Assembly (NCBI GenBank): GCA_011109175.1
Contig: RDEW01000023.1
Coordinates: forward strand, 62,001 to 126,000
From: Dicyema japonicum
Lineage: Eukaryota > Animalia > Dicyemida
DNA: 64,000 nt
Direction: 5' to 3'
In this document: positions 1 to 64,000 of the stretch, in pieces
How the letters are laid out: the number at the start of each line of letters is the position of its first letter
How positions within the stretch are numbered: position 1 is the first letter of the stretch
Notes under the pieces: model-generated
What the model saw: the letters and a program-made list of their open reading frames with translations, nothing else
Told to the model about the DNA's origin: nothing
Databases searched by the model: none
Made by a program: the position numbers and the translations under genes

Positions 1-162
1 TTTCTTGCGGTGGGTTAGGAGTTCCTTCCGGGTAGATGAAGCTAAAAGTGCGTGCCGCCGGGGAGACAGTTTCCTTGGAGGTAAATGTTTAATGGTTCTC
101 TTTGGAGGGACATTAGGTGCCCTATAGGCGTTACCAATACTTACAGAATCGGTGAACCACAT

Positions 163-410
163 TATTATTAACCCCAGGCTTACCATTGTAAGCCCAGTAC
201 AAACAGTCATGACTAACTAATCCAAGGAAGTAACCAAAGGGAGAACATCTGCTTGTGCCGACCAAATCCATCTTCCAATACTTCATTACAGGCTTCCGCT
301 TCCGAGAAGAGGTGGAGAAGTAGGTCCGCCCTCTTCCATTTTTGTCCCACGTCCTACCCTCGCGGACATCACTTCATTCTTTGCGGAATAGTTTTCATAA
401 TGCAATCTTC
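163..410 (-). mobile_element. 3' portion of a non-LTR retroelement family (family C), copy 1
   Basis: Recognisable copies at 50958-51182 and ~57330-57530. Ends on the minus strand in hairpin GGCTTAC-AATG-GTAAGCC, then TGGGGT and (TAA)n. Confidence 0.7.
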
Positions 411-788
411 ATCAGAGGGTTTGGTCAGGGTAAACCAGAGAACGGTGCGCTAAAATTTATATATATAACGCTAAAATTCTTGGACAAAATAATATAAATT
501 AATTAACAAAATTAATATTTAAATATAATTGATTTGTGATGGCTAATGTGACTCATTTTATGGAATACACTCACTACTTTACATCCATTATAGAAAAGTT
601 CACTCAAATAAAACTAATTTTAATGACATCCTTAATATTTTGGATATTGATTTGCTTGCTGCTTCTACAAATTATATGGAGTAAATACTCAGAGACTATC
701 GAAGAGAATCTGTTCAAATGTAACCCCCATTAATATTTGTAGTTCGGACAGATAACCCAAATTATGATTTTAAGAAATTTGATTAGAT

Positions 789-3552
789 TTAAGTAAAACT
801 ATAATTATCTAATAAATATTTGTTTCCATCAATGTCCTCAGTCTTTATTAGATTGTTTTGACAAGCCCAGTTGCTCTCTCCTTTACGTTTTGTCTGAGGA
901 TTATTCTCTTTCTTTATTTTGTTTAGTAAATTGTCGACACTTCGAGATATATATTTCACGGGGCACTCCTGTTTACATTCATTCTACCTGTATGCGGGGA
1001 TCTTCTTGTTGTTTTGATGGTCTTAATGGTCTCACTTTTATAGGCTTCTGAGACCTCCCTTTTTTGATTGATATTGTTGTTGCTTGCATTCACAGGTAAT
1101 AGTACCTGGGAGTGGTCTACATTCCTCGGAATGAGTTATCCATCCCTGTTTCTTACATCGAGTACTGCAAAAGTAAATTTCCCTGCAACGAGAACAAGGG
1201 TAGAGGGGTACCATCATTCTGGCACATTCATAGCAAGAGTAAGTAGGGAAGCTAACATTTTACTTTGGGGTACCTTTTGGGTGGTGGACTGTCTGTTTGA
1301 ATGAACTTAATCTTCGATGTGGCTCTACCTGGGGAGGACAGAATTTGCATTAGGGATTTAGCACATTCAGTCTGGTCAGGAATATAAATACATTTGGCTT
1401 TACTACTTCTCACTATAAACTTAGTTACTCCCCTACCAATCTCCCCCTTGGAAAACTCTCGGTCGAGTTTGTTAGCCTCGATTTCCCTCACCCTCTTACG
1501 TACCTGTCCAGCCAGAAATGCCATCAATTCATTGAATTCAGTTACTTTTGCCTTATCCTCTGAATTTAGAGTATAAAAGGGGGACGTATATATTCGTTTA
1601 GACTAATAATCATATTCTGCTTACACTTTCGTAGTGATTATGCACGTAGTCGAGGCAAGTCACTGGTGTCTTCTTTGAGGTTACGTTCAGGGGGGAGAGA
1701 ATGTCCACGCTTGTTTTAAGACAAAAGTTTGCCTACAAATAACATAAATGCACTACAAATGATATTTTATCATTTAATGTGGTATTATCGTTGGTTAGAA
1801 AAACACATAGGGGGTTCATATTCGGTGTCCCCAAATTAAGAGTTATGTTTGCTCCGTGTTCTATGAGGATATTTGCAGAGTTTGATGATTTCATGGAAAA
1901 ACATAACGATAACGGGGAGTTGCCATTCCATATTTCGTCAAGATTGGCTCCATATTTTAATAACAACTTTATATTTCTGTTTCTCAGCTAATTATCACCA
2001 TTTCACTCAACCGATTCGTCAACTTGAGTACTACAAGCAATGTGAAGGGGACTCATTCCTGCCTTGGGGACCATTGAGTAAATATAGGGAGGTTATTATC
2101 TTATAATAAGTTCAACAAACCGATTCCTCAATATACGTATCCTCTGAGACGATAGCATTCACATCGGCAGCAGCCTTAAGCAAATACTCTGCAATTTCAT
2201 TTCCTTGTTCCACGTGCATTGCCATTGCCAAATGAACTAGGTTATAACCGAACTTTTCTATTTATATTATTATACATCTTTCCGGATTTTTGGATCAGCT
2301 CCCTTAAGCAACAGGAGTTTGACCATCTCAGCATCTCCACAAAGGACTGCCTCGTATAATGGAAACGTTCTGGCTGATCCCTGGTTTGGGTCTGCCCCAT
2401 GATCGAGTAGGGTCTTGATAATATTCCGACGAGACAAATCCAAATCAATAGCAGGATTGGATGTAAAGGCGGAGATCATTTTATCAGTTGTAGGGGACAG
2501 TCTAATAAATAACGACTAATCTTGCCTATGCTTTTGAGAAGACCTTCTGTAGTACTTTTGGATACTCAAGATTAAAGCAGATCTGTCATCATCGGATAGT
2601 TGATTAACATCTGCTTGAAATTTGACGAGTTTGTCCACAATCTCTTCATTTCCATGGACTGCTGCGTACATTAATCCAGTCCTTCCACGTGAATCGGCTA
2701 CATTAATGCTTATTTGGTTTTTAATCAATAATAAAGTGACTGTTGAAATGTCATTGTTGGCACAACTGGTTATAAATGCTAGAGAAAGTTCCTCCAATAT
2801 TCCAGGGTTGGAGAACACATCCCTGTTTTCTCGCATATCATTGATTCTGAAATTCGCGTAATTTTTGTCATAAACGTGCCAATATTAATTTGTCAATTTA
2901 CCTTAAAGCCAGTCTCTGAATTCTGTAAAAAATCTCCGACTTGTTAACCAAATCCTCAGACCTGTTAGTCAATTCATTCAAGTCACTAATGGAGTACATT
3001 GAATAAAAGTAGTCAGATTCAAACTCCTCGATGTTAATGGCTATACTTTCCCTTGTTAAACACTTCTTATATACGCAATCGGGAGTACTCATCTCATCAT
3101 CCTTAACGATTATATAAAAAGACTACAAAACGTGGCTTATAGTTCTGATTGATCAGACAGTACGCCTTTTCGGAAACCTTTTCTGACTTGTTGTATTTTA
3201 GCAAATCAAGTTGGATTGATTTGTCGAGTTGTGTGTAGAATTTGATCATTTTTCGTCCATAGAACAGTCCGACATCTTGCGTGTTATTTGGGTAAGTATA
3301 AATGCCAGGCCCAAAAAAGAAGCCACGATAAAACATGCCCTTTAAATTAATAAGAGTGGACACCGTGTAGAGTGAGTCGTCATTAAACTTATAACTCCCA
3401 AGACCTTCTCTTTCATTAAAATAAAATGTCCCTTCATACGTTTCTCCGTTATCGTAGGTCTCAAAGCCATAGCCATGCTTTTTATTCATAAAAAGACGAA
3501 CTGAGTTAATCTAATATAAATTAAAATATCAAACAGCTTTCCTCTCCGACAT
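789..3552 (-). CDS. ANKMY1: Ankyrin repeat and MYND domain protein 1 homolog (MORN repeats + ankyrin repeats + C-terminal MYND finger), multi-exon with micro-introns
   Basis: MORN-type NKKHGYGFETYDNGETYEGTFY...GPGIYTYPNNTQDVGLFYGRKMIKFYT (3103-3489). Ankyrin repeats ADSRGRTGLMYAAVHGNEEIVDKL, LLDHGADPNQ, LLKYGANLDE. After removing a 22-nt intron: YSCYECARMMVPLYPCSRCREIYFCSTRCKKQGWITHSEEC (MYND). ATG at 3552, stop at 789-791 if the 19-nt intron 969-987 is spliced. Confidence 0.88.
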
Positions 3553-3924
3553 TATTGTTGCCTAGATATATTTTTTTATTTTAAGATTAACAATATTAAA
3601 TTGAAAAAAACATGGTCATTGGGTTATCCTAGTGCTCTCACAACAGTCTCATATTCACTTAGCATTCTTCACGAGATCCCACACACTTTTTATGAGCTGG
3701 CAGGTGTTCACGTAAGACGAACCGCTCAACATTCTTTTCACTATCTTTTCGAAGGGAGAAGGGTATAACAAAGAGGGCGCAAACTTGTTAAGAGTTTCAA
3801 CTACTGAAGACTGAAGGATTTGAATTTTCAGGTGCGTTTTTGCCATGGGTATCAGATGTAGTTGAGGGTTAATCCAATGTAGGTATATAATGTCTAATAA
3901 TCAATTATAATGTTATTAGTTAGG

Positions 3925-5375
3925 TTATGACTGTTGAGAGATTTGCCTGATGATTTCACGGTAAATATCTATTCCACGAAGGAATATGTCCGCGTTTAAA
4001 AACTCGTCGTGGTCATGGAGCAAAATTGGAGTATTATTTATCGGTGAGAACCCAAGGACAGGAATTCCAACCTGATGGTTATACCATAATAAACTCCACG
4101 GAGGAAGCGACCATCCGTCCCCGCCGGAAAAATAGAAGTGGAAGTCTCAATTCCTCTAAAAATAGTCTCAAGTAAACTTACAGGGTTTTACAAGCATCAA
4201 AAAAAGATCTACAGTAAGGTGACTGCAAGGAAGTTGGTTTGGCCATTGAACTTTTAAAATGTGACTCAACAATGATGTTCTTCCCGTCTGCCTGAGGCAA
4301 TACTTGCTCACAAAACTCTTCAAAACTATATGATGGAGTTATTCTCATGTCCCAGGCTAAAATAACTATCAAAGTCAAACTGGTTGTAAGAGTAGCAGGG
4401 ATCACATTTGTTTGTACTCCCCCCTATAATGAATGATTAATAATACATCCATGATGGTCAAATTGACAGTAGTCACATCACCTAACGTCATGGAAGGATC
4501 ACTATTCATCATAAATACAATAACTTGGTGAGTTTCTCCAGTTCCTTGTCTCTGAAATTCTGGATTGCTGATAGACATGAAATCTGCGGTTAGAAATACC
4601 ATTACCAGTCTCTCCCCTGCAGTGTCTGGCAAGAGGAGTGATCCATGACCAGGTTTTCCATGGCATGTGACAGTAAAAGCTCAAATATATAAAACATATA
4701 CGCATGACACTCCTTTCGGCGTAGAAAACTGAAAACACGTCAGTGGGGGAAGCGATTCCCTCATCCAATGAAAACCCAATGTTGAGGGTTTTGAAATATT
4801 CATTCTCAACAAAAGCAGCCATTCCTTTGGCACCTCCAATTTCCTCATCTGAATTGAGAATAGAAGATCAACCTGGGACGACACTGACGTAAATATTTTG
4901 ACTGGGGACAAATCCCTCGTCAATCAGTTTTCTTATTGCCTCCAAATATCTGTAAATTATGGATATCGTCAAACTGAATGGTAACACATTTCATGTCCTA
5001 GCTACATTTTTAAACCACATACCTGACTTCCACGTGCGTAAATATTCCTTTTCTCATCCATGTGAGCCCCAAACGGATCATATGACCATTTTTCTTTTCT
5101 TAACTAATATATTGAGTACTGGATAAACTGGGACAACATCCATATGGCCGTTCAACAGGATAGACTCGGCTGAGGCATCTTTCCCCTCCCATTTCATTAC
5201 AAGGATCAATTTATTGGGAAATAACTCCAAAATTGTTGATTGCAGCCCAATTTGGTCTCCCAGTCCTTTCAGAAAGTCCACAGCCGGTCCTTACAAGTAA
5301 TAATAAAATTTTGCCATAATCGGGATTCGGTTGAACTGTCGCAAATTTCAAATATTCTCGAAAATTATCCACCAT
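3925..5375 (-). CDS. ACY1: Aminoacylase-1 (M20 metallopeptidase)
   Basis: Spliced reading gives [42 protein letters not shown]-like, [64 protein letters not shown]. About 11 introns of 22-26 nt. One apparent missing G in a G-run near 4420. Confidence 0.93.
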
Positions 5376-5468
5376 TTGTGACCGCTAAAGTTGTAATTAA
5401 ATAGTTTTTTATTTTTGTAAAATTATTTATATAATTTTATTTTGTTTATATTTATTAATTTTATTTAA

Positions 5469-6089
5469 ATGTCGATTTTTATTGTTTTTTTAATTTTGCG
5501 CAACTCGATTATATCACAAGGTCATTAAGGGATTATGCAAGGAGAATGTGATCACTATTGAAATGTGGGGTCACTAATCTGACAAATAATACAGTTTTAA
5601 AATTATCGGAAATTCTAAGGAATGTTGTGGTTTTACGATTAATTGTGGTTAACACAATGGAGATAACTGAATTCTTTGAATTTTGTAAAATTACTAAAAT
5701 AAATCAAATGATCCCTCATCATCCTGATGTGTTTACCAAGACCAATAAAAGTTAGATTATTCCATTACGACATAGAATTCATTAAACATTAAGATGAATA
5801 GACCTTCGTTACGTAATGGGAAATATCAAGCGAAAAAATATTTTGTAATTATTGTAATAACCGCTTTGAATGACCCCTTTCAGCATCTACATTTCGGGAG
5901 TATTTTTACTTATTATCTGAACCTGAACTCTCCAAACAATGTCGTTGTGATTTGAATTTTTGTAAAATAGGGTTTTCTCACATCAAAGATACCATAAACT
6001 CAGCAAGACTATTCAAACTTTGTATCCACGCAGTAATTAGCATGTTGTGCATGCGACTAATGCTGATAATTACTGCACTGTTAGAATGA
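5469..6089 (+). CDS. Possible orphan secreted or membrane-anchored Cys-rich protein (exon structure only partly resolved)
   Basis: ATG plus hydrophobic start (MSIFIVFLI). Intron-like GT..AG segments of 25 nt (gtcactaatc..atacag, gttagattat..acatag). Last exon-like frame ASTFREYFYLLSEPELSKQCRCDLNFCK...HAVISMLCMRLMLIITALLE*. Needs frameshift corrections; no recognised family. Confidence 0.3.
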
Positions 6090-6119
6090 TATATAACCCC
6101 CATGAATAAATATGAGTAA

Positions 6120-6924
6120 ATGCTCTCATTAATATTCATTAAAGTATCATTTAGTAAGGAATTTAGATTGTCTGTACGATGACGCCAAATGAGAGGTCTG
6201 AGACCTTGGTCATCCACAATTATCATCGAGCAAATGCGAAACCAACAGCTAGTAATATGCTGGCCATGGAATGGTCTGCTGAATTGGCGACCCAGCAAAC
6301 ACAGTTGCCACAACATGCGTGGATCGAATAACCAAAACAGCTTTAAGTGTGACCTATGAACAACTCATAATAACAGACACTGGTAAATGTATTAAGTACC
6401 CCCACAGTAACAACTATGCTAAATTTAACCCTCACTCTAAATGAAATATTCCTACAGTTTGTATATTGTGGTAACGATTATCTCTCGTGTTCTCCGATCT
6501 GTGCAAATATTAGAAAGGTTATATTAATCGATTATTAAGGCATTGTATGCTACAAATTACTTGATTGGTTGTTCATACTCAAGCTGTACTCCTTTATTGA
6601 GTTCAAACATGACTCCCATCTCCAACACTGGCTCAATGCTAGTGTGCAATTATGGACCAAAGTTATTGTTGTCTATACTCAATAGTTTGAATCCCGTGGG
6701 AGTAAAGACATACATTGAGGGTTATCCGTGTAGAAATTGTCCAACGTCCCATCCGATCTGTATTGCTCACAATTGCGATTCATTGTGCGGTTTGATTTAA
6801 TACTTACAATAAAGGTAGAATTAATGTGACCTACTCACCAGTTAATTGCAACTACTACGAAAGAACTCTTGGATTTGATAAGGGAATAGTCTTTCTGCTA
6901 TTTGTGTACACGATGATTCACTAA
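6120..6924 (+). CDS. CAP/SCP-domain (GLIPR1/CRISP-like) protein with hydrophobic C-terminus
   Basis: Signal-like MLSLIFIK|IVCT, HNYHRANAKPTASNMLAMEWSAELA (CAP N-terminus), MLVCNYGP, YIEGYPCRNCP...C (hinge), C-terminal GIVFLLFVYTMIH*. Introns of 23-25 nt; one apparent 1-nt deletion near 6290. Confidence 0.8.
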
Positions 6925-7128
6925 CAATAATTCACATTAAATAATATTAGTAGTACAGCTCAATTATATTGTAATAGTAATAGGCAATATTCACAACTAA
7001 AAGTTAGCAAAACTTGCAGTCAATTGATTCTAGGAGGCAGTGGTTTTGTCGTTAAATATCCGATAAAAGTGACGTTTAATAAATTATTTATCGTTATACA
7101 GTACAAATTTGGCTTTTCGTGCTGTCCT

Positions 7129-10100
7129 ATGTTCCTTAACGACCTTTCAATACTAGGATTCTTCACTGGTAAATTGGTCTTGGTTTACCACAGGGGTGAG
7201 GGAGTCACTCGGAAACGACCTCCTGTTCATTCCATCAAATAAAAAAAGATACTCTAATGAGGATATTGATCGTTTCTTCAACTATATTGGTGACATAACA
7301 AAGTATTCTGATTATTGATTTACATAGAAGCGGCACAGTTCCCGTGTTTTCGATAATCGTGGACAATTCCACGAGAGTCTTTGTCGACGAACACTTTATG
7401 TTGGATTCAATTCAGGTTTACTGGAGTTATAAGTCTTAGAAATATTGTGGAACGAACGTAAATCAAGTTTACATGATCGAACCCGAAAGAATCGATGATA
7501 ATTGCTTCACATTCTCTGTAATGAGAGTTAACGAGTCCGGGATGTGGAAAATATTGCAAGACTCTTACTCGGACTTTTCTTCTACCACTGAAAGTCAGAT
7601 CTTGCGGTGGATTGAGATGAGGAAGGTTGATTCCTTTATTATTCAACTCAGAAAATCGATGACTTTTACGAAAAAACTGAAGGACTCGGGAAAAGTACAG
7701 TTTATCAGAGGAAATTGGTTTTTTAGAATATTTGGGTTTATCTCATTGGTTTTGATATCGATAGGGAAAAAAATTATCAAACAGATTCAATTTGATGAAA
7801 ATAACCAAAAGATAGTGAATATTCCGTTGGACCAACAGATCGCCATGGAATATATCCAAAATTCCATAAGACAGACTAACTCTCCAACGGAGGATGAGAA
7901 AATCTCTAACTTTTCTAGAAAGGTTGGAATTCCTGACTTATATGTAGCTCAAATCCTTATTAGACACGTAGAGGATATAAAATACGACATTTATGACTCC
8001 CAAAATCTAGAGATCGCACTTCAGCACTTCCAAGACTACGAGAATATAACAAAGGTTGGGTTCTCTCACCAAATAATAAGGAAATGAGAGCAGAGTTGTC
8101 TGAAATCATCAATGACGGCAACAGTGGCAATACTGTGGAGGAACTAGTCATGTCTTTAAATGTTACATCACTCTTAATAGAGGAGAACATTAAACAAATT
8201 TCCGACTATATTTTCCTGGTCAATTTAGAGAAAGTTTGAGGTTTCACAAATTTATAGCTTTATGAGAACAAAAAAGAATTTTTCACTAAGGCAATGCCAA
8301 CAAATCTTAATGATTTGACCGAGAAATACCTAGGTTTGAACGAGAAATTGTTCGAAATTGGTATTCTGGATTTATATTAAAGAAAAATTCAAAACAAAAC
8401 TAAGAGTCATAGAGAGTGGCGCTGAATTGTCAAAAACTGAGGACTCGCGCGTTAAGGGAAGAATTCACGAATGTTCAAAGCAAATGGAGGACTTTAGTTC
8501 AAAACTTAGAGACGAGAAAAAGAGTATTCAAGGAACTATATTACTGAATCACATTTTGCAAGATGTGGTTGCCGTTGTGGAAAGGATTGAGTCATTAATT
8601 GAATTAGTAAGAGACAACTCTTCATCCTGTGACAAAATCGAAACCAGACACCACATTTCAATGATTTTCAACACTGCCCGGGTATTAATGGATTCTGATG
8701 ATCCCCACAGAAAACATATGAATATGGAGACACCTCCCTCCTAATTGCTAGTTCTTTGGTCGAGAAATTGAAATTACGTCAAGATAGAATAATTGATCCA
8801 AGAATAAAATTAGATGACTGTTGGACACGAATGATGACTTTAATGAACTCTTTGGAGAATACTTCATTTGATGATGTCGAAGGAGTCTCGGAAAGTGTGA
8901 GAATTACAGACGAGGAATCAAACTGGTATTATCACAAACTTTATCGGTCAGTGTGGTCAGACAACTTCGATTCAGTGGAAATAGTCTGTTCGGAAGAGAG
9001 GTACAATTAATGTGATAATAAATAGTGAATTTGAAGAGGTCTCAGAGGTTCTAATCAATACGACTGCGCGTTGATTAAATAATCGTTTAAGCTCGTACGC
9101 AAAGTACTTTACGCGACGCATTCATATATTTACATTGTAGCTTATCACTGCTAAATTAAGACTGTTTCCGTGGAAACTATTTGTATTTTAGTTACAAAAA
9201 ACTGGAATGTTGTACCAGAATGTATGTTCTATCAAAATGAACATTCACAATTCCCCAATTTTGAGAAAGGCTGTCAAGAACTTGAGTATTCATTCGAGAG
9301 ACTGAAAAAATTGATGAACGAAAGGGTGTATATGTTGGAAAAGTCTGATAGTTTCTGTCAAGAGACCGAACACGTAATGACTAATATAAGCATTTAGTTG
9401 TGTGAGACGATAAGGCAATCCACTGAGTTTTTGAGGGAATCTATAAACAGCGATAATATCGACGATTTGATCGATAAGACAAATGATGGTACTTAGTGTA
9501 ATCATTGTTATAAGATATTGAAAAGAGGTACAAAAACGCAGTGGAGGGGGGAAAGATTATGATAGAGCAGATCGAAGCATTAAATCAGTTTATAATCAGA
9601 GAATCCAAACAAAATGAAGCAACAGAGTCGATTTCCAAGATATCATCTGCCCTGGGTTTACTAAGTGAAGGCTACTCACAGCTACAACAAATTCTCAAAC
9701 AATTTCAGCAAAGAGTGAGATCATTTAAAGGACCCAACACGGAACAATTTTCGAATGTTTTCACAAAAGGGGTGACTTTAGATTTCGAACGACATCGATG
9801 ACTTTGAAGATCAACTAGAATGCCTACAGTCGACTCTCATAAGGTCTAAGCGTACTTGTATGAATGCAATGGAAAAACTGTCAGAAATAAAAGTTCATTT
9901 CAACGTTGTTTTCAATTAAAATTGGAATAGGAAATACAAACGAAAGTTAATGGTCTCAGTAACCAAGTAATCCACTTGACGGACTCTGAGATAAAAACGA
10001 ACTCTGAAAAAAGAATTAACGAATTAAACAAGAGACTAAAAAAGTTGACGTTAAAGTTTGAGGAATGCACTGAATGCTACGAAAAAGCAATCATATTTTT

Positions 10101-13100
10101 TGAGGAAAGTGATAAAGTTGATATAATCGTATAAAATAGTTTGAATTGGAGATAAATGAAGTAGAAACAGCGGTATATTACATTGACCGATTTGATCGTC
10201 CATCAACAGAATTGTATAGTCAGAGCATCATTAAGGAAAAGTCATTTAAACAACTGACCGCCAAATTGACGGAAATGTTTGATGCTGGGGGTTTGAATTC
10301 TTCTGGGATCCAACAACTGGTTTTATCGTCTAAATATTGTTCAGCTTGCAAACATATCTCTAAGATTGGAAGTACTCGGTAAGAGTCACGAACTTCAGCA
10401 CAAAGCAGCAAACCTAATATTGGACGATGACTACAGCATGGTAGTGTTATTTGTCATTGGACTTAGTTGAACGAATGGTATGAATATGCTCTTAAGAGAG
10501 GATTTGGAGACCCAATCAGTTGTCCTCACAATTATCAGGAATGTCAGATAGCAATTGACGAAGCGATCAATCAGTCGATCGAACTTAAGGTATAAAGGCG
10601 GTAACTTTTTAGTTAAAAAACCCAATCGTTGTAAGATTGAAGCTTCTCTTGGAATCCAAAATGAAAAAGGAATCCTCAAATTATCCAAAGAATTCAATCG
10701 AAGTCGAATATATAAATTCAGTCGATGAACTTGTCCATAATTGGACTGAGATTGTTGATATGGTCGAATCCAGAAGATGTTTACTACAAAATTATAACAA
10801 TTTCCTGAAATCAAAAAATAAGGTTCTTAATATTACATCATTGTTAGTTGGTGGACGACAGCACTAAATTGGGGGATATTATTTCATTATTTTGGGACAA
10901 CCCACAGTTAGCCACAGATAGAGCTATTTTGAACGTAAATGCCGAATACACGAGAATATCCAGGGCCATCTACGACGTCTGTGAAGAAGGAAACAACATT
11001 GAACTTGAGATGGTATATTCCTTCCTTAATTACTAAGACAAACCAAGGAATGGATCCACAAAACCTCACCAATTCCATAGAAGAGCTGCGGGACTTGGCA
11101 ACTAAACTAAGTGAGATTATGGGCTTCCTAACAGTCTCCCAAGACGAGACTTTGTTAGAAGAATGGAAGAACTTTTCGGAGGAATGTCGTAATGTTGGGA
11201 TATAATATTGTAACCCCCAATAGTTGGTTTATACGATTAAAGAGAGTGAGATGTTCATTATGCCCCGTCACATCGATGATAATGATCCAGATGAGACGAT
11301 TAGCTTATGCAGGGACATTTTGACAAAACTTGACGCTTCAGTCAGGGTATAATGTGAATTAGAGGGTAGAAAACGAGATCAACTGTGACTGAGTATTTGA
11401 CGAAGGCAGATAATATGGGAGGACTCAAAAATGATGGAATCGACATCCTTAGCGAAAATTTACATACAACATTCACAGAATATGAGAATATGGTGAATGA
11501 GCATGCTAGTTTTATTTCACAAATTGTTGATTACTGTACTCAGCTGAAGAAAGTATTTTGGTAATTCATTGAAGCTCCAGGAGAACATGGGTAGTCTCAA
11601 AACAACCAGTTCCCAAAAACAAGTCGAAGACCTAAAAGAGAAAATAAAATTCCAGTACGATGAACTGAATAAGGTTGCACAAATAATGCAGAAAGTATTA
11701 TTTAACTAATCCGGGATTTTCGTCGATCCCCCCATCAGGAGATGCAGGTACTGCTGGATGAATTATGGAATATTCCCGATAAAGTGACCCACTCATTCAA
11801 TATGGTGGACAAAATTGTTGTTTTCCTTAATCCTTATTATAAGCTCAATCAGCTTGATGACACTATTTATCAAATACAAGAATGGAAAAAGTTCTCTGCT
11901 CAGTCCTTTTTGTGCAATCAGGGAATCGAGAATAATTTCAGAAGCATAGAAAAGCTTTACACTGTTTGGGGGATATAACATCATTACAGGAAACTGAGAG
12001 CGATGCATTGGATTACATCGTTAGTTACTCGGATTCTGAGAACGTGAAAGAACGACTGCGGGATATGCAGACTTTGATGGAAAAGTGCAGGAATTTTGAT
12101 ATAATTTTGGAAGACTATTTCTCTGTAAAATTACAAGTAGTGAGTTTGTTAGATCAGTCGATGGGTCAAACGAGTGCGAGATGAGAACAAAGAAAGTTCT
12201 TTGTTTGAAGAGACAGAATTTTACGAGGAAAGATTAGAAAAATGTCAGCAAATGGCCTTAAACAACTGCAGTATAAAAATAATATAATTTCCATTAGTCC
12301 AGCAAGAAATCGATCAAATTGATATCCTCAAGAATGAATTCTACAGCGTTGTTAGTAAAAACAGAGAGGAGTGTAATACCTTCAAGACCGCCAAAATTAT
12401 TAAGACAAAACAACTTGCTGAATCTAAGAGTCCCCAGCAAGATCTTCTCCCTTCCTTCAAACAGGTGAATTATTGTGTAAACATTAAACTACCATTTCTA
12501 CTGTTAATATTCCTAGCATTTGTATAATGTACGTGTACTGTGTGGAAATGATGTCGCACTAGAGTGCACCCCCAGGAATTCGACTCATTTTGAGTGGTTC
12601 TTCAATGATAAACCTATCACTCAAACTCAAGTTGTCGATTCTGACTTTCCTCTCTGCCAATTGCTTATAAAACAGGTCAAAGTCGCTGATTCGGGCACAT
12701 ATGTGTGTCAGATAACAAACTCTCACGGATCCGCAAACACTAGCTTTATTGTTGATGTTCAGAGTATTATATTTTAATAATCTTAGAAATTAATTCCACC
12801 GATGAGTCTGATTTTCCGGGGATGTCTTGGATACCACTACTGAACAGAATGTAGGGTCCCCATATTTATGCTACTAGGGTTTCGTAGAACAAATGGAGAG
12901 GCGAATCCTTGGGAATATCAATAAAATGGTCCCCCATTACATAATATGCTATAAAAAACATATTGAGAATTTCTCCCCCAAGATTTACTCCCTCAGATTA
13001 GAAAAACATCCAAACAAGCAGTCAATTGGCTGCTTTATATATGGAGGAGATAATTCAAACGTTTATATCTATTGCAGTGGCAAATATGTGGAGAAGGATC

Positions 13101-16100
13101 AAATAGTTTCCATAAATCACTCCGAAGATGGATTTTTTGAAGTAATCCTTAAGCCAAGTCAACGAGAATGTGTTTACTCTGTTGTCGTAACTAACAAGAG
13201 TGGAAAATGCGTAGAAACTTATAAATCTGACCTATCGTTTATTGGGGAGAAACATATTAAGCCATTCTTTTGCCTCGTACCCGATAATAAAACTGTTCAA
13301 CAAAATTCCCACGAGAAGTTTACTTGTCAATGCCGAGGACTCCCTACTCCACGTGTTGATTGGTATTTGAATGGGAACATTGCCAGTCGGAATAAATACG
13401 TTAAGGTTCTCCGTGTTATTTATATTAGACAACCATGAACGACAACATGAGTTTCTTAATAATCGAAAAGGTTAATAAGGATAATTCAGGGAAGTACATG
13501 TGCTTTGGGAGTAATTCTACTGGTTGCGACCATTTCTCCCTTGACTTAACTTATTCTGGTTGATGACTTAGTAATTTTAGAAAATGTCCCCATCAAACCA
13601 TTTTTTAGACAAAGTTTGAAAAGAACAGAACTTAAAGAGAAGGAAAATCTTTATTTACAAGTTGTGGCAGGGGGGAATCCATTCCCAACATTCATTTGGA
13701 AGAAGGATGGTGAGGTTCTGAATGAAGATGAGAAAATAAAGTATTAACTGATTATGTGATTTTAGAATTGAGTCAGTTGGAGAAATGTCTCGTCTTATTA
13801 TAATGGAAGTTAAGGTTGAAGATTCCGGATTATACCAATGTTACCTCAGGAATGAATGTGGGGGACAATTTTGTGAGACTAAAGTCAAAGTTAATGGTTT
13901 TATTTTTAAATAACCAATCAGAAGTTTACCAACCAAAACTTGATAAATTTTACAAGTCTAAAAACCAAAGTAGTAAAGCCGGGGGACTTTCTTTTTCCGA
14001 AAAAGAAGAGATCCAGCAAATTTCTGAGCCCCAAAACGTCTTTTCAGTTCCATTTTTCAAATTTCTTCCTACGAATTGCACCATTACGGAAAATGAAGGG
14101 AAGGCCTTTACGGTTCACTGTGGAGGGCAACCAGCCCCTAATGTCACGTGGGCCATCAATGGGAAGAAACTCGATAATGTTACTTTTATATTTATAAAGT
14201 AGAGTCGAAAATATGAAATCATTAACGATGGATTCATATCAAAGTTAATAATTAGATCAGCCACGATGGAAAACTCTGGGACCTTGGAAATAACAGCATC
14301 AAACGAATGTGGGACGATTACAAAGTCGGTTATCATTCAAGTTGATCCCAAACACGACTTCTACAGACATCTGAGAAGCTCAAAGCAGATGTCGGAACGG
14401 TTTGAAATTTACTTAAAATAGAAAACGACCCATTTTTGTGGATCAAATTCATTCAGTTGAGACGGAGACGACTTCTAAAATGATTTTGGAGTGCCGATTA
14501 GAGGCTATTGACAACACTGAAGTCACATGGATGTTCAATGGATATGACATTGAGGAATATTCAGGGAAATATCAAGTTGAAACTAAAAATGATGGAACTT
14601 GTCGACTTTTGGTGAACGAATTGTCAGAGAAGGATGGGGGAATCTATGCTTGCTATGCTTCCAACAGGAAAGGAAGCGGTCTTATAAAGGCCAATATAAG
14701 TAGTTTTTGGATATTACTTAGAAATGTCAGACATGAGCAGTTCATTGGAACCAAAGTATCCTCCAATTAACTTGAAAAGGGGGGATTTCGTGGAATTTCA
14801 ATTAGGAAATCCTTCATACAACACGGTGCTCTCGTGGTTTGTAACGGCGAATTACTAAACTTAGGAGACGTGAGGGAATGAATGAAAAGACAATATGCCC
14901 AAGAAAGAACGAGGGGAGTAACTTATTTTCAATAATGAATGTGGATGACTCAAGTGGAGGGATATACAATCTAGAACTAGAGGATAACACAAACAAGTGC
15001 ATTATTAGAATGTCATTGGAGTTGACAGGTTGTCAATTATAACTAATTTGATGTACGAATAAGTGCATAGGATAAAGTAAATTAGCTATGAAATTATACC
15101 GTAACAGCAATATAGTGCAAATATTTATAGATTTATGATGTTGGCGTAAAAATAAAACAATATAATCAATTTCGGCAGTATAATACTTTAGCAACAAGGG
15201 TTAAGGCAAAATATGTTTGTTAAGGAGATTGACCTCCCATTGGTGTCAATGTATTGCAATATTGCCTACATTCGCTTGCATGCTAATGTGAATACTCTCC
15301 ATGCTTCCCTGCAACAATCTAACCTTGGTATTATTAATATATCATTTTCTTATAATTTATGTTGGTTTTGTGGTAAATTCTCCATTTTATTATCGATTTT
15401 TCATTTTTAGGAAAAGGGGATCAAGAATATGACTTTGTTCTCAAAATCAGTCCCAAAAACATTTCAGAGTGGGAATCTGATGAATTCACTTGTGATGTTA
15501 TTAGTAAACCAAAACCCAACGTGAGGTGGTTCTACAACGAAGACGAACTGGAGGGCTTCGGCAATTTCGTTTACTTTACGGTTTTATTCATAAATTGATT
15601 AACATAGAAAAACTCAGAACACAACATAGGAATAACCGATAAACCAAAACATTTATTTCAGGAACCAATATATGCTCGTGACTCTGACAACCTCGTAAAG
15701 TACTACTCCTCGATTGACGTCACAGGTTGTAGTTGGGGGTTTATGCACAGCAAACAAGGATAAACAATTTCCCCCTAAATTTATGATTGCAATAACCACG
15801 TCGGTCAGCGATAAAGCAAAATTTGAGACGAGAATATCAGGAAAACCACTTCCAGAGGTCACATGGTATAAGGATGGCGAAGAAATGAACACCAGTCAAC
15901 GCCGTTTTCTTGAATATGGGCAGGACGGTCGTGTTTCTCTCGTTATATTGGACATCTCCACAGATGATATTGGAAAGTATACCTGCATTGCTCGCAATCC
16001 TATGGATATGATATTACAGAGACATCCCTTGACTTACCACGTGATATATGGGAGATTATTTTATAGAAAAGAAAGTTCAAAAGATATCAGATGAAGAAGC

Positions 16101-19100
16101 TAAATTCAGTCCCTATCGTCAAAAGGACATAAAAATGTAGATTTTATGGATTAGTCATAGAAAAAGCGAAAACAGAATACTGAACAAAGAGAAATCAGTT
16201 TTTACAGGTAAAAGTATGATTTATTCAGAAATGAAAACTCAAGAGGAGGTTAGGGTTGAACCTGGTACTCTTCCAAAGCTGCAAACGTATGACGAAAATT
16301 TAATTATTTTAATAGGATTTATGACGTAAAGATAAATTTAGGAAGTTTTGAGAGAGAAGGTAGGCTCTACTTAATATTTAAGTTTCAGGGAATACCGAGG
16401 ATTCGTATGAAATACATCACAGTGATGTTAAACCAAAGAGTACTTTGGATGTGAAGAAGGATAAGTTTGTCCCCTATACTCCCGACAGTGGTATTCGTTA
16501 TACAGAATGTGAAGAATCGGTTGAAGAGATTGAATATCCTTTTGAGGATGAATCTCTGAGAGAACGAAAATATACTTCCACTTCCTTTTCATCAGATATT
16601 CCTGAAATTCTAAAAGGAGATGATCTTCCAATGACTTTCAAAGGGTTAGTCGAACAAAAAAGCTTTGAGGCAATGAAGATTCATAAACCAAAGGGATACG
16701 TAGGACAACATCCCCTTCAGCCAAAAGAGTCAGCCAATTTTTTCGAAAACCTCCAAGAAAGTGACCCCGATGATAATAAAAAAGAAAAGATCTCTTTCAG
16801 TCAAAGTGTATCATTTGAAGACCGACCGAAATCGTCTCAAATGTCCGTCAGAAAAAAATTTATAGGAATCAAGGGTGTGGATCCTTCTAATAAAGAAGAA
16901 ATGGATTCATTTGGAGAGGATGATATTCCAACCCCCACAGACTTAAGAAACATTGAGATAAAAACAGTCGAATTGCCGGAAAACCCAATTCCATTAACGA
17001 TTGAAACTTTGAGGTCGAAAGAAACCCAGAAAAGAGATGATTTTCCGAAAGAACGAATTGTTCTTAAAGAGACCGGAGTGATAAAACAGGAAGATTTTTC
17101 GAAACTACCAGAATTCAGTCAGAAATATACAACCTCGTTGGAAAAGAGAGACCCTCGAAAATTTGAAGAAATAGGTAGAAACACTGAAAAAGATGTCAGA
17201 ATTGTCTTTGGGGATCAATCTAGGTTGGCTTTACTATTAGTGAATTATTAGTGATAAAACCCCTCAAGAGATCAAGAAATATACAACCTCAGTGGAAAAA
17301 GATCCTCAGAAACCTGATGAAAAGGGTGGCTGGCATGAAAAAGATGTCAGAATTGTCTTTGGGGATCAGACTAGGTTGGCTTTACTATTTGTGAATTATT
17401 AGTGATAAAACCCCTCAAGAGATCAAGAAATATACAACCTCAGTGGAAAAAGATCCTCAGAAACCTGATGAAAAGGGTAGCTGGCATGAAAAAGATGTCA
17501 GAATTGAATTTGGGGATCAGACTAGGTTGGTTTACTATTGATGAATAATTAGTGGTGGATCCCTTCAAGACATAAGGAAATATGCAACATCTTCGGAAAA
17601 GGGAGACCTTCGAAAATTGAAGAAATAGGTAGAAACACTGAAAAAGATGTCAGAATTTTAAATGAGGATCAATCTAGGTTGTCTTTACTATTAGTAAATT
17701 ATTAGTGATAAAACTCCTCAAGAGATCAAGAAATATACAACCTTACTAGAAAGAGATCCTCGGAAACCTGAAGAAAAGGGTAGCAGGTATGAAAAAGATG
17801 TCAGAATTGAATTTGTGGATCATACTAGGTTGGTTTACTATTGATGAATAATTAGTGGTGGACCCGCTCATGAAATCAAAAAGACAACATACGAAACTTC
17901 AATTAGCGGTTTATATACTCTAATTAACTTGTGAATAGAATCAACGTTAGAACCGATATCCGATGATGAGATTCCCTATGCTCGACAGGACTCATCAGAT
18001 CCAACAAAGCTTCCACTATTTCCTCAAATAAGGAGTGATTCCGATAATAATATATTGTATTTTTGTTTTACATTTCAGTATCAAATGCCAAGACGAGTCC
18101 CTTATAACTGAAGATTCGATTCAGGAAGATCAGAGTGAATATGGTTTGTCTGTAAACTGATTGTAGATGTCATAAACTATGAGATTGTTCATAAAGATGA
18201 TAGTAATACTACAATCCAGACGACTGTAACAACGTCAACTCTTGTTGGTCCTCATGAAACCCAACACGATTCTAGCTTTGAATTTTGGTTGTTGGTTGAC
18301 TTATTCTCTCAGTGATTCCCGCAAGCTAAGCACTGATGAGGAAGTCAATGACTGCGACAAGTCAAAACCATTTATGAACTCCATTATAGAAACAAGTAAA
18401 AGACCAAAGTACTACCAACCCCTGGATGGTACACAATCGATCAATATTATAGTAAAAGAGCACGTGACAGCCCCACAGTTGTCCTCTGATTCTGGAATGG
18501 CTCAGAATATTAGTCTTGATTCCATCAGTAGTAATCTAATAAAACAATCCTCCAAGAAAGCAGGCAATAAGGCAGGTTACAGTCCCCTCGACTCTGTTAT
18601 GAATGTATTATTTCCTACAAATTATAGTTCACACGTCGATTGAGGAATATTAGAATCAAAGAGAAAAGTACGGCTGAATTTGTGTGCGAGTATTCCTCTG
18701 GATATGCGAAATCCTCGTGGTACCACCAACATTCCCTCGTTGATCTCGATACTGGAAAATATTGTGTTTTAAACAGCCACCGTGTTTGTCGACTCCAAAT
18801 ACGAAATGTTCAAGTGGGTGATGCCGGAGAGGTGGAATGCATAATAAATGGGAGATCAACAATCGCCCGTCTCATTGTAGAAAGTATAATTATATTTTTA
18901 GTATTTTAGAATTGGTGGATGTGTTTAGAACGAAATTAAGTAACCAGTCTGTCCATATTGGGAGTCCGGCACGTTTTTGGGTAGAATTGGAGGCTGATGG
19001 CGTGGGAGTGGATTGGATGATTAATAATCAACCCCTTACTGATAATATGGAAGGGATCTCCATTACAGAGAATGACTCATTCCATTATTTGACGATTGAA

Positions 19101-19531
19101 AATGTTAGTAAGGATGACCACGCCAAGATTGTTACAGCTCAAAGTCTTAATTTCAGTACATCAGCAATGATAAATGTGAAGGGTACTACTAATGAGTGTT
19201 TTTAGGTTGTGAGGAGACGTTGGTAGTAATTCGTAGAATGGAGGGTTTTCTGGCATATCCTCACGAAAATGTTGTCTTTATTATTGAATTCTCCCGTCCT
19301 TGTCACAATGTTAGTTGGTACCACAAGGATAAGCTGATCGTCCCTAATCTTACAAAATATGAGAGATATTGCGATAATGGAATTCAACATTGTCTTATTG
19401 TGTCGAATGTGGACAAATCCGACTCTGGGACATATTTCGTTTATTTCGAAGACTCAGGATGTGATCAAGCGGATCTGATTGTACAGGACCCTAGGATGAT
19501 TGATGAATTCAGTCACATTGAGTTTGACTAA
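7129..19531 (+). CDS. Giant modular protein: N-terminal CRAL-TRIO/SEC14 domain, spectrin-like helical repeats, many Ig I-set domains with a charged repetitive spacer (zormin/sallimus/titin-like architecture)
   Basis: Exons 1-4 give FFTGVRESLGNDLLFIPS..EDIDRFFNYI..FSIIVD..VYMIEP, resembling the Trio/SESTD1 SEC14 domain. Helical L/E/K-rich exons 8.1-12.4 kb. Ig motifs such as LECTPRNSTHFEWF..DSGTYVCQITN, FETRISGKPLPEVTWYKDG..DDIGKYTCIARN, DSGTYFVYF. Dozens of 22-29 nt introns plus one ~380 nt intron (~15030-15410). A single continuous gene is inferred from frame continuity in the parts checked. Confidence 0.78.
17100..17860 (+). repeat. Internal tandem exon+intron repeat, ~151-nt period, 5 units
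   Basis: Near-identical introns start at 17224, 17375, 17526, 17678 and 17829 (gttggctttactattagtgaattattag / gttggtttactattgatgaataattag). Exons of ~123-126 nt encode DKTPQEIKKYTTSVEKDP..EKDVRI..GDQ. Confidence 0.92.
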
Positions 19532-20279
19532 CCAATAACTATGTAAAAGCCTTAACTCAGATTTAGTTATTTTTCTAATACTACATTTATTGACCTTTAA
19601 TAGTACACATTGAATATAACTTTACTTTTATAATTAGTGCTTATTGGAAGTATGGGGGAGATGATACTGCTTATAAGATAACCCTTATCCCCTTTCGTGT
19701 GATTCATAAATTAATATTTGTGGTATACTAAGAGTACATTTTATTTACTTAATTATTATGTCTTTTAGTGGTATACTCAGAGTACATTTTATTTTACTGA
19801 ATGACCTTCGAAAGTAGTTTTTAGTCAATTATTCAACAATATTACTCCTCAAATGACTTACCCCCAACGATAACCACTTAATGACCTACTCCCAGTTACT
19901 ACACCATTTAATGAAATTATTGATACGAAGGTATTTGACTCTGTTCACTTATTGGTGAGAACATGGTCATAAAGATCATACTAACACGTTGAGGCATTTT
20001 CTCACTCATGTACTTTGTGCGTTTCTCTTCAAACACACCCTTCGCTGAAGAGCAACCATTGTAATATGACCAACAGTTTCCCAGTTAATGCATTTCTTTC
20101 ACTATCCTAAGCCGAAAGAACTCATGTTGTGATCACTACAAACTAACAATTTTTTCCTTCAAAGATTTGCAATGTTCCCAATTTTTTGGCATTGGAAGTC
20201 GCTAATTTCCGGTTGCTCACCATCTCTTGTTTTGGATTTTTACTTTTCTACGGGTTTTTCTTCCTTAACGAGTTTTTCT

Positions 20280-21600
20280 TAGTTAATTGTGCTTTTCCAA
20301 CTTTTTTTGTTGACTTTGGTTGGCTGGAACGAGTCCGAGCGGCTCTAATTTGACAGGAAATCCAGCAGCCTCAAGTCCCCAAGCAATAACTCCGTTGATT
20401 GCGGCGTGTCTTGGACTCCTTCCAGCACACCTCCGACAGGAAAGAGCGTGAAGACCTTTCGCGTCGATTATTCCTCCACATCTACAGGGATGGATCATGC
20501 AAAAATCTATTCGAGGCAGACTGAAACTCCAATCTTTGTCGCGTCGTCCTCCAATAGTGTCCCAAGTGAGGTGCATGGTAGTGCTCTGAACCAGGCATCA
20601 CTTTCGTTCGTCGATGCAGAAGCTAGACAAGCCAGACGATGCTGGTCAGGTATTATCTTTCTATAATCTTTGAGCATAAAAGCTTGTCCCATTGTTTATT
20701 AGCGTTCTTCCGGAATCCCACACTAAGTCGCATCCAGACTTCCCGAACCATGCATGCCACTGGGTTAGCATCCGATCTGTTAATGTAGCGTCGGATCTGG
20801 CGTGTGAGACCATTGGAAGCATATGTCAAAGATAGAAAAACTGAGAGGGCGAGTTTTAGTGGTGAGCGTATTCCGATTCCTCCGTAGTGAAGCGATAGTT
20901 TGCATTGGATCCATCCAGTTTTATCAAAAGAAATGTTGAGTGTTTCTTAAACGGCAGTCTCAGCTTCTCGCCGATGGCTCTTAAGAAGTTTCTTGTCCGT
21001 GAAACATGGGGGTATCCGTAAAAAAAGAGTCGTAAGGTGAAAATTCCCGAAAAAGAATAAAGACGTGTGGGAGTCCAGGGATTTTAAATTGGATATGAAT
21101 AGTTATACTCTGGTCTAACGGTTTTATCTCAAACATATTGTTCGATGCTGACTTTGAAGATTTAATTATTATGAATCACGATTGACAAGTGAAGAAGTTA
21201 AGAACACCTTAATGTTTATAATCATGCTCGGAACCGGATTAGAACTCATAAGCAAAAAGAAGTTAGGAACACCACAAATGTCTTGTCCTTTGATTAATTA
21301 GAATAACAGTTCTTTACTTCTTAAATAGAGTGTGAGTTCTGCTAAGTTGAGATGAGTAAAGGAAACATTACTAGTCGTTGGCGGAAAGGCAGAATTATTT
21401 TTTATTTGAAATCATGAGGAGATAAGAGAAAACTTACTCCTTAATGACTGGTACACAAGACATGTTTGCAGACTTTAAAGAATTTCTAAAGTAGTTAAAC
21501 AATTTCCAAACTGGAGAACTAGTGGGATAAGACGTATATATTCTTTTTAGAGGAATCAATTCATGTCTGTAAAGAAGACCACCTCTGTAAAAAAGTCATC
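20280..21600 (-). mobile_element. Decayed CRE-like non-LTR retrotransposon (RT C-terminus + restriction-like endonuclease)
   Basis: CRCGGIIDAKGLHALSCRRCAGRSPRHAAIN..EPLGL, LASASTNESDAWFRALPCTSLGTLL, GWIQCKLSLHYGGIGIRSP. Same family as 40.6-43.1 kb. Confidence 0.75.
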
Positions 21601-21604
21601 AAAA

Positions 21605-24360
21605 TATTATTATTACCCCAGGATTACTGGGTCAAAGAGAAAGAATAAAAGTTCTCATCTAACTAAGTGATCCCAGACCGACAAAGAAGAGGACGAATCC
21701 GGCGGGGTCGAGAATTCTGAACAGCTCTTCTCATTGGACATGGCATCGGCTCAAAATTTCTGTATGATTGTAGATATTTCGATGGTGTATGGAATAGAGG
21801 GCAGCTCGGTAGCCTCCTTTAATAGTTTCCGTTGTATTCGATTAATAATTTTTAATGGGCTGGATTTGTGTTCTGGTCCAACTATCCTTATTGCAGTCTC
21901 CTCGAATGTGGATAGTTTCAATGAAGATCGTGAAATCTGCATTGCCCACGAAGGACTTGCATACGTCATCGTGGGTAGGATAAATTGTTGTAAATCGTGG
22001 CAAGGACACCAGTTTGATCTCTAAGTGTTTGAGAGCACTTTTAAAATTCTCATTTTTTTCAGAGCAGAAGTTACTTTGTTTTCAACATGCCGGATAAAGG
22101 TGAGTCCCTGATCAAAGGTTACTCCAGAATCTTCGGTGTTTTGTTAATAGAGATAGCTTCGTTCTTCATAAAGACTTTTGGTTCGATACAGAGCTGTCTT
22201 TGTAGTGGTAAACAGTGTGACAAAGGACTTTGCTGCTGATGTGTCTCTCCGCTTCGAGAGCCATAGTTCCAAGTTGTCGAGCATTTGTTGAGAACTGAGT
22301 CGCTGATTGAATGCTTCTGTCTTGGAAAGAATGATGTATCGTCGCATAGGAGAGGATTAGACAGTTTTCATTACAGGTTTGTGGCATCGTTTATGTAGAG
22401 ATTGAAGAGTTGTGAAGTGGGGAGCCTTGAGGACTCCATTTGGGAAATAGCGAGATTTTGATTTGATGTTGTTGCATAGTACTTGTGCTCGTCTTCCATT
22501 TAGGAAGTTTACAAGCCAAAGTTTCAGGTTCGGATGGATGTTGGTTTCAATATTTTCTTTGTTAGGAGTTTCCTAGGGACTGAGTCGAACGCTTTTGTGA
22601 TGTCCACGGATATAAGTACTGTCCTCTGATGGGTTTGGGGGAGTTAAATCCTTCCGCAATGAATTGTGTGATTGTAAGGTGTGTTGGTCGAATGGTTGTC
22701 CCGGAATCCGTGCTGGGTCGGAGGTATTGAGATTGAGTCTTGTATTTTTTCCAAAACAAGCCTTTCAAGGATCCTTGAGACCGGACTTAGAATAGATATT
22801 GGGCGATAGGAAGATGGTTCATCTATTGGTTTGTTGGGTTTTCGGATAGGTCTGATTAGAGACTTCTTCCATATTTCAGGGATTGTATTTGTGTTAATGG
22901 ATAGGTTGAATATATAGGCTAATAGTTCCAGGGCTCGATGGCCTAGGTGCTTCAGTTCACATGTGGTTATGTTGTCTGGTCCTTTGGCCTCTGAGTTGTT
23001 GGCCTTGGATATGGCTCTGCGAACATCCTGACTAGTAAATAGGATCCAGTCATCGGAGCGTTTCGGTTCAATCTTTTTCAGGAATACTTGGTGTTCTTTT
23101 GAAAACTTCTTGTAGGATATAGACGTGTAATATTTTATCAGAGTGTCTGGTTTTATGTAGACTTCGACTTTTCTCTCTGGGGAGGATCTTTTGATGTTCT
23201 TGCTTCACTTCCACAGTGTTTACTTGGGGATTTTTTGTAGAGAGCTTTCGATAGTTTAGTCTATCTATTTGCATTTTCTTCCTTTATGTTGTTGTCGATC
23301 TCTCTGTTCAATTGTCGAATTTTCCTGATGTTCTCATCTGTTTGCGATTTTACCATCTTTAGATTATTTCGTTTTCTGATCTGATGTTTCGTCGTTGTGT
23401 TAAGACGCTTTGATAACGTTGGTTGTCTGCCCATAGGAATTTACTTTTTTTTGCATCGTTTATAATGGAGTTGAACCATTTCACTAATTATTTGCCGGAG
23501 GGAAAAGTGAGTAAATTTAAAATTCCAATACAGTTATCAACGTAATCCTTGAATCCTCTCCAATTCGCAAGGCTGTAGTTAGTTATCTTGGGATATTGTC
23601 CTTTTATCCGTGACCTCGTTTTGACCTTCAAAAATATTGGTTGTGGTCACTCCTGGTGTCATACTTCACTGACCAGTCAATAAGGGGCCAAGGACGGTGA
23701 TGACAGTGAGATGTCGATAGAAGAAGGTTTATCGTTACTGTGTTCTTGTATGGGAAGCAGGATCGTTGAGTATACATAGGCTGTGGAGGTCCTCAATTAT
23801 CATCTTCCCCTTTTTGTGGGTGAAGTCACCACAGATAATCACATCTTCCAGTGATGTGAGAGGAGTCAATCTGGGAGCACTGGAAGCAGGAACTCACGGT
23901 GGGAGATATGCGTTGATCAATATTATTGATAGTCTTGGGAATTGTACTTTGGTAACCACAAGTTCAAGATTTCCAAATCCTTTAAACATACTGTAGACAC
24001 TGTTAGTTATATCCTCAAACGGAATGCCGTTGCGAATTACTGTGAGAAGACCCCCACCAAGTTTGCCAATTCTGTCACGGCGAATTACTGTGAATCCCGG
24101 AAATACTGATGTTGAATTCTTCGAGAAAAGTTTAGACTCTTGGATTGATGTGATGTTCTTTCACAAATGTCCGAAGTTCGAGTATCTTGTTCTTGATTCC
24201 ATTTATGTTGAGTTGGACTATTCTGGCTGGTCCAGGGTTTGCCTCAACGTCTCCGCAGCGTCGCAGGCCTTCCTTATTGGTCACCCGTGAAGATAGGAGA
24301 AAGTTTGGTTCTTTTCTTCCAAATGCCACCTCGTTGTCGCCGAGCCACATGACATTTCTC
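21605..24360 (-). mobile_element. Near full-length, decayed Ingi/Vingi-like LINE: 5' ribozyme-like module, 2A peptide, APE endonuclease, RT, no RNase H seen, (TAA)n tail
   Basis: GLRRCGDVEANPGP followed by ARIVQLNINGI (APE start), RRDR..GGGLLT, ICGDF. RT motifs KAFDS, GVPQGSPLSP, SYAxxI, KILGVTFDQGLTF. 3' end GACCCAGTAATCCTGGGGTAATAATAA. About 2.75 kb. Confidence 0.85.
24228..24254 (-). other. 2A-like ribosomal skipping motif GDVEANPGP
   Basis: Exact match to the D(V/I)ExNPG-P consensus, in frame and directly upstream of the APE domain. Confidence 0.88.
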
Positions 24361-24459
24361 AAGATGAATCGAAAATTTGTAGAAAATTTGAGTCATACGT
24401 TCAGCGACGATCAATCGAGAATCCTAAGGACGAGTCAGGGAGTTAAAGAACAGATAATA

Positions 24460-25665
24460 CTTAAAATTCGAATAGATGGACGAGACTATCGAAGGTTCTC
24501 TTAGGAACTCCACTATGCAAAGAGTATGGAAGTGGATCAAGAAGAGAAAAGGCGGGTCTATATCCAACCCGACAGCCTCATAAAATATCATACTTATTTC
24601 TCCTACAAGGAGTTTTCTAAAGAACACCAAGTATTCCTGAAAAAGATTGAACCGAAACGCTCCAATTACTGGATCCTCTTTACTAGCTAGAATGTCCACA
24701 GAGCCATATCTAAGGCAAAACTCAGAGGCCAAAGGACCAGACAACATAACCGCATGTGAACTGAATCTTCAACCTATCCATCAACATGAACACACTATTG
24801 AAATATGAAAGAAGTCTATAATCAAACCTATTCGAAAACCTAACCAATGAACCATCATCCTATCGCCCAATCTATTTTGAGTCAGATCTCAAGGATCTTC
24901 GAAAGGCTTGTTCTGGAAAAAGTACAGGATTCAATCTCAATACCTTCGACCCAGCACGGATTCTGGGTAACCATTTGTAACCCTCACACAATTTATTGCA
25001 TGAGAATTTAACTCCCCCAAACTCCATCAGAAGGCAGTACTTATATCTGTGGACATCACAAAAGCGTTCGACTCAGTCACTAGAAAACTCCTTACAAAGA
25101 AAATATTTGAAACCAACATCCATCCGAACTTGAAACTTTGACTTGGAAACTTCTTAAATGGAAGACGAGCACAAGTACTCTACAACAACATCAAATCAAG
25201 ATCTCGCTACCTTCCAAATGGAGTCCCTCAAGGCTCCCCACTGTCACAACTGTTCATCTCTATATTTACTACATGCCACAAACCTGTAATGAAAACTGCC
25301 TAATCCTCTCCTATGCAGACGACATCATTCTTACCTTCAAGGACAGAAGCATTCAATCACCGACTCAGTTCGCTCTACAAATGCTTGACAAGCTGGAACT
25401 ATGGCTCTCGAAGCGGAGACACATCAACAACAAAGTTTTCTGTCACGCTGTTTACCACTTACAAAAGACAGCTCTATGAACCAAAAATCTTTATGAATAA
25501 CGAAGCTATTCTTATTAACAAAACATCGAAAATTCTTGGAGTCACCTTTGATTTGGGACTCACCTTTATCCGAATGTGAGAACTTCTGCTCTGAAAAAAT
25601 GAGAATTTAAAAGTGCTCTCAAAAACACTTAAATACCAAACTGGGATCCTTGCCACTGTTTACTT
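24460..25665 (+). mobile_element. Truncated second copy of the Ingi/Vingi-like LINE, inverted relative to 21605-24360
   Basis: Matches the reverse complement of ~21980-23290 (gaacaccaagtattcctgaaaaagattgaaccgaaacgctcc; atgccacaaacctgtaatgaaaactg). YADD motif at ~25310. Confidence 0.85.
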
Positions 25666-26111
25666 TTGTGAGGCCTTGTCTTTGGAGCCAATGGAACTAA
25701 AGAGAAGAGTTCACAAGTATCAATCCTTAACTCCATAATATTTAATATCTATATAATCGACTTTCCACTACCAAACTCACAAGACAAAAGAGGGATATAC
25801 TTATCAGACAACTATGGTGCAACAGTTCACCACCTCAACCAATTAAACAATGGCAGGTCTTAAAAAATTCAACATCATTTCATTCATTTCAGAGAATGTT
25901 TAAATGTAATATTTATGTTTTTTATTTTGTAAAAGCTTCAAAATGAAGATTTTAAAATGAAATTTACAAGTTATGAGAAAAATCATAATTGTGGAAATCT
26001 CTGAATGCTTGTACCAATTTGGAATATATGGACATTCTTTATAGTGATCCCTGATTTAAGGATTGTTGTTGTAGCTGTCGAAAGGATAGTTTTCTTCTGA
26101 AAAGAGGGGAC

Positions 26112-26236
26112 CAAAAGGACCGGGGTAATAAGCTTCCGCTCTTGGCTGTGACGTTTTTTCACTCAAAAGGACCGGGGTAATAAGCTTCCGCTCTTGGCTG
26201 TGACGTTTTTTCACTCAAAAGGACCGGGGTAATAAG
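26112..26236 (+). repeat. 52-nt tandem repeat, ~2.4 copies
   Basis: Unit caaaaggaccggggtaataagcttccgctcttggctgtgacgttttttcact repeated exactly. Confidence 0.95.
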
Positions 26237-28049
26237 TTTATCTACACGTCATGTGCTTCTCCTTCAGGTTGTGACGTTTGGAGATTTCACTAATGATTAT
26301 CCAATGATGATGAACCAGAGTTGTCTACCATAAACTCTCACAATCCTCTTTATCAAATCTGATGATATTAAAGTAAATCCTGGCCCATCCTCTTTTATGC
26401 TAACCAAATACTTTCATTGGTCGGGAGCATATCAAGGACACCTAATAACCCACCATATCACGAAAATGGTGAAAAGTATTTAAGATGTGAGAAAAACACT
26501 GTCTATCTAAATTACAATCTCAATGAGAACATGGAAATAAGTCCTCGAGTTATTAAATCGGAAAACAATAAATATATTGTTTTCAGATTAATCAATCTGA
26601 TGGTGAATATGAACATGGATATTTTCACAAGATAGATGGAGGTGTTCGTTCCATCGCTGTTTGAAATATTTTCAGAACTTTATGGCTTAAAATTTTTGAA
26701 AAACTCGTATGCGTCCACTTTAGCGAAGCGATGTATCCTACTCAACTGGCAGTTGATGTTCTTCAGGGTTCGACGTAACCAACGTCTTTAACTCTCTAAA
26801 AAGAGGTCGAATAGACGCTCCGGAGATTAGTATGAAATCAAGAAATCATCAATAAATTTAGAGTAGACGAAGCCAATGAATGATCACGGTATCTCTCCTT
26901 ATTTTAGTTCAGGGATGAAGCCATTGGTGATCCCAATGTCTCTCAGTAGATCCTCATAGACAGGGAAGGTGTAGAATTCGTCAATCTCCTATTTTAAGTA
27001 AATAATTAAGTGCATAGCTTCTCAGCACATGTAGTCAAACGATTAAAATCCAGAAATCTGCTTAAGCGGTTTAACAGATCTTCTAAACATCCAGCAATTG
27101 AATATAAAGATCTTTGGAAGCAATATTTTTTATGGATTCAAGGAGCAAATGAGTCAAGATAGGTTGAACAAGATCGTCGACAAATAGATCCTTGTGGGAT
27201 TCCGTTTTGTAGAAATTTAATGATAGACCTATTTTTCTGATAAACTTAATAATATCTTAGGTTCGGTTAGATATCAAAGATTTTACTTATTAATATCTTT
27301 CTTTAGACTAAAACACCTTTTTATGTTAATAAAGCATACTATGGAGTTATGATGCCTAGGTCATCACTGATGACTCATCAGATATGAATTTTGATAACCA
27401 AGTGAGGTGACTTGTATTGGAGAAACCCTTCTTGAATCCGTCCTGGAAGGATATTGCTGGCAAGTACTGTTGAATGAGTTTTAGAAAAAGTGATATAAAT
27501 CTGTGTGATGAATGAGATCCTCTGGTCTTTCAGGCATTAGGATTGGTCATACATCTCTGCAATTTCCAGACGGTTGGAATAAAGCTCTGGTTAATGAATA
27601 TATTAAAATTTGAGTTATTATTCTTATCGCATAATGGACTATTGTGTGGAAACAACACATGTTTCATCCAGTTTGGGTTTATGGGAACAATGGTGACCCA
27701 ATGGTTTTCTGTATCATGCTGTTTGTGAAGTATTTCATAATTTAGTGGAGATTATTTCGGTCTTCTAATCTGTCACATGTCAGCAGCTTATTATTTCATT
27801 TAAGAGTCTTCCACGTCAGTGAGAGAACACCTTATTATTCAGGGAGGTCTTAAGTCTTTACAATCATCTTCCGCTTCTTACAGACTTTTTTAGTATCTCA
27901 TGTTCCAGAGCTCGGTTGTTCTTCCCTGATTATTGACTTGGTAAACTTTGTCTATGATCAGAGTAGTCCGAGCTTCGAGGAGTACGTTAGTTCTTATTAA
28001 CTTTAGTCTACCAAACTAAATAAATTTGTTATAAAGTAAATTAATTAGT

Positions 28050-29612
28050 TTAAAGAGGCATGGATGTCTTTTTATCCGAATTTTGAACCGCCCATGGTTG
28101 AATTGTGCCTTTGCAGCAAAAGTGGAACGAAGCCCATCCGATAATGTTGACTACTAGAGCTAAAGTATAGACGTATTGCCATTCACGTGGTTTGTGCTAA
28201 CATAATAAAACAATTTACAGTATCTGAAACAAAAATGAATGCAGTTTCAGTAGATATGAGTCCTGAAAAAGCTCCTAATGTGTTGATGATCCCCGAAATA
28301 ATGCCAAAGTATTGTGGGGCCACATCCCCAATATTAGGGATAGTCGCTGCAATGAAAATCCCAGAAGTGAAACAGGAAAGTAGAACGAGTACAATCCCAT
28401 AACCGAACTTTTCAGGGGGAACAATGGTAGACAGTAATAGGAATACTGCAGTGGGAATCATACCCGTCTTAGTTTAAAAATTATTACCGATTCCGTTAAA
28501 GAACTTTTTAATTTTGAGTTTGTCCGTTTTGAATTTGGCGTGGACAATATCTCCGATTATACTACAGGTTGTTCCTCCCATCCACGTTAGAAGGGGGGTC
28601 AAAAATGTGATGTAAACTTGCTGTCCTTCAATTTACACGGAAATACATCTTTGACTTGGACATAATATATATCCGCAATGTATGAGGGAATAATTGTGGC
28701 CATCAAAAACAAATTCCATGCCGCGGATAGCTGGGAACCAAAAATAGCGAGAAATGCTTTCGACGTAAACATAGCTTTCCAGGGAACAGTCTAAAGTTTA
28801 TTTTATGATTACTTTGAGATCAGTCACCTGCTTCCTTTCGATTCTCTCTTTTAACAATTGTTTTTCCTCATCTTTGATAAACCTGTTTTTTTGAGGATCA
28901 TCGCTCATCAAAATTTGCCAAAAAATTAGCCAAATGAATCCAAATATTCCTTAAATAATCTCAATGATAAACCAAATAAGTAAAATGACACCTTCCATAA
29001 ACTCTGAAGGTATGCCAGTCCAGATGAGATTATTAACGCGACAATTGTTCCAAAGTAGGTCCCTTAAAGATAATTGATCACTAAACCTGGAAATATTAAC
29101 CCAATGGCAGACGTGCGAGTATCAGGAGTATACCAATTTGCCATGATCACTGAAAAACAGGGGAAGAATACTCCCTTCTGTCAAAAAAGACTCTACCTGT
29201 GCAACACCGCTTATCACTCTCAGGACAACGACATAATATGGAGATGCCTCGAAACAAATTGGAGTTAAAACCGTCAAAATTGAAGATAGTAAAATAGATA
29301 TTGCAAGAGTAATCTTTGCTCCATACCTTTCTGCGGACATTCCACCAAGTATCTGAGTGAAACAATATCCTGCATAGAAGGACATCAATACCACTGATTT
29401 TTGAGACCGAGTCCAATAAAATAACTACTAATAACTATCTTATTTCTACCCTTGGTTCATTCTTGTTGATTGAGACAATCTGGGCGACTACAACATTTAT
29501 GGTCTGTCTCTGCATGTATGTGATTGCGAGACAGAAGAATGTAGCAACTCCTACCATTACTCGTCCTCTCACTGATACTGCTTCTAAAATGATTATTTTA
29601 ATTACTTTCCAT
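28050..29612 (-). CDS. SLC17 family MFS anion transporter (sialin / Na-phosphate cotransporter-like)
   Basis: TYMQRQTINVVVAQIV, WTRSQK..MSFYAGYCFTQILGGMSAERYGAK, LRVISGVAQ, NIGDVAPQYFGIISGIINTLG, EWQYVY..KGTIQPWA. Micro-introns. Start codon inferred. Confidence 0.88.
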
Positions 29613-29940
29613 TTAATTACCTTTGCATTATCTACTATTTATAGCAGTCTTAATTGTTTACAACACGCCCAAATAAACACATTTTCCACATTTCCACCAT
29701 AACCAGGAATAACGGACACAACCGTCGACAGGACTCGAATCAGAATTTTAAGTTTTGAAGGAAAATTGAAAATGTTAATGATTATTGTTGGACTATAAAT
29801 ATCTGAATGAAGAATTATGTGGTTTGTTCAAAATAAATGGAAATCATAAAATAAACACTAAACGACATGGATATCATAAATTATTCAAATTTAATTCAAT
29901 TTAACCAAGTTTGATCACTAATCACGGATTTTCAATAAAT

Positions 29941-30181
29941 AAAATTATTCCAAAGACAAAGGGTAAAAACAAACTAACAAAGTCCTTCATTCTGACGCGT
30001 TCTAGTGATTCCAGAACTCGTCTCTAGGTAACGAAATTGTCTCCCATGGAATAATAGTTGAATCATTTTGAACACCAGCTAGGCATTGGGCGTCTCCTTA
30101 GTAAGGTGGATACAATGACACCATCAGGGGGAAGGAAGATAAATTTTTAACCAATCGACCACACCACATGGCTCCACGTGG
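29941..30181 (-). mobile_element. SINE-like element family B, full-length copy with ribozyme-like module (30060-30122)
   Basis: Colinear with 51324-51549. Head ccacgtggagccatgtgg; ends taccctttgtctttggaataatttt. Confidence 0.75.
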
Positions 30182-32153
30182 ATGAAATAAATTGATAAAT
30201 TGTTTACGTGGTTTAAAAAATAAAAATTATTATTGTTTATTGCTAGATTATTCAGAATTTTCATATTTGAAGGAATTCCAAGTTCACTCATTGTTCTCTA
30301 CATTGTAAAATAATTTCCAGTCCTCTTGGATCTGTAGGAATCTAAAATAATAATTTTCCTCGACAAACTCTATAGTAATGTATTTATCATACTTGTCTAT
30401 TCTACATGAGAGAAACCAGTAGAAAGGATAGTAGGAAGTACTCCACAAGCACAATAAATTTAGTTTGTAATCATAAAATGATAACTGAAATATTTATGTG
30501 GTTTGATAGTTATCTATTGTATAATAATGATAATGGACTGGACACAGGGATCACTTAATTAGGGTTAATAAAATTAAAAAATAATTCAATTTTGGTGTAC
30601 TCATTTGAACTTAAAGAATAAAAATTACTATGAAGCATTTTTTCATATTAAACTGTTTTTTCAATTATTGTTCTACGCAATCAGAAAAACATGAATTTTC
30701 GATCCTATCATAGTTGAGGTTTTTTAACATTGAATACATGGAAAATGAAACATTAATGTAAATTTTTTAGAAGATTCAGAAAATAGTGAACAAGAATGTA
30801 AAAAATAAGACCTTTAGACAAAATGAATATTACAGTTAGATTAATTGTAATAGAGGGAACTCTCAGCTAATGTTGAGAATGAGATTACTCTATAATTCCT
30901 TTAATAAGAAAGTACAAAACAAGTAAAGCAAAGAAAAAGTTAGGAATTAAATATTATTTTAATAAACTTAAATACGATTTTGTTCATATAAGGCATTTTT
31001 ATAAAAATTCTTTGTTCATTGTTCTTCTAAATTATTGATTTTAGTTTTTAAGATTAGCCACAAAATTCTAAAAAACCAAAAATGGCCGATTTTTGAGAGT
31101 CGACTGTATAATAAAAATATTGGTAAGCGACTTGTGACACCCAAAGTTTATCAAATGTAGAATAATGGACCACCTACATAAAAGTTGATAGGGGATTCTT
31201 AATGTTTTTGTTTATCTCCAAATGGAAGAATACAAACCCTTATTTTTTGAATGACTTGTTCTGCTTTCGTTTGTCAGCACTGAAGACAGAGTTAATTTAT
31301 AAAATAGTAATGACTTTTCAGAAATCTTCGACTGAGTGGTTAGAATGGACTATTCTGAGTCATAATAAAAGTGGTAGTAATTGAGAGAGTGCTATTTGTA
31401 GAGTGAGGGATTGTAGAGGTATAGTGATTTCAAAATCGAGTGAGACAAAATGAGATCTAATCAAAGTTGTATATCTAAGTACATTGGCATACTCTATTTG
31501 GTAGATTCTCCCCCTGAGAGTTGTTAACACCGCGGTTGTATTCTCTTTGAAACTACGCATTTCTAGTATTTAATAGAATATAACTTGAGAATTATGATTG
31601 AAATCGCTTTTCTATATAAGACACATCTGCGTCCTATTTAATAGCCTGACTGAGGAAGAGAACAAACTTGTCAGGCCAGTCAGGGAGATATTCAAATCAG
31701 GATGTGTAACTTCCTAGACCAGCAAATGGATGGTTAACAAGAAAAGGGGGTACCGGAATGAACAGTCCAGGCCAACTGGAGGACTGGAGTACCAATTCCG
31801 TAACCTATTGTTTAATTAATTTTTCATTAATTTTTCTACAATTTAGTGAGGGCGGGTTACTTAACTAATTAAATTAATTATACAAGAACAGAAGAACAAA
31901 AGACATTTTTATTTAAAGAATCACCGAAAAAACAAATGAGAGTAGGGGCTGTCAGGTGATTCCGTCCTCCTTGAAAAGTTGCCTCATTTTTTTCGGTGTT
32001 TTTCCCGAGTGCCGACACACTTCCGGTGTGGACGAATGCCTTTTTGGAGGTTTAGAGGTTTTAGGAAATACAATGATAAAAAATTGCCTTAAACGAAAGA
32101 GGTATCAAGGGTGTTTCAGTGATTTCTTCCATATTTGATTTAAGTTTAATGAG

Positions 32154-32462
32154 CCGCGTGGCGCCATGTGGTGCTGCGTGGTTAATTGATTGAAGTTTTC
32201 TACTTGCTTGTCTGTTCCTCCTCTCTCTTCCTATTAGAGTGGCGTCATGTGATCCACTTGTCTAGGTGACGCCTAGTGCCAGGTTGGCACGAAAAGGGAT
32301 CATTTGCTCCTCCCCACTCCACTGGAGGGGTTTCCACAACTGCATGTAATGGACGTCTTACCTTTTATGCTGATTCCGGATGGACTCTGTAGAAGTGGAA
32401 ACTGGATACACTTAATTAGTTGTTTACTTTAACTTCTTTCTCGGTGTATCCGGGGTTAATAA
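32154..32462 (+). mobile_element. SINE-like element family A, full-length copy with ribozyme-like module (32241-32302)
   Basis: Colinear with 39043-39353 (minus) and the partial copy 55470-55576. Ends ctcggtgtatccggggttaataa. Confidence 0.82.
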
Positions 32463-32744
32463 ATTAAATTAAATTCCATATTAACGGAATATTGCTCTCG
32501 TGTTATTTTCACTATCACTGAAGGTCCCAGGTGCTTCAGTTCGGGAAAAGAGACGACGAGTTATTAATTTTCCTTGGTCACTGAATGCACCCTAAAGTGG
32601 TCGAAAATGTTATGTTGGGGGACTTCCTGAATCCACTATGTTATGACTACAAAATTAAATGAAATTAATTGTAATATAATTTTAGTACCAAATTAATAGG
32701 TTTATTAAATAAATAAAATAAATTAATAGATTAGTAACCAAGTA

Positions 32745-34083
32745 ATGTTTGTACAATATTTGGACTCTACTCAAGTCGATAATATCAAAAAATACAAGGT
32801 GAGTTACAACATATTTGTAGTACAGTGGAGTAGACACCAGTCCTTTCTCAAAATACATTACCCGTCCATTTTGGAGTTGGTTGGTCAGGGTTGGTTTGTT
32901 ATCATATGTTAGACTTACATTCCTGTTTGGTTATCCCCAAATTTGCTCACCATTTCCAGTTTGGGGGTACTTATGTTTGCATACTTTGTTATTGACATGT
33001 ATGACTATAACTTTTGCACGTGCACATACAAATCTGTGTTATTCGTTGCTATTCCTGCATGGGTTTGGATTATCACGTCAATATGTGTATTTTTATCCCA
33101 CACTCTTGGTCTACCTTGTATAAGGACATATAGATGGAACTGACGGAATGCAGGCGAGGAAGCTTGGGATTACCTCCCCAATGGGGGAACTACTTGATCA
33201 TGGATGTGATAGCTTCTCTGCCTATTTAATCTCAGTCTTTATATTTTCCTCTCTCTATTCGTGTGGGCCTGGAGGAATTGGCATTCTTAGGGTTGTTGTT
33301 AATATTGGGAGTATTCTTACCCTATTCTATATCTCACATTGGGAGAAATACATTACAGGAACTCTTTTCCTTCCATGGGGTTACGATCCAATGTTCGTGG
33401 TTGTTATGCCTTACTATTTCAGTTTATTTCTCTTTTTATGCTTTTCATGCCCTTATTACAACCTATTCCTATGTTTACTCCATTCATTTGGGGGTTCTCT
33501 ATTTTGGATACTTTAGAGTTGGTCTACCAGTGTTGTAATGTGTCATTTACGTTTAGTTTGTGTGTGGGGTATCTCAACGCCTGTTTGTATAATGAACATA
33601 TACAAATCGTACTCTGAAGGGACTGGGAAGATGAAACCCTTCTGGAGGCCATTCGACCAGTTTGGGTCATTATCTCCTTTAATATTATATTTTATATTTT
33701 TTTGTCTTTTGAGTCTCCATTCCGTAATCCAAAGTACGTCATATGGCTGTATGGAATTGTATCCTCCAATATTGCTGTCATATTGCTTGTGATTTGTAGT
33801 GTCGTCTGATTGTAGCACAAATGACTGATTCTCAGTCTCCCATATTCAATCTCTTCTTCGTCCCAATCATCTCATTCGTTGGTGTTCTTGTATTATACCA
33901 TTCTCTCTTAGTATCATCACTATTGGTGGAGAACATATTTTTGGTTATGGTCTGGGTTATCTCTATTTTACATGTACATTACTTTGTAAGTGTGGTTTTA
34001 ATTTGCCTGATCCATAGATTTACCAATTATGCCATGTACTCAATATTCAATTTTCAAAGTTCCCAATAATATTATTATTCTAA
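32745..34083 (+). CDS. EPT1: Ethanolaminephosphotransferase 1 / SELENOI-like CDP-alcohol phosphatidyltransferase
   Basis: YSGVDTSPFSKYITRPFW, WLSPNLLT, HTLDGTDGMQARKLGITSPMGELLDHGCD (DG-x2-AR-x8-G-x3-D-x3-D), SHWEKYITGTLFLPWGYD, CRLIVAQM. Introns of 22-25 nt; one apparent 1-nt deletion near 33640. Confidence 0.88.
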
Positions 34084-34198
34084 CACAATAAAGTCATCTT
34101 TTTTGTTTTTAAGGACTAATCGTCCAGACCCCGTTGAGATAACATTTGGGAAAACTGATAGTCAAAATAATTAACAAAAATAGAGATTAATAAATAGG

Positions 34199-35538
34199 TT
34201 AAGGTTTAGTCAAAATAATATCCATGTATTCAATCACACGTGGGTCATGCAGAATATCCCTATGACCAGTATTCGAGAACTCTTTTACTTCCGCCCATGG
34301 ATGTTTTCTCCCACACTCCCTCAGACTTGATATTCTCACAGTTCCATCCCCATCCACGTACCCAATCTTTGGGGACGACGGAAACTTCTCCCATGTGTCA
34401 TATCTGGTTCATAAACCCCCTAACCTGAAGGAATCAATCGTCTGGACCCCCCGCGAGTAAATACAGTAAAGTTCGACATCTTCAGGAACACGGAGACCAA
34501 CCAAAAAGTCTTTGTACATCTCCCACATTTCCAACATATCCCCGACATCCCCACCAAGTCTCTTACATCACGGAAACTCTTACTTTTACGATTAAGTCTA
34601 AATCACGAAGACTGTAGTCCACTCCCTCCACCCAAACAGGACTCCCTGAGGTAGGGAGTAGGGCGAACGAACTGGGAAAGGTGCGTATGGTATCACGAAA
34701 AATAGGACTCTCATCCAAGTGCACATTAAAATCAACGCCCACGAGGATGCCGGCCAGGCTTATTATGGAGCCATTATAAGGCCCGGAAACGCTAATAAAC
34801 CGTTTGATGTATTTTTCCCGCCACAAAAGAGGCCGAGATTGCAGAAAGTGAGTCGTAACCAAGCAACCATAACTGTGGGCTAGGAGAGTCACAGGAATGC
34901 CAGAAATTTCGAACCTCTGCTCAATCAGAGTCAGCAGGTCCTCAAACAAGGTCCCAAAGTCGTCTACTTTAGAAATCAACCCAACTGAGGCCCATTCGGA
35001 AGTCAAATGGGATGCCGAAAAGGTTCTCGTTTCTCTTGTACGGAAGGGCAGACGATTTAGAAGTCAGATGGGAGATAATACTGGAGAAATACCCGGTGAA
35101 CTTGGAAACTATGTATTAAGAAGACAAATAACTAGGATATGAGTCGTCGAGGTGCTCAACGGACGACGGATCCCCGAAGGACCGGTTTTCACACTCACTC
35201 CGGTTTGGTTTACCGGGGACGAGTCTATCCAACGAAGTCTTGAATTATATACGACCTCACCTCAGATTGTAGTGGTAGCAGTAATCAAAAATAGGTAAAA
35301 AGTCGTAGGGGGAGACCCACAATAGATAATAATCACTGGTTTGGGACTCGCAAAATGGGTAGGGTTTAAAGGTTCTGTTCAGTTTCGAATATAGCTTTGA
35401 TCCTCCGTCACCAGGGACTAAAATTAAAAGTTATTTTACTTAGAAATAAAGGAGAGAATTTTTGAGGCGAAGATTTAAAAAATAAATGTAGTGCGAATAA
35501 ATTTATGAGTGCTGCCACGCCCAAAGACAATAGAACAT
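34199..35538 (-). CDS. Group XV phospholipase A2 / LCAT family acyltransferase
   Basis: IPGDGGSKL, GIPFDFR, LLAHSYG (nucleophile motif), YIKRFISVSGPYNGS, DGDGTV, GHRDIL. Micro-introns; at least two homopolymer-associated frameshifts. Confidence 0.88.
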
Positions 35539-35629
35539 TTTAAATTTTTAAATTAACTAATATTTATTAAAAATTTAAAATAATTATTTATTAAAATTTA
35601 ATTTTGATTGATTAAATTAATTAGTCGGA

Positions 35630-36990
35630 CTACTCCACACAGCCCGCGGCCGAATTGGACTATATTGAGGAATACCATCACTGACAATCAATTGGGAACA
35701 CGAAGAATGTGTCAAGGGGTTAAAGAACAGGCAATAATAAACCAGTGCATCAACCAGAAGAACGAGAATAATTTGGCCACAATGTGGAAATATGTTAAAA
35801 AGGCCTTCCATTCAGTAGATCATGACTTTTGTATTGGGTACTCGATAACTCTGCACTCCCTTAATGAATTGTGGAATTCGTGAAAACATGATCTCGAAAT
35901 GGAATTTTAATAACAAAGAAATTGGGGAAATTAAAATAAAGAGAGGGATGCTGCACAGTGACTCTGATACCGCAGATCTTCATGCTTGTACCTTCTGAGC
36001 AGGATAATAAATGAGAAATAAATGGTTACAACCACGATCCCCTAGTTATGCAACAACCACCTGCTGTTTTGGACGACCTGAAAATATTGTCTCGATAAGA
36101 AAACATAACGATTATGATGGAGATTAATTATTTCTTTCAAGTCCCTGGAATTTAAAGAAATGTCTAAAAATCTGTTACTAATGTGCTCACGCTGTGTCTG
36201 AAGCTAATTGCTCGACGGAATATGGATATCTTGGTGTGTTAGAGGATAGAAAAAGCAACGTCTTGAAAAGCCAAGCATTGAAGATAATATTTGATGGGGA
36301 TAAAAAGAGGACAGTCTGACAAAAACAAGATTAAAGTAACATGTTCAAAGCCATGAATGAACACGTGTTATCATTGTATAATTATTACATTGGGCTCATT
36401 AATATAGAACCTTGAGAATTTGAGATGATCCACCAAACATAAGGAATATTCTTGTACAGAATCGCATTCATTTAAAACCTGGAAACAAGGATAGACTCTA
36501 TCTGCCAAAAGATTAGCTTGAAAGAGGATTGGTATCATTACCCATAAAAGTGAACGGATGCTTTTACAATTTTTCCTAGACCTGGAAAAGTCGAATTATT
36601 GTTTGGGAAAAACAGGGATTCTACATAAAATCAAAGAAAACACATTTGGCCACAATCGTAGAATTCCTCAAGGTGAAGTGGGAACTATGTACGACGATGA
36701 GAAGGAGAACAAGAAGTTATCCCTACCAACATAAATATTGATTGGCCACACCAGAAGGTTTGAGGGAAACTGATATCGATATGGGAATGGTTGACGAAGG
36801 ATGTGCAATGAGGAAATTCAGACCACTATACAAAGGGAAAATAGAAATGATTTATGCGGACAATGTCGACCATATTTCCGAAGACTTTTGGAACATCTAT
36901 TATAAAAAGCACCTAGATACATGGGAAATGGTTTCTTACTATAGAGACAAAACATAATGAACAACATTCTCAAAGAGAAACGGCGATACA
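35630..36990 (+). mobile_element. Decayed R4/Dong-like non-LTR retrotransposon RT region
   Basis: RMCQGVKEQAIINQC..KAFHSVDH, GMLHSD, LFLDDLK-like segment; many stops and frameshifts. Confidence 0.7.
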
Positions 36991-37075
36991 TTAAAAAACT
37001 CTGTTTCCTTCAATGAGAAATTGAGGATATTAAATCTTGGCTAATAAGACTATGCATAACTAAAGAATTTATGGC

Positions 37076-37700
37076 TTAAAGTCCTATAAAGTGGAAGGCA
37101 TAGAGTAAAATTGCAAAAAATCCTTCAAAAGGACTTGAAAACGTAAAAAGAGAATTGAAATCCACGGATGATCTGGACTCATTAAGAACTACAATTAATA
37201 TTAGAAGTGTGTGAAGATTAACAATTGCACATGCGAGCAGGGGCGTACCAAAACTTTTTGCTGCCAGGATAATGCGATCAAATATAAACTTGGCTGCTTT
37301 GACAATAAAGACCTCAAATATGTATCTTTTTAACTTTGAAAAAGAACGTTCACAAATAACATTTGAGTAGTCAGTCTTAAACACGGTACTGTTGCCCAAG
37401 ACATTAATGTAATGTTGAATTTCTCGAACTGGTACCAATGCACGATGCTACTGCGAGTAAAGATATCTTTGTAGAACTACTACAAATTCTCTTTGACTAG
37501 GGGTTTTATTTGATAATACTTGTATGTTTATACACCGATAATGGTTGGGAGATATGCTGGTGTTGCTGCCAAATTGCGAGCTGAAATAGAAAAGTTAAAT
37601 CCTGAGTCATCATTTATCACTTTCATTGTATTATCAATCTATTATAAATGTGGCCCTCGAAGCGAAATAAGTTTGACACCTCTGGTTTAGAACATTGTTT
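37076..37700. mobile_element. Two hAT transposase fragments in opposite orientations
   Basis: Minus strand ICERSFSKLKR (hAT dimerisation motif). Plus strand VPMHDATASKDIF..MVGRYAGVAAKL..FHCII (GTF2IRD2/Buster-like catalytic region). Confidence 0.6.
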
Positions 37701-39042
37701 ACTTCTCATCAAGCGATTATAATTCGATTCTCTTAGTAATGGCTATAGGACTAATGCTTAGTTACCGTTCTGAGATTTATTTAATCTTAGAAAAGGATTT
37801 ATTTTAATTCGACCATAAAGACAACTGGTCTACTATGTGAGCAAAAGATCTTATGGGACAACTCATCTTTTATATAAGGAGAGGAAATTCTTCACTGAGA
37901 AACCACCTGCGTAGACTGATTCTTCCCTTCCAACACGGCTATTCACATGGGATAGCGCTTTGAAGACAGTTCTCCCTCAAACTAATTTGGGTATAAAACC
38001 TCGGGGTTGATTAGCGCAATTCCCTCGTTCTCTTACAAGATATAGGATCATTATTAACCAGAAAAGAGACAGTCGTGAAAAGGAATGGCTAATAGTGCAA
38101 ATTCACTACTTGGTTATGGCATCATAAGTAGTTACTGTTTAACATTTTACCACACTTTATGACTAGGCAATCACTTTTTTAACCTTAAAATTAAAAAATT
38201 TAACATTTTCAATTTAAACAATAAAAGACAACTTTTGTTTTAAAGACTATTTATTGAAAATAGACATTACGTAATTTTCCAGATTTAGTGTACAAAAGTT
38301 TCTGTTTGTCCTCAAAAAAACTCTTGAATTGCGAAAAACATCTTTCGACAGATACCGAGGATGGCTGACAATATAGATGGAACGAATACATTTTTACATT
38401 TCATATTAATAATTTTAGTTAGGTCGCTTTCCAAACTTCTCTTCTACAAATATTTTTTGACCCTTGTTTCATCTTTCCCAAAATCTATTGCACTAAGCGT
38501 CGAATATGCGTACTCTATTATACACTAGTTACTTTCAAATTGTAATATTTTTCTGTGATAATTTACTATATAAGAACAACCTGGAATATGTGAATAGTTA
38601 TGCGAAATGGCGCATAAGCTCTACTATTTTTTCACTTTTCAATGCATTCTTCGTAGAACTACTAAAGTACCTTCGTCCTCAATTAACTCAGAAATGTTAA
38701 TCACTAGGATTAAATTTTTTGATTAAAAAGATGCAGCCTTCAACCTGGTACCCCATCTCGTCAATACGACTTTGGGAGGAAATTGTTTTTCGGAAAACAA
38801 AAATTTTATTCAACATCATTTACATTCTGAAAGGGGTGAATTACCCAATCTGGAACTTTGAGTTAACATAAATCTTTGAAAAGTCCCTTCATATCTTGTT
38901 CAAGAGTGATCAAATGTTCAATATAAATTTCAAAATCATTTTCAGAAAAGAAGTTTTTAAGACCACTGAGACGTGGAAATTGGATTAATTCTTTCCTGCC
39001 AATATTCCTACAAAATAAAGGTATTTTCGAAATTTTAATTTT

Positions 39043-39353
39043 TTATTAACCCCGGATACACGGAGATAGAAAGTTAAAGTAAACAACTAATTAAGTGTAT
39101 CCTGTTTCCACTTCTACAGAGTCCACCCGGAATCAACATAAAGGGCAAAAGACGTCCATACTTGCAGTAGTGGAAGCCCCTTCCAGTAGAGTGAGGGAGA
39201 GCAAATGATCTTTTTTCGTGCCGGCTTGATACTCGGCGCCACCTAGACAGGTGGATCACATGACGCCACTCTAATAGGAAAAGAGAGGAGGAACAGACGA
39301 ACAAACAGAAACTTCAACCAATTAGCCACGAAGCACCACATGGCGCCACGCGT
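39043..39353 (-). mobile_element. SINE-like element family A, full-length copy with ribozyme-like module (39206-39267)
   Basis: Reverse complement aligns end to end with 32154-32462; possible TSD tttcgaaa on both flanks. Confidence 0.82.
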
Positions 39354-39639
39354 TTCGAAATAAAAGTAGAAATAAGTGACTTTTCCTAAATTAATTTAAA
39401 AAAATAATACCTTGATTAAATTAATATCAGAAAATTGTAATTTCAACATAATAAACAGAAAGGTCGTCTTTCATCACTAGGAAATGTGATGAAACCATAT
39501 TTTAAATATTTTAGAGTCCAGTGGGCTGTCCTCACGGCATGCCAGTTCTACAAGTTGGGAGGTAGCAGAGGCGTAATCTTCATCGTATACCTTCATACCA
39601 TGCTTATGTTCAATGAGCATACTTTCGAGCGTTCTCTTC

Positions 39640-40570
39640 AGTACAACCGATTGGATGCAAGTCCTCGTTGATTCTTCAATAAATCATTTATCCATGATTC
39701 TTGAAGCATCTTGAGACAACTCCATCCCATGTCAAAACCACTGGAATAATCTTCACTTGGCATTCATAGAGCAGCGAAAGTTTATTTGCAAGCAAGTCAT
39801 ATTTGTGAAGTTTCTCAACTTCAACTTGCTTCAATACTTTCCCTGTCGGCCATTGCATATTTAGAGACAAGAAATCCTGCGATTGTAGCCAAGTGCCATT
39901 TTTTTGTTTTTATTATTCGCAGAATCCCCGACCTTCGCAAACACACAGACGACTGTTTTTCCAAACTTTTAATGAAGTGGAAAGGAATTATTTCGATCTT
40001 AAACGAAATCGAGGAAAGTCCTCTTCCAAAAGTCTTCCTGTCTAAAAGCATGGTTATTCTCTTCTTAAGTATGGACTCTTAAGTATGGATTTACAGTCCA
40101 CTTCTTGACTATGGTCTTTACAAAGTTAACAATCCAACGGGGTATTCCTGAGCAGTCCAATACATTAAATAAAAATTCATGGTCAACAGAATCAAAGGCT
40201 TTCTTCAGATCAACCCAAGCAGAATAAAGGGCGTTTCCATACTCCTTATTTAAGCATTGATTAATAAGGGCCTGTTCCTTAGCGCCCTGACAATGTTTCC
40301 ACGTTCCCAGGTGATTATCAGATAATAGCCCAAACGAATCCACAAAATCTAAGAGTTTGGAATTAACACATTTGGTAATAAGTTTAAATAAAGTTGGCAT
40401 ACACATTATAGGACGTAAGTCTTTAGGAGTCTCACAATCATCCTTTTTAGGAATTAAATAGGTTATTCCAGTATAAAACCAACTTTCAGGCAAATATTCC
40501 CCATTAATAATTCGGTTAATCTCAGTACATAAAAAGCCATGTAAAGATTCCATTTTTTTAATAAAGAAGT
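39640..40570 (-). mobile_element. R4/Dong-like non-LTR retrotransposon fragment (RT N-terminus and endonuclease C-terminus), interrupted by the CRE-like element
   Basis: WFYTGITYLIPK..DLRPIMCMPTLFKLIT..CQGAKEQALIN..DLKKAFDSVDH; VEVEKLHKYDLLANKL..IIPVVLTWDG. Confidence 0.82.
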
Positions 40571-40639
40571 TATATGACTCATCGCATCCACTCGCCTTTC
40601 AAATAGTAAAATAATAATTTGTTGAAATAATTAAAAAAA

Positions 40640-43080
40640 AGGTACGTAATAAAATAAATCAATAATTACAGGCAATAATTAGGACGACAGAATGGCGAAG
40701 GCGTTACCTCTGCCATTTCGAGCCTCTGCCTCAACCAGAGTCCCTCCCGTGGCTCGCACCTTTTTGAGGCGAGTTTGCTTTCAATGCTGTGGAGAAAGGC
40801 TTCCGTCTTCGCGCCTACAATTCCAGTTGTCTCCGCAGCAATGGGGCGAAATGGTAATGGTCTCCGAGGAATTCGTACTTATGGATCTTCTTGACCTCTA
40901 CCTGGTCGGCTGCGTCTCCGGGAGAGTGCGTCGCTGTCAGCAATCTGGCTCCTGAGAAGTGTCCACACACGTTGCGTCCCAGACAAGTGATTTTCCGTGG
41001 GAGTATGGAAATAACGTCATTCCATCCGGCCTCTTCCCGTCGCATCTGTCTAAGCCCATGGTTCCACTTGGGCCGGAAATCCCGCAGCCTTGAGGGCTTG
41101 AAAGATGATGTCACTGAGGGCTGCGTGGCGCGGTGCTCGACCAGCACTCCGTCGGCAAGAGAGTGGATGTAATCCTTTCGTATCAACGTCCCCGCCGCAA
41201 CGGAATTTGTGTCTCGGCATATGTCCAGTCCTAGGCACAATGCCACCCAGATCCTCAAGCTGTTTTCGTCAAGGAGGGTCCCCAGATGTGGGCAAGGTAG
41301 AGCCTCGAGCCAGACTCATTTCCGCGATAATGCTTGCTGGTCGGTGTTGGTTAGCGCTTTTTTTCGCGTTCGACGGGAATTCCAAGTTCAACTCACCCCA
41401 CAACTTGCTAACTCTGTCAAGCTCCGAGTCCAAGGTATGTCAAGTTACGTAGGACTGCTTGGGCCAAGCGACTGCAGCTCGCAAGGGATGAAAAGTAGGC
41501 AGGCAGGGCGGCTTCAAGGGGAGATCTCAACCCAATGCCCCCATTTCTCGCAGGTTGTTTGCACATTGTCCAGCCCACATCATCGAATTTGACATTCAGT
41601 ATTGACTCCGCCGATCGTCTCAGAGTCCCATCAGCCGACAATAGTGCATTCCGGTGTTCAAAACATGGTGAACATCTCAAAATGTACATCATCTTCGACA
41701 TAGAAATACATTTCTTGAGCAAGAAGAAAGACACATGTGGATCCAAAAATGATACTCTCTTTGTAAAGGCTTCAACTTCATTATTCTTACTGGTAAGGCA
41801 TTTTTCCAGCTCGTCGTTTCCGAGAGGGCAGCCAAGGAAGTGTACCTTGTCCAAGGAGGATATGCTGATACCTGGAAGTAGGGATCTGAATTCTTGGCAG
41901 GCAGTAGAAAAGTTTTGTGATGATTGGAAATATTGATCAGTTCCGATTTCATAACGTTGACACTTAAACCCAATTCGTTTAGAGCAGGAATGGTTGAAGG
42001 AATATCCTGATATACGTTCTCCCATGAGCCGGCTATTGTAGCGTCGTCTAAGTATCACAGGTAGAGTTCACAGTTTATGCTTCGTGCCACTGTGTTAATT
42101 GTCATTGCAAAAAGCAAAGTCCCTAGAGGGTCTCCCTGCTGAACGCCTGTGCGTGAATATACGATATCGTTTCCGTAAACTAAGACTGAGTCCGTCCCGT
42201 ACGATGAGTGTACAAGTCGGCAAATCTCTGGTTTCCAAAATACAGTCTCTCCTCAGCGTGTTGAAGGCATTTGATATATCAAGCTTCAGGCCTAGCCTTT
42301 GGGTCTGGGAATTATTGTCGTTGAAGTAACTCCTCGCGGCGTGGACTGCTGCCTCGCAACCGCCGGTCACTCCCACCCCAAGTTGAGTTGGAAACAGCTC
42401 TTCAGCAACATTGTGGGAGACTTTCTGGGCAGCGATTTTAGCAGCAAGCCTTCGAAAGTATGTACCGATCGCAATTGGGCGGACACCTTCATCTCCTTTT
42501 TCGGAATGCCAATAGATGTCCACAAAAAAGAAGGTCTCTAGCAAATTTTGGAATATCACCATTAACCATTCGAGTGAGCAGCAAGGTGATAGACGTTAAC
42601 AAGGCACGGCCGGCTTCAGCAGTAGCTTCAGAGGTTAAGTCCTTTATATGGCTTGGGCGCAGTCCGTCCGGCCTCCGCAGCTACTGGGTGCAAAAAACTT
42701 TATTCCACGCGCTACTTCAAATTCCGTGGGAGTAAATGCCGGGAGGTCTTCTGGAATTGTCAAGTTCCACTGGTTCGGTGGTGGAGCAGGTGCTCCTTTC
42801 TCAATAACTCCAAGACTTCACGGCACTTCAACAGCGTTTCGTCACAAAACACCACTCTTGAAGCTGCGCGAACGTCCCCTTTCATCAGTCTTCGGTTCAC
42901 CCTCTCTTGAAATGTTTTAGAATCTTCCTGTTTACTCTCAGCTTCTGTAGACAACTGTTTGCACCGAAATACTTGCTCAGACTCGATTCCAGAGTTTTGC
43001 TGCGTTGAAGTGGCCAAAAAGGCAGAAGTACTCTTCTTGATTTTGAGATTTTGACATCGGAAAATCCAAATCATTACTCG
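40640..43080 (-). mobile_element. CRE-like non-LTR retrotransposon, relatively young and frameshifted
   Basis: [81 protein letters not shown] (CCHC + REL region). Confidence 0.85.
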
Positions 43081-43269
43081 CACTACGGGGGAGACATGCT
43101 TGGAGTGTTCCTGGTGTCACAACTGCTCTACACTTATGTAGAGAAGCCGATGATCATGTGGGACATAGGGAGCGACCATATACCCCAAGAGATGTTATTG
43201 AACCTAGCTCCAGACTCCATGGAATCTGTGTTTACAGGCCGTCATAACTCTAAGAGTTAATTCTTATTT

Positions 43270-45200
43270 ATGACGGCCTAACAAGAGTAAGCTGGGAACA
43301 CTACATAAGGTACATATCAAGAAACCTCAAAGACTGGAAGGATAAAGATTATTCCCCAAGTGAAATCGACATCATAGACAATGAACTCTCTCTCCATCAT
43401 GATGGAGACATACTTAATGCTTTACGCATAAAGGAGATCCTCAAGTACAATCATGGAAAGAACATCAGTCTTTCCCGTTCCATATTATCTTTGATCAATG
43501 AAGGAATCGCCTGAGGACCAAACTCAGAAGATGGACTGGATAGACCGGATTGCATTGACCGGACAATTGAAGATAATCAAGAAAGCCATTGAAGAGGAAG
43601 CAAGATTCTCTCAAGAACAATGTTTGAGGGTAGAGGCAAGCAATCTAAACACCAAAGACCTCTCGTTCTGGAAGTTCTACAAAAGAATAACTGGGCAGGA
43701 AAGGAATGACATAAAAATCTCTTTGACTAAGCCAGAAGGTGGACTATGTTCTATGGAAGAAGCCCCAGATATCTTTAAGAAGCAACTAGACCGCATTCAG
43801 GGGGTCAACTCATTGGAGCTGATTCCGAGGGAGATGTTAGATTCTTCACATGTAATTTTAACCTACTCTTTGGACGATCTCAAAGATACTGAAATGAATA
43901 TAACTACGGAAGACGACTGCAATCATGAAAAGCAAGGCTAATGCTCTGGACATGTCCATCTAAGCATGAGATTGTTCAAGGAAGGCCCAGAGGATCTATT
44001 TCCCATACTAAAGAATTTATTCAATGCAAGCATTCATTATTGCCATGTCCCAAAACGCTGGAAATCTTCTATAGTCAGAATGATACTGAAACCAGGAAAA
44101 TCGAGGAGGGACCCACTCAGCTATAGGCCGATAAGACTCATCTGCTCGATCTCTAAGATTATCGAACGAATTATCTTCAGAAGTCTTAACGAGCACATAA
44201 AAGAAAGTGGTTTCCTCCTCGCAGAACAATGTGGCTTCAGACCTGTAAAATCATGCACGGATTGCATCTACCAGATGCATTCAATGGTCAACCTGGTATG
44301 TTTGGATCTGTCCAAGGCTTTTGATAGCGTGTGGCACGAAGCCCTACTATCAAGGCTAGCAGCTGCTGATATTCAAATGAAACTTTTCATGTGGATAAAG
44401 GACTTCCTAACAGAACGGACTTCCCAAGTACGTGTTGGAGCAAATATGTCAAAAGATATCATACTGAAGAGGGGAGTTCCACAAGGTTCTGTCTTGAGCC
44501 CACTTCTGTTCAACATATTCTTGTCAGACTTCTCAACTCCACCGGATATGAACACCGGACTATTGATATACGCTGATGATATTCTGATCACGAATACATT
44601 CAGGAAATCAACTCTCACGGAAAAAAGAATCAAGTCATTCATTGAACAAGTACAGGACTGGTGCACCAAGAGAGGGATGAGACTGTCCACTGAGAAGTCC
44701 ACTTATTTAAGAGTCAGTCGCCTAAGGAGGCATCAGACGCAGCCTTACTCACTTGACATTCCTAAAGTAAATTCACTGCGCTACCTCGGAATAGTAATCG
44801 ACGGGAAAGGTTCCTTCATGGAGGACATTAGACGAAGAAGGAAGAAGGCGCTTCACCACTTTTATGTACAAGAAAGTTGTTTGTAAGCCTGGAAACCTTC
44901 TTGTTCATCTTCATGAGAATCATTCTTCCGGAGCTGCTATATGGATGCGAAGCATGGTTTTTCTCTTGCCAAAAGAAAAAAATTATGTTACTTATGGAAA
45001 AAACTAGAAGGTCGGCAATAAAGTTGGCTTTGGGGAAAAGGCTTTTTGATGTTTTTAGTACTGAAGAAGACAAGATTCTAACACCGGTCAAATATATTGT
45101 AGAGAAAAGGATCGATAGGATCCGACGATAGAAAGAGACTAAATGGAGACGGGGTGCATCGGAAGTGTCCAGGCCGCATAGGCGGATACGTTTAAATATC
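43270..45200 (+). mobile_element. Jockey/I-group-like LINE, 5'-truncated, RT domain nearly intact
   Basis: WKSSIVRMILKPGK..SYRPIRL, EQCGFRP, LDLSKAFDSVWH, GVPQGSVLSPLLFNI, YADD, YLGIVID. Confidence 0.85.
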
Positions 45201-45420
45201 CCTTAAACTAACTCCTTTTTATTGTTGAATAAATTGGTTTCGGTTTTGTTTTGGTTTGTTCAGTCTGAGTTTATCAGGTTAATCGGGGATTTGGAGGACT
45301 GCGGGAGGAAGAGCCTAGAATGACATGATGGCTATTCCAGAATATTGGGCTCCTGATCATGAGTGGTAACTCTAATTGCATTCTCAATGCCTCCATACCA
45401 TAATGGAGACCTTATAATAA

Positions 45421-45512
45421 AAAATTATTCCAAAGGGTAAAACCAAACTAACAAACTCCTTTCACCAGAACTTGTCTCCAGGTAATGAAATTTTTTCTTG
45501 ATGGAAAGAAAA
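45421..45512 (-). mobile_element. 5'-truncated copy of SINE-like family B
   Basis: ttacctggagacaagttctgg..ttgttagtttggttttaccctttggaataatttt matches the family B 3' half. Confidence 0.7.
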
Positions 45513-45652
45513 GTTACTGACATTAATTATAAAATTATTAAATTTAAACAATTCAAATTTTAAATTTTGAAAAAAGGAAGGAAACAAAAATAAATGTTTC
45601 CTAAAATTGGCAAATTCTTAAATAAACCAAAAACTACGTAAAAATAAATCAA

Positions 45653-46821
45653 ATGGATTTGGTAGCTGCTTTGAAGAATCGTGTTAAATCTTACAAAAAC
45701 GACGATTTTTACGGAAAGTTTAACCACTATTATGGAGTCACACTACTCGCCTTAATATCCGTGATCATCTCCACGAAAAACTTGGTGGGAGACCCAATCC
45801 ACTGCTGGTGCCCAATACACTTTACGAGTAATTAAATTTTGTCATTTTCAGGCGATATGGTGAGATATGCAGAACAGTCTTGTTTTACTGGGGGAAGGTT
45901 TTACTTCAACTCGGCTGTAAAGGAAGACAACTTGGAATCTGTTATATCGGGGAAGTTTTTCCATTGGATGATTTTGATTACCATACTTCTTGCCTTACTG
46001 TATCGACTGCCGTATATTCTTTGGTGTCGCACGTGTTCAGTCAGCGACATTAATGTTAACCAAATTATTGAATTATCAATAAAATGTGGAGATGTTGATT
46101 CTGAACAGAAAAAATCAAAAGCATTCAACATTTTATTCGAGTATTTTGCAAAATATAGAAACTCAAGAATGGAGATGGATTTCGAGGGACTTGCAAAAAA
46201 TAAAATTATAAAATTTATTTATGTCCAGTCAAGAAAATTTAATTCAATTTCATCAATGTATATTCTGGTAAAATTCATGTACTTTGTAATCACGTTGTCT
46301 CAGATTGTCATTATAGAATATTTTGTTATATGGAAGACAAAAAGCAGTTTCAGTGAAGTTATGTTTTGGGATTTCATTAAAGTCATTAAGAATGTGGAAA
46401 CAACGTTTTTTCCTCGATCTGTTTTGTGTAAATTTGACTCCAAGGAATTGGGTCACATTGAGACTCCTCGAACGCACACAGTTGAGTGCATTCTCCCTAT
46501 AAATCAATATGCACATATTCTCTTTACTGTGTATTGGTTTTATCTCCTCTTTGGGGGTATAATCAACTTTATTGGAATTTCGAAGTGGATCTGGTACCTC
46601 TGGTTCAGATGTGTCCACCAGGGATACCTGATTTCACTTCTGGTGGAAAAGAACTCCATTTTCATAAGAAATTTTTTATTAATTCTTATTTGAGTTACGA
46701 CGGCATTTTTGTTATTCGATTGGTGGCGGACAACACAAGTGATCTTTTTGTCAAGAAACTGGTCTCCAAATTGTTCGATAAATACATGGAGTCCGCCCAG
46801 ACATATAATTTTAAATGTTGA
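45653..46821 (+). CDS. Innexin (gap-junction protein)
   Basis: DDFYGKFNHYY..VGDPIHCWCP|24-nt intron 45828-45851|..QSC, FPRSVLCKF, CILPIN, YLSYDGIFVIRLVADN. One 1-nt frame break near 46670. Confidence 0.92.
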
Positions 46822-48621
46822 TTTTTATAGTTTAATATGTGAGCTTTGTTTATTTTGAGATAAATTTAATTCCTAAGTAATATATCAAAGAAGGACTGTC
46901 AATAGAAGTGAGCAATCCGCACAGGAATTAAGAGCTTAAGGGATATTGAAGACGGAATTCCTATGGAGCGGATCACAATGATCGGGTTCGGCCCAAAGAG
47001 AGTGAATCTGTCAAGAGTCCCTAATATAGTTATTTTCTTCAGTTTTACCAACATCAAACTTCCTCTTAAAATGTTTAACCAAATCCCAAATAGACCGTCA
47101 TCACAGACTTGTTATATGGAAAGTTTATAACTACTCTGATGTTAAGACACTCAAAATATATGCCACGATCGGTCCCCTCATGGAAATTTATGCCAATGAT
47201 AATTCTTGTAGGGTGGTGCCAGAGCTATTATTTTCTCATTTCAAGAAATTGTAAAAAAATTAAACTTTCATAAAAGTCAGTTTCACGCAAAGTCCTCAAC
47301 AAAAGACATTCCTTTTAAAATTTTTGGATATAAAACTACATTTTTTGGAATGAATATAGCAAATAAGGAGTATTTGAAGTCCTCTTCATAACATAACATT
47401 TTTATTAAAGACCAAGACGTAACGATAGTTGTGGGAGATTAAGTTGTTAAAAATCCTGCCGAGAGATCTGGATTCTTTAGCATTTCTGCCGCTAGCCTTC
47501 ACATAGAGAAATGAAGCCACTATAGTAAAATAAAGAAGAGAACAGAAAAAAAGAAGAGGAATTATTAATCAACAACGTTATTCACTAATATATTTCCCTT
47601 TCGGACATAGATTTCCTTGCTAGGCTTCAAAAAATTTCTTATCGTGAAAAGGAAAAAATAAGCGAGAGAACAAGCGAAAGAGGAGCTGACTTAGTGCATT
47701 TCCTTACAAATCATGAAGGGAACTGTGTTTTCAATTTTGAGATCATCTACCCTTGAATAAAAGGAACAATTAGTTGTTAACTTTTGGTAATCATGAAGAC
47801 GAAAAAATGCTTCAATTGATGATCTTATCCATTCCAACTGTCCACAACCTTGTGTTGTGTTAAGAGGGAAATATAGATGCTTAAAAATATATTCAAAATA
47901 ATAACTTTTGTATAACCAAAATACTATAATTTATAATCTTAGTTTTTGTATAATTTAGTTATATAAAAAAGTGAAGAGCTTCTTTGATTCTCATTCGTTG
48001 GTTAGTTATGATAACTGTTCTTTGCTTGAATAAAGTGTGTGTCCTGTCTGGGAGGAGCGATAGCTAATGTGGCTCCTCGTAAAATGTATTAGTTAGTTCC
48101 CATGGCATCAATCGTTGAGCTGTCATCAAAAAATTTTATTTGGCATAAAAAACTTTCCCTAGTCGTCAGTTAACAGAAACCCCCATAAATGTAGATATAA
48201 GACAATCTATTATTAAAAGAACGTCGAATATCGACAATCGAAGTTTCTCCAGATTTTGGGCGAACATGATTTGTACATAGGGTTTGTAGCAATTGATGTC
48301 TTCTATGTGTCCTAAAGCCAATATACATAATATTAGCGACAATCGTAAAAATAAGCCTTAGAAAGAATCATTGTTCAAATTCCTCCAATTTTTGGTCAGA
48401 CTTGAACCCAGAATGTATGCTTATCCAGCGCTTCTGTAGTTAGAGTTTGTACCTCGTCACATAGGAAAAGTGATTGTTGAGGAACCATAACTGGTCTCCT
48501 ATAATTTGCAAAGGCCCAGGAATAAAACCGCAATAATTTTGTAGTAAATTGGCTATTATGTGATTAAAATGATATCATTAGAGTGAAGAATCAGTAATTA
48601 AACGACCACAATTAAAAATAT

Positions 48622-49767
48622 CTAATAATTATTATTCCTGGAATCCATCAATACAGTATGAAGGATTACATCAACCACTGCATAAGGGTCACAATTTGCG
48701 GCAGGACGTCTGTCTTCCAAATATCCGCAACCCTTTTCGTCTACTTCCATAGGGACTCTTATGGAAGCCTTCCTATTGGCGACTCCGAAGGAAAAATGAT
48801 CGTAGCTGCTTGTCTCACAGGTACCAATTAGTCTTTTATAGTTATCCTTTCCCCCATTTCCGTCGTATACTTCCATGTGAATGCTATGATTCTTCTCCAT
48901 CTTTCTTATTGCCGCATATATGTGGTTGATACCATTTTCTTGGCGCATCAAATTTGTGCTAAAATTCACGTGCGCACCAGCTCCATTCCACGGGCCTTCA
49001 ACTGGTTTTGGGTTTAATGTGGCAATCACTCCAAAGTCTTCACAAACTCGTTGGAGAATAAACCGAGCCATCCAAAGATGGTCACCGATTTCGATCCCGC
49101 CACATACTCCAATCTGAAATTCCCACTGTGAAGGCATAACTTCTGCGTTTGTTCCGCAGATTTTGATCCCTGCATAAAGACAAGCCTTATAATGGGCCTC
49201 CACAATCTCCCTACCAAAGGAACGATCAGCTCCGACACTGCAGTAGTAGGGACCTGAAAATTTAGAATCCTTTCCACCTTGGGGCAGTGGAAAACCATTT
49301 TCAGGCCACTGATAAGGACGTCCATTGACTCCCATTAATGTATACTCCTGCTCTATGCCAAAATAGGGCTCGTAAGATTTACAAAATTCTGTGGTTTTTA
49401 AACATTTGTTTCGTAAATTGGATTCTATTAGTAAATTATATAAAATGACTTGTGGGTTCCAAATTTGGATAATAAGTTTCACAGAGGACCAATATATTGC
49501 AAGGAGGCAAAAAGGGATCTTTAAAAATAGCGACTGGTTTTATGTAAACGTCAGAATTTGAACACGTTGATTGTCCTGTGCTGGAACCATCAAAATTCCA
49601 GATCGGAAGTTCTTGGGGGACTTGACTTGAAAGTCAATAGTCCGAGACTTTGATCTGAGGTTGTTCTCAGCGTCAATCCAAATGTAGGTGGCTATAATTT
49701 GGTTTTCTGGCTGATGAAGTCGCGAGTACTTCTCCCAAACCGAGACTTTGCTGCCTACCTTATCCAT
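48622..49767 (-). CDS. GLUL: Glutamine synthetase (type II)
   Basis: [67 protein letters not shown]-like [36 protein letters not shown]. 25-nt intron 49425-49449; two 1-nt deletions in homopolymers (~49505, ~49615). Confidence 0.95.
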
Positions 49768-50957
49768 GTGATACGATCCTGTAGTCAAACTGAGTTTTAT
49801 ATTTACGCTAAATCGACTTATTAAGCTTTCTAATTAATGCGGTTATCACTGAACGTATTGGATTATTATCATACTTTCAAGGCTACGTATTTTGTGAACG
49901 CTCATTTTTGTTATTTTATTGCTGAAACTTTTATCTTCAAAAATTGGCGGGTAATTCCTTAGTAATTTGTTTTATCAGATGACGTCTTAAATCTGACAAA
50001 AAATTTTCAAGTGAAAATAAAACCCTTAAGTTACAAATTATTTTAATTCGATAAGTTAATTTACAATGTTCCAGTGTGGATTGGTTTACCACAAAATTAA
50101 AGGACTTTAGTGATAATTGCACATTATCGTGAAATCTGCATTCGTGACAACATTCGTATAAACTAAATCCTCTTAATTAGTCGCCTTTTGATTATTTTCT
50201 CGCAAATCATCTAAACTCTGTGAACACACGTGATCGGTGACTCTTTAAAGAATATTTAATATATAGAGTACCAATATTAGTCCTGACCTATTTCAGTGAT
50301 TTTTAAGAAGTTAAGGTTCATTTGTTTGCAAGTAAAAAACACTGCTAGTAAATTCTAATTAGGTACTCCAGAGACTCACGACTCTTCAGCCAGAAATCAT
50401 GCACTATTTCCTCGTTTTAAATTTTCCTGCATAATTTGAACCTTACAGCATTTTATTGGGCTTCAAATCAGTAAATCAACTCCATTAAGTCGAATCCCTG
50501 GATGAATATCTAAACGAGATACCTTAGCAGTAATCAGCAAGCCATCTGTTCTATAAGTATATAATACGTCATATAAATTCTAATTGAATTTGATTATTCA
50601 AAATAGAAAAAAATAATCTATAAACTCTTTCTCAAGCAAATTTATCACTAAAGCTTGAATACAGAATTCAAATTTACAATTACTGGGCACATGATCGAAA
50701 GAAACGATCTTCGACACCACAGAGTCGTCTTTGAAAGAAGGAATCTCTGAGAGGAATAATCCAGTCTTGTGATCGATTCGTCCAAATGGAAAGGACTCCT
50801 GCAATCTACGCGCGTATCGCATTCAGTTACTAAAGTTCCTTCGTGAAAGTCCATTTCGTGTGAGTGGTGAAGCACATAAGCTTACAAAAGTTACTTCCAG
50901 AGAGTGCAACAGATAGATCATCTGTTAGGTTGATGAATTAACTCTTAATTTATATTA

Positions 50958-51182
50958 TTATTAACCCCCTCACAATGGTAAGCCCAGCACAGTCAAACTA
51001 ATTAATCCAAGGAAGAAACCCAAGGAAGAATATCTTCTTTACCAAACCCATCTTCCAATAATACATTACAGGCTTCCGCTTCAGAAGAGTGGTGGAGAAG
51101 TAGGTCCGCCCTCTTCCATTTTCATTACACGTCCTACCGTCGCGGAAATCACTTTATTCTTTAGCGCAATAGTTTTCATAAT
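50958..51182 (-). mobile_element. Family C 3' fragment, copy 2
   Basis: High similarity to 163-410, including the GGGGT(TAA)n end. Confidence 0.7.
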
Positions 51183-51323
51183 CTCTACTATAGAATTTAG
51201 TATTAATTTTGAAAAATAAAACCCATGTTTTTCGCAGCAGAATTTTTATAATTAAAATAATCTTAATATATCGAATTTATATTTTTTAAATAAATCTTAG
51301 TAGTAATCTTAAGTAGTTCCATT

Positions 51324-51549
51324 ACGCGTGGCTCCATGTGGTTCTACGTGGATATTTGTCAAAATTATTTTCCTTCCTTCCGATGGCGTCAATGGATCCA
51401 CCTTACTGATGAGGCGCCCAATGCCTGGTCGGCATCAATAGGATCCAACAATTCTTCCCCGGGGACAACGTCGTTACCTGAAGACAAGTTCTGGAACGAG
51501 TCTGGATCAATGAGTTAGTTAGTTTGGTTACCCTTTGTCTTTGGAATTT
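51324..51549 (+). mobile_element. SINE-like element family B, full-length copy with ribozyme-like module (51385-51446)
   Basis: Three 10-bp-phased cNNNgtgg repeats, pyrimidine tract, structured module, 3' end ttaccctttgtctttggaattta. Confidence 0.78.
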
Positions 51550-51559
51550 AATTACGTAA

Positions 51560-52095
51560 ACTATATCCAAGAATATTCAACAGGATAGTGGATATAGAAG
51601 CAGATGGAAACAAGTTGTTATTACAAAAATGGCAGAAGATCCTGGGAGTAGTATTCGACACCCATCTGACTTTCTCGTGCCACGTGAGAAATGTTTTAAA
51701 CAAATGTGAAAAGAAAATCAACCTCTTGAAGGGGATCTCTGGATAATGGTGATCGGAAGTCATCCCGTTCTGAAATCACTATACAGTATGTCGATGCAAA
51801 TCATGGGGACTCTTAATTTCTTGGACGAATGCCCAGAGAATTGCGGCAACCCAAAAAAGAGCGTTTTCCGTGATAGAAAACTGGATCAAAGGCGATATAA
51901 ATGCTACACCTACCCCCTTGGAAGACCTAATAAGAAGAAAAGGAGGCCAAACTCAACGATACCAGAGGATCACTCATCCTCTGCGTGCTTGTGTTGGATC
52001 GAGGGAAGACCACCGGGCCAAGCTGAGAGCCCTATTGAAATTTGCCGGTATCACTTAATTTTTTTCATTAACTGTGGTCTTTGGAAATAAATTTT
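51560..52095 (+). mobile_element. 3' part of a second Ingi/Vingi- or I-like LINE lineage
   Basis: ILGVVFDTHLTFSCHVRNV..KINLLKGISG. 3' end ccggtatcacttaatt..gtctttggaaataaat resembles the family B end. Confidence 0.65.
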
Positions 52096-52529
52096 AATGA
52101 GATTTCACTGATCTTCGAGAATATCTCAGTTTTTTACCTTTATACAAGTTTTTTCTAAAAACCTCCGTGGTCAATGCTCCCGAGAACAAATTGGAGTTTC
52201 TTTATATGAAACACCATCATTTATGCGAGTTCATTACTGAGAACCTTCTTGGTAGCGACATTGCATGCTAAGATTGGAACTATTAACTAATTGTATAAAT
52301 TCAAGTGGATTTTTAACGACTGTTAACAAATTTAATTCTAACGACTCATGTTTTTTCTAGCAGAATTTTATTTGATTTCTATCTCTTATGAACAAATCTA
52401 GCGTCCGATCGTCCAATATGTGAAGTATGTACAAGAGCAGCATGCCAATCACTATCAAAAGCCTTAGATATATCGGAACATATTGACGTAAGGTATTGTT
52501 ATTTTTTAGTAACATAACTCTTCTCAGTT

Positions 52530-53300
52530 TTGCAAAAATCATCAGTCTTTCTGCTTAGACGGAAAATCCCTGGAGAATTTAAGAATTGGTCTTTGCGAGT
52601 TAATCAGGAAAAGACTGAACACATAAGAATCACAAGGGAATCAAAATATATTGATGAAAATTGGAGGAAAAAAAGGAAATTGGGATCCTTACTTGGTGAT
52701 AGCGAGGACATGATAGAAGAGTTCTAGCCACTGCCATGTATAAGAAAATGCAGAAGATATGGAGTCGACGAAAACTAATAAAAACAAATCTAAGAATAAG
52801 AGTATTCAACTCATATATAAAACCGGTGTTTATGTACAACTCGGGTACATCGGGGGTCACAGAGCTAGAGCTAAAAAATGGATATATTTCATCGCAAACA
52901 ATTACGCAATATAATGGGCCTAGGTTGGCCCAAGAAGATTTCAAACAAGAAATTATACTCTGTGGCACAATCGAGGCCAATAAGCATCGACATTATTGAA
53001 TCAAGGTGGAGACTGTTAGGCCACGTGCTCAGAATGGACATAAACGCCCCTGCAAATATAATAATGGACAACTACTTCAACAATGAAAACAAACTATCAT
53101 TAAGAGGAAGACCCAGAGTCACTCTACCCGTGGCTCTGAACAAGGATCTTAATGGGATTAGAAGAAATATTAAATCTGCAGACTTAGAAGATTTAAGGAC
53201 AGATGCGCAAAGCAGAGGGCGATGGAGACGCCTAGTGAAGCAGATTGTGGAACGTGTGGCACAAACGGGACCTTAGTTAATATAACGTTCTTTGGTTCTG
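52530..53300 (+). mobile_element. RTE-clade LINE 3' fragment
   Basis: KLGSLLG, FNSYIKPVFMYNSGT, FHRKQLRNI, RWRLLGHVLRM, RGRPRVTL, RGRWRRLV. Confidence 0.85.
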
Positions 53301-54599
53301 TGAAAATACTTTTTAATAATAATATGCCAACAGCAATTGATGGCAAGTTTGAAATATCAATCTACTGTCTCTTGGTGTTTTAGGATTATTTGTTCAAGGG
53401 AAATGGATGAAAGTTTGTCCTTGATGCATTAGTTTATTAGCAGTGGTATCAATAGTGAATCCAAAATAAATAAGATAGCAAGGAAATTCAATTTCATGAG
53501 TCACACTATAATGTAATCATAGAACTCAGTTTTTTCAGTGGTAGTCATCAATTTGGAACTAATTTATACAATAAAACTTGCAATGCACTTTGCTCCAATC
53601 ACAGGTTGTTAGGTGGGGGGCCTTTTCTCATTCAAAATTTAAATAATGAATGACCTCATCTAATCGGGTACCAATATCAGACCATGATTTGACCACCAAA
53701 TTTTCATTTATACTTCGTTTTTTGTAAGTATAATATAGACCTAACCAAGAGATAACGATTGAACATAAATCTGACTAGAAACAGAAGCAAAGTGATTGAG
53801 TTTTTTCAATCCGTTTAAATTAGATTTAAATACAACACGATAAGGCAAAGAACAAATACCACAAAGGCAAAGTTGAGAAATTTTTAATGAAACTCAAATT
53901 TAATTTGCAATATCGATTTCCTATGTAATTAATTTCTGACGAGTAGTTGATCCTTATTATTTTATTCCGCAAAAATAAATTCCTAGACTTTCAAATAAGG
54001 TACAAGTTTTTGTACGTCGTAATCTCTGGTTAAATATAAATTATTAGATCCAATCCATGTGGAAAAGAGCAATGCCATACGGAACACGTGGGGAATCTAG
54101 AAATGATTGGGAAAATGAATTCCAAAATTGTCTTCTTTGTTGGTAAGGTGGGGGACTCTATTGATAGTGGAAAACGAGCTAAAAATTCATAATGAAAAAT
54201 GACATCTATAACTTCTTAAAGATATACATTTTTAATAAGTTTTTTTAATTTTTACACAATTTTTGCCATTAAATTAATTAAAATTATTGTCCTATTTATT
54301 ATCCTATTTTACGTCTCCACTTTTCCTTACATAGATTGTGATCTTTACTATCCCTGCATATTAACCCCACATATACCTGAAATAGGTTTTATCCATTTTC
54401 TCTGGTTGTAGTGGAACGTACCTCTCCAAGGATTATTGGAATTAAAGAAGAGAGACCTTCTTGCATGCCGCCCAGATATTGGACGTCTCCTGTTAAGTAG
54501 ATCTAACGACGTCTCTAGGAATTAAAGGAGGCAAAAGGAACAAAGTAGTCTTAGCAATATAACTTGACCATCTTATTTTATGTATTAATCAAAGGCCAC

Positions 54600-55300
54600 C
54601 AGTGGCCTGCCTAGGGACGGTGGACATAGGGGCAGCCTCCTCAGGGGGCATAAGATCCATAAAGTTCACACTATTAAGTTGTACTCACTTGTTTCTCAAT
54701 GTTTTTTCATCATACACAAAATCGACTGCTAGTGATCACTTTGTTTTATTGACAGCCCTGAAGACTTCGAACGTACTGGTTTTAATCGATGGCAGTTGCG
54801 TGTTCGCTGTGAATTCCCTTATCGCCCATTGTGATGAAAATCAGTGACCTTTTTGTTATGAGGATGTTACTCTTGCGAAGCATAACGTGCGAAGTGACGG
54901 TTGTTTTTCCTTGCTACAGTTTTCTGTTTTGATTTCCTCTAATTGATCTTACAAATGAAACGAATACAAATCGCCACAAGAAATAGCTCAGAGAAGATAA
55001 TGCCATGAGAGGCTGTTTGATGAAGAAGCGACACGTGGCAAACGATCAATCGGATGCTGACAATTTCGAACCCGCGGCTGTCATCCAAGAGGGCATCATA
55101 AATCCAGTGATCACATAACTCTATACTGATGGTGATAATCAGAATGCAAATTCTTAGCAAAAATTGATTCCAGATGACGCTGATGATTTTAATTATAATA
55201 CAGCTTTCACTTTTAACTATGAAGGCAACGACATCGTTGAATTTTTATTATTTCGTGACCACGACTTTGGGCGTTTAACCGATTTCCACATATTTAATTA
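54600..55300 (-). mobile_element. hAT DNA transposon remnant with terminal sequence
   Basis: CAGTGGCCTGCCTAGG..GGGGC terminal-like GC-rich end at 54600; degenerate LRIxxxI..SIE C-terminal motif on the minus strand. Confidence 0.45.
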
Positions 55301-55469
55301 AGTGCTTAGTTCAGCAAGGATCGGTGAATTTCCAACACCAGAAAGGTACTTTTGCTGAAAAGGAAGGAAGGTCATTTTCTAAGCATTAATTTGAAACTTG
55401 GTCAAGTAATGGCGAGCGTTTTCTGAGAAAATGAATTTTATATTCACCAACAAGCTTCCTTTTGTTTGT

Positions 55470-55576
55470 TTTATTATTAACCCCGGATACACCGAGAAAG
55501 AAGTTAAAGTAAACAACTAATGAAGTGTATCCAATTTCCACTTCCACATCCGGAATCAACATAAAAGGTAACGTCC
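55470..55576 (-). mobile_element. 5'-truncated copy of SINE-like family A
   Basis: ttaaccccggatacaccgagaaagaagttaaagtaaacaactaa matches family A; has a (TAA)n tail. Confidence 0.8.
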
Positions 55577-57244
55577 TTTTGCTTTTTTTATTTTCAAGAT
55601 GCAAATCAAGTGTTTGTAACAAAGATGAACTTATCCTAGAATTTATGAACATGAAAGAAATCCTGATCACACAATTTGGATTTTGCATAAAAACTTGAGA
55701 AATCATGCACAATTGATTACAAACTCCTAGAGCATATTTTGAGTGAGAAAAAGAAATGGAGACTTATTGTTGAACAAATTGTCGATATTGTTTTTCCCCT
55801 TGCAAGACAATATTGCGTTGTGAAGTCATAGAGACGAAAGAAATTCAAAGTCGGTGAACGATGATGCTAATGAAACCAATTCTGGATACTTTTTGGATAT
55901 TATCAAATTGTTAGCTGATTGTTGTTTTGTAAGAACATTTGCAGAATATGAAGAATAAACGCACCAAAGTCAACTATCTGTCTAATAGGAGGCAGAATAA
56001 AATAATCAATCTTATTGGTGATTAAAAAAAATTATTTCCAAAGTAAAGAAAGCCAAATATTCTGGCGTTAGATTTCACTCCAGGTGTATCACATGAAGAT
56101 CTAATTGTGGAGATTATGAGGGTAAGGTTGTAGAAATTAGTTTTTCTTGGCTTCTCTCAAGTTTCTGAAAAACACTCCAAGCTTAGTGAAGAGGGTGATA
56201 GAAAAGATGGAATTGACTTAAATAAGACGAGCTTACAATAATGAATGGTGTTCGATGGATATCAGAAATTAATCCTCAAACACAGTTTATCAATTGTGAA
56301 AACCATAACTTAAATTTGGCGTGTGTTCATAAGTTAACCCAACACTACATTTTTTGGTATTGTTGACAAAATTTTTGTTTTCTTTTCATCCTCGACATCA
56401 CGCTGGGAAGTACTAAAGTCAAAAGTTAAGAAAACATTTATTATGAGAACAGATGTAGTTCACACTAATCCAATTGAAATCATTCAAGAAAATTAGGATG
56501 AATTTGTATCTTGTCTTGAGTATTTTGGATTTGGAAAGTTTACAAGTGAAACAAAATCTGATGCCTATTCTGTCACAGTACAAAGATACTAAACGCTACA
56601 AGATCCCAAGATTGATAGGCTCAATAGAATCATTCACCTTAAATTTGAGGTCATCATTAAGAGTGCACTCGGATAGGCATTAGAATACTGTCAAAAGTCA
56701 GGCGAAAGAAAATTATGCCTGAATAGAGTGCGAAAGATGAAGACTTATCAGAAGTTGATGAAATAAAAAGAATAATGAATGAATTCGCAAACAAACCGAA
56801 GGGAAAACTTTCAAAACGCTCATGACGCACTCGTAGGCTCGTTGACAAATTTTTATTTTATACACTCACCAGGGACATTAAGAAATCAGAAAGCTTTAGT
56901 ACGCCCCTGAAGACCACTTCTAAAAACCCAGAAGTAACTAAGTTATCCCAACATGTTCCAACAGCGGCCTCAATTTGTCACAGTGGTCCTCCATTGACTC
57001 CACACAAGCATGTACTGAACATATAATTGTCAGAGAGAACGTAAATTCTGCGCCGTTTATCGGTTTAGTGACTACAGTGCATTTTCCAGGAAATCAACTG
57101 TTCTGTCATTAGTAATGACATTAAACCTGAAAATGTTCAGGAATGTTTAATTTCATATTACAATAAATAATTTCGTTTATTTTTCCATAATGCAATTTCT
57201 GCAATTATTTTTTTTGAAATTTTTATTTTCTGGTTGCCCTAATT

Positions 57245-57530
57245 GTTATTGTCTCAGGACCACTGAGTTAAGGGAAAATAATCTCCCATCTAAGTGATCT
57301 CAGACCGACACCAATGTAGATTTGTTTATTTAATAACTCCAGGTTAACAATCTTTGGAAAGTCCAACTTTAATAACTAATTAATACAAGGAAGTAACCCG
57401 ACGAAGAATATCTGCCGACCAAATACATCCTCCAATACTCCATTACAGGACTCGGAAGAAAGGTGGAGAAGTAGGTCCATCCTCTTCCATTTTCATCACT
57501 CGTCCTATCATCGCGATATCATCTATTCTT
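57245..57530 (-). mobile_element. Adjacent short Vingi-like 3' end (57245-57315) and family C 3' fragment, copy 3
   Basis: gtcggtctgagatcacttag matches the LINE 3' UTR; aggtggagaagtaggtcc..cctcttccatttt matches family C. Confidence 0.6.
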
Positions 57531-58055
57531 AGCAGAAGATAATCTTCACCAATGGACATAGTCAGAGAAAAGGTAGGAGAGTCCTTTTCAACAACTGTGT
57601 CGCCATAAGGGCTCGTCGCCTCGCGGGTGGGATCGGTTGACGAGAATGGCTAAAAAGTTCTGATCAAAAGACTGCGTTAAGCTAAGAAGGCCTCCCAATG
57701 TAGCTGATCGATAGATGTGTGCGAGATAGTCAATAATTGTTATTAGGTCATACGTAAACATCTTCAACAGTATGATTGGATTAATTCTTTACTACGTGAA
57801 AGAAAATCGAATGACTTAATATTTCTGAAGAGACTTTTTTAAAAAGATCCGCCCTGAGTTTTATTCTTTCAACATTTTATGCCAGACTTCCCACAACTGA
57901 GATACAGGAGTACACATCTGTTATTTATACCAGTTTATACCAGTTGGTGGTTGGAGTTCTCAATTAATCTACAGACAAAAGCTATTCGTGTAGTTTTCAT
58001 GATCCATATTCAGTTTTTGTGAGATCTCAAAAAGTGAAAACCTTATGGTCTATCT

Positions 58056-59050
58056 CAGTGGTTCCCAACATTAAAGTGCTCACGGAACCCTTTTAGGCTA
58101 ATTTATTTTTGCGGAACCCTTCCAATTTAATTATTACAATTTTCACTTAAAACATAGTAATAACCAAAAACAATTTTAATGTGAACATTGAGATAACTTT
58201 TTATCATAGTTGTGTAACGATAGGAGTTGACTACTATATCCTAATATCAGCGGAAGAGTTTATTTTTATATTTTGTTTTAATAGATGTATATATTGAAAA
58301 CCCCGAATCGCATAAGTAAATTGTTGGAAAAGGTAATAGTGTAACTTTTTCTAAGATATCAGGATATTTTGAAACGTATGCTCTCCAACAATTAAAAAGG
58401 GATTCATTTTATATATCTGACTTGACGTTGATTTTGATATCAATAAGATGTTCATATTTAATTGATGTTAGATTTGCTGGTATTACTTTAACTTTGGATT
58501 TTGAACCCAATCCTCATCAAATTTATTCGCAATGTAATCATCCAAAATTACCAATGATCTTTAATTTCCTAAAGTACTGTGTCGTCCAATGAGCAATTTA
58601 ATTCATCAAGATACTCTTGCAAAACGGCAAAGTATGTAATGTTATTTTTATTTACGCCCATTACTTTATCGGTCTAAATAAAAACAGTTTGATATTTTAC
58701 TTGTAGTCATAATTTATTCAATTTTTCATAAATTGAAACCAAATATGCAAATCTCTGTAAACAAAGGTTGTTTTCCAAATTTTTGTAAATTGGAAAATTT
58801 CGTTTCTTGAGTTGTCGTCCTTCGCAAAATTGGACATTTCCAGCTTACCATTCAATTTGTTTTGAAAAGGGAATATATTTATCCTTTAAATGAGGATGCT
58901 TCATCAATAAATGTCTTGATAGTTTGAATTTGTTAGGCATTATGTGATGGCATATTACATATTCTGCCGTATGCGGTAATTCAGATCCGTTCTGAAAAAA
59001 TACATATGAAAGGTAGCTTTCATATGGGTTTTTTTACTAAAATTATAATC
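58056..59050 (-). mobile_element. Buster/Charlie-type hAT transposon remnant with TIR
   Basis: CAGTGGTTCCCAAC terminal motif at 58056. Minus-strand LPFPTIYLCDSGFS..IKTKYKNKL matches the Buster C-terminus. Confidence 0.72.
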
Positions 59051-59129
59051 ATAAAAAATCTTTTGTGAATATTTTTCGGAATTTCTCATGCAATTATTGT
59101 TTCTCAAAATTGACTAATTATTATTATAA

Positions 59130-59480
59130 CCCCGGGAACACAGGAAAGAGAAAAAAGTTATCGTATAATTAAATGATCCCGGTGTCAGTGCGTCCTCCTT
59201 TGTTTCGACTTTGCAATTTTTTATGATCGTCCAAAAGGGGGAAGGTTTGATCTTAAAATTTCGAGCATACTTCTGGTAGACAAGAAACTCATCTTCAAAG
59301 GGGTTACCAGAAGATCGCACCATTTTTAAGAATTTTTGTTGTTCGTCACCGAGATGTTCCCTAACTTTTTGAGATCAAATGTGTTCCTCATTTTGACGTA
59401 GACGTCATTCTGTCACAATTAAGAAGGATCCGAGGCATTGGTTTTGTATGACCTCTAATTTGTTCTGCGTGGATATTGAC
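59130..59480 (-). mobile_element. Divergent Ingi/Vingi-like 3' fragment
   Basis: gggatcatttaattatacgataacttttttctctttcctgtgttcccggggttataata aligns with the LINE end gggatcacttagttagatgagaacttttat..cctggggtaata. Confidence 0.55.
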
Positions 59481-60771
59481 AATGGTGTACGCCGTACATG
59501 CATGTTCTATTGTAGAATATACTGTTTGTATAATAATTTGAGATGAGAAAGTAAAGAAATTGGAGATCTAGTAAAGGTCTTGAAGGATCCCCATCTTTTT
59601 GTGAACTCTTAAAATTATTGTGTCCACATGATGTGTGAACGTCATCAACGGGTAATATGTAACTCCAAGGATTGATGGGTTCTTATTAACTGGGATAAGC
59701 TCCAAAAAATTTATCCAAGAATCAGGGATTTCCCATTATCTTCAATAAAGAAGTAGTCATGAGTCTGCATTAAAAGTACGAAATCTTTGATTCTTTTCGG
59801 ATAATTCGGCATTTTAATTGACAGCAAAAAATCATGAACACGTTTAGAAATTTGTTTAATTTTTAATAATAGGTGAAATAAATGCAGAATGCATGGCGTC
59901 CTGCCGTACCATCATGTCCAGCCAATCTTAAATTAAACATCCCACAACCGATGTCTTATGTGAATGTAGACTACACAAATATCCTCAGAAAAAATGCTGA
60001 TACATTTAAAGTAAAAAGTGTGAGACTGATCCCTATCTTTATCCCTTATTCAAAAAATCGATTTTTACTTAGAGATTAAACATTGGCTGTGAGATGTTCA
60101 AACTTAAGAATTTGCCCGGAGATTATGCGAAAGAGTATCACCGCATCCACGGCTTTTTGCATTTTTATACATATGGGAGTCCACTGTTAAACCTAGAGCG
60201 GTAACCTTTATACCGTAAGTTGTGATTCTAAGAATCTGATGATCTGGCTCCTTAACAGAGAAAGATTGTCGCTTCAACAAGAGAATACCTGGGAATCACG
60301 CCAAATGCCCAGTCTACCTCAAAGAACGTGGCACGTTCCACTGTTTCATTTTTGTTTGATGACGAAATTGAGACCTCAACCTTTAGATGTAGTCACCACA
60401 TAATACCTCCTCACGGAACCACATTCGAATATCCGAAAATGTGTCTCATTATGGAGTCCTGGGCTCACCTTGGCTGTATCATTTTCTGTGTCTTCCACAC
60501 ACTTTGGAATTGTTTTATAGATTTTAGGATCGATAAATACCGCATAAAGATATTTAGGTTAATAACACTCCAGTGGTCATGAAAACATAGAGGACCGATT
60601 GACTATAACGCGAAACACGATGGACAAATGAAGAGTAGTGATATAAACAATGGAGTAATAATACCTGGACTGTCATGCAAAACAGATCTACTCTAAAGAA
60701 AGGTCAAACGATCACCCAAGCATGTTAAACAGAAAATAAAAAATCGCCTAAAGATAAACACAAAAGATAAA

Positions 60772-61342
60772 TCAATTATTTTTCACGCTTTCTCTACAAA
60801 TGTTGAAAGAAAGAATGTCCACGACGGATCTCCCATCCGACGATATCACACGTCCTCCGATAGGACTCTCGTTCACATAATTCAGATCCTTCAGTGTCTT
60901 TAAGGAATATCTGATGACACTCCGAGAGCCCTTGCAGAAGTGACAAGGACGACTCCCACGCCTCTGCTTGGCTACAAATTAGACTCGAACTTACAGCCGT
61001 AGATCTTCTGGAATCTCGTTAGGCCGATCGGTCTCTTAGTTCCATAGAGTTTGAGCAGTAAAGAAGCTGTGATGAACAGAATGGCATACCTGTACGAACG
61101 ACGAACCAGTCAGGATCCATGGGACTGAGTTCCTTGGCGTTACTTGTTTTCACGTAGTTCATACAGTTAGGAACCTTAAATTTGTCGTTTCTAAAATATC
61201 CTAAGGAAAGTAACTTTTTGATGTAGTCAGCGATTGCCTTCACTAATATGTCCTGATCCACGTCCTTTCCGCTGATTGCGTGTACTGATGATAGGTTCTG
61301 AATTATAAGCAAAATATAAACATTTGTGACTGAAGAAAACAT
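60772..61342 (-). CDS. RPS19: 40S ribosomal protein S19 (eS19), divergent, 5 exons
   Basis: Spliced: KDVDQDILVKAIADYIKKNDKFKVP..VKTSNAKELSPMDPDWF..RTAS..KIYGSKQRRGSRPCHFCKGSRSVIR..GGRVIS. Introns of 33, 24, 23 and 23 nt; open frame to TGA at 60772. Confidence 0.92.
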
Positions 61343-61469
61343 TGCAAACGACTAAGAAGGAGCACGTTTAACTTTTTAAATTTAAATTTTTGAAAAATTT
61401 TTAATTAATTATAATTGGATTCCACTTTATTTAACCAACAATAAAAAGTTAATAATTAATAATATATGG

Positions 61470-62330
61470 CAGGTTCTATTCTGGTTGCTGAGACAACTCC
61501 GAGAGCGTCTTGTCCAATTGAACCCTCTACCTATATGGCATCTCCGAGCTCTGCCTCCTATACTCCAGTGTCAGGCTCGCTAGAGTCCGCTTTAATACAG
61601 TGGACTGTAGATAGGCCTGGAGCTTCCTATCTACTCCTAACTGCTTCACATAACCCTTGTGGTATTTTGTTGCAATTCCTTCCCACGTTATTATTATTGG
61701 AATAACGAAAACCTTGCAACTAAGCATCTGCTTAATTGGCCAGAATCCTTATCGTGTACCACAATGTCCGGTTTTTTGTGGTTGACTAGCACCGAGGAAC
61801 GGATAACATTGTCAACCTTAATTTGGTCCCTGATGTTCTCTACTACAGATTATGAGTCCGCAACTTTTTGGTGTGGTGAATACTTATTGCATAGTAGAAG
61901 ATGAAGACTCCTTACTACCTCGTTATGCCTCCACACATAGTCATGACAGATCCACATCGAGTGGCTAAATGATTAACCGACATGCTCCTTGACTTACAGT
62001 GGGGACATGTATTTGTTGATCGACCCCAAAAAATATTGCGGTCTTGCATATACGTGTACAACGCCTCTGATCGAGGTGAGTTGTCACCGTATTTTAGCCA
62101 TATTGTCGACGGCTTAAGGTCGACATGTGGGTTGTCCAATGCTCTGAAGAGGACCTTATGAAGGCTTTTTAAGTTGATCTTTTCCGTCAAATTATTATAT
62201 TGTAATTCTATCAACGCCTTCACATTTACTAGCCCACCATCATCAACAGCATAATTAGCAGACAAAAAATGTCTGATAATGCCTGATACGGAAACACCTT
62301 CAATCCTGGACTCAACTAAAAATATTTAAT
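61470..62330 (-). mobile_element. R4/Dong-like element 3' fragment (CCHC + restriction-like endonuclease)
   Basis: CPHCKSRSMSVNHLATRC; VIPIIITWEGIATKYH..VLKRTLASL. Confidence 0.75.
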
Positions 62331-62669
62331 TTCATCAAAAAAATGTTTTTTTTAAATAAAATTTTTAAGTGCTATATTTTGTTGTTAATACCTATAATGC
62401 TATTTTTTTGATTCCTATATTTTAAATTTTTAATGTTATAAAAATTGCTATAATCACCAAAGTCGGTTAACTTGATCAGGTGAGTGGAAGTGTAATCTCT
62501 GGCCGTGTTGTGATTTGGTCTAAAATCTTTGAGACTGAACAAAAGAAAGAGATTGTACGTACTAATCCTCACATGTGTCTTTATTAGGCTTTAAATTGAG
62601 ATTACTGTCTATTGCTTCCGAAGCATACAAAACCCGAGTTAAACTTTTGACTGAGGAAGGTATTATTAT

Positions 62670-63588
62670 TAAGCACAAGTGACGAGCACAAGTGCTCTGC
62701 AACAACATCAAATCAAGATCTCGCTATTTCCCAATGGAGTCCCTCAAGGCTCACCACTATCACCCCTACTCTTCATCTCTACATAAACGACATGCCACAA
62801 ACCTGTAATGAAAACTGTCTAATCCTCTCATATGCCGACGATATCATTCTTGCCTCCAAGGACAGAAACATTCAATCAGCGACTCAGTTGGCTCAACAAA
62901 TGCTCGATAACTTGGAACTATGGCTCTCGAAGCGGAGACTTGACACATCAGCAGCAAAGTCCTTTGTCACATTGTTTACCACCTACAAGAGACATCTCTG
63001 TATCGAACCAAAAGTCTTTATGAAGAACGAAGCTATCTCTATTAACAAAACACCGAAGATTCTGGGAGTAACCTTTGATCAGGGACTCACCTTTATCCGG
63101 CATGTTGAAAACAGAGTAACTTCTGCTCTGAAAAAAATTAAGAATATTAAAAGTGCTCTCAAAAATATTTAGAGATCAAACTGGGATCCTTTCCACGATA
63201 TACAAACAATTCATCCGACCAACGATGACGTATGCAAGTCCTTCATGGGCAATGCAAATGTCACGATCTTCCACATTGAAGCTGTCTGCAATCGAGGAGA
63301 CTGCAATGAGGTTAATTGGACCAGATCACAACATCCAACCTATTGAAAATTTTTTAATTGAAATACACCGAAAACTATTAAAGGAGGCTGTTCTACCGAG
63401 CTGCCCTCTATTCCAAATACTATCGAATTATCTACAATCATACAGAAATTGTGAGCCGATGCCATGTCCTATGAGAAGAGCTGTTCAGGATTCTCGACCC
63501 CGCCGGACTCGTCCTCACCTTTGTCGGTCTGGATCACTTAGTTAGATGAGAACTTTTATTTCTTTCTCTTTGACCCAGTGATCCTGGG

Positions 63589-63619
<31 letters not shown>
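62670..63619 (+). mobile_element. 5'-truncated Ingi/Vingi-like LINE, copy 3, with intact 3' end and (TAA)n tail
   Basis: GVPQGSPLSP, SYADDIILA, KILGVTFDQGLTF, YKQFIRPTMTYASPSW; ends gacccagtgatcctgggggtaataataat. Confidence 0.88.
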
Positions 63620-63621
<2 letters not shown>

Positions 63622-64000
63622 TATTATTATTAAGGCACTTTCACGAAAGCCATAATGTTTATACCCCACATGTGCAACACTCAAAGAAACAATATTTATA
63701 GTTAGTCTTCTCCATCTTCCTCTGTCGACTGCGAGTGATCTCAATTCGTTTAGGTCGTCCCCCGTCTTTAGATTTTTTCTCACACGATTTAAATTTTGTT
63801 TAGGCAGTCGAAGTGTCGATCTAGGTCGTCCGCGAAGGGTTTGTCGCAACTGTCAAAGTAATCTTCCATCGCTTTGTTAGCGAGTGCGTCCGGGTTCACT
63901 TTTAATACATGCCCAAATAGCCTCCACCGGGCATCTATCACATCCTTACTATGTAAGAACACATAAACTTGTTGTAGATACCAGTGGTTGATATTCTACG
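63620..64000 (-). mobile_element. RTE-clade LINE 3' fragment, tail-to-tail with the preceding LINE
   Basis: RGRPRSTL..DLNELRSLAVDRGRWRRL; ends gtgcct(TAA)n. Confidence 0.82.

Follow-up and report, generated by a model that had tools for sequence, protein, structure and literature searches.

An HDV-like ribozyme heads the LINE L1Tc and is common to the NARTc and SIDER elements (PMC3185411, PMC4035085). The 77 nt of L1Tc act also as a promoter (PMC3383444), and an internal second Pr77 signature found in SIDER2 is misfolded (PMC4035085). The R2 protein binds a pseudoknot within the ribozyme region of its own RNA, and does so independently of cleavage (PMC6765202). LINE 5' regions have also been found inside shorter elements: those of RTE and Vingi LINEs form the middle bodies of SINEs (Kojima 2018, PMC5786205), and SINE-like elements with LINE-derived 5' ends (LP-SINEs) are known in molluscs (PMC4758252). 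A working ribozyme placed behind a SINE head would truncate the SINE (Kojima 2018, PMC5786205).

In this work we focused on a 62-64-nt module in a 64,000-nt stretch of the Dicyema japonicum genome (contig RDEW01000023.1, positions 62,001 to 126,000), referred to here as the window; all coordinates below are counted from its first letter. A search of the literature found no paper describing this module. The original prediction had proposed a divergent HDV-like ribozyme family shared by two SINE families and the 5' end of a LINE. We found the module in five copies in the window, all of them within SINE-like retroposons belonging to three families (A, B and C). We give about even chances to the reading in which it serves as a structured SINE core, would be kept for its shape and would cut poorly or not at all, with an HDV-like ribozyme of a LINE as its probable ancestor.

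Four copies had been listed beforehand (A1, A2, B1 and B2), and the strings quoted for them were all found in place. Module A1 (32241-32302, plus strand) is the only one in which all four helices are free of mismatches. Its P1 pairs 32241-47 with 32267-73, P2 pairs 32250-55 with 32297-302, P3 pairs 32257-59 with 32264-66 around the L3 loop GUCU, and P4 pairs 32276-80 with 32286-90, with UA as J1/4 and GAAAAG as J4/2; P1, P3 and P4 recur in the MFE fold of the whole element. The second copy of family A, A2 (39267-39206, minus strand), has one mismatch in each of P4 (A·C) and P2 (C·A). In family B, module B1 (51385-51447, plus strand) has a P1 of 6 bp, P2 GGAUCC/GGAUCC, P4 AUGCC/GGCAU and J4/2 CAAUA, and module B2 (30122-30059, minus strand) is decayed, P2 having two mismatches and P4 two G-U pairs. 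A covariance model was built from these four modules, with P1, P3 and P4 as nested pairs, and run unfiltered over the whole window. It recovered its own four sequences and also copy C (54513-54452, minus strand), which was not in the model (34.7 bits, E 1.7e-8). This fifth copy represents a third, older family absent from the earlier list, and has P1 GACGUC/GACGUC, P2 AGAUCU/AGGUCU, L3 AAC and J4/2 GCAAGA. A second covariance model, made from all five copies, found nothing beyond these five in the window.

The host elements are ordered as a 5' hairpin, a pyrimidine-rich leader, the module, a body and a tail. Element A1 (32155-32470, plus strand; whole-element fold z = -4.56) ends in the tail GGGGTTAATA followed by an A/T-rich repeat, and is 87.5% identical to A2 over 316 nt (BLAST). 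Element A2 (39352-39034, minus strand) is flanked by a 9-bp target-site duplication, ATTTCGAAA, at 39353-39361 and 39025-39033; since this duplication encloses the head, the head of A2 lies inside the retrotransposed unit. Element B1 (51325-51547, plus strand) has a head of the same type as family A, with a different body and a different tail (CCCTTTGTCTTTGGAAT), and is 74% identical to B2 (30178-29947, minus strand). The two SINE families recognized earlier are borne out by these identities, and are joined by family C, whose element (54355-54620, minus strand, 5' limit approximate) has its leader, some of its body and its GGGGTTAATA tail in common with family A. Families A and B have in common only their first ~35 nt (85% identical) and the module. 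The module is common to three families whose bodies and tails differ.

The head hairpin of A1 (32155-32180, plus strand) comprises 11 bp, including four G-U pairs, closed by the loop AUGU, and lies 85 nt upstream of the would-be cleavage site. The same hairpin is seen at 39352-39327 (minus strand) and at 51325-51350 (plus strand). The B1 hairpin retains 9 of the 11 pairs of A1, one U-G pair having become U-A; this change between families A and B makes the head look more like an RNA element of the sense strand than like a group of DNA boxes. An origin of the head from a tRNA was considered and rejected, as ARAGORN finds none, and neither ARAGORN nor Rfam at the gathering score relates it to tRNA, 5S or 7SL RNA. 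With no tRNA-like head and no Rfam family at that score, the elements are best described as SINE-like non-autonomous retroposons whose head is not recognisably of pol III type. In family A the head also contains a direct repeat of the module start (GTGGCG[C/T]CATGTG, 12 of 13 positions; 32162-32174 against 32238-32250, plus strand, and likewise in A2). Its score was reached by only 3-5 of 2000 shuffles, and family B lacks the repeat, which may have arisen by partial duplication or may act as a strand competing for P1.

Fragments truncated at their 5' end were also seen at 55474-55579 (minus strand; positions 199-313 of the family A element) and at 45431-45488 (minus strand; positions 152-218 of family B), neither of which starts at the first G of the module. 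A fourth SINE-like family (~160-430 and 50955-51190, both minus strand) carries the GGGGTTAATAAT tail of families A and C without the module, and has a possible H-type pseudoknot of its own, GUCCGC..GGGUAGG..GCGGAC-CCUACUU.

All five copies can form the strand order P1-P2-P3-P3'-P1'-P4-P4'-P2', which is the nested double pseudoknot of HDV type. Pairing was counted over the five sequences with 7 pairs in P1, 6 in P2, 3 in P3 and 5 in P4, the J4/2 strand being re-registered by one column for families B and C. Standard pairs occupy 96 of the 105 cells (91%), against 33-47% when the 3' partners are slid by 1-3 columns, and 70% was not exceeded by any of 20000 random sets of equally sized helices. 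In order to allow for the choice of a structure after the fact, the alignment columns were shuffled 300 times and the best HDV-type architecture was searched in each; the real alignment scored 97, and the shuffled ones 68.6±3.4 with a maximum of 80 (n = 300). Four pairs in three helices show changes on both sides that preserve pairing. Pair 2 of P1 goes from G-C to A-U in family C, pair 1 of P2 is U-A in A, G-C in B and A-U in C, pair 6 of P2 goes from C-G to U-A in family C, and pair 1 of P4 is G-C in A and A-U in B and C. The proposal of a shared, foldable module of HDV order with some compensatory change in related SINE-like families was upheld. The covariation it had attributed to P1 of the four listed copies amounts to one-sided G-C/G-U/A-U change; the true double changes are found in P2, in P4 and in family C.

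These compensatory changes are few, and with only five sequences from three lineages the power to detect covariation is low. When the 3' letters were shuffled within pairs, P2 included, the observed pairing, double-change count or covariation score was reached in 9-11 of 5000 shuffles; for the nested helices alone the observed values were reached in 19-37 of 500, which is marginal, and such shuffle tests are inflated by the relatedness of the copies, most pairs being conserved without variation. The covariation term of RNAalifold is small (-1.28 kcal/mol). G-U pairs occupy 10 cells and A·C combinations 3 (one-sided p 0.046), which favours the sense strand as the RNA strand. Nested folding of single copies chose P1 in A1 and B2, and P2 in A2, B1 and C, an alternation that is expected if both helices compete in a pseudoknot. 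The proposed helices have little thermodynamic stability in B1, B2 and C, which are the older copies; there, alternative nested folds are favoured by a wide margin.

A loose single-sequence descriptor of the topology matched about 100 places in the AT-rich window, about ten of them with a pair count equal to that of A1, and 1 of 3000 shuffles of A1 came within one pair of the A1 score. Because such a descriptor fires so often, the helix order alone is not evidence, and the scan was discarded as such. What chance leaves unexplained is the coincidence of the fold with the one segment common to the three families. Two other arrangements were tried and rejected. Alternative P3 registers giving a longer L3 work in A2 only and cut P1 to 4 bp, and the use of the GGCGCC of the head as the true 5' strand of P1, with a long J1/2, leaves five conserved bases upstream and pairs poorly with P1' in the heads of family B.

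The original prediction had also described the module at the 5' end of a LINE bearing a 2A peptide. This LINE (~20280-24460, minus strand) is decayed, with many frameshifts, an RT domain, and the 2A peptide GDVEANPGP followed by an APE-like start. The segment in question (24356-24290, minus strand) can form a P1 of 7 bp (AAUGUCA/UGGCAUU) and a P3 of 4 bp (CUCG/CGAG) with a 7-nt loop. P4 is missing from this segment, the joining strand UGGAAGAAAAGAA is without a C, and P2, of 3-5 bp, is weak and overlaps P3; the segment also overlaps with the beginning of the 2A-APE frame. Local alignment of the LINE 5' region with each of the five modules stayed at chance level, covariance model R2 gave 7.6 bits (E 4.4) and Rfam gave nothing relevant, this comparison resting on the one decayed LINE 5' end in the window. 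As its similarity is at chance level and both P4 and the C of the joining strand are lacking, we do not retain this copy. The 'triple compensatory change' read in its P1 is likewise left without demonstrated homology, since neither alignment nor covariance model detected any and 7-bp stems with G-U pairs allowed are common in the window.

Next to this LINE, 24463-25199 (plus strand) is an inverted, 5'-truncated copy (78%) of its RT region (22458-23277, minus strand), so that two copies lie head to head. Of the ~100 nt between the LINE stem and position 24463, the ~72 nt from 24388 to 24459 match 35736-35665 with 74% identity. The true 5' end of the LINE is probably near 24460, about 100 nt upstream of 24356, to judge from these sequences. 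Neither SINE tail, GGGGTTAATA or CCCTTTGTCTTTGGAAT, occurs at the 3' end of the 2A-LINE in the window, and the partner LINE may lie elsewhere in the genome.

Searches beyond the window gave little. Protein word searches with the LINE N-terminus and with the reading frame spanning the SINE found nothing, an exhaustive HMMER search with the 2A N-terminus returned only unrelated multi-2A polyproteins, and the RT search outside the window reached 36% identity at best. An exact cluster look-up for eight ORFs of the window found none. A metagenome pattern scan gave GC-rich chance matches (≤20 bits), and an IMG/VR scan one chance match. Long uninterrupted reading frames were seen in the window at 45839-46693 (plus strand), 48622-49482 (minus strand), 12893-13438 (plus strand) and 18837-19531 (plus strand). 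They match innexin (E 5e-27), the glutamine synthetase catalytic domain (E 7e-19) and the Ig I-set domain, and the innexin and glutamine synthetase frames may be retrocopies or large exons.

Several features of the module fit an HDV-like ribozyme, namely the order of the helices, a 6-7-bp P1 with G as its first base, a P3 of 3 bp and an A-rich J4/2 with a C. The L3 loop of the classical and solved HDV-like members has about 7-9 nt. Here it is GUCU, UACUG, UACUA or AAC; with 3-5 nt it is too short for an HDV-like core loop and leaves hardly any linker for P1.1, and linkers have been described on each side of P1.1 in newly solved HDV-like structures (PMC13635239). J1/4 is UA, GA or CA. P1.1 can be drawn as two Watson-Crick pairs in A2 (UC with GA) and B1 (UG with CA), it combines U-A with C·U in A1 and U-A with A·C in B2, and none is possible in family C. 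It uses different loop positions in A and B, and no single register holds across the families. The caution given earlier that L3 and P1.1 are non-canonical was thus well placed, although P1.1 by itself speaks neither for nor against a ribozyme, since fast natural HDV ribozymes tolerate non-Watson-Crick pairs there (PMC13635239). In J4/2 a C is followed by A-rich sequence in every copy, and the column of this C differs between families: it is in the P4 closing pair in A, the first base of J4/2 in B and the second in C. At the gathering score Rfam has no matching family anywhere in the window, and up to E 10 no HDV-type family matched around A1, B1 and the LINE, the HDV-like models of Rfam being narrow and unable to encode pseudoknots. 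A hammerhead was also considered and rejected; CUGAUGA occurs in B1 only, the other copies having CUAAGGA or CUAGGUG there, and no Rfam hammerhead model matches.

The ends of the elements bear on the same question. A homologous head and leader of 60-85 nt upstream of the would-be cut is retained in all five copies, and none of them, nor any partial copy, starts at the predicted cut. Since this upstream sequence is kept in all five, and in A2 lies within a visible target-site duplication, the transposing RNA was uncleaved. The absence of an Rfam match, the short core loop and the retained head together speak against the module as the ribozyme originally proposed. A divergent ribozyme of a short-L3 subtype, still cutting 5' of the first G of P1 while the copies derive from uncleaved transcripts, would account for the helices, for the C and A-rich J4/2 of every copy, and for the P1.1 that can be drawn in A2 and B1. 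It has to contend with the cramped L3, with a P1.1 that is impossible in C and mismatched in B2, with a C whose column varies by family and which in family A sits in the P4 closing pair, with the negative Rfam result even at E 10, and with the lack of copies starting at the cut. We consider it decidedly unlikely and keep it among the rivals because the hammerhead SINE-like elements of schistosomes make an active ribozyme inside a SINE not impossible (PMC6765202). The stronger form of this idea, in which a still active HDV-like ribozyme of a new minimal-L3 subtype, present in very many copies, would cleave inside the transcripts of SINEs and host and take off the 5' hairpin head, is very unlikely.

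The support found for the helices, set beside the lack of support for the features of a catalytic core, could also mean that the SINE core is unrelated to HDV ribozymes, its P1/P3 and P4 hairpins and its long-range helix being convergent. No LINE homologue is detectable in the window, and foldable conserved central domains are known in SINEs, for example the Vhc stem-loop of mollusc SINEs (PMC4758252). We find this reading unlikely: all five junction lengths lie inside the HDV-like ranges or close to them, J4/2 has stayed A-rich and kept a C, a nested double pseudoknot of this exact order would be unusual to arise twice, and precedent ties the ribozymes of LINE 5' ends to short derivatives (PMC3185411, PMC4035085). 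It is also conceivable that there is no selected RNA fold, and that the module is a conserved palindrome-rich DNA segment, such as an internal promoter or factor site, whose pairability was inherited from a single ancestor. The arms of P1 and P2 are near-palindromic hexamers (GGCGCC, GACGTC, GGATCC, AGATCT) and can for this reason be read as DNA-level motifs, most pairs are invariant, and in L1Tc the same 77 nt serve as a DNA promoter (PMC3383444). The both-sided changes in four pairs of three helices, the excess of G-U over A·C, which points to the sense strand of an RNA, and a P4 that covaries without being palindromic all argue against this explanation, and we regard it as improbable.

In the reading we prefer, the SINE-like non-autonomous retroposons form a small superfamily, represented in the window by at least three families, and the module is the structured core that they have conserved. 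The sense-strand RNA would fold into a compact nested double pseudoknot in which P1 closes P3, P4 comes next, and P2 joins the inside of P1 to the 3' end. Its ancestor would most likely be an HDV-like ribozyme with which a partner LINE began, like that of L1Tc and NARTc; this ancestry rests on precedent, as no LINE in the window carries a detectable homologue. The ribozyme would have been captured behind a new 5' hairpin head and then, plausibly with loss of catalysis, been retained because of its shape and not because it cuts. It could plausibly serve as a fold recognised by the LINE machinery or used in RNP assembly, as the R2 protein recognises the pseudoknot of the ribozyme region.

If the fold is real and derived from a LINE ribozyme, it would show the fate of a self-cleaving RNA trapped behind a new promoter or head, in which the helices are retained while the catalytic loop shrinks. 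It would then argue for a second, non-catalytic job of retrotransposon HDV-like folds, in protein recognition or RNP assembly, as has been proposed for R2, and it would give a defined RNA structure and an origin to one enigmatic conserved SINE 'body'. If the fold still cuts, it would constitute an abundant internal ribozyme across introns and UTRs, relevant to RNA processing in this genome.

Among the systems described so far, the SINE-like elements of schistosomes resemble those found here in being abundant and in carrying an internal small-ribozyme motif downstream of the promoter part (PMC6765202). Their motif is a hammerhead of proven activity, whereas the elements studied here have CUGAUGA in B1 only and no match to a hammerhead model. 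The SINEs of Kojima and the LP-SINEs of molluscs have the same overall plan, with a head, a middle part resembling a LINE 5' region and a LINE-type tail; these cases rest on plain similarity to a named LINE, with no fold proposed, and no such similarity was found here. The likeness to L1TcRz/Pr77 lies in an HDV-type double pseudoknot that is present in the LINEs (L1Tc, ingi) and also in their short non-autonomous derivatives (NARTc, RIME, SIDER). The clade of these trypanosomatid LINEs carries a 2A peptide at the N-terminus, and there, too, degenerate copies are found inside elements (signature II of SIDER2). L1TcRz, however, is formed by the first 77 nt of its element and cleaves in vitro, whereas the module described here follows a hairpin head, 60-85 nt into the element, has a shorter L3 and has no LINE homologue detectable in the window. 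R2 differs in being site-specific for rDNA and in having an active ribozyme that sets its 5' end. The likeness to R2 and its SIDEs is that there the pseudoknot of the ribozyme region is a protein-binding site, which short, internally deleted parasites of the element keep (PMC6765202, PMC3414825).
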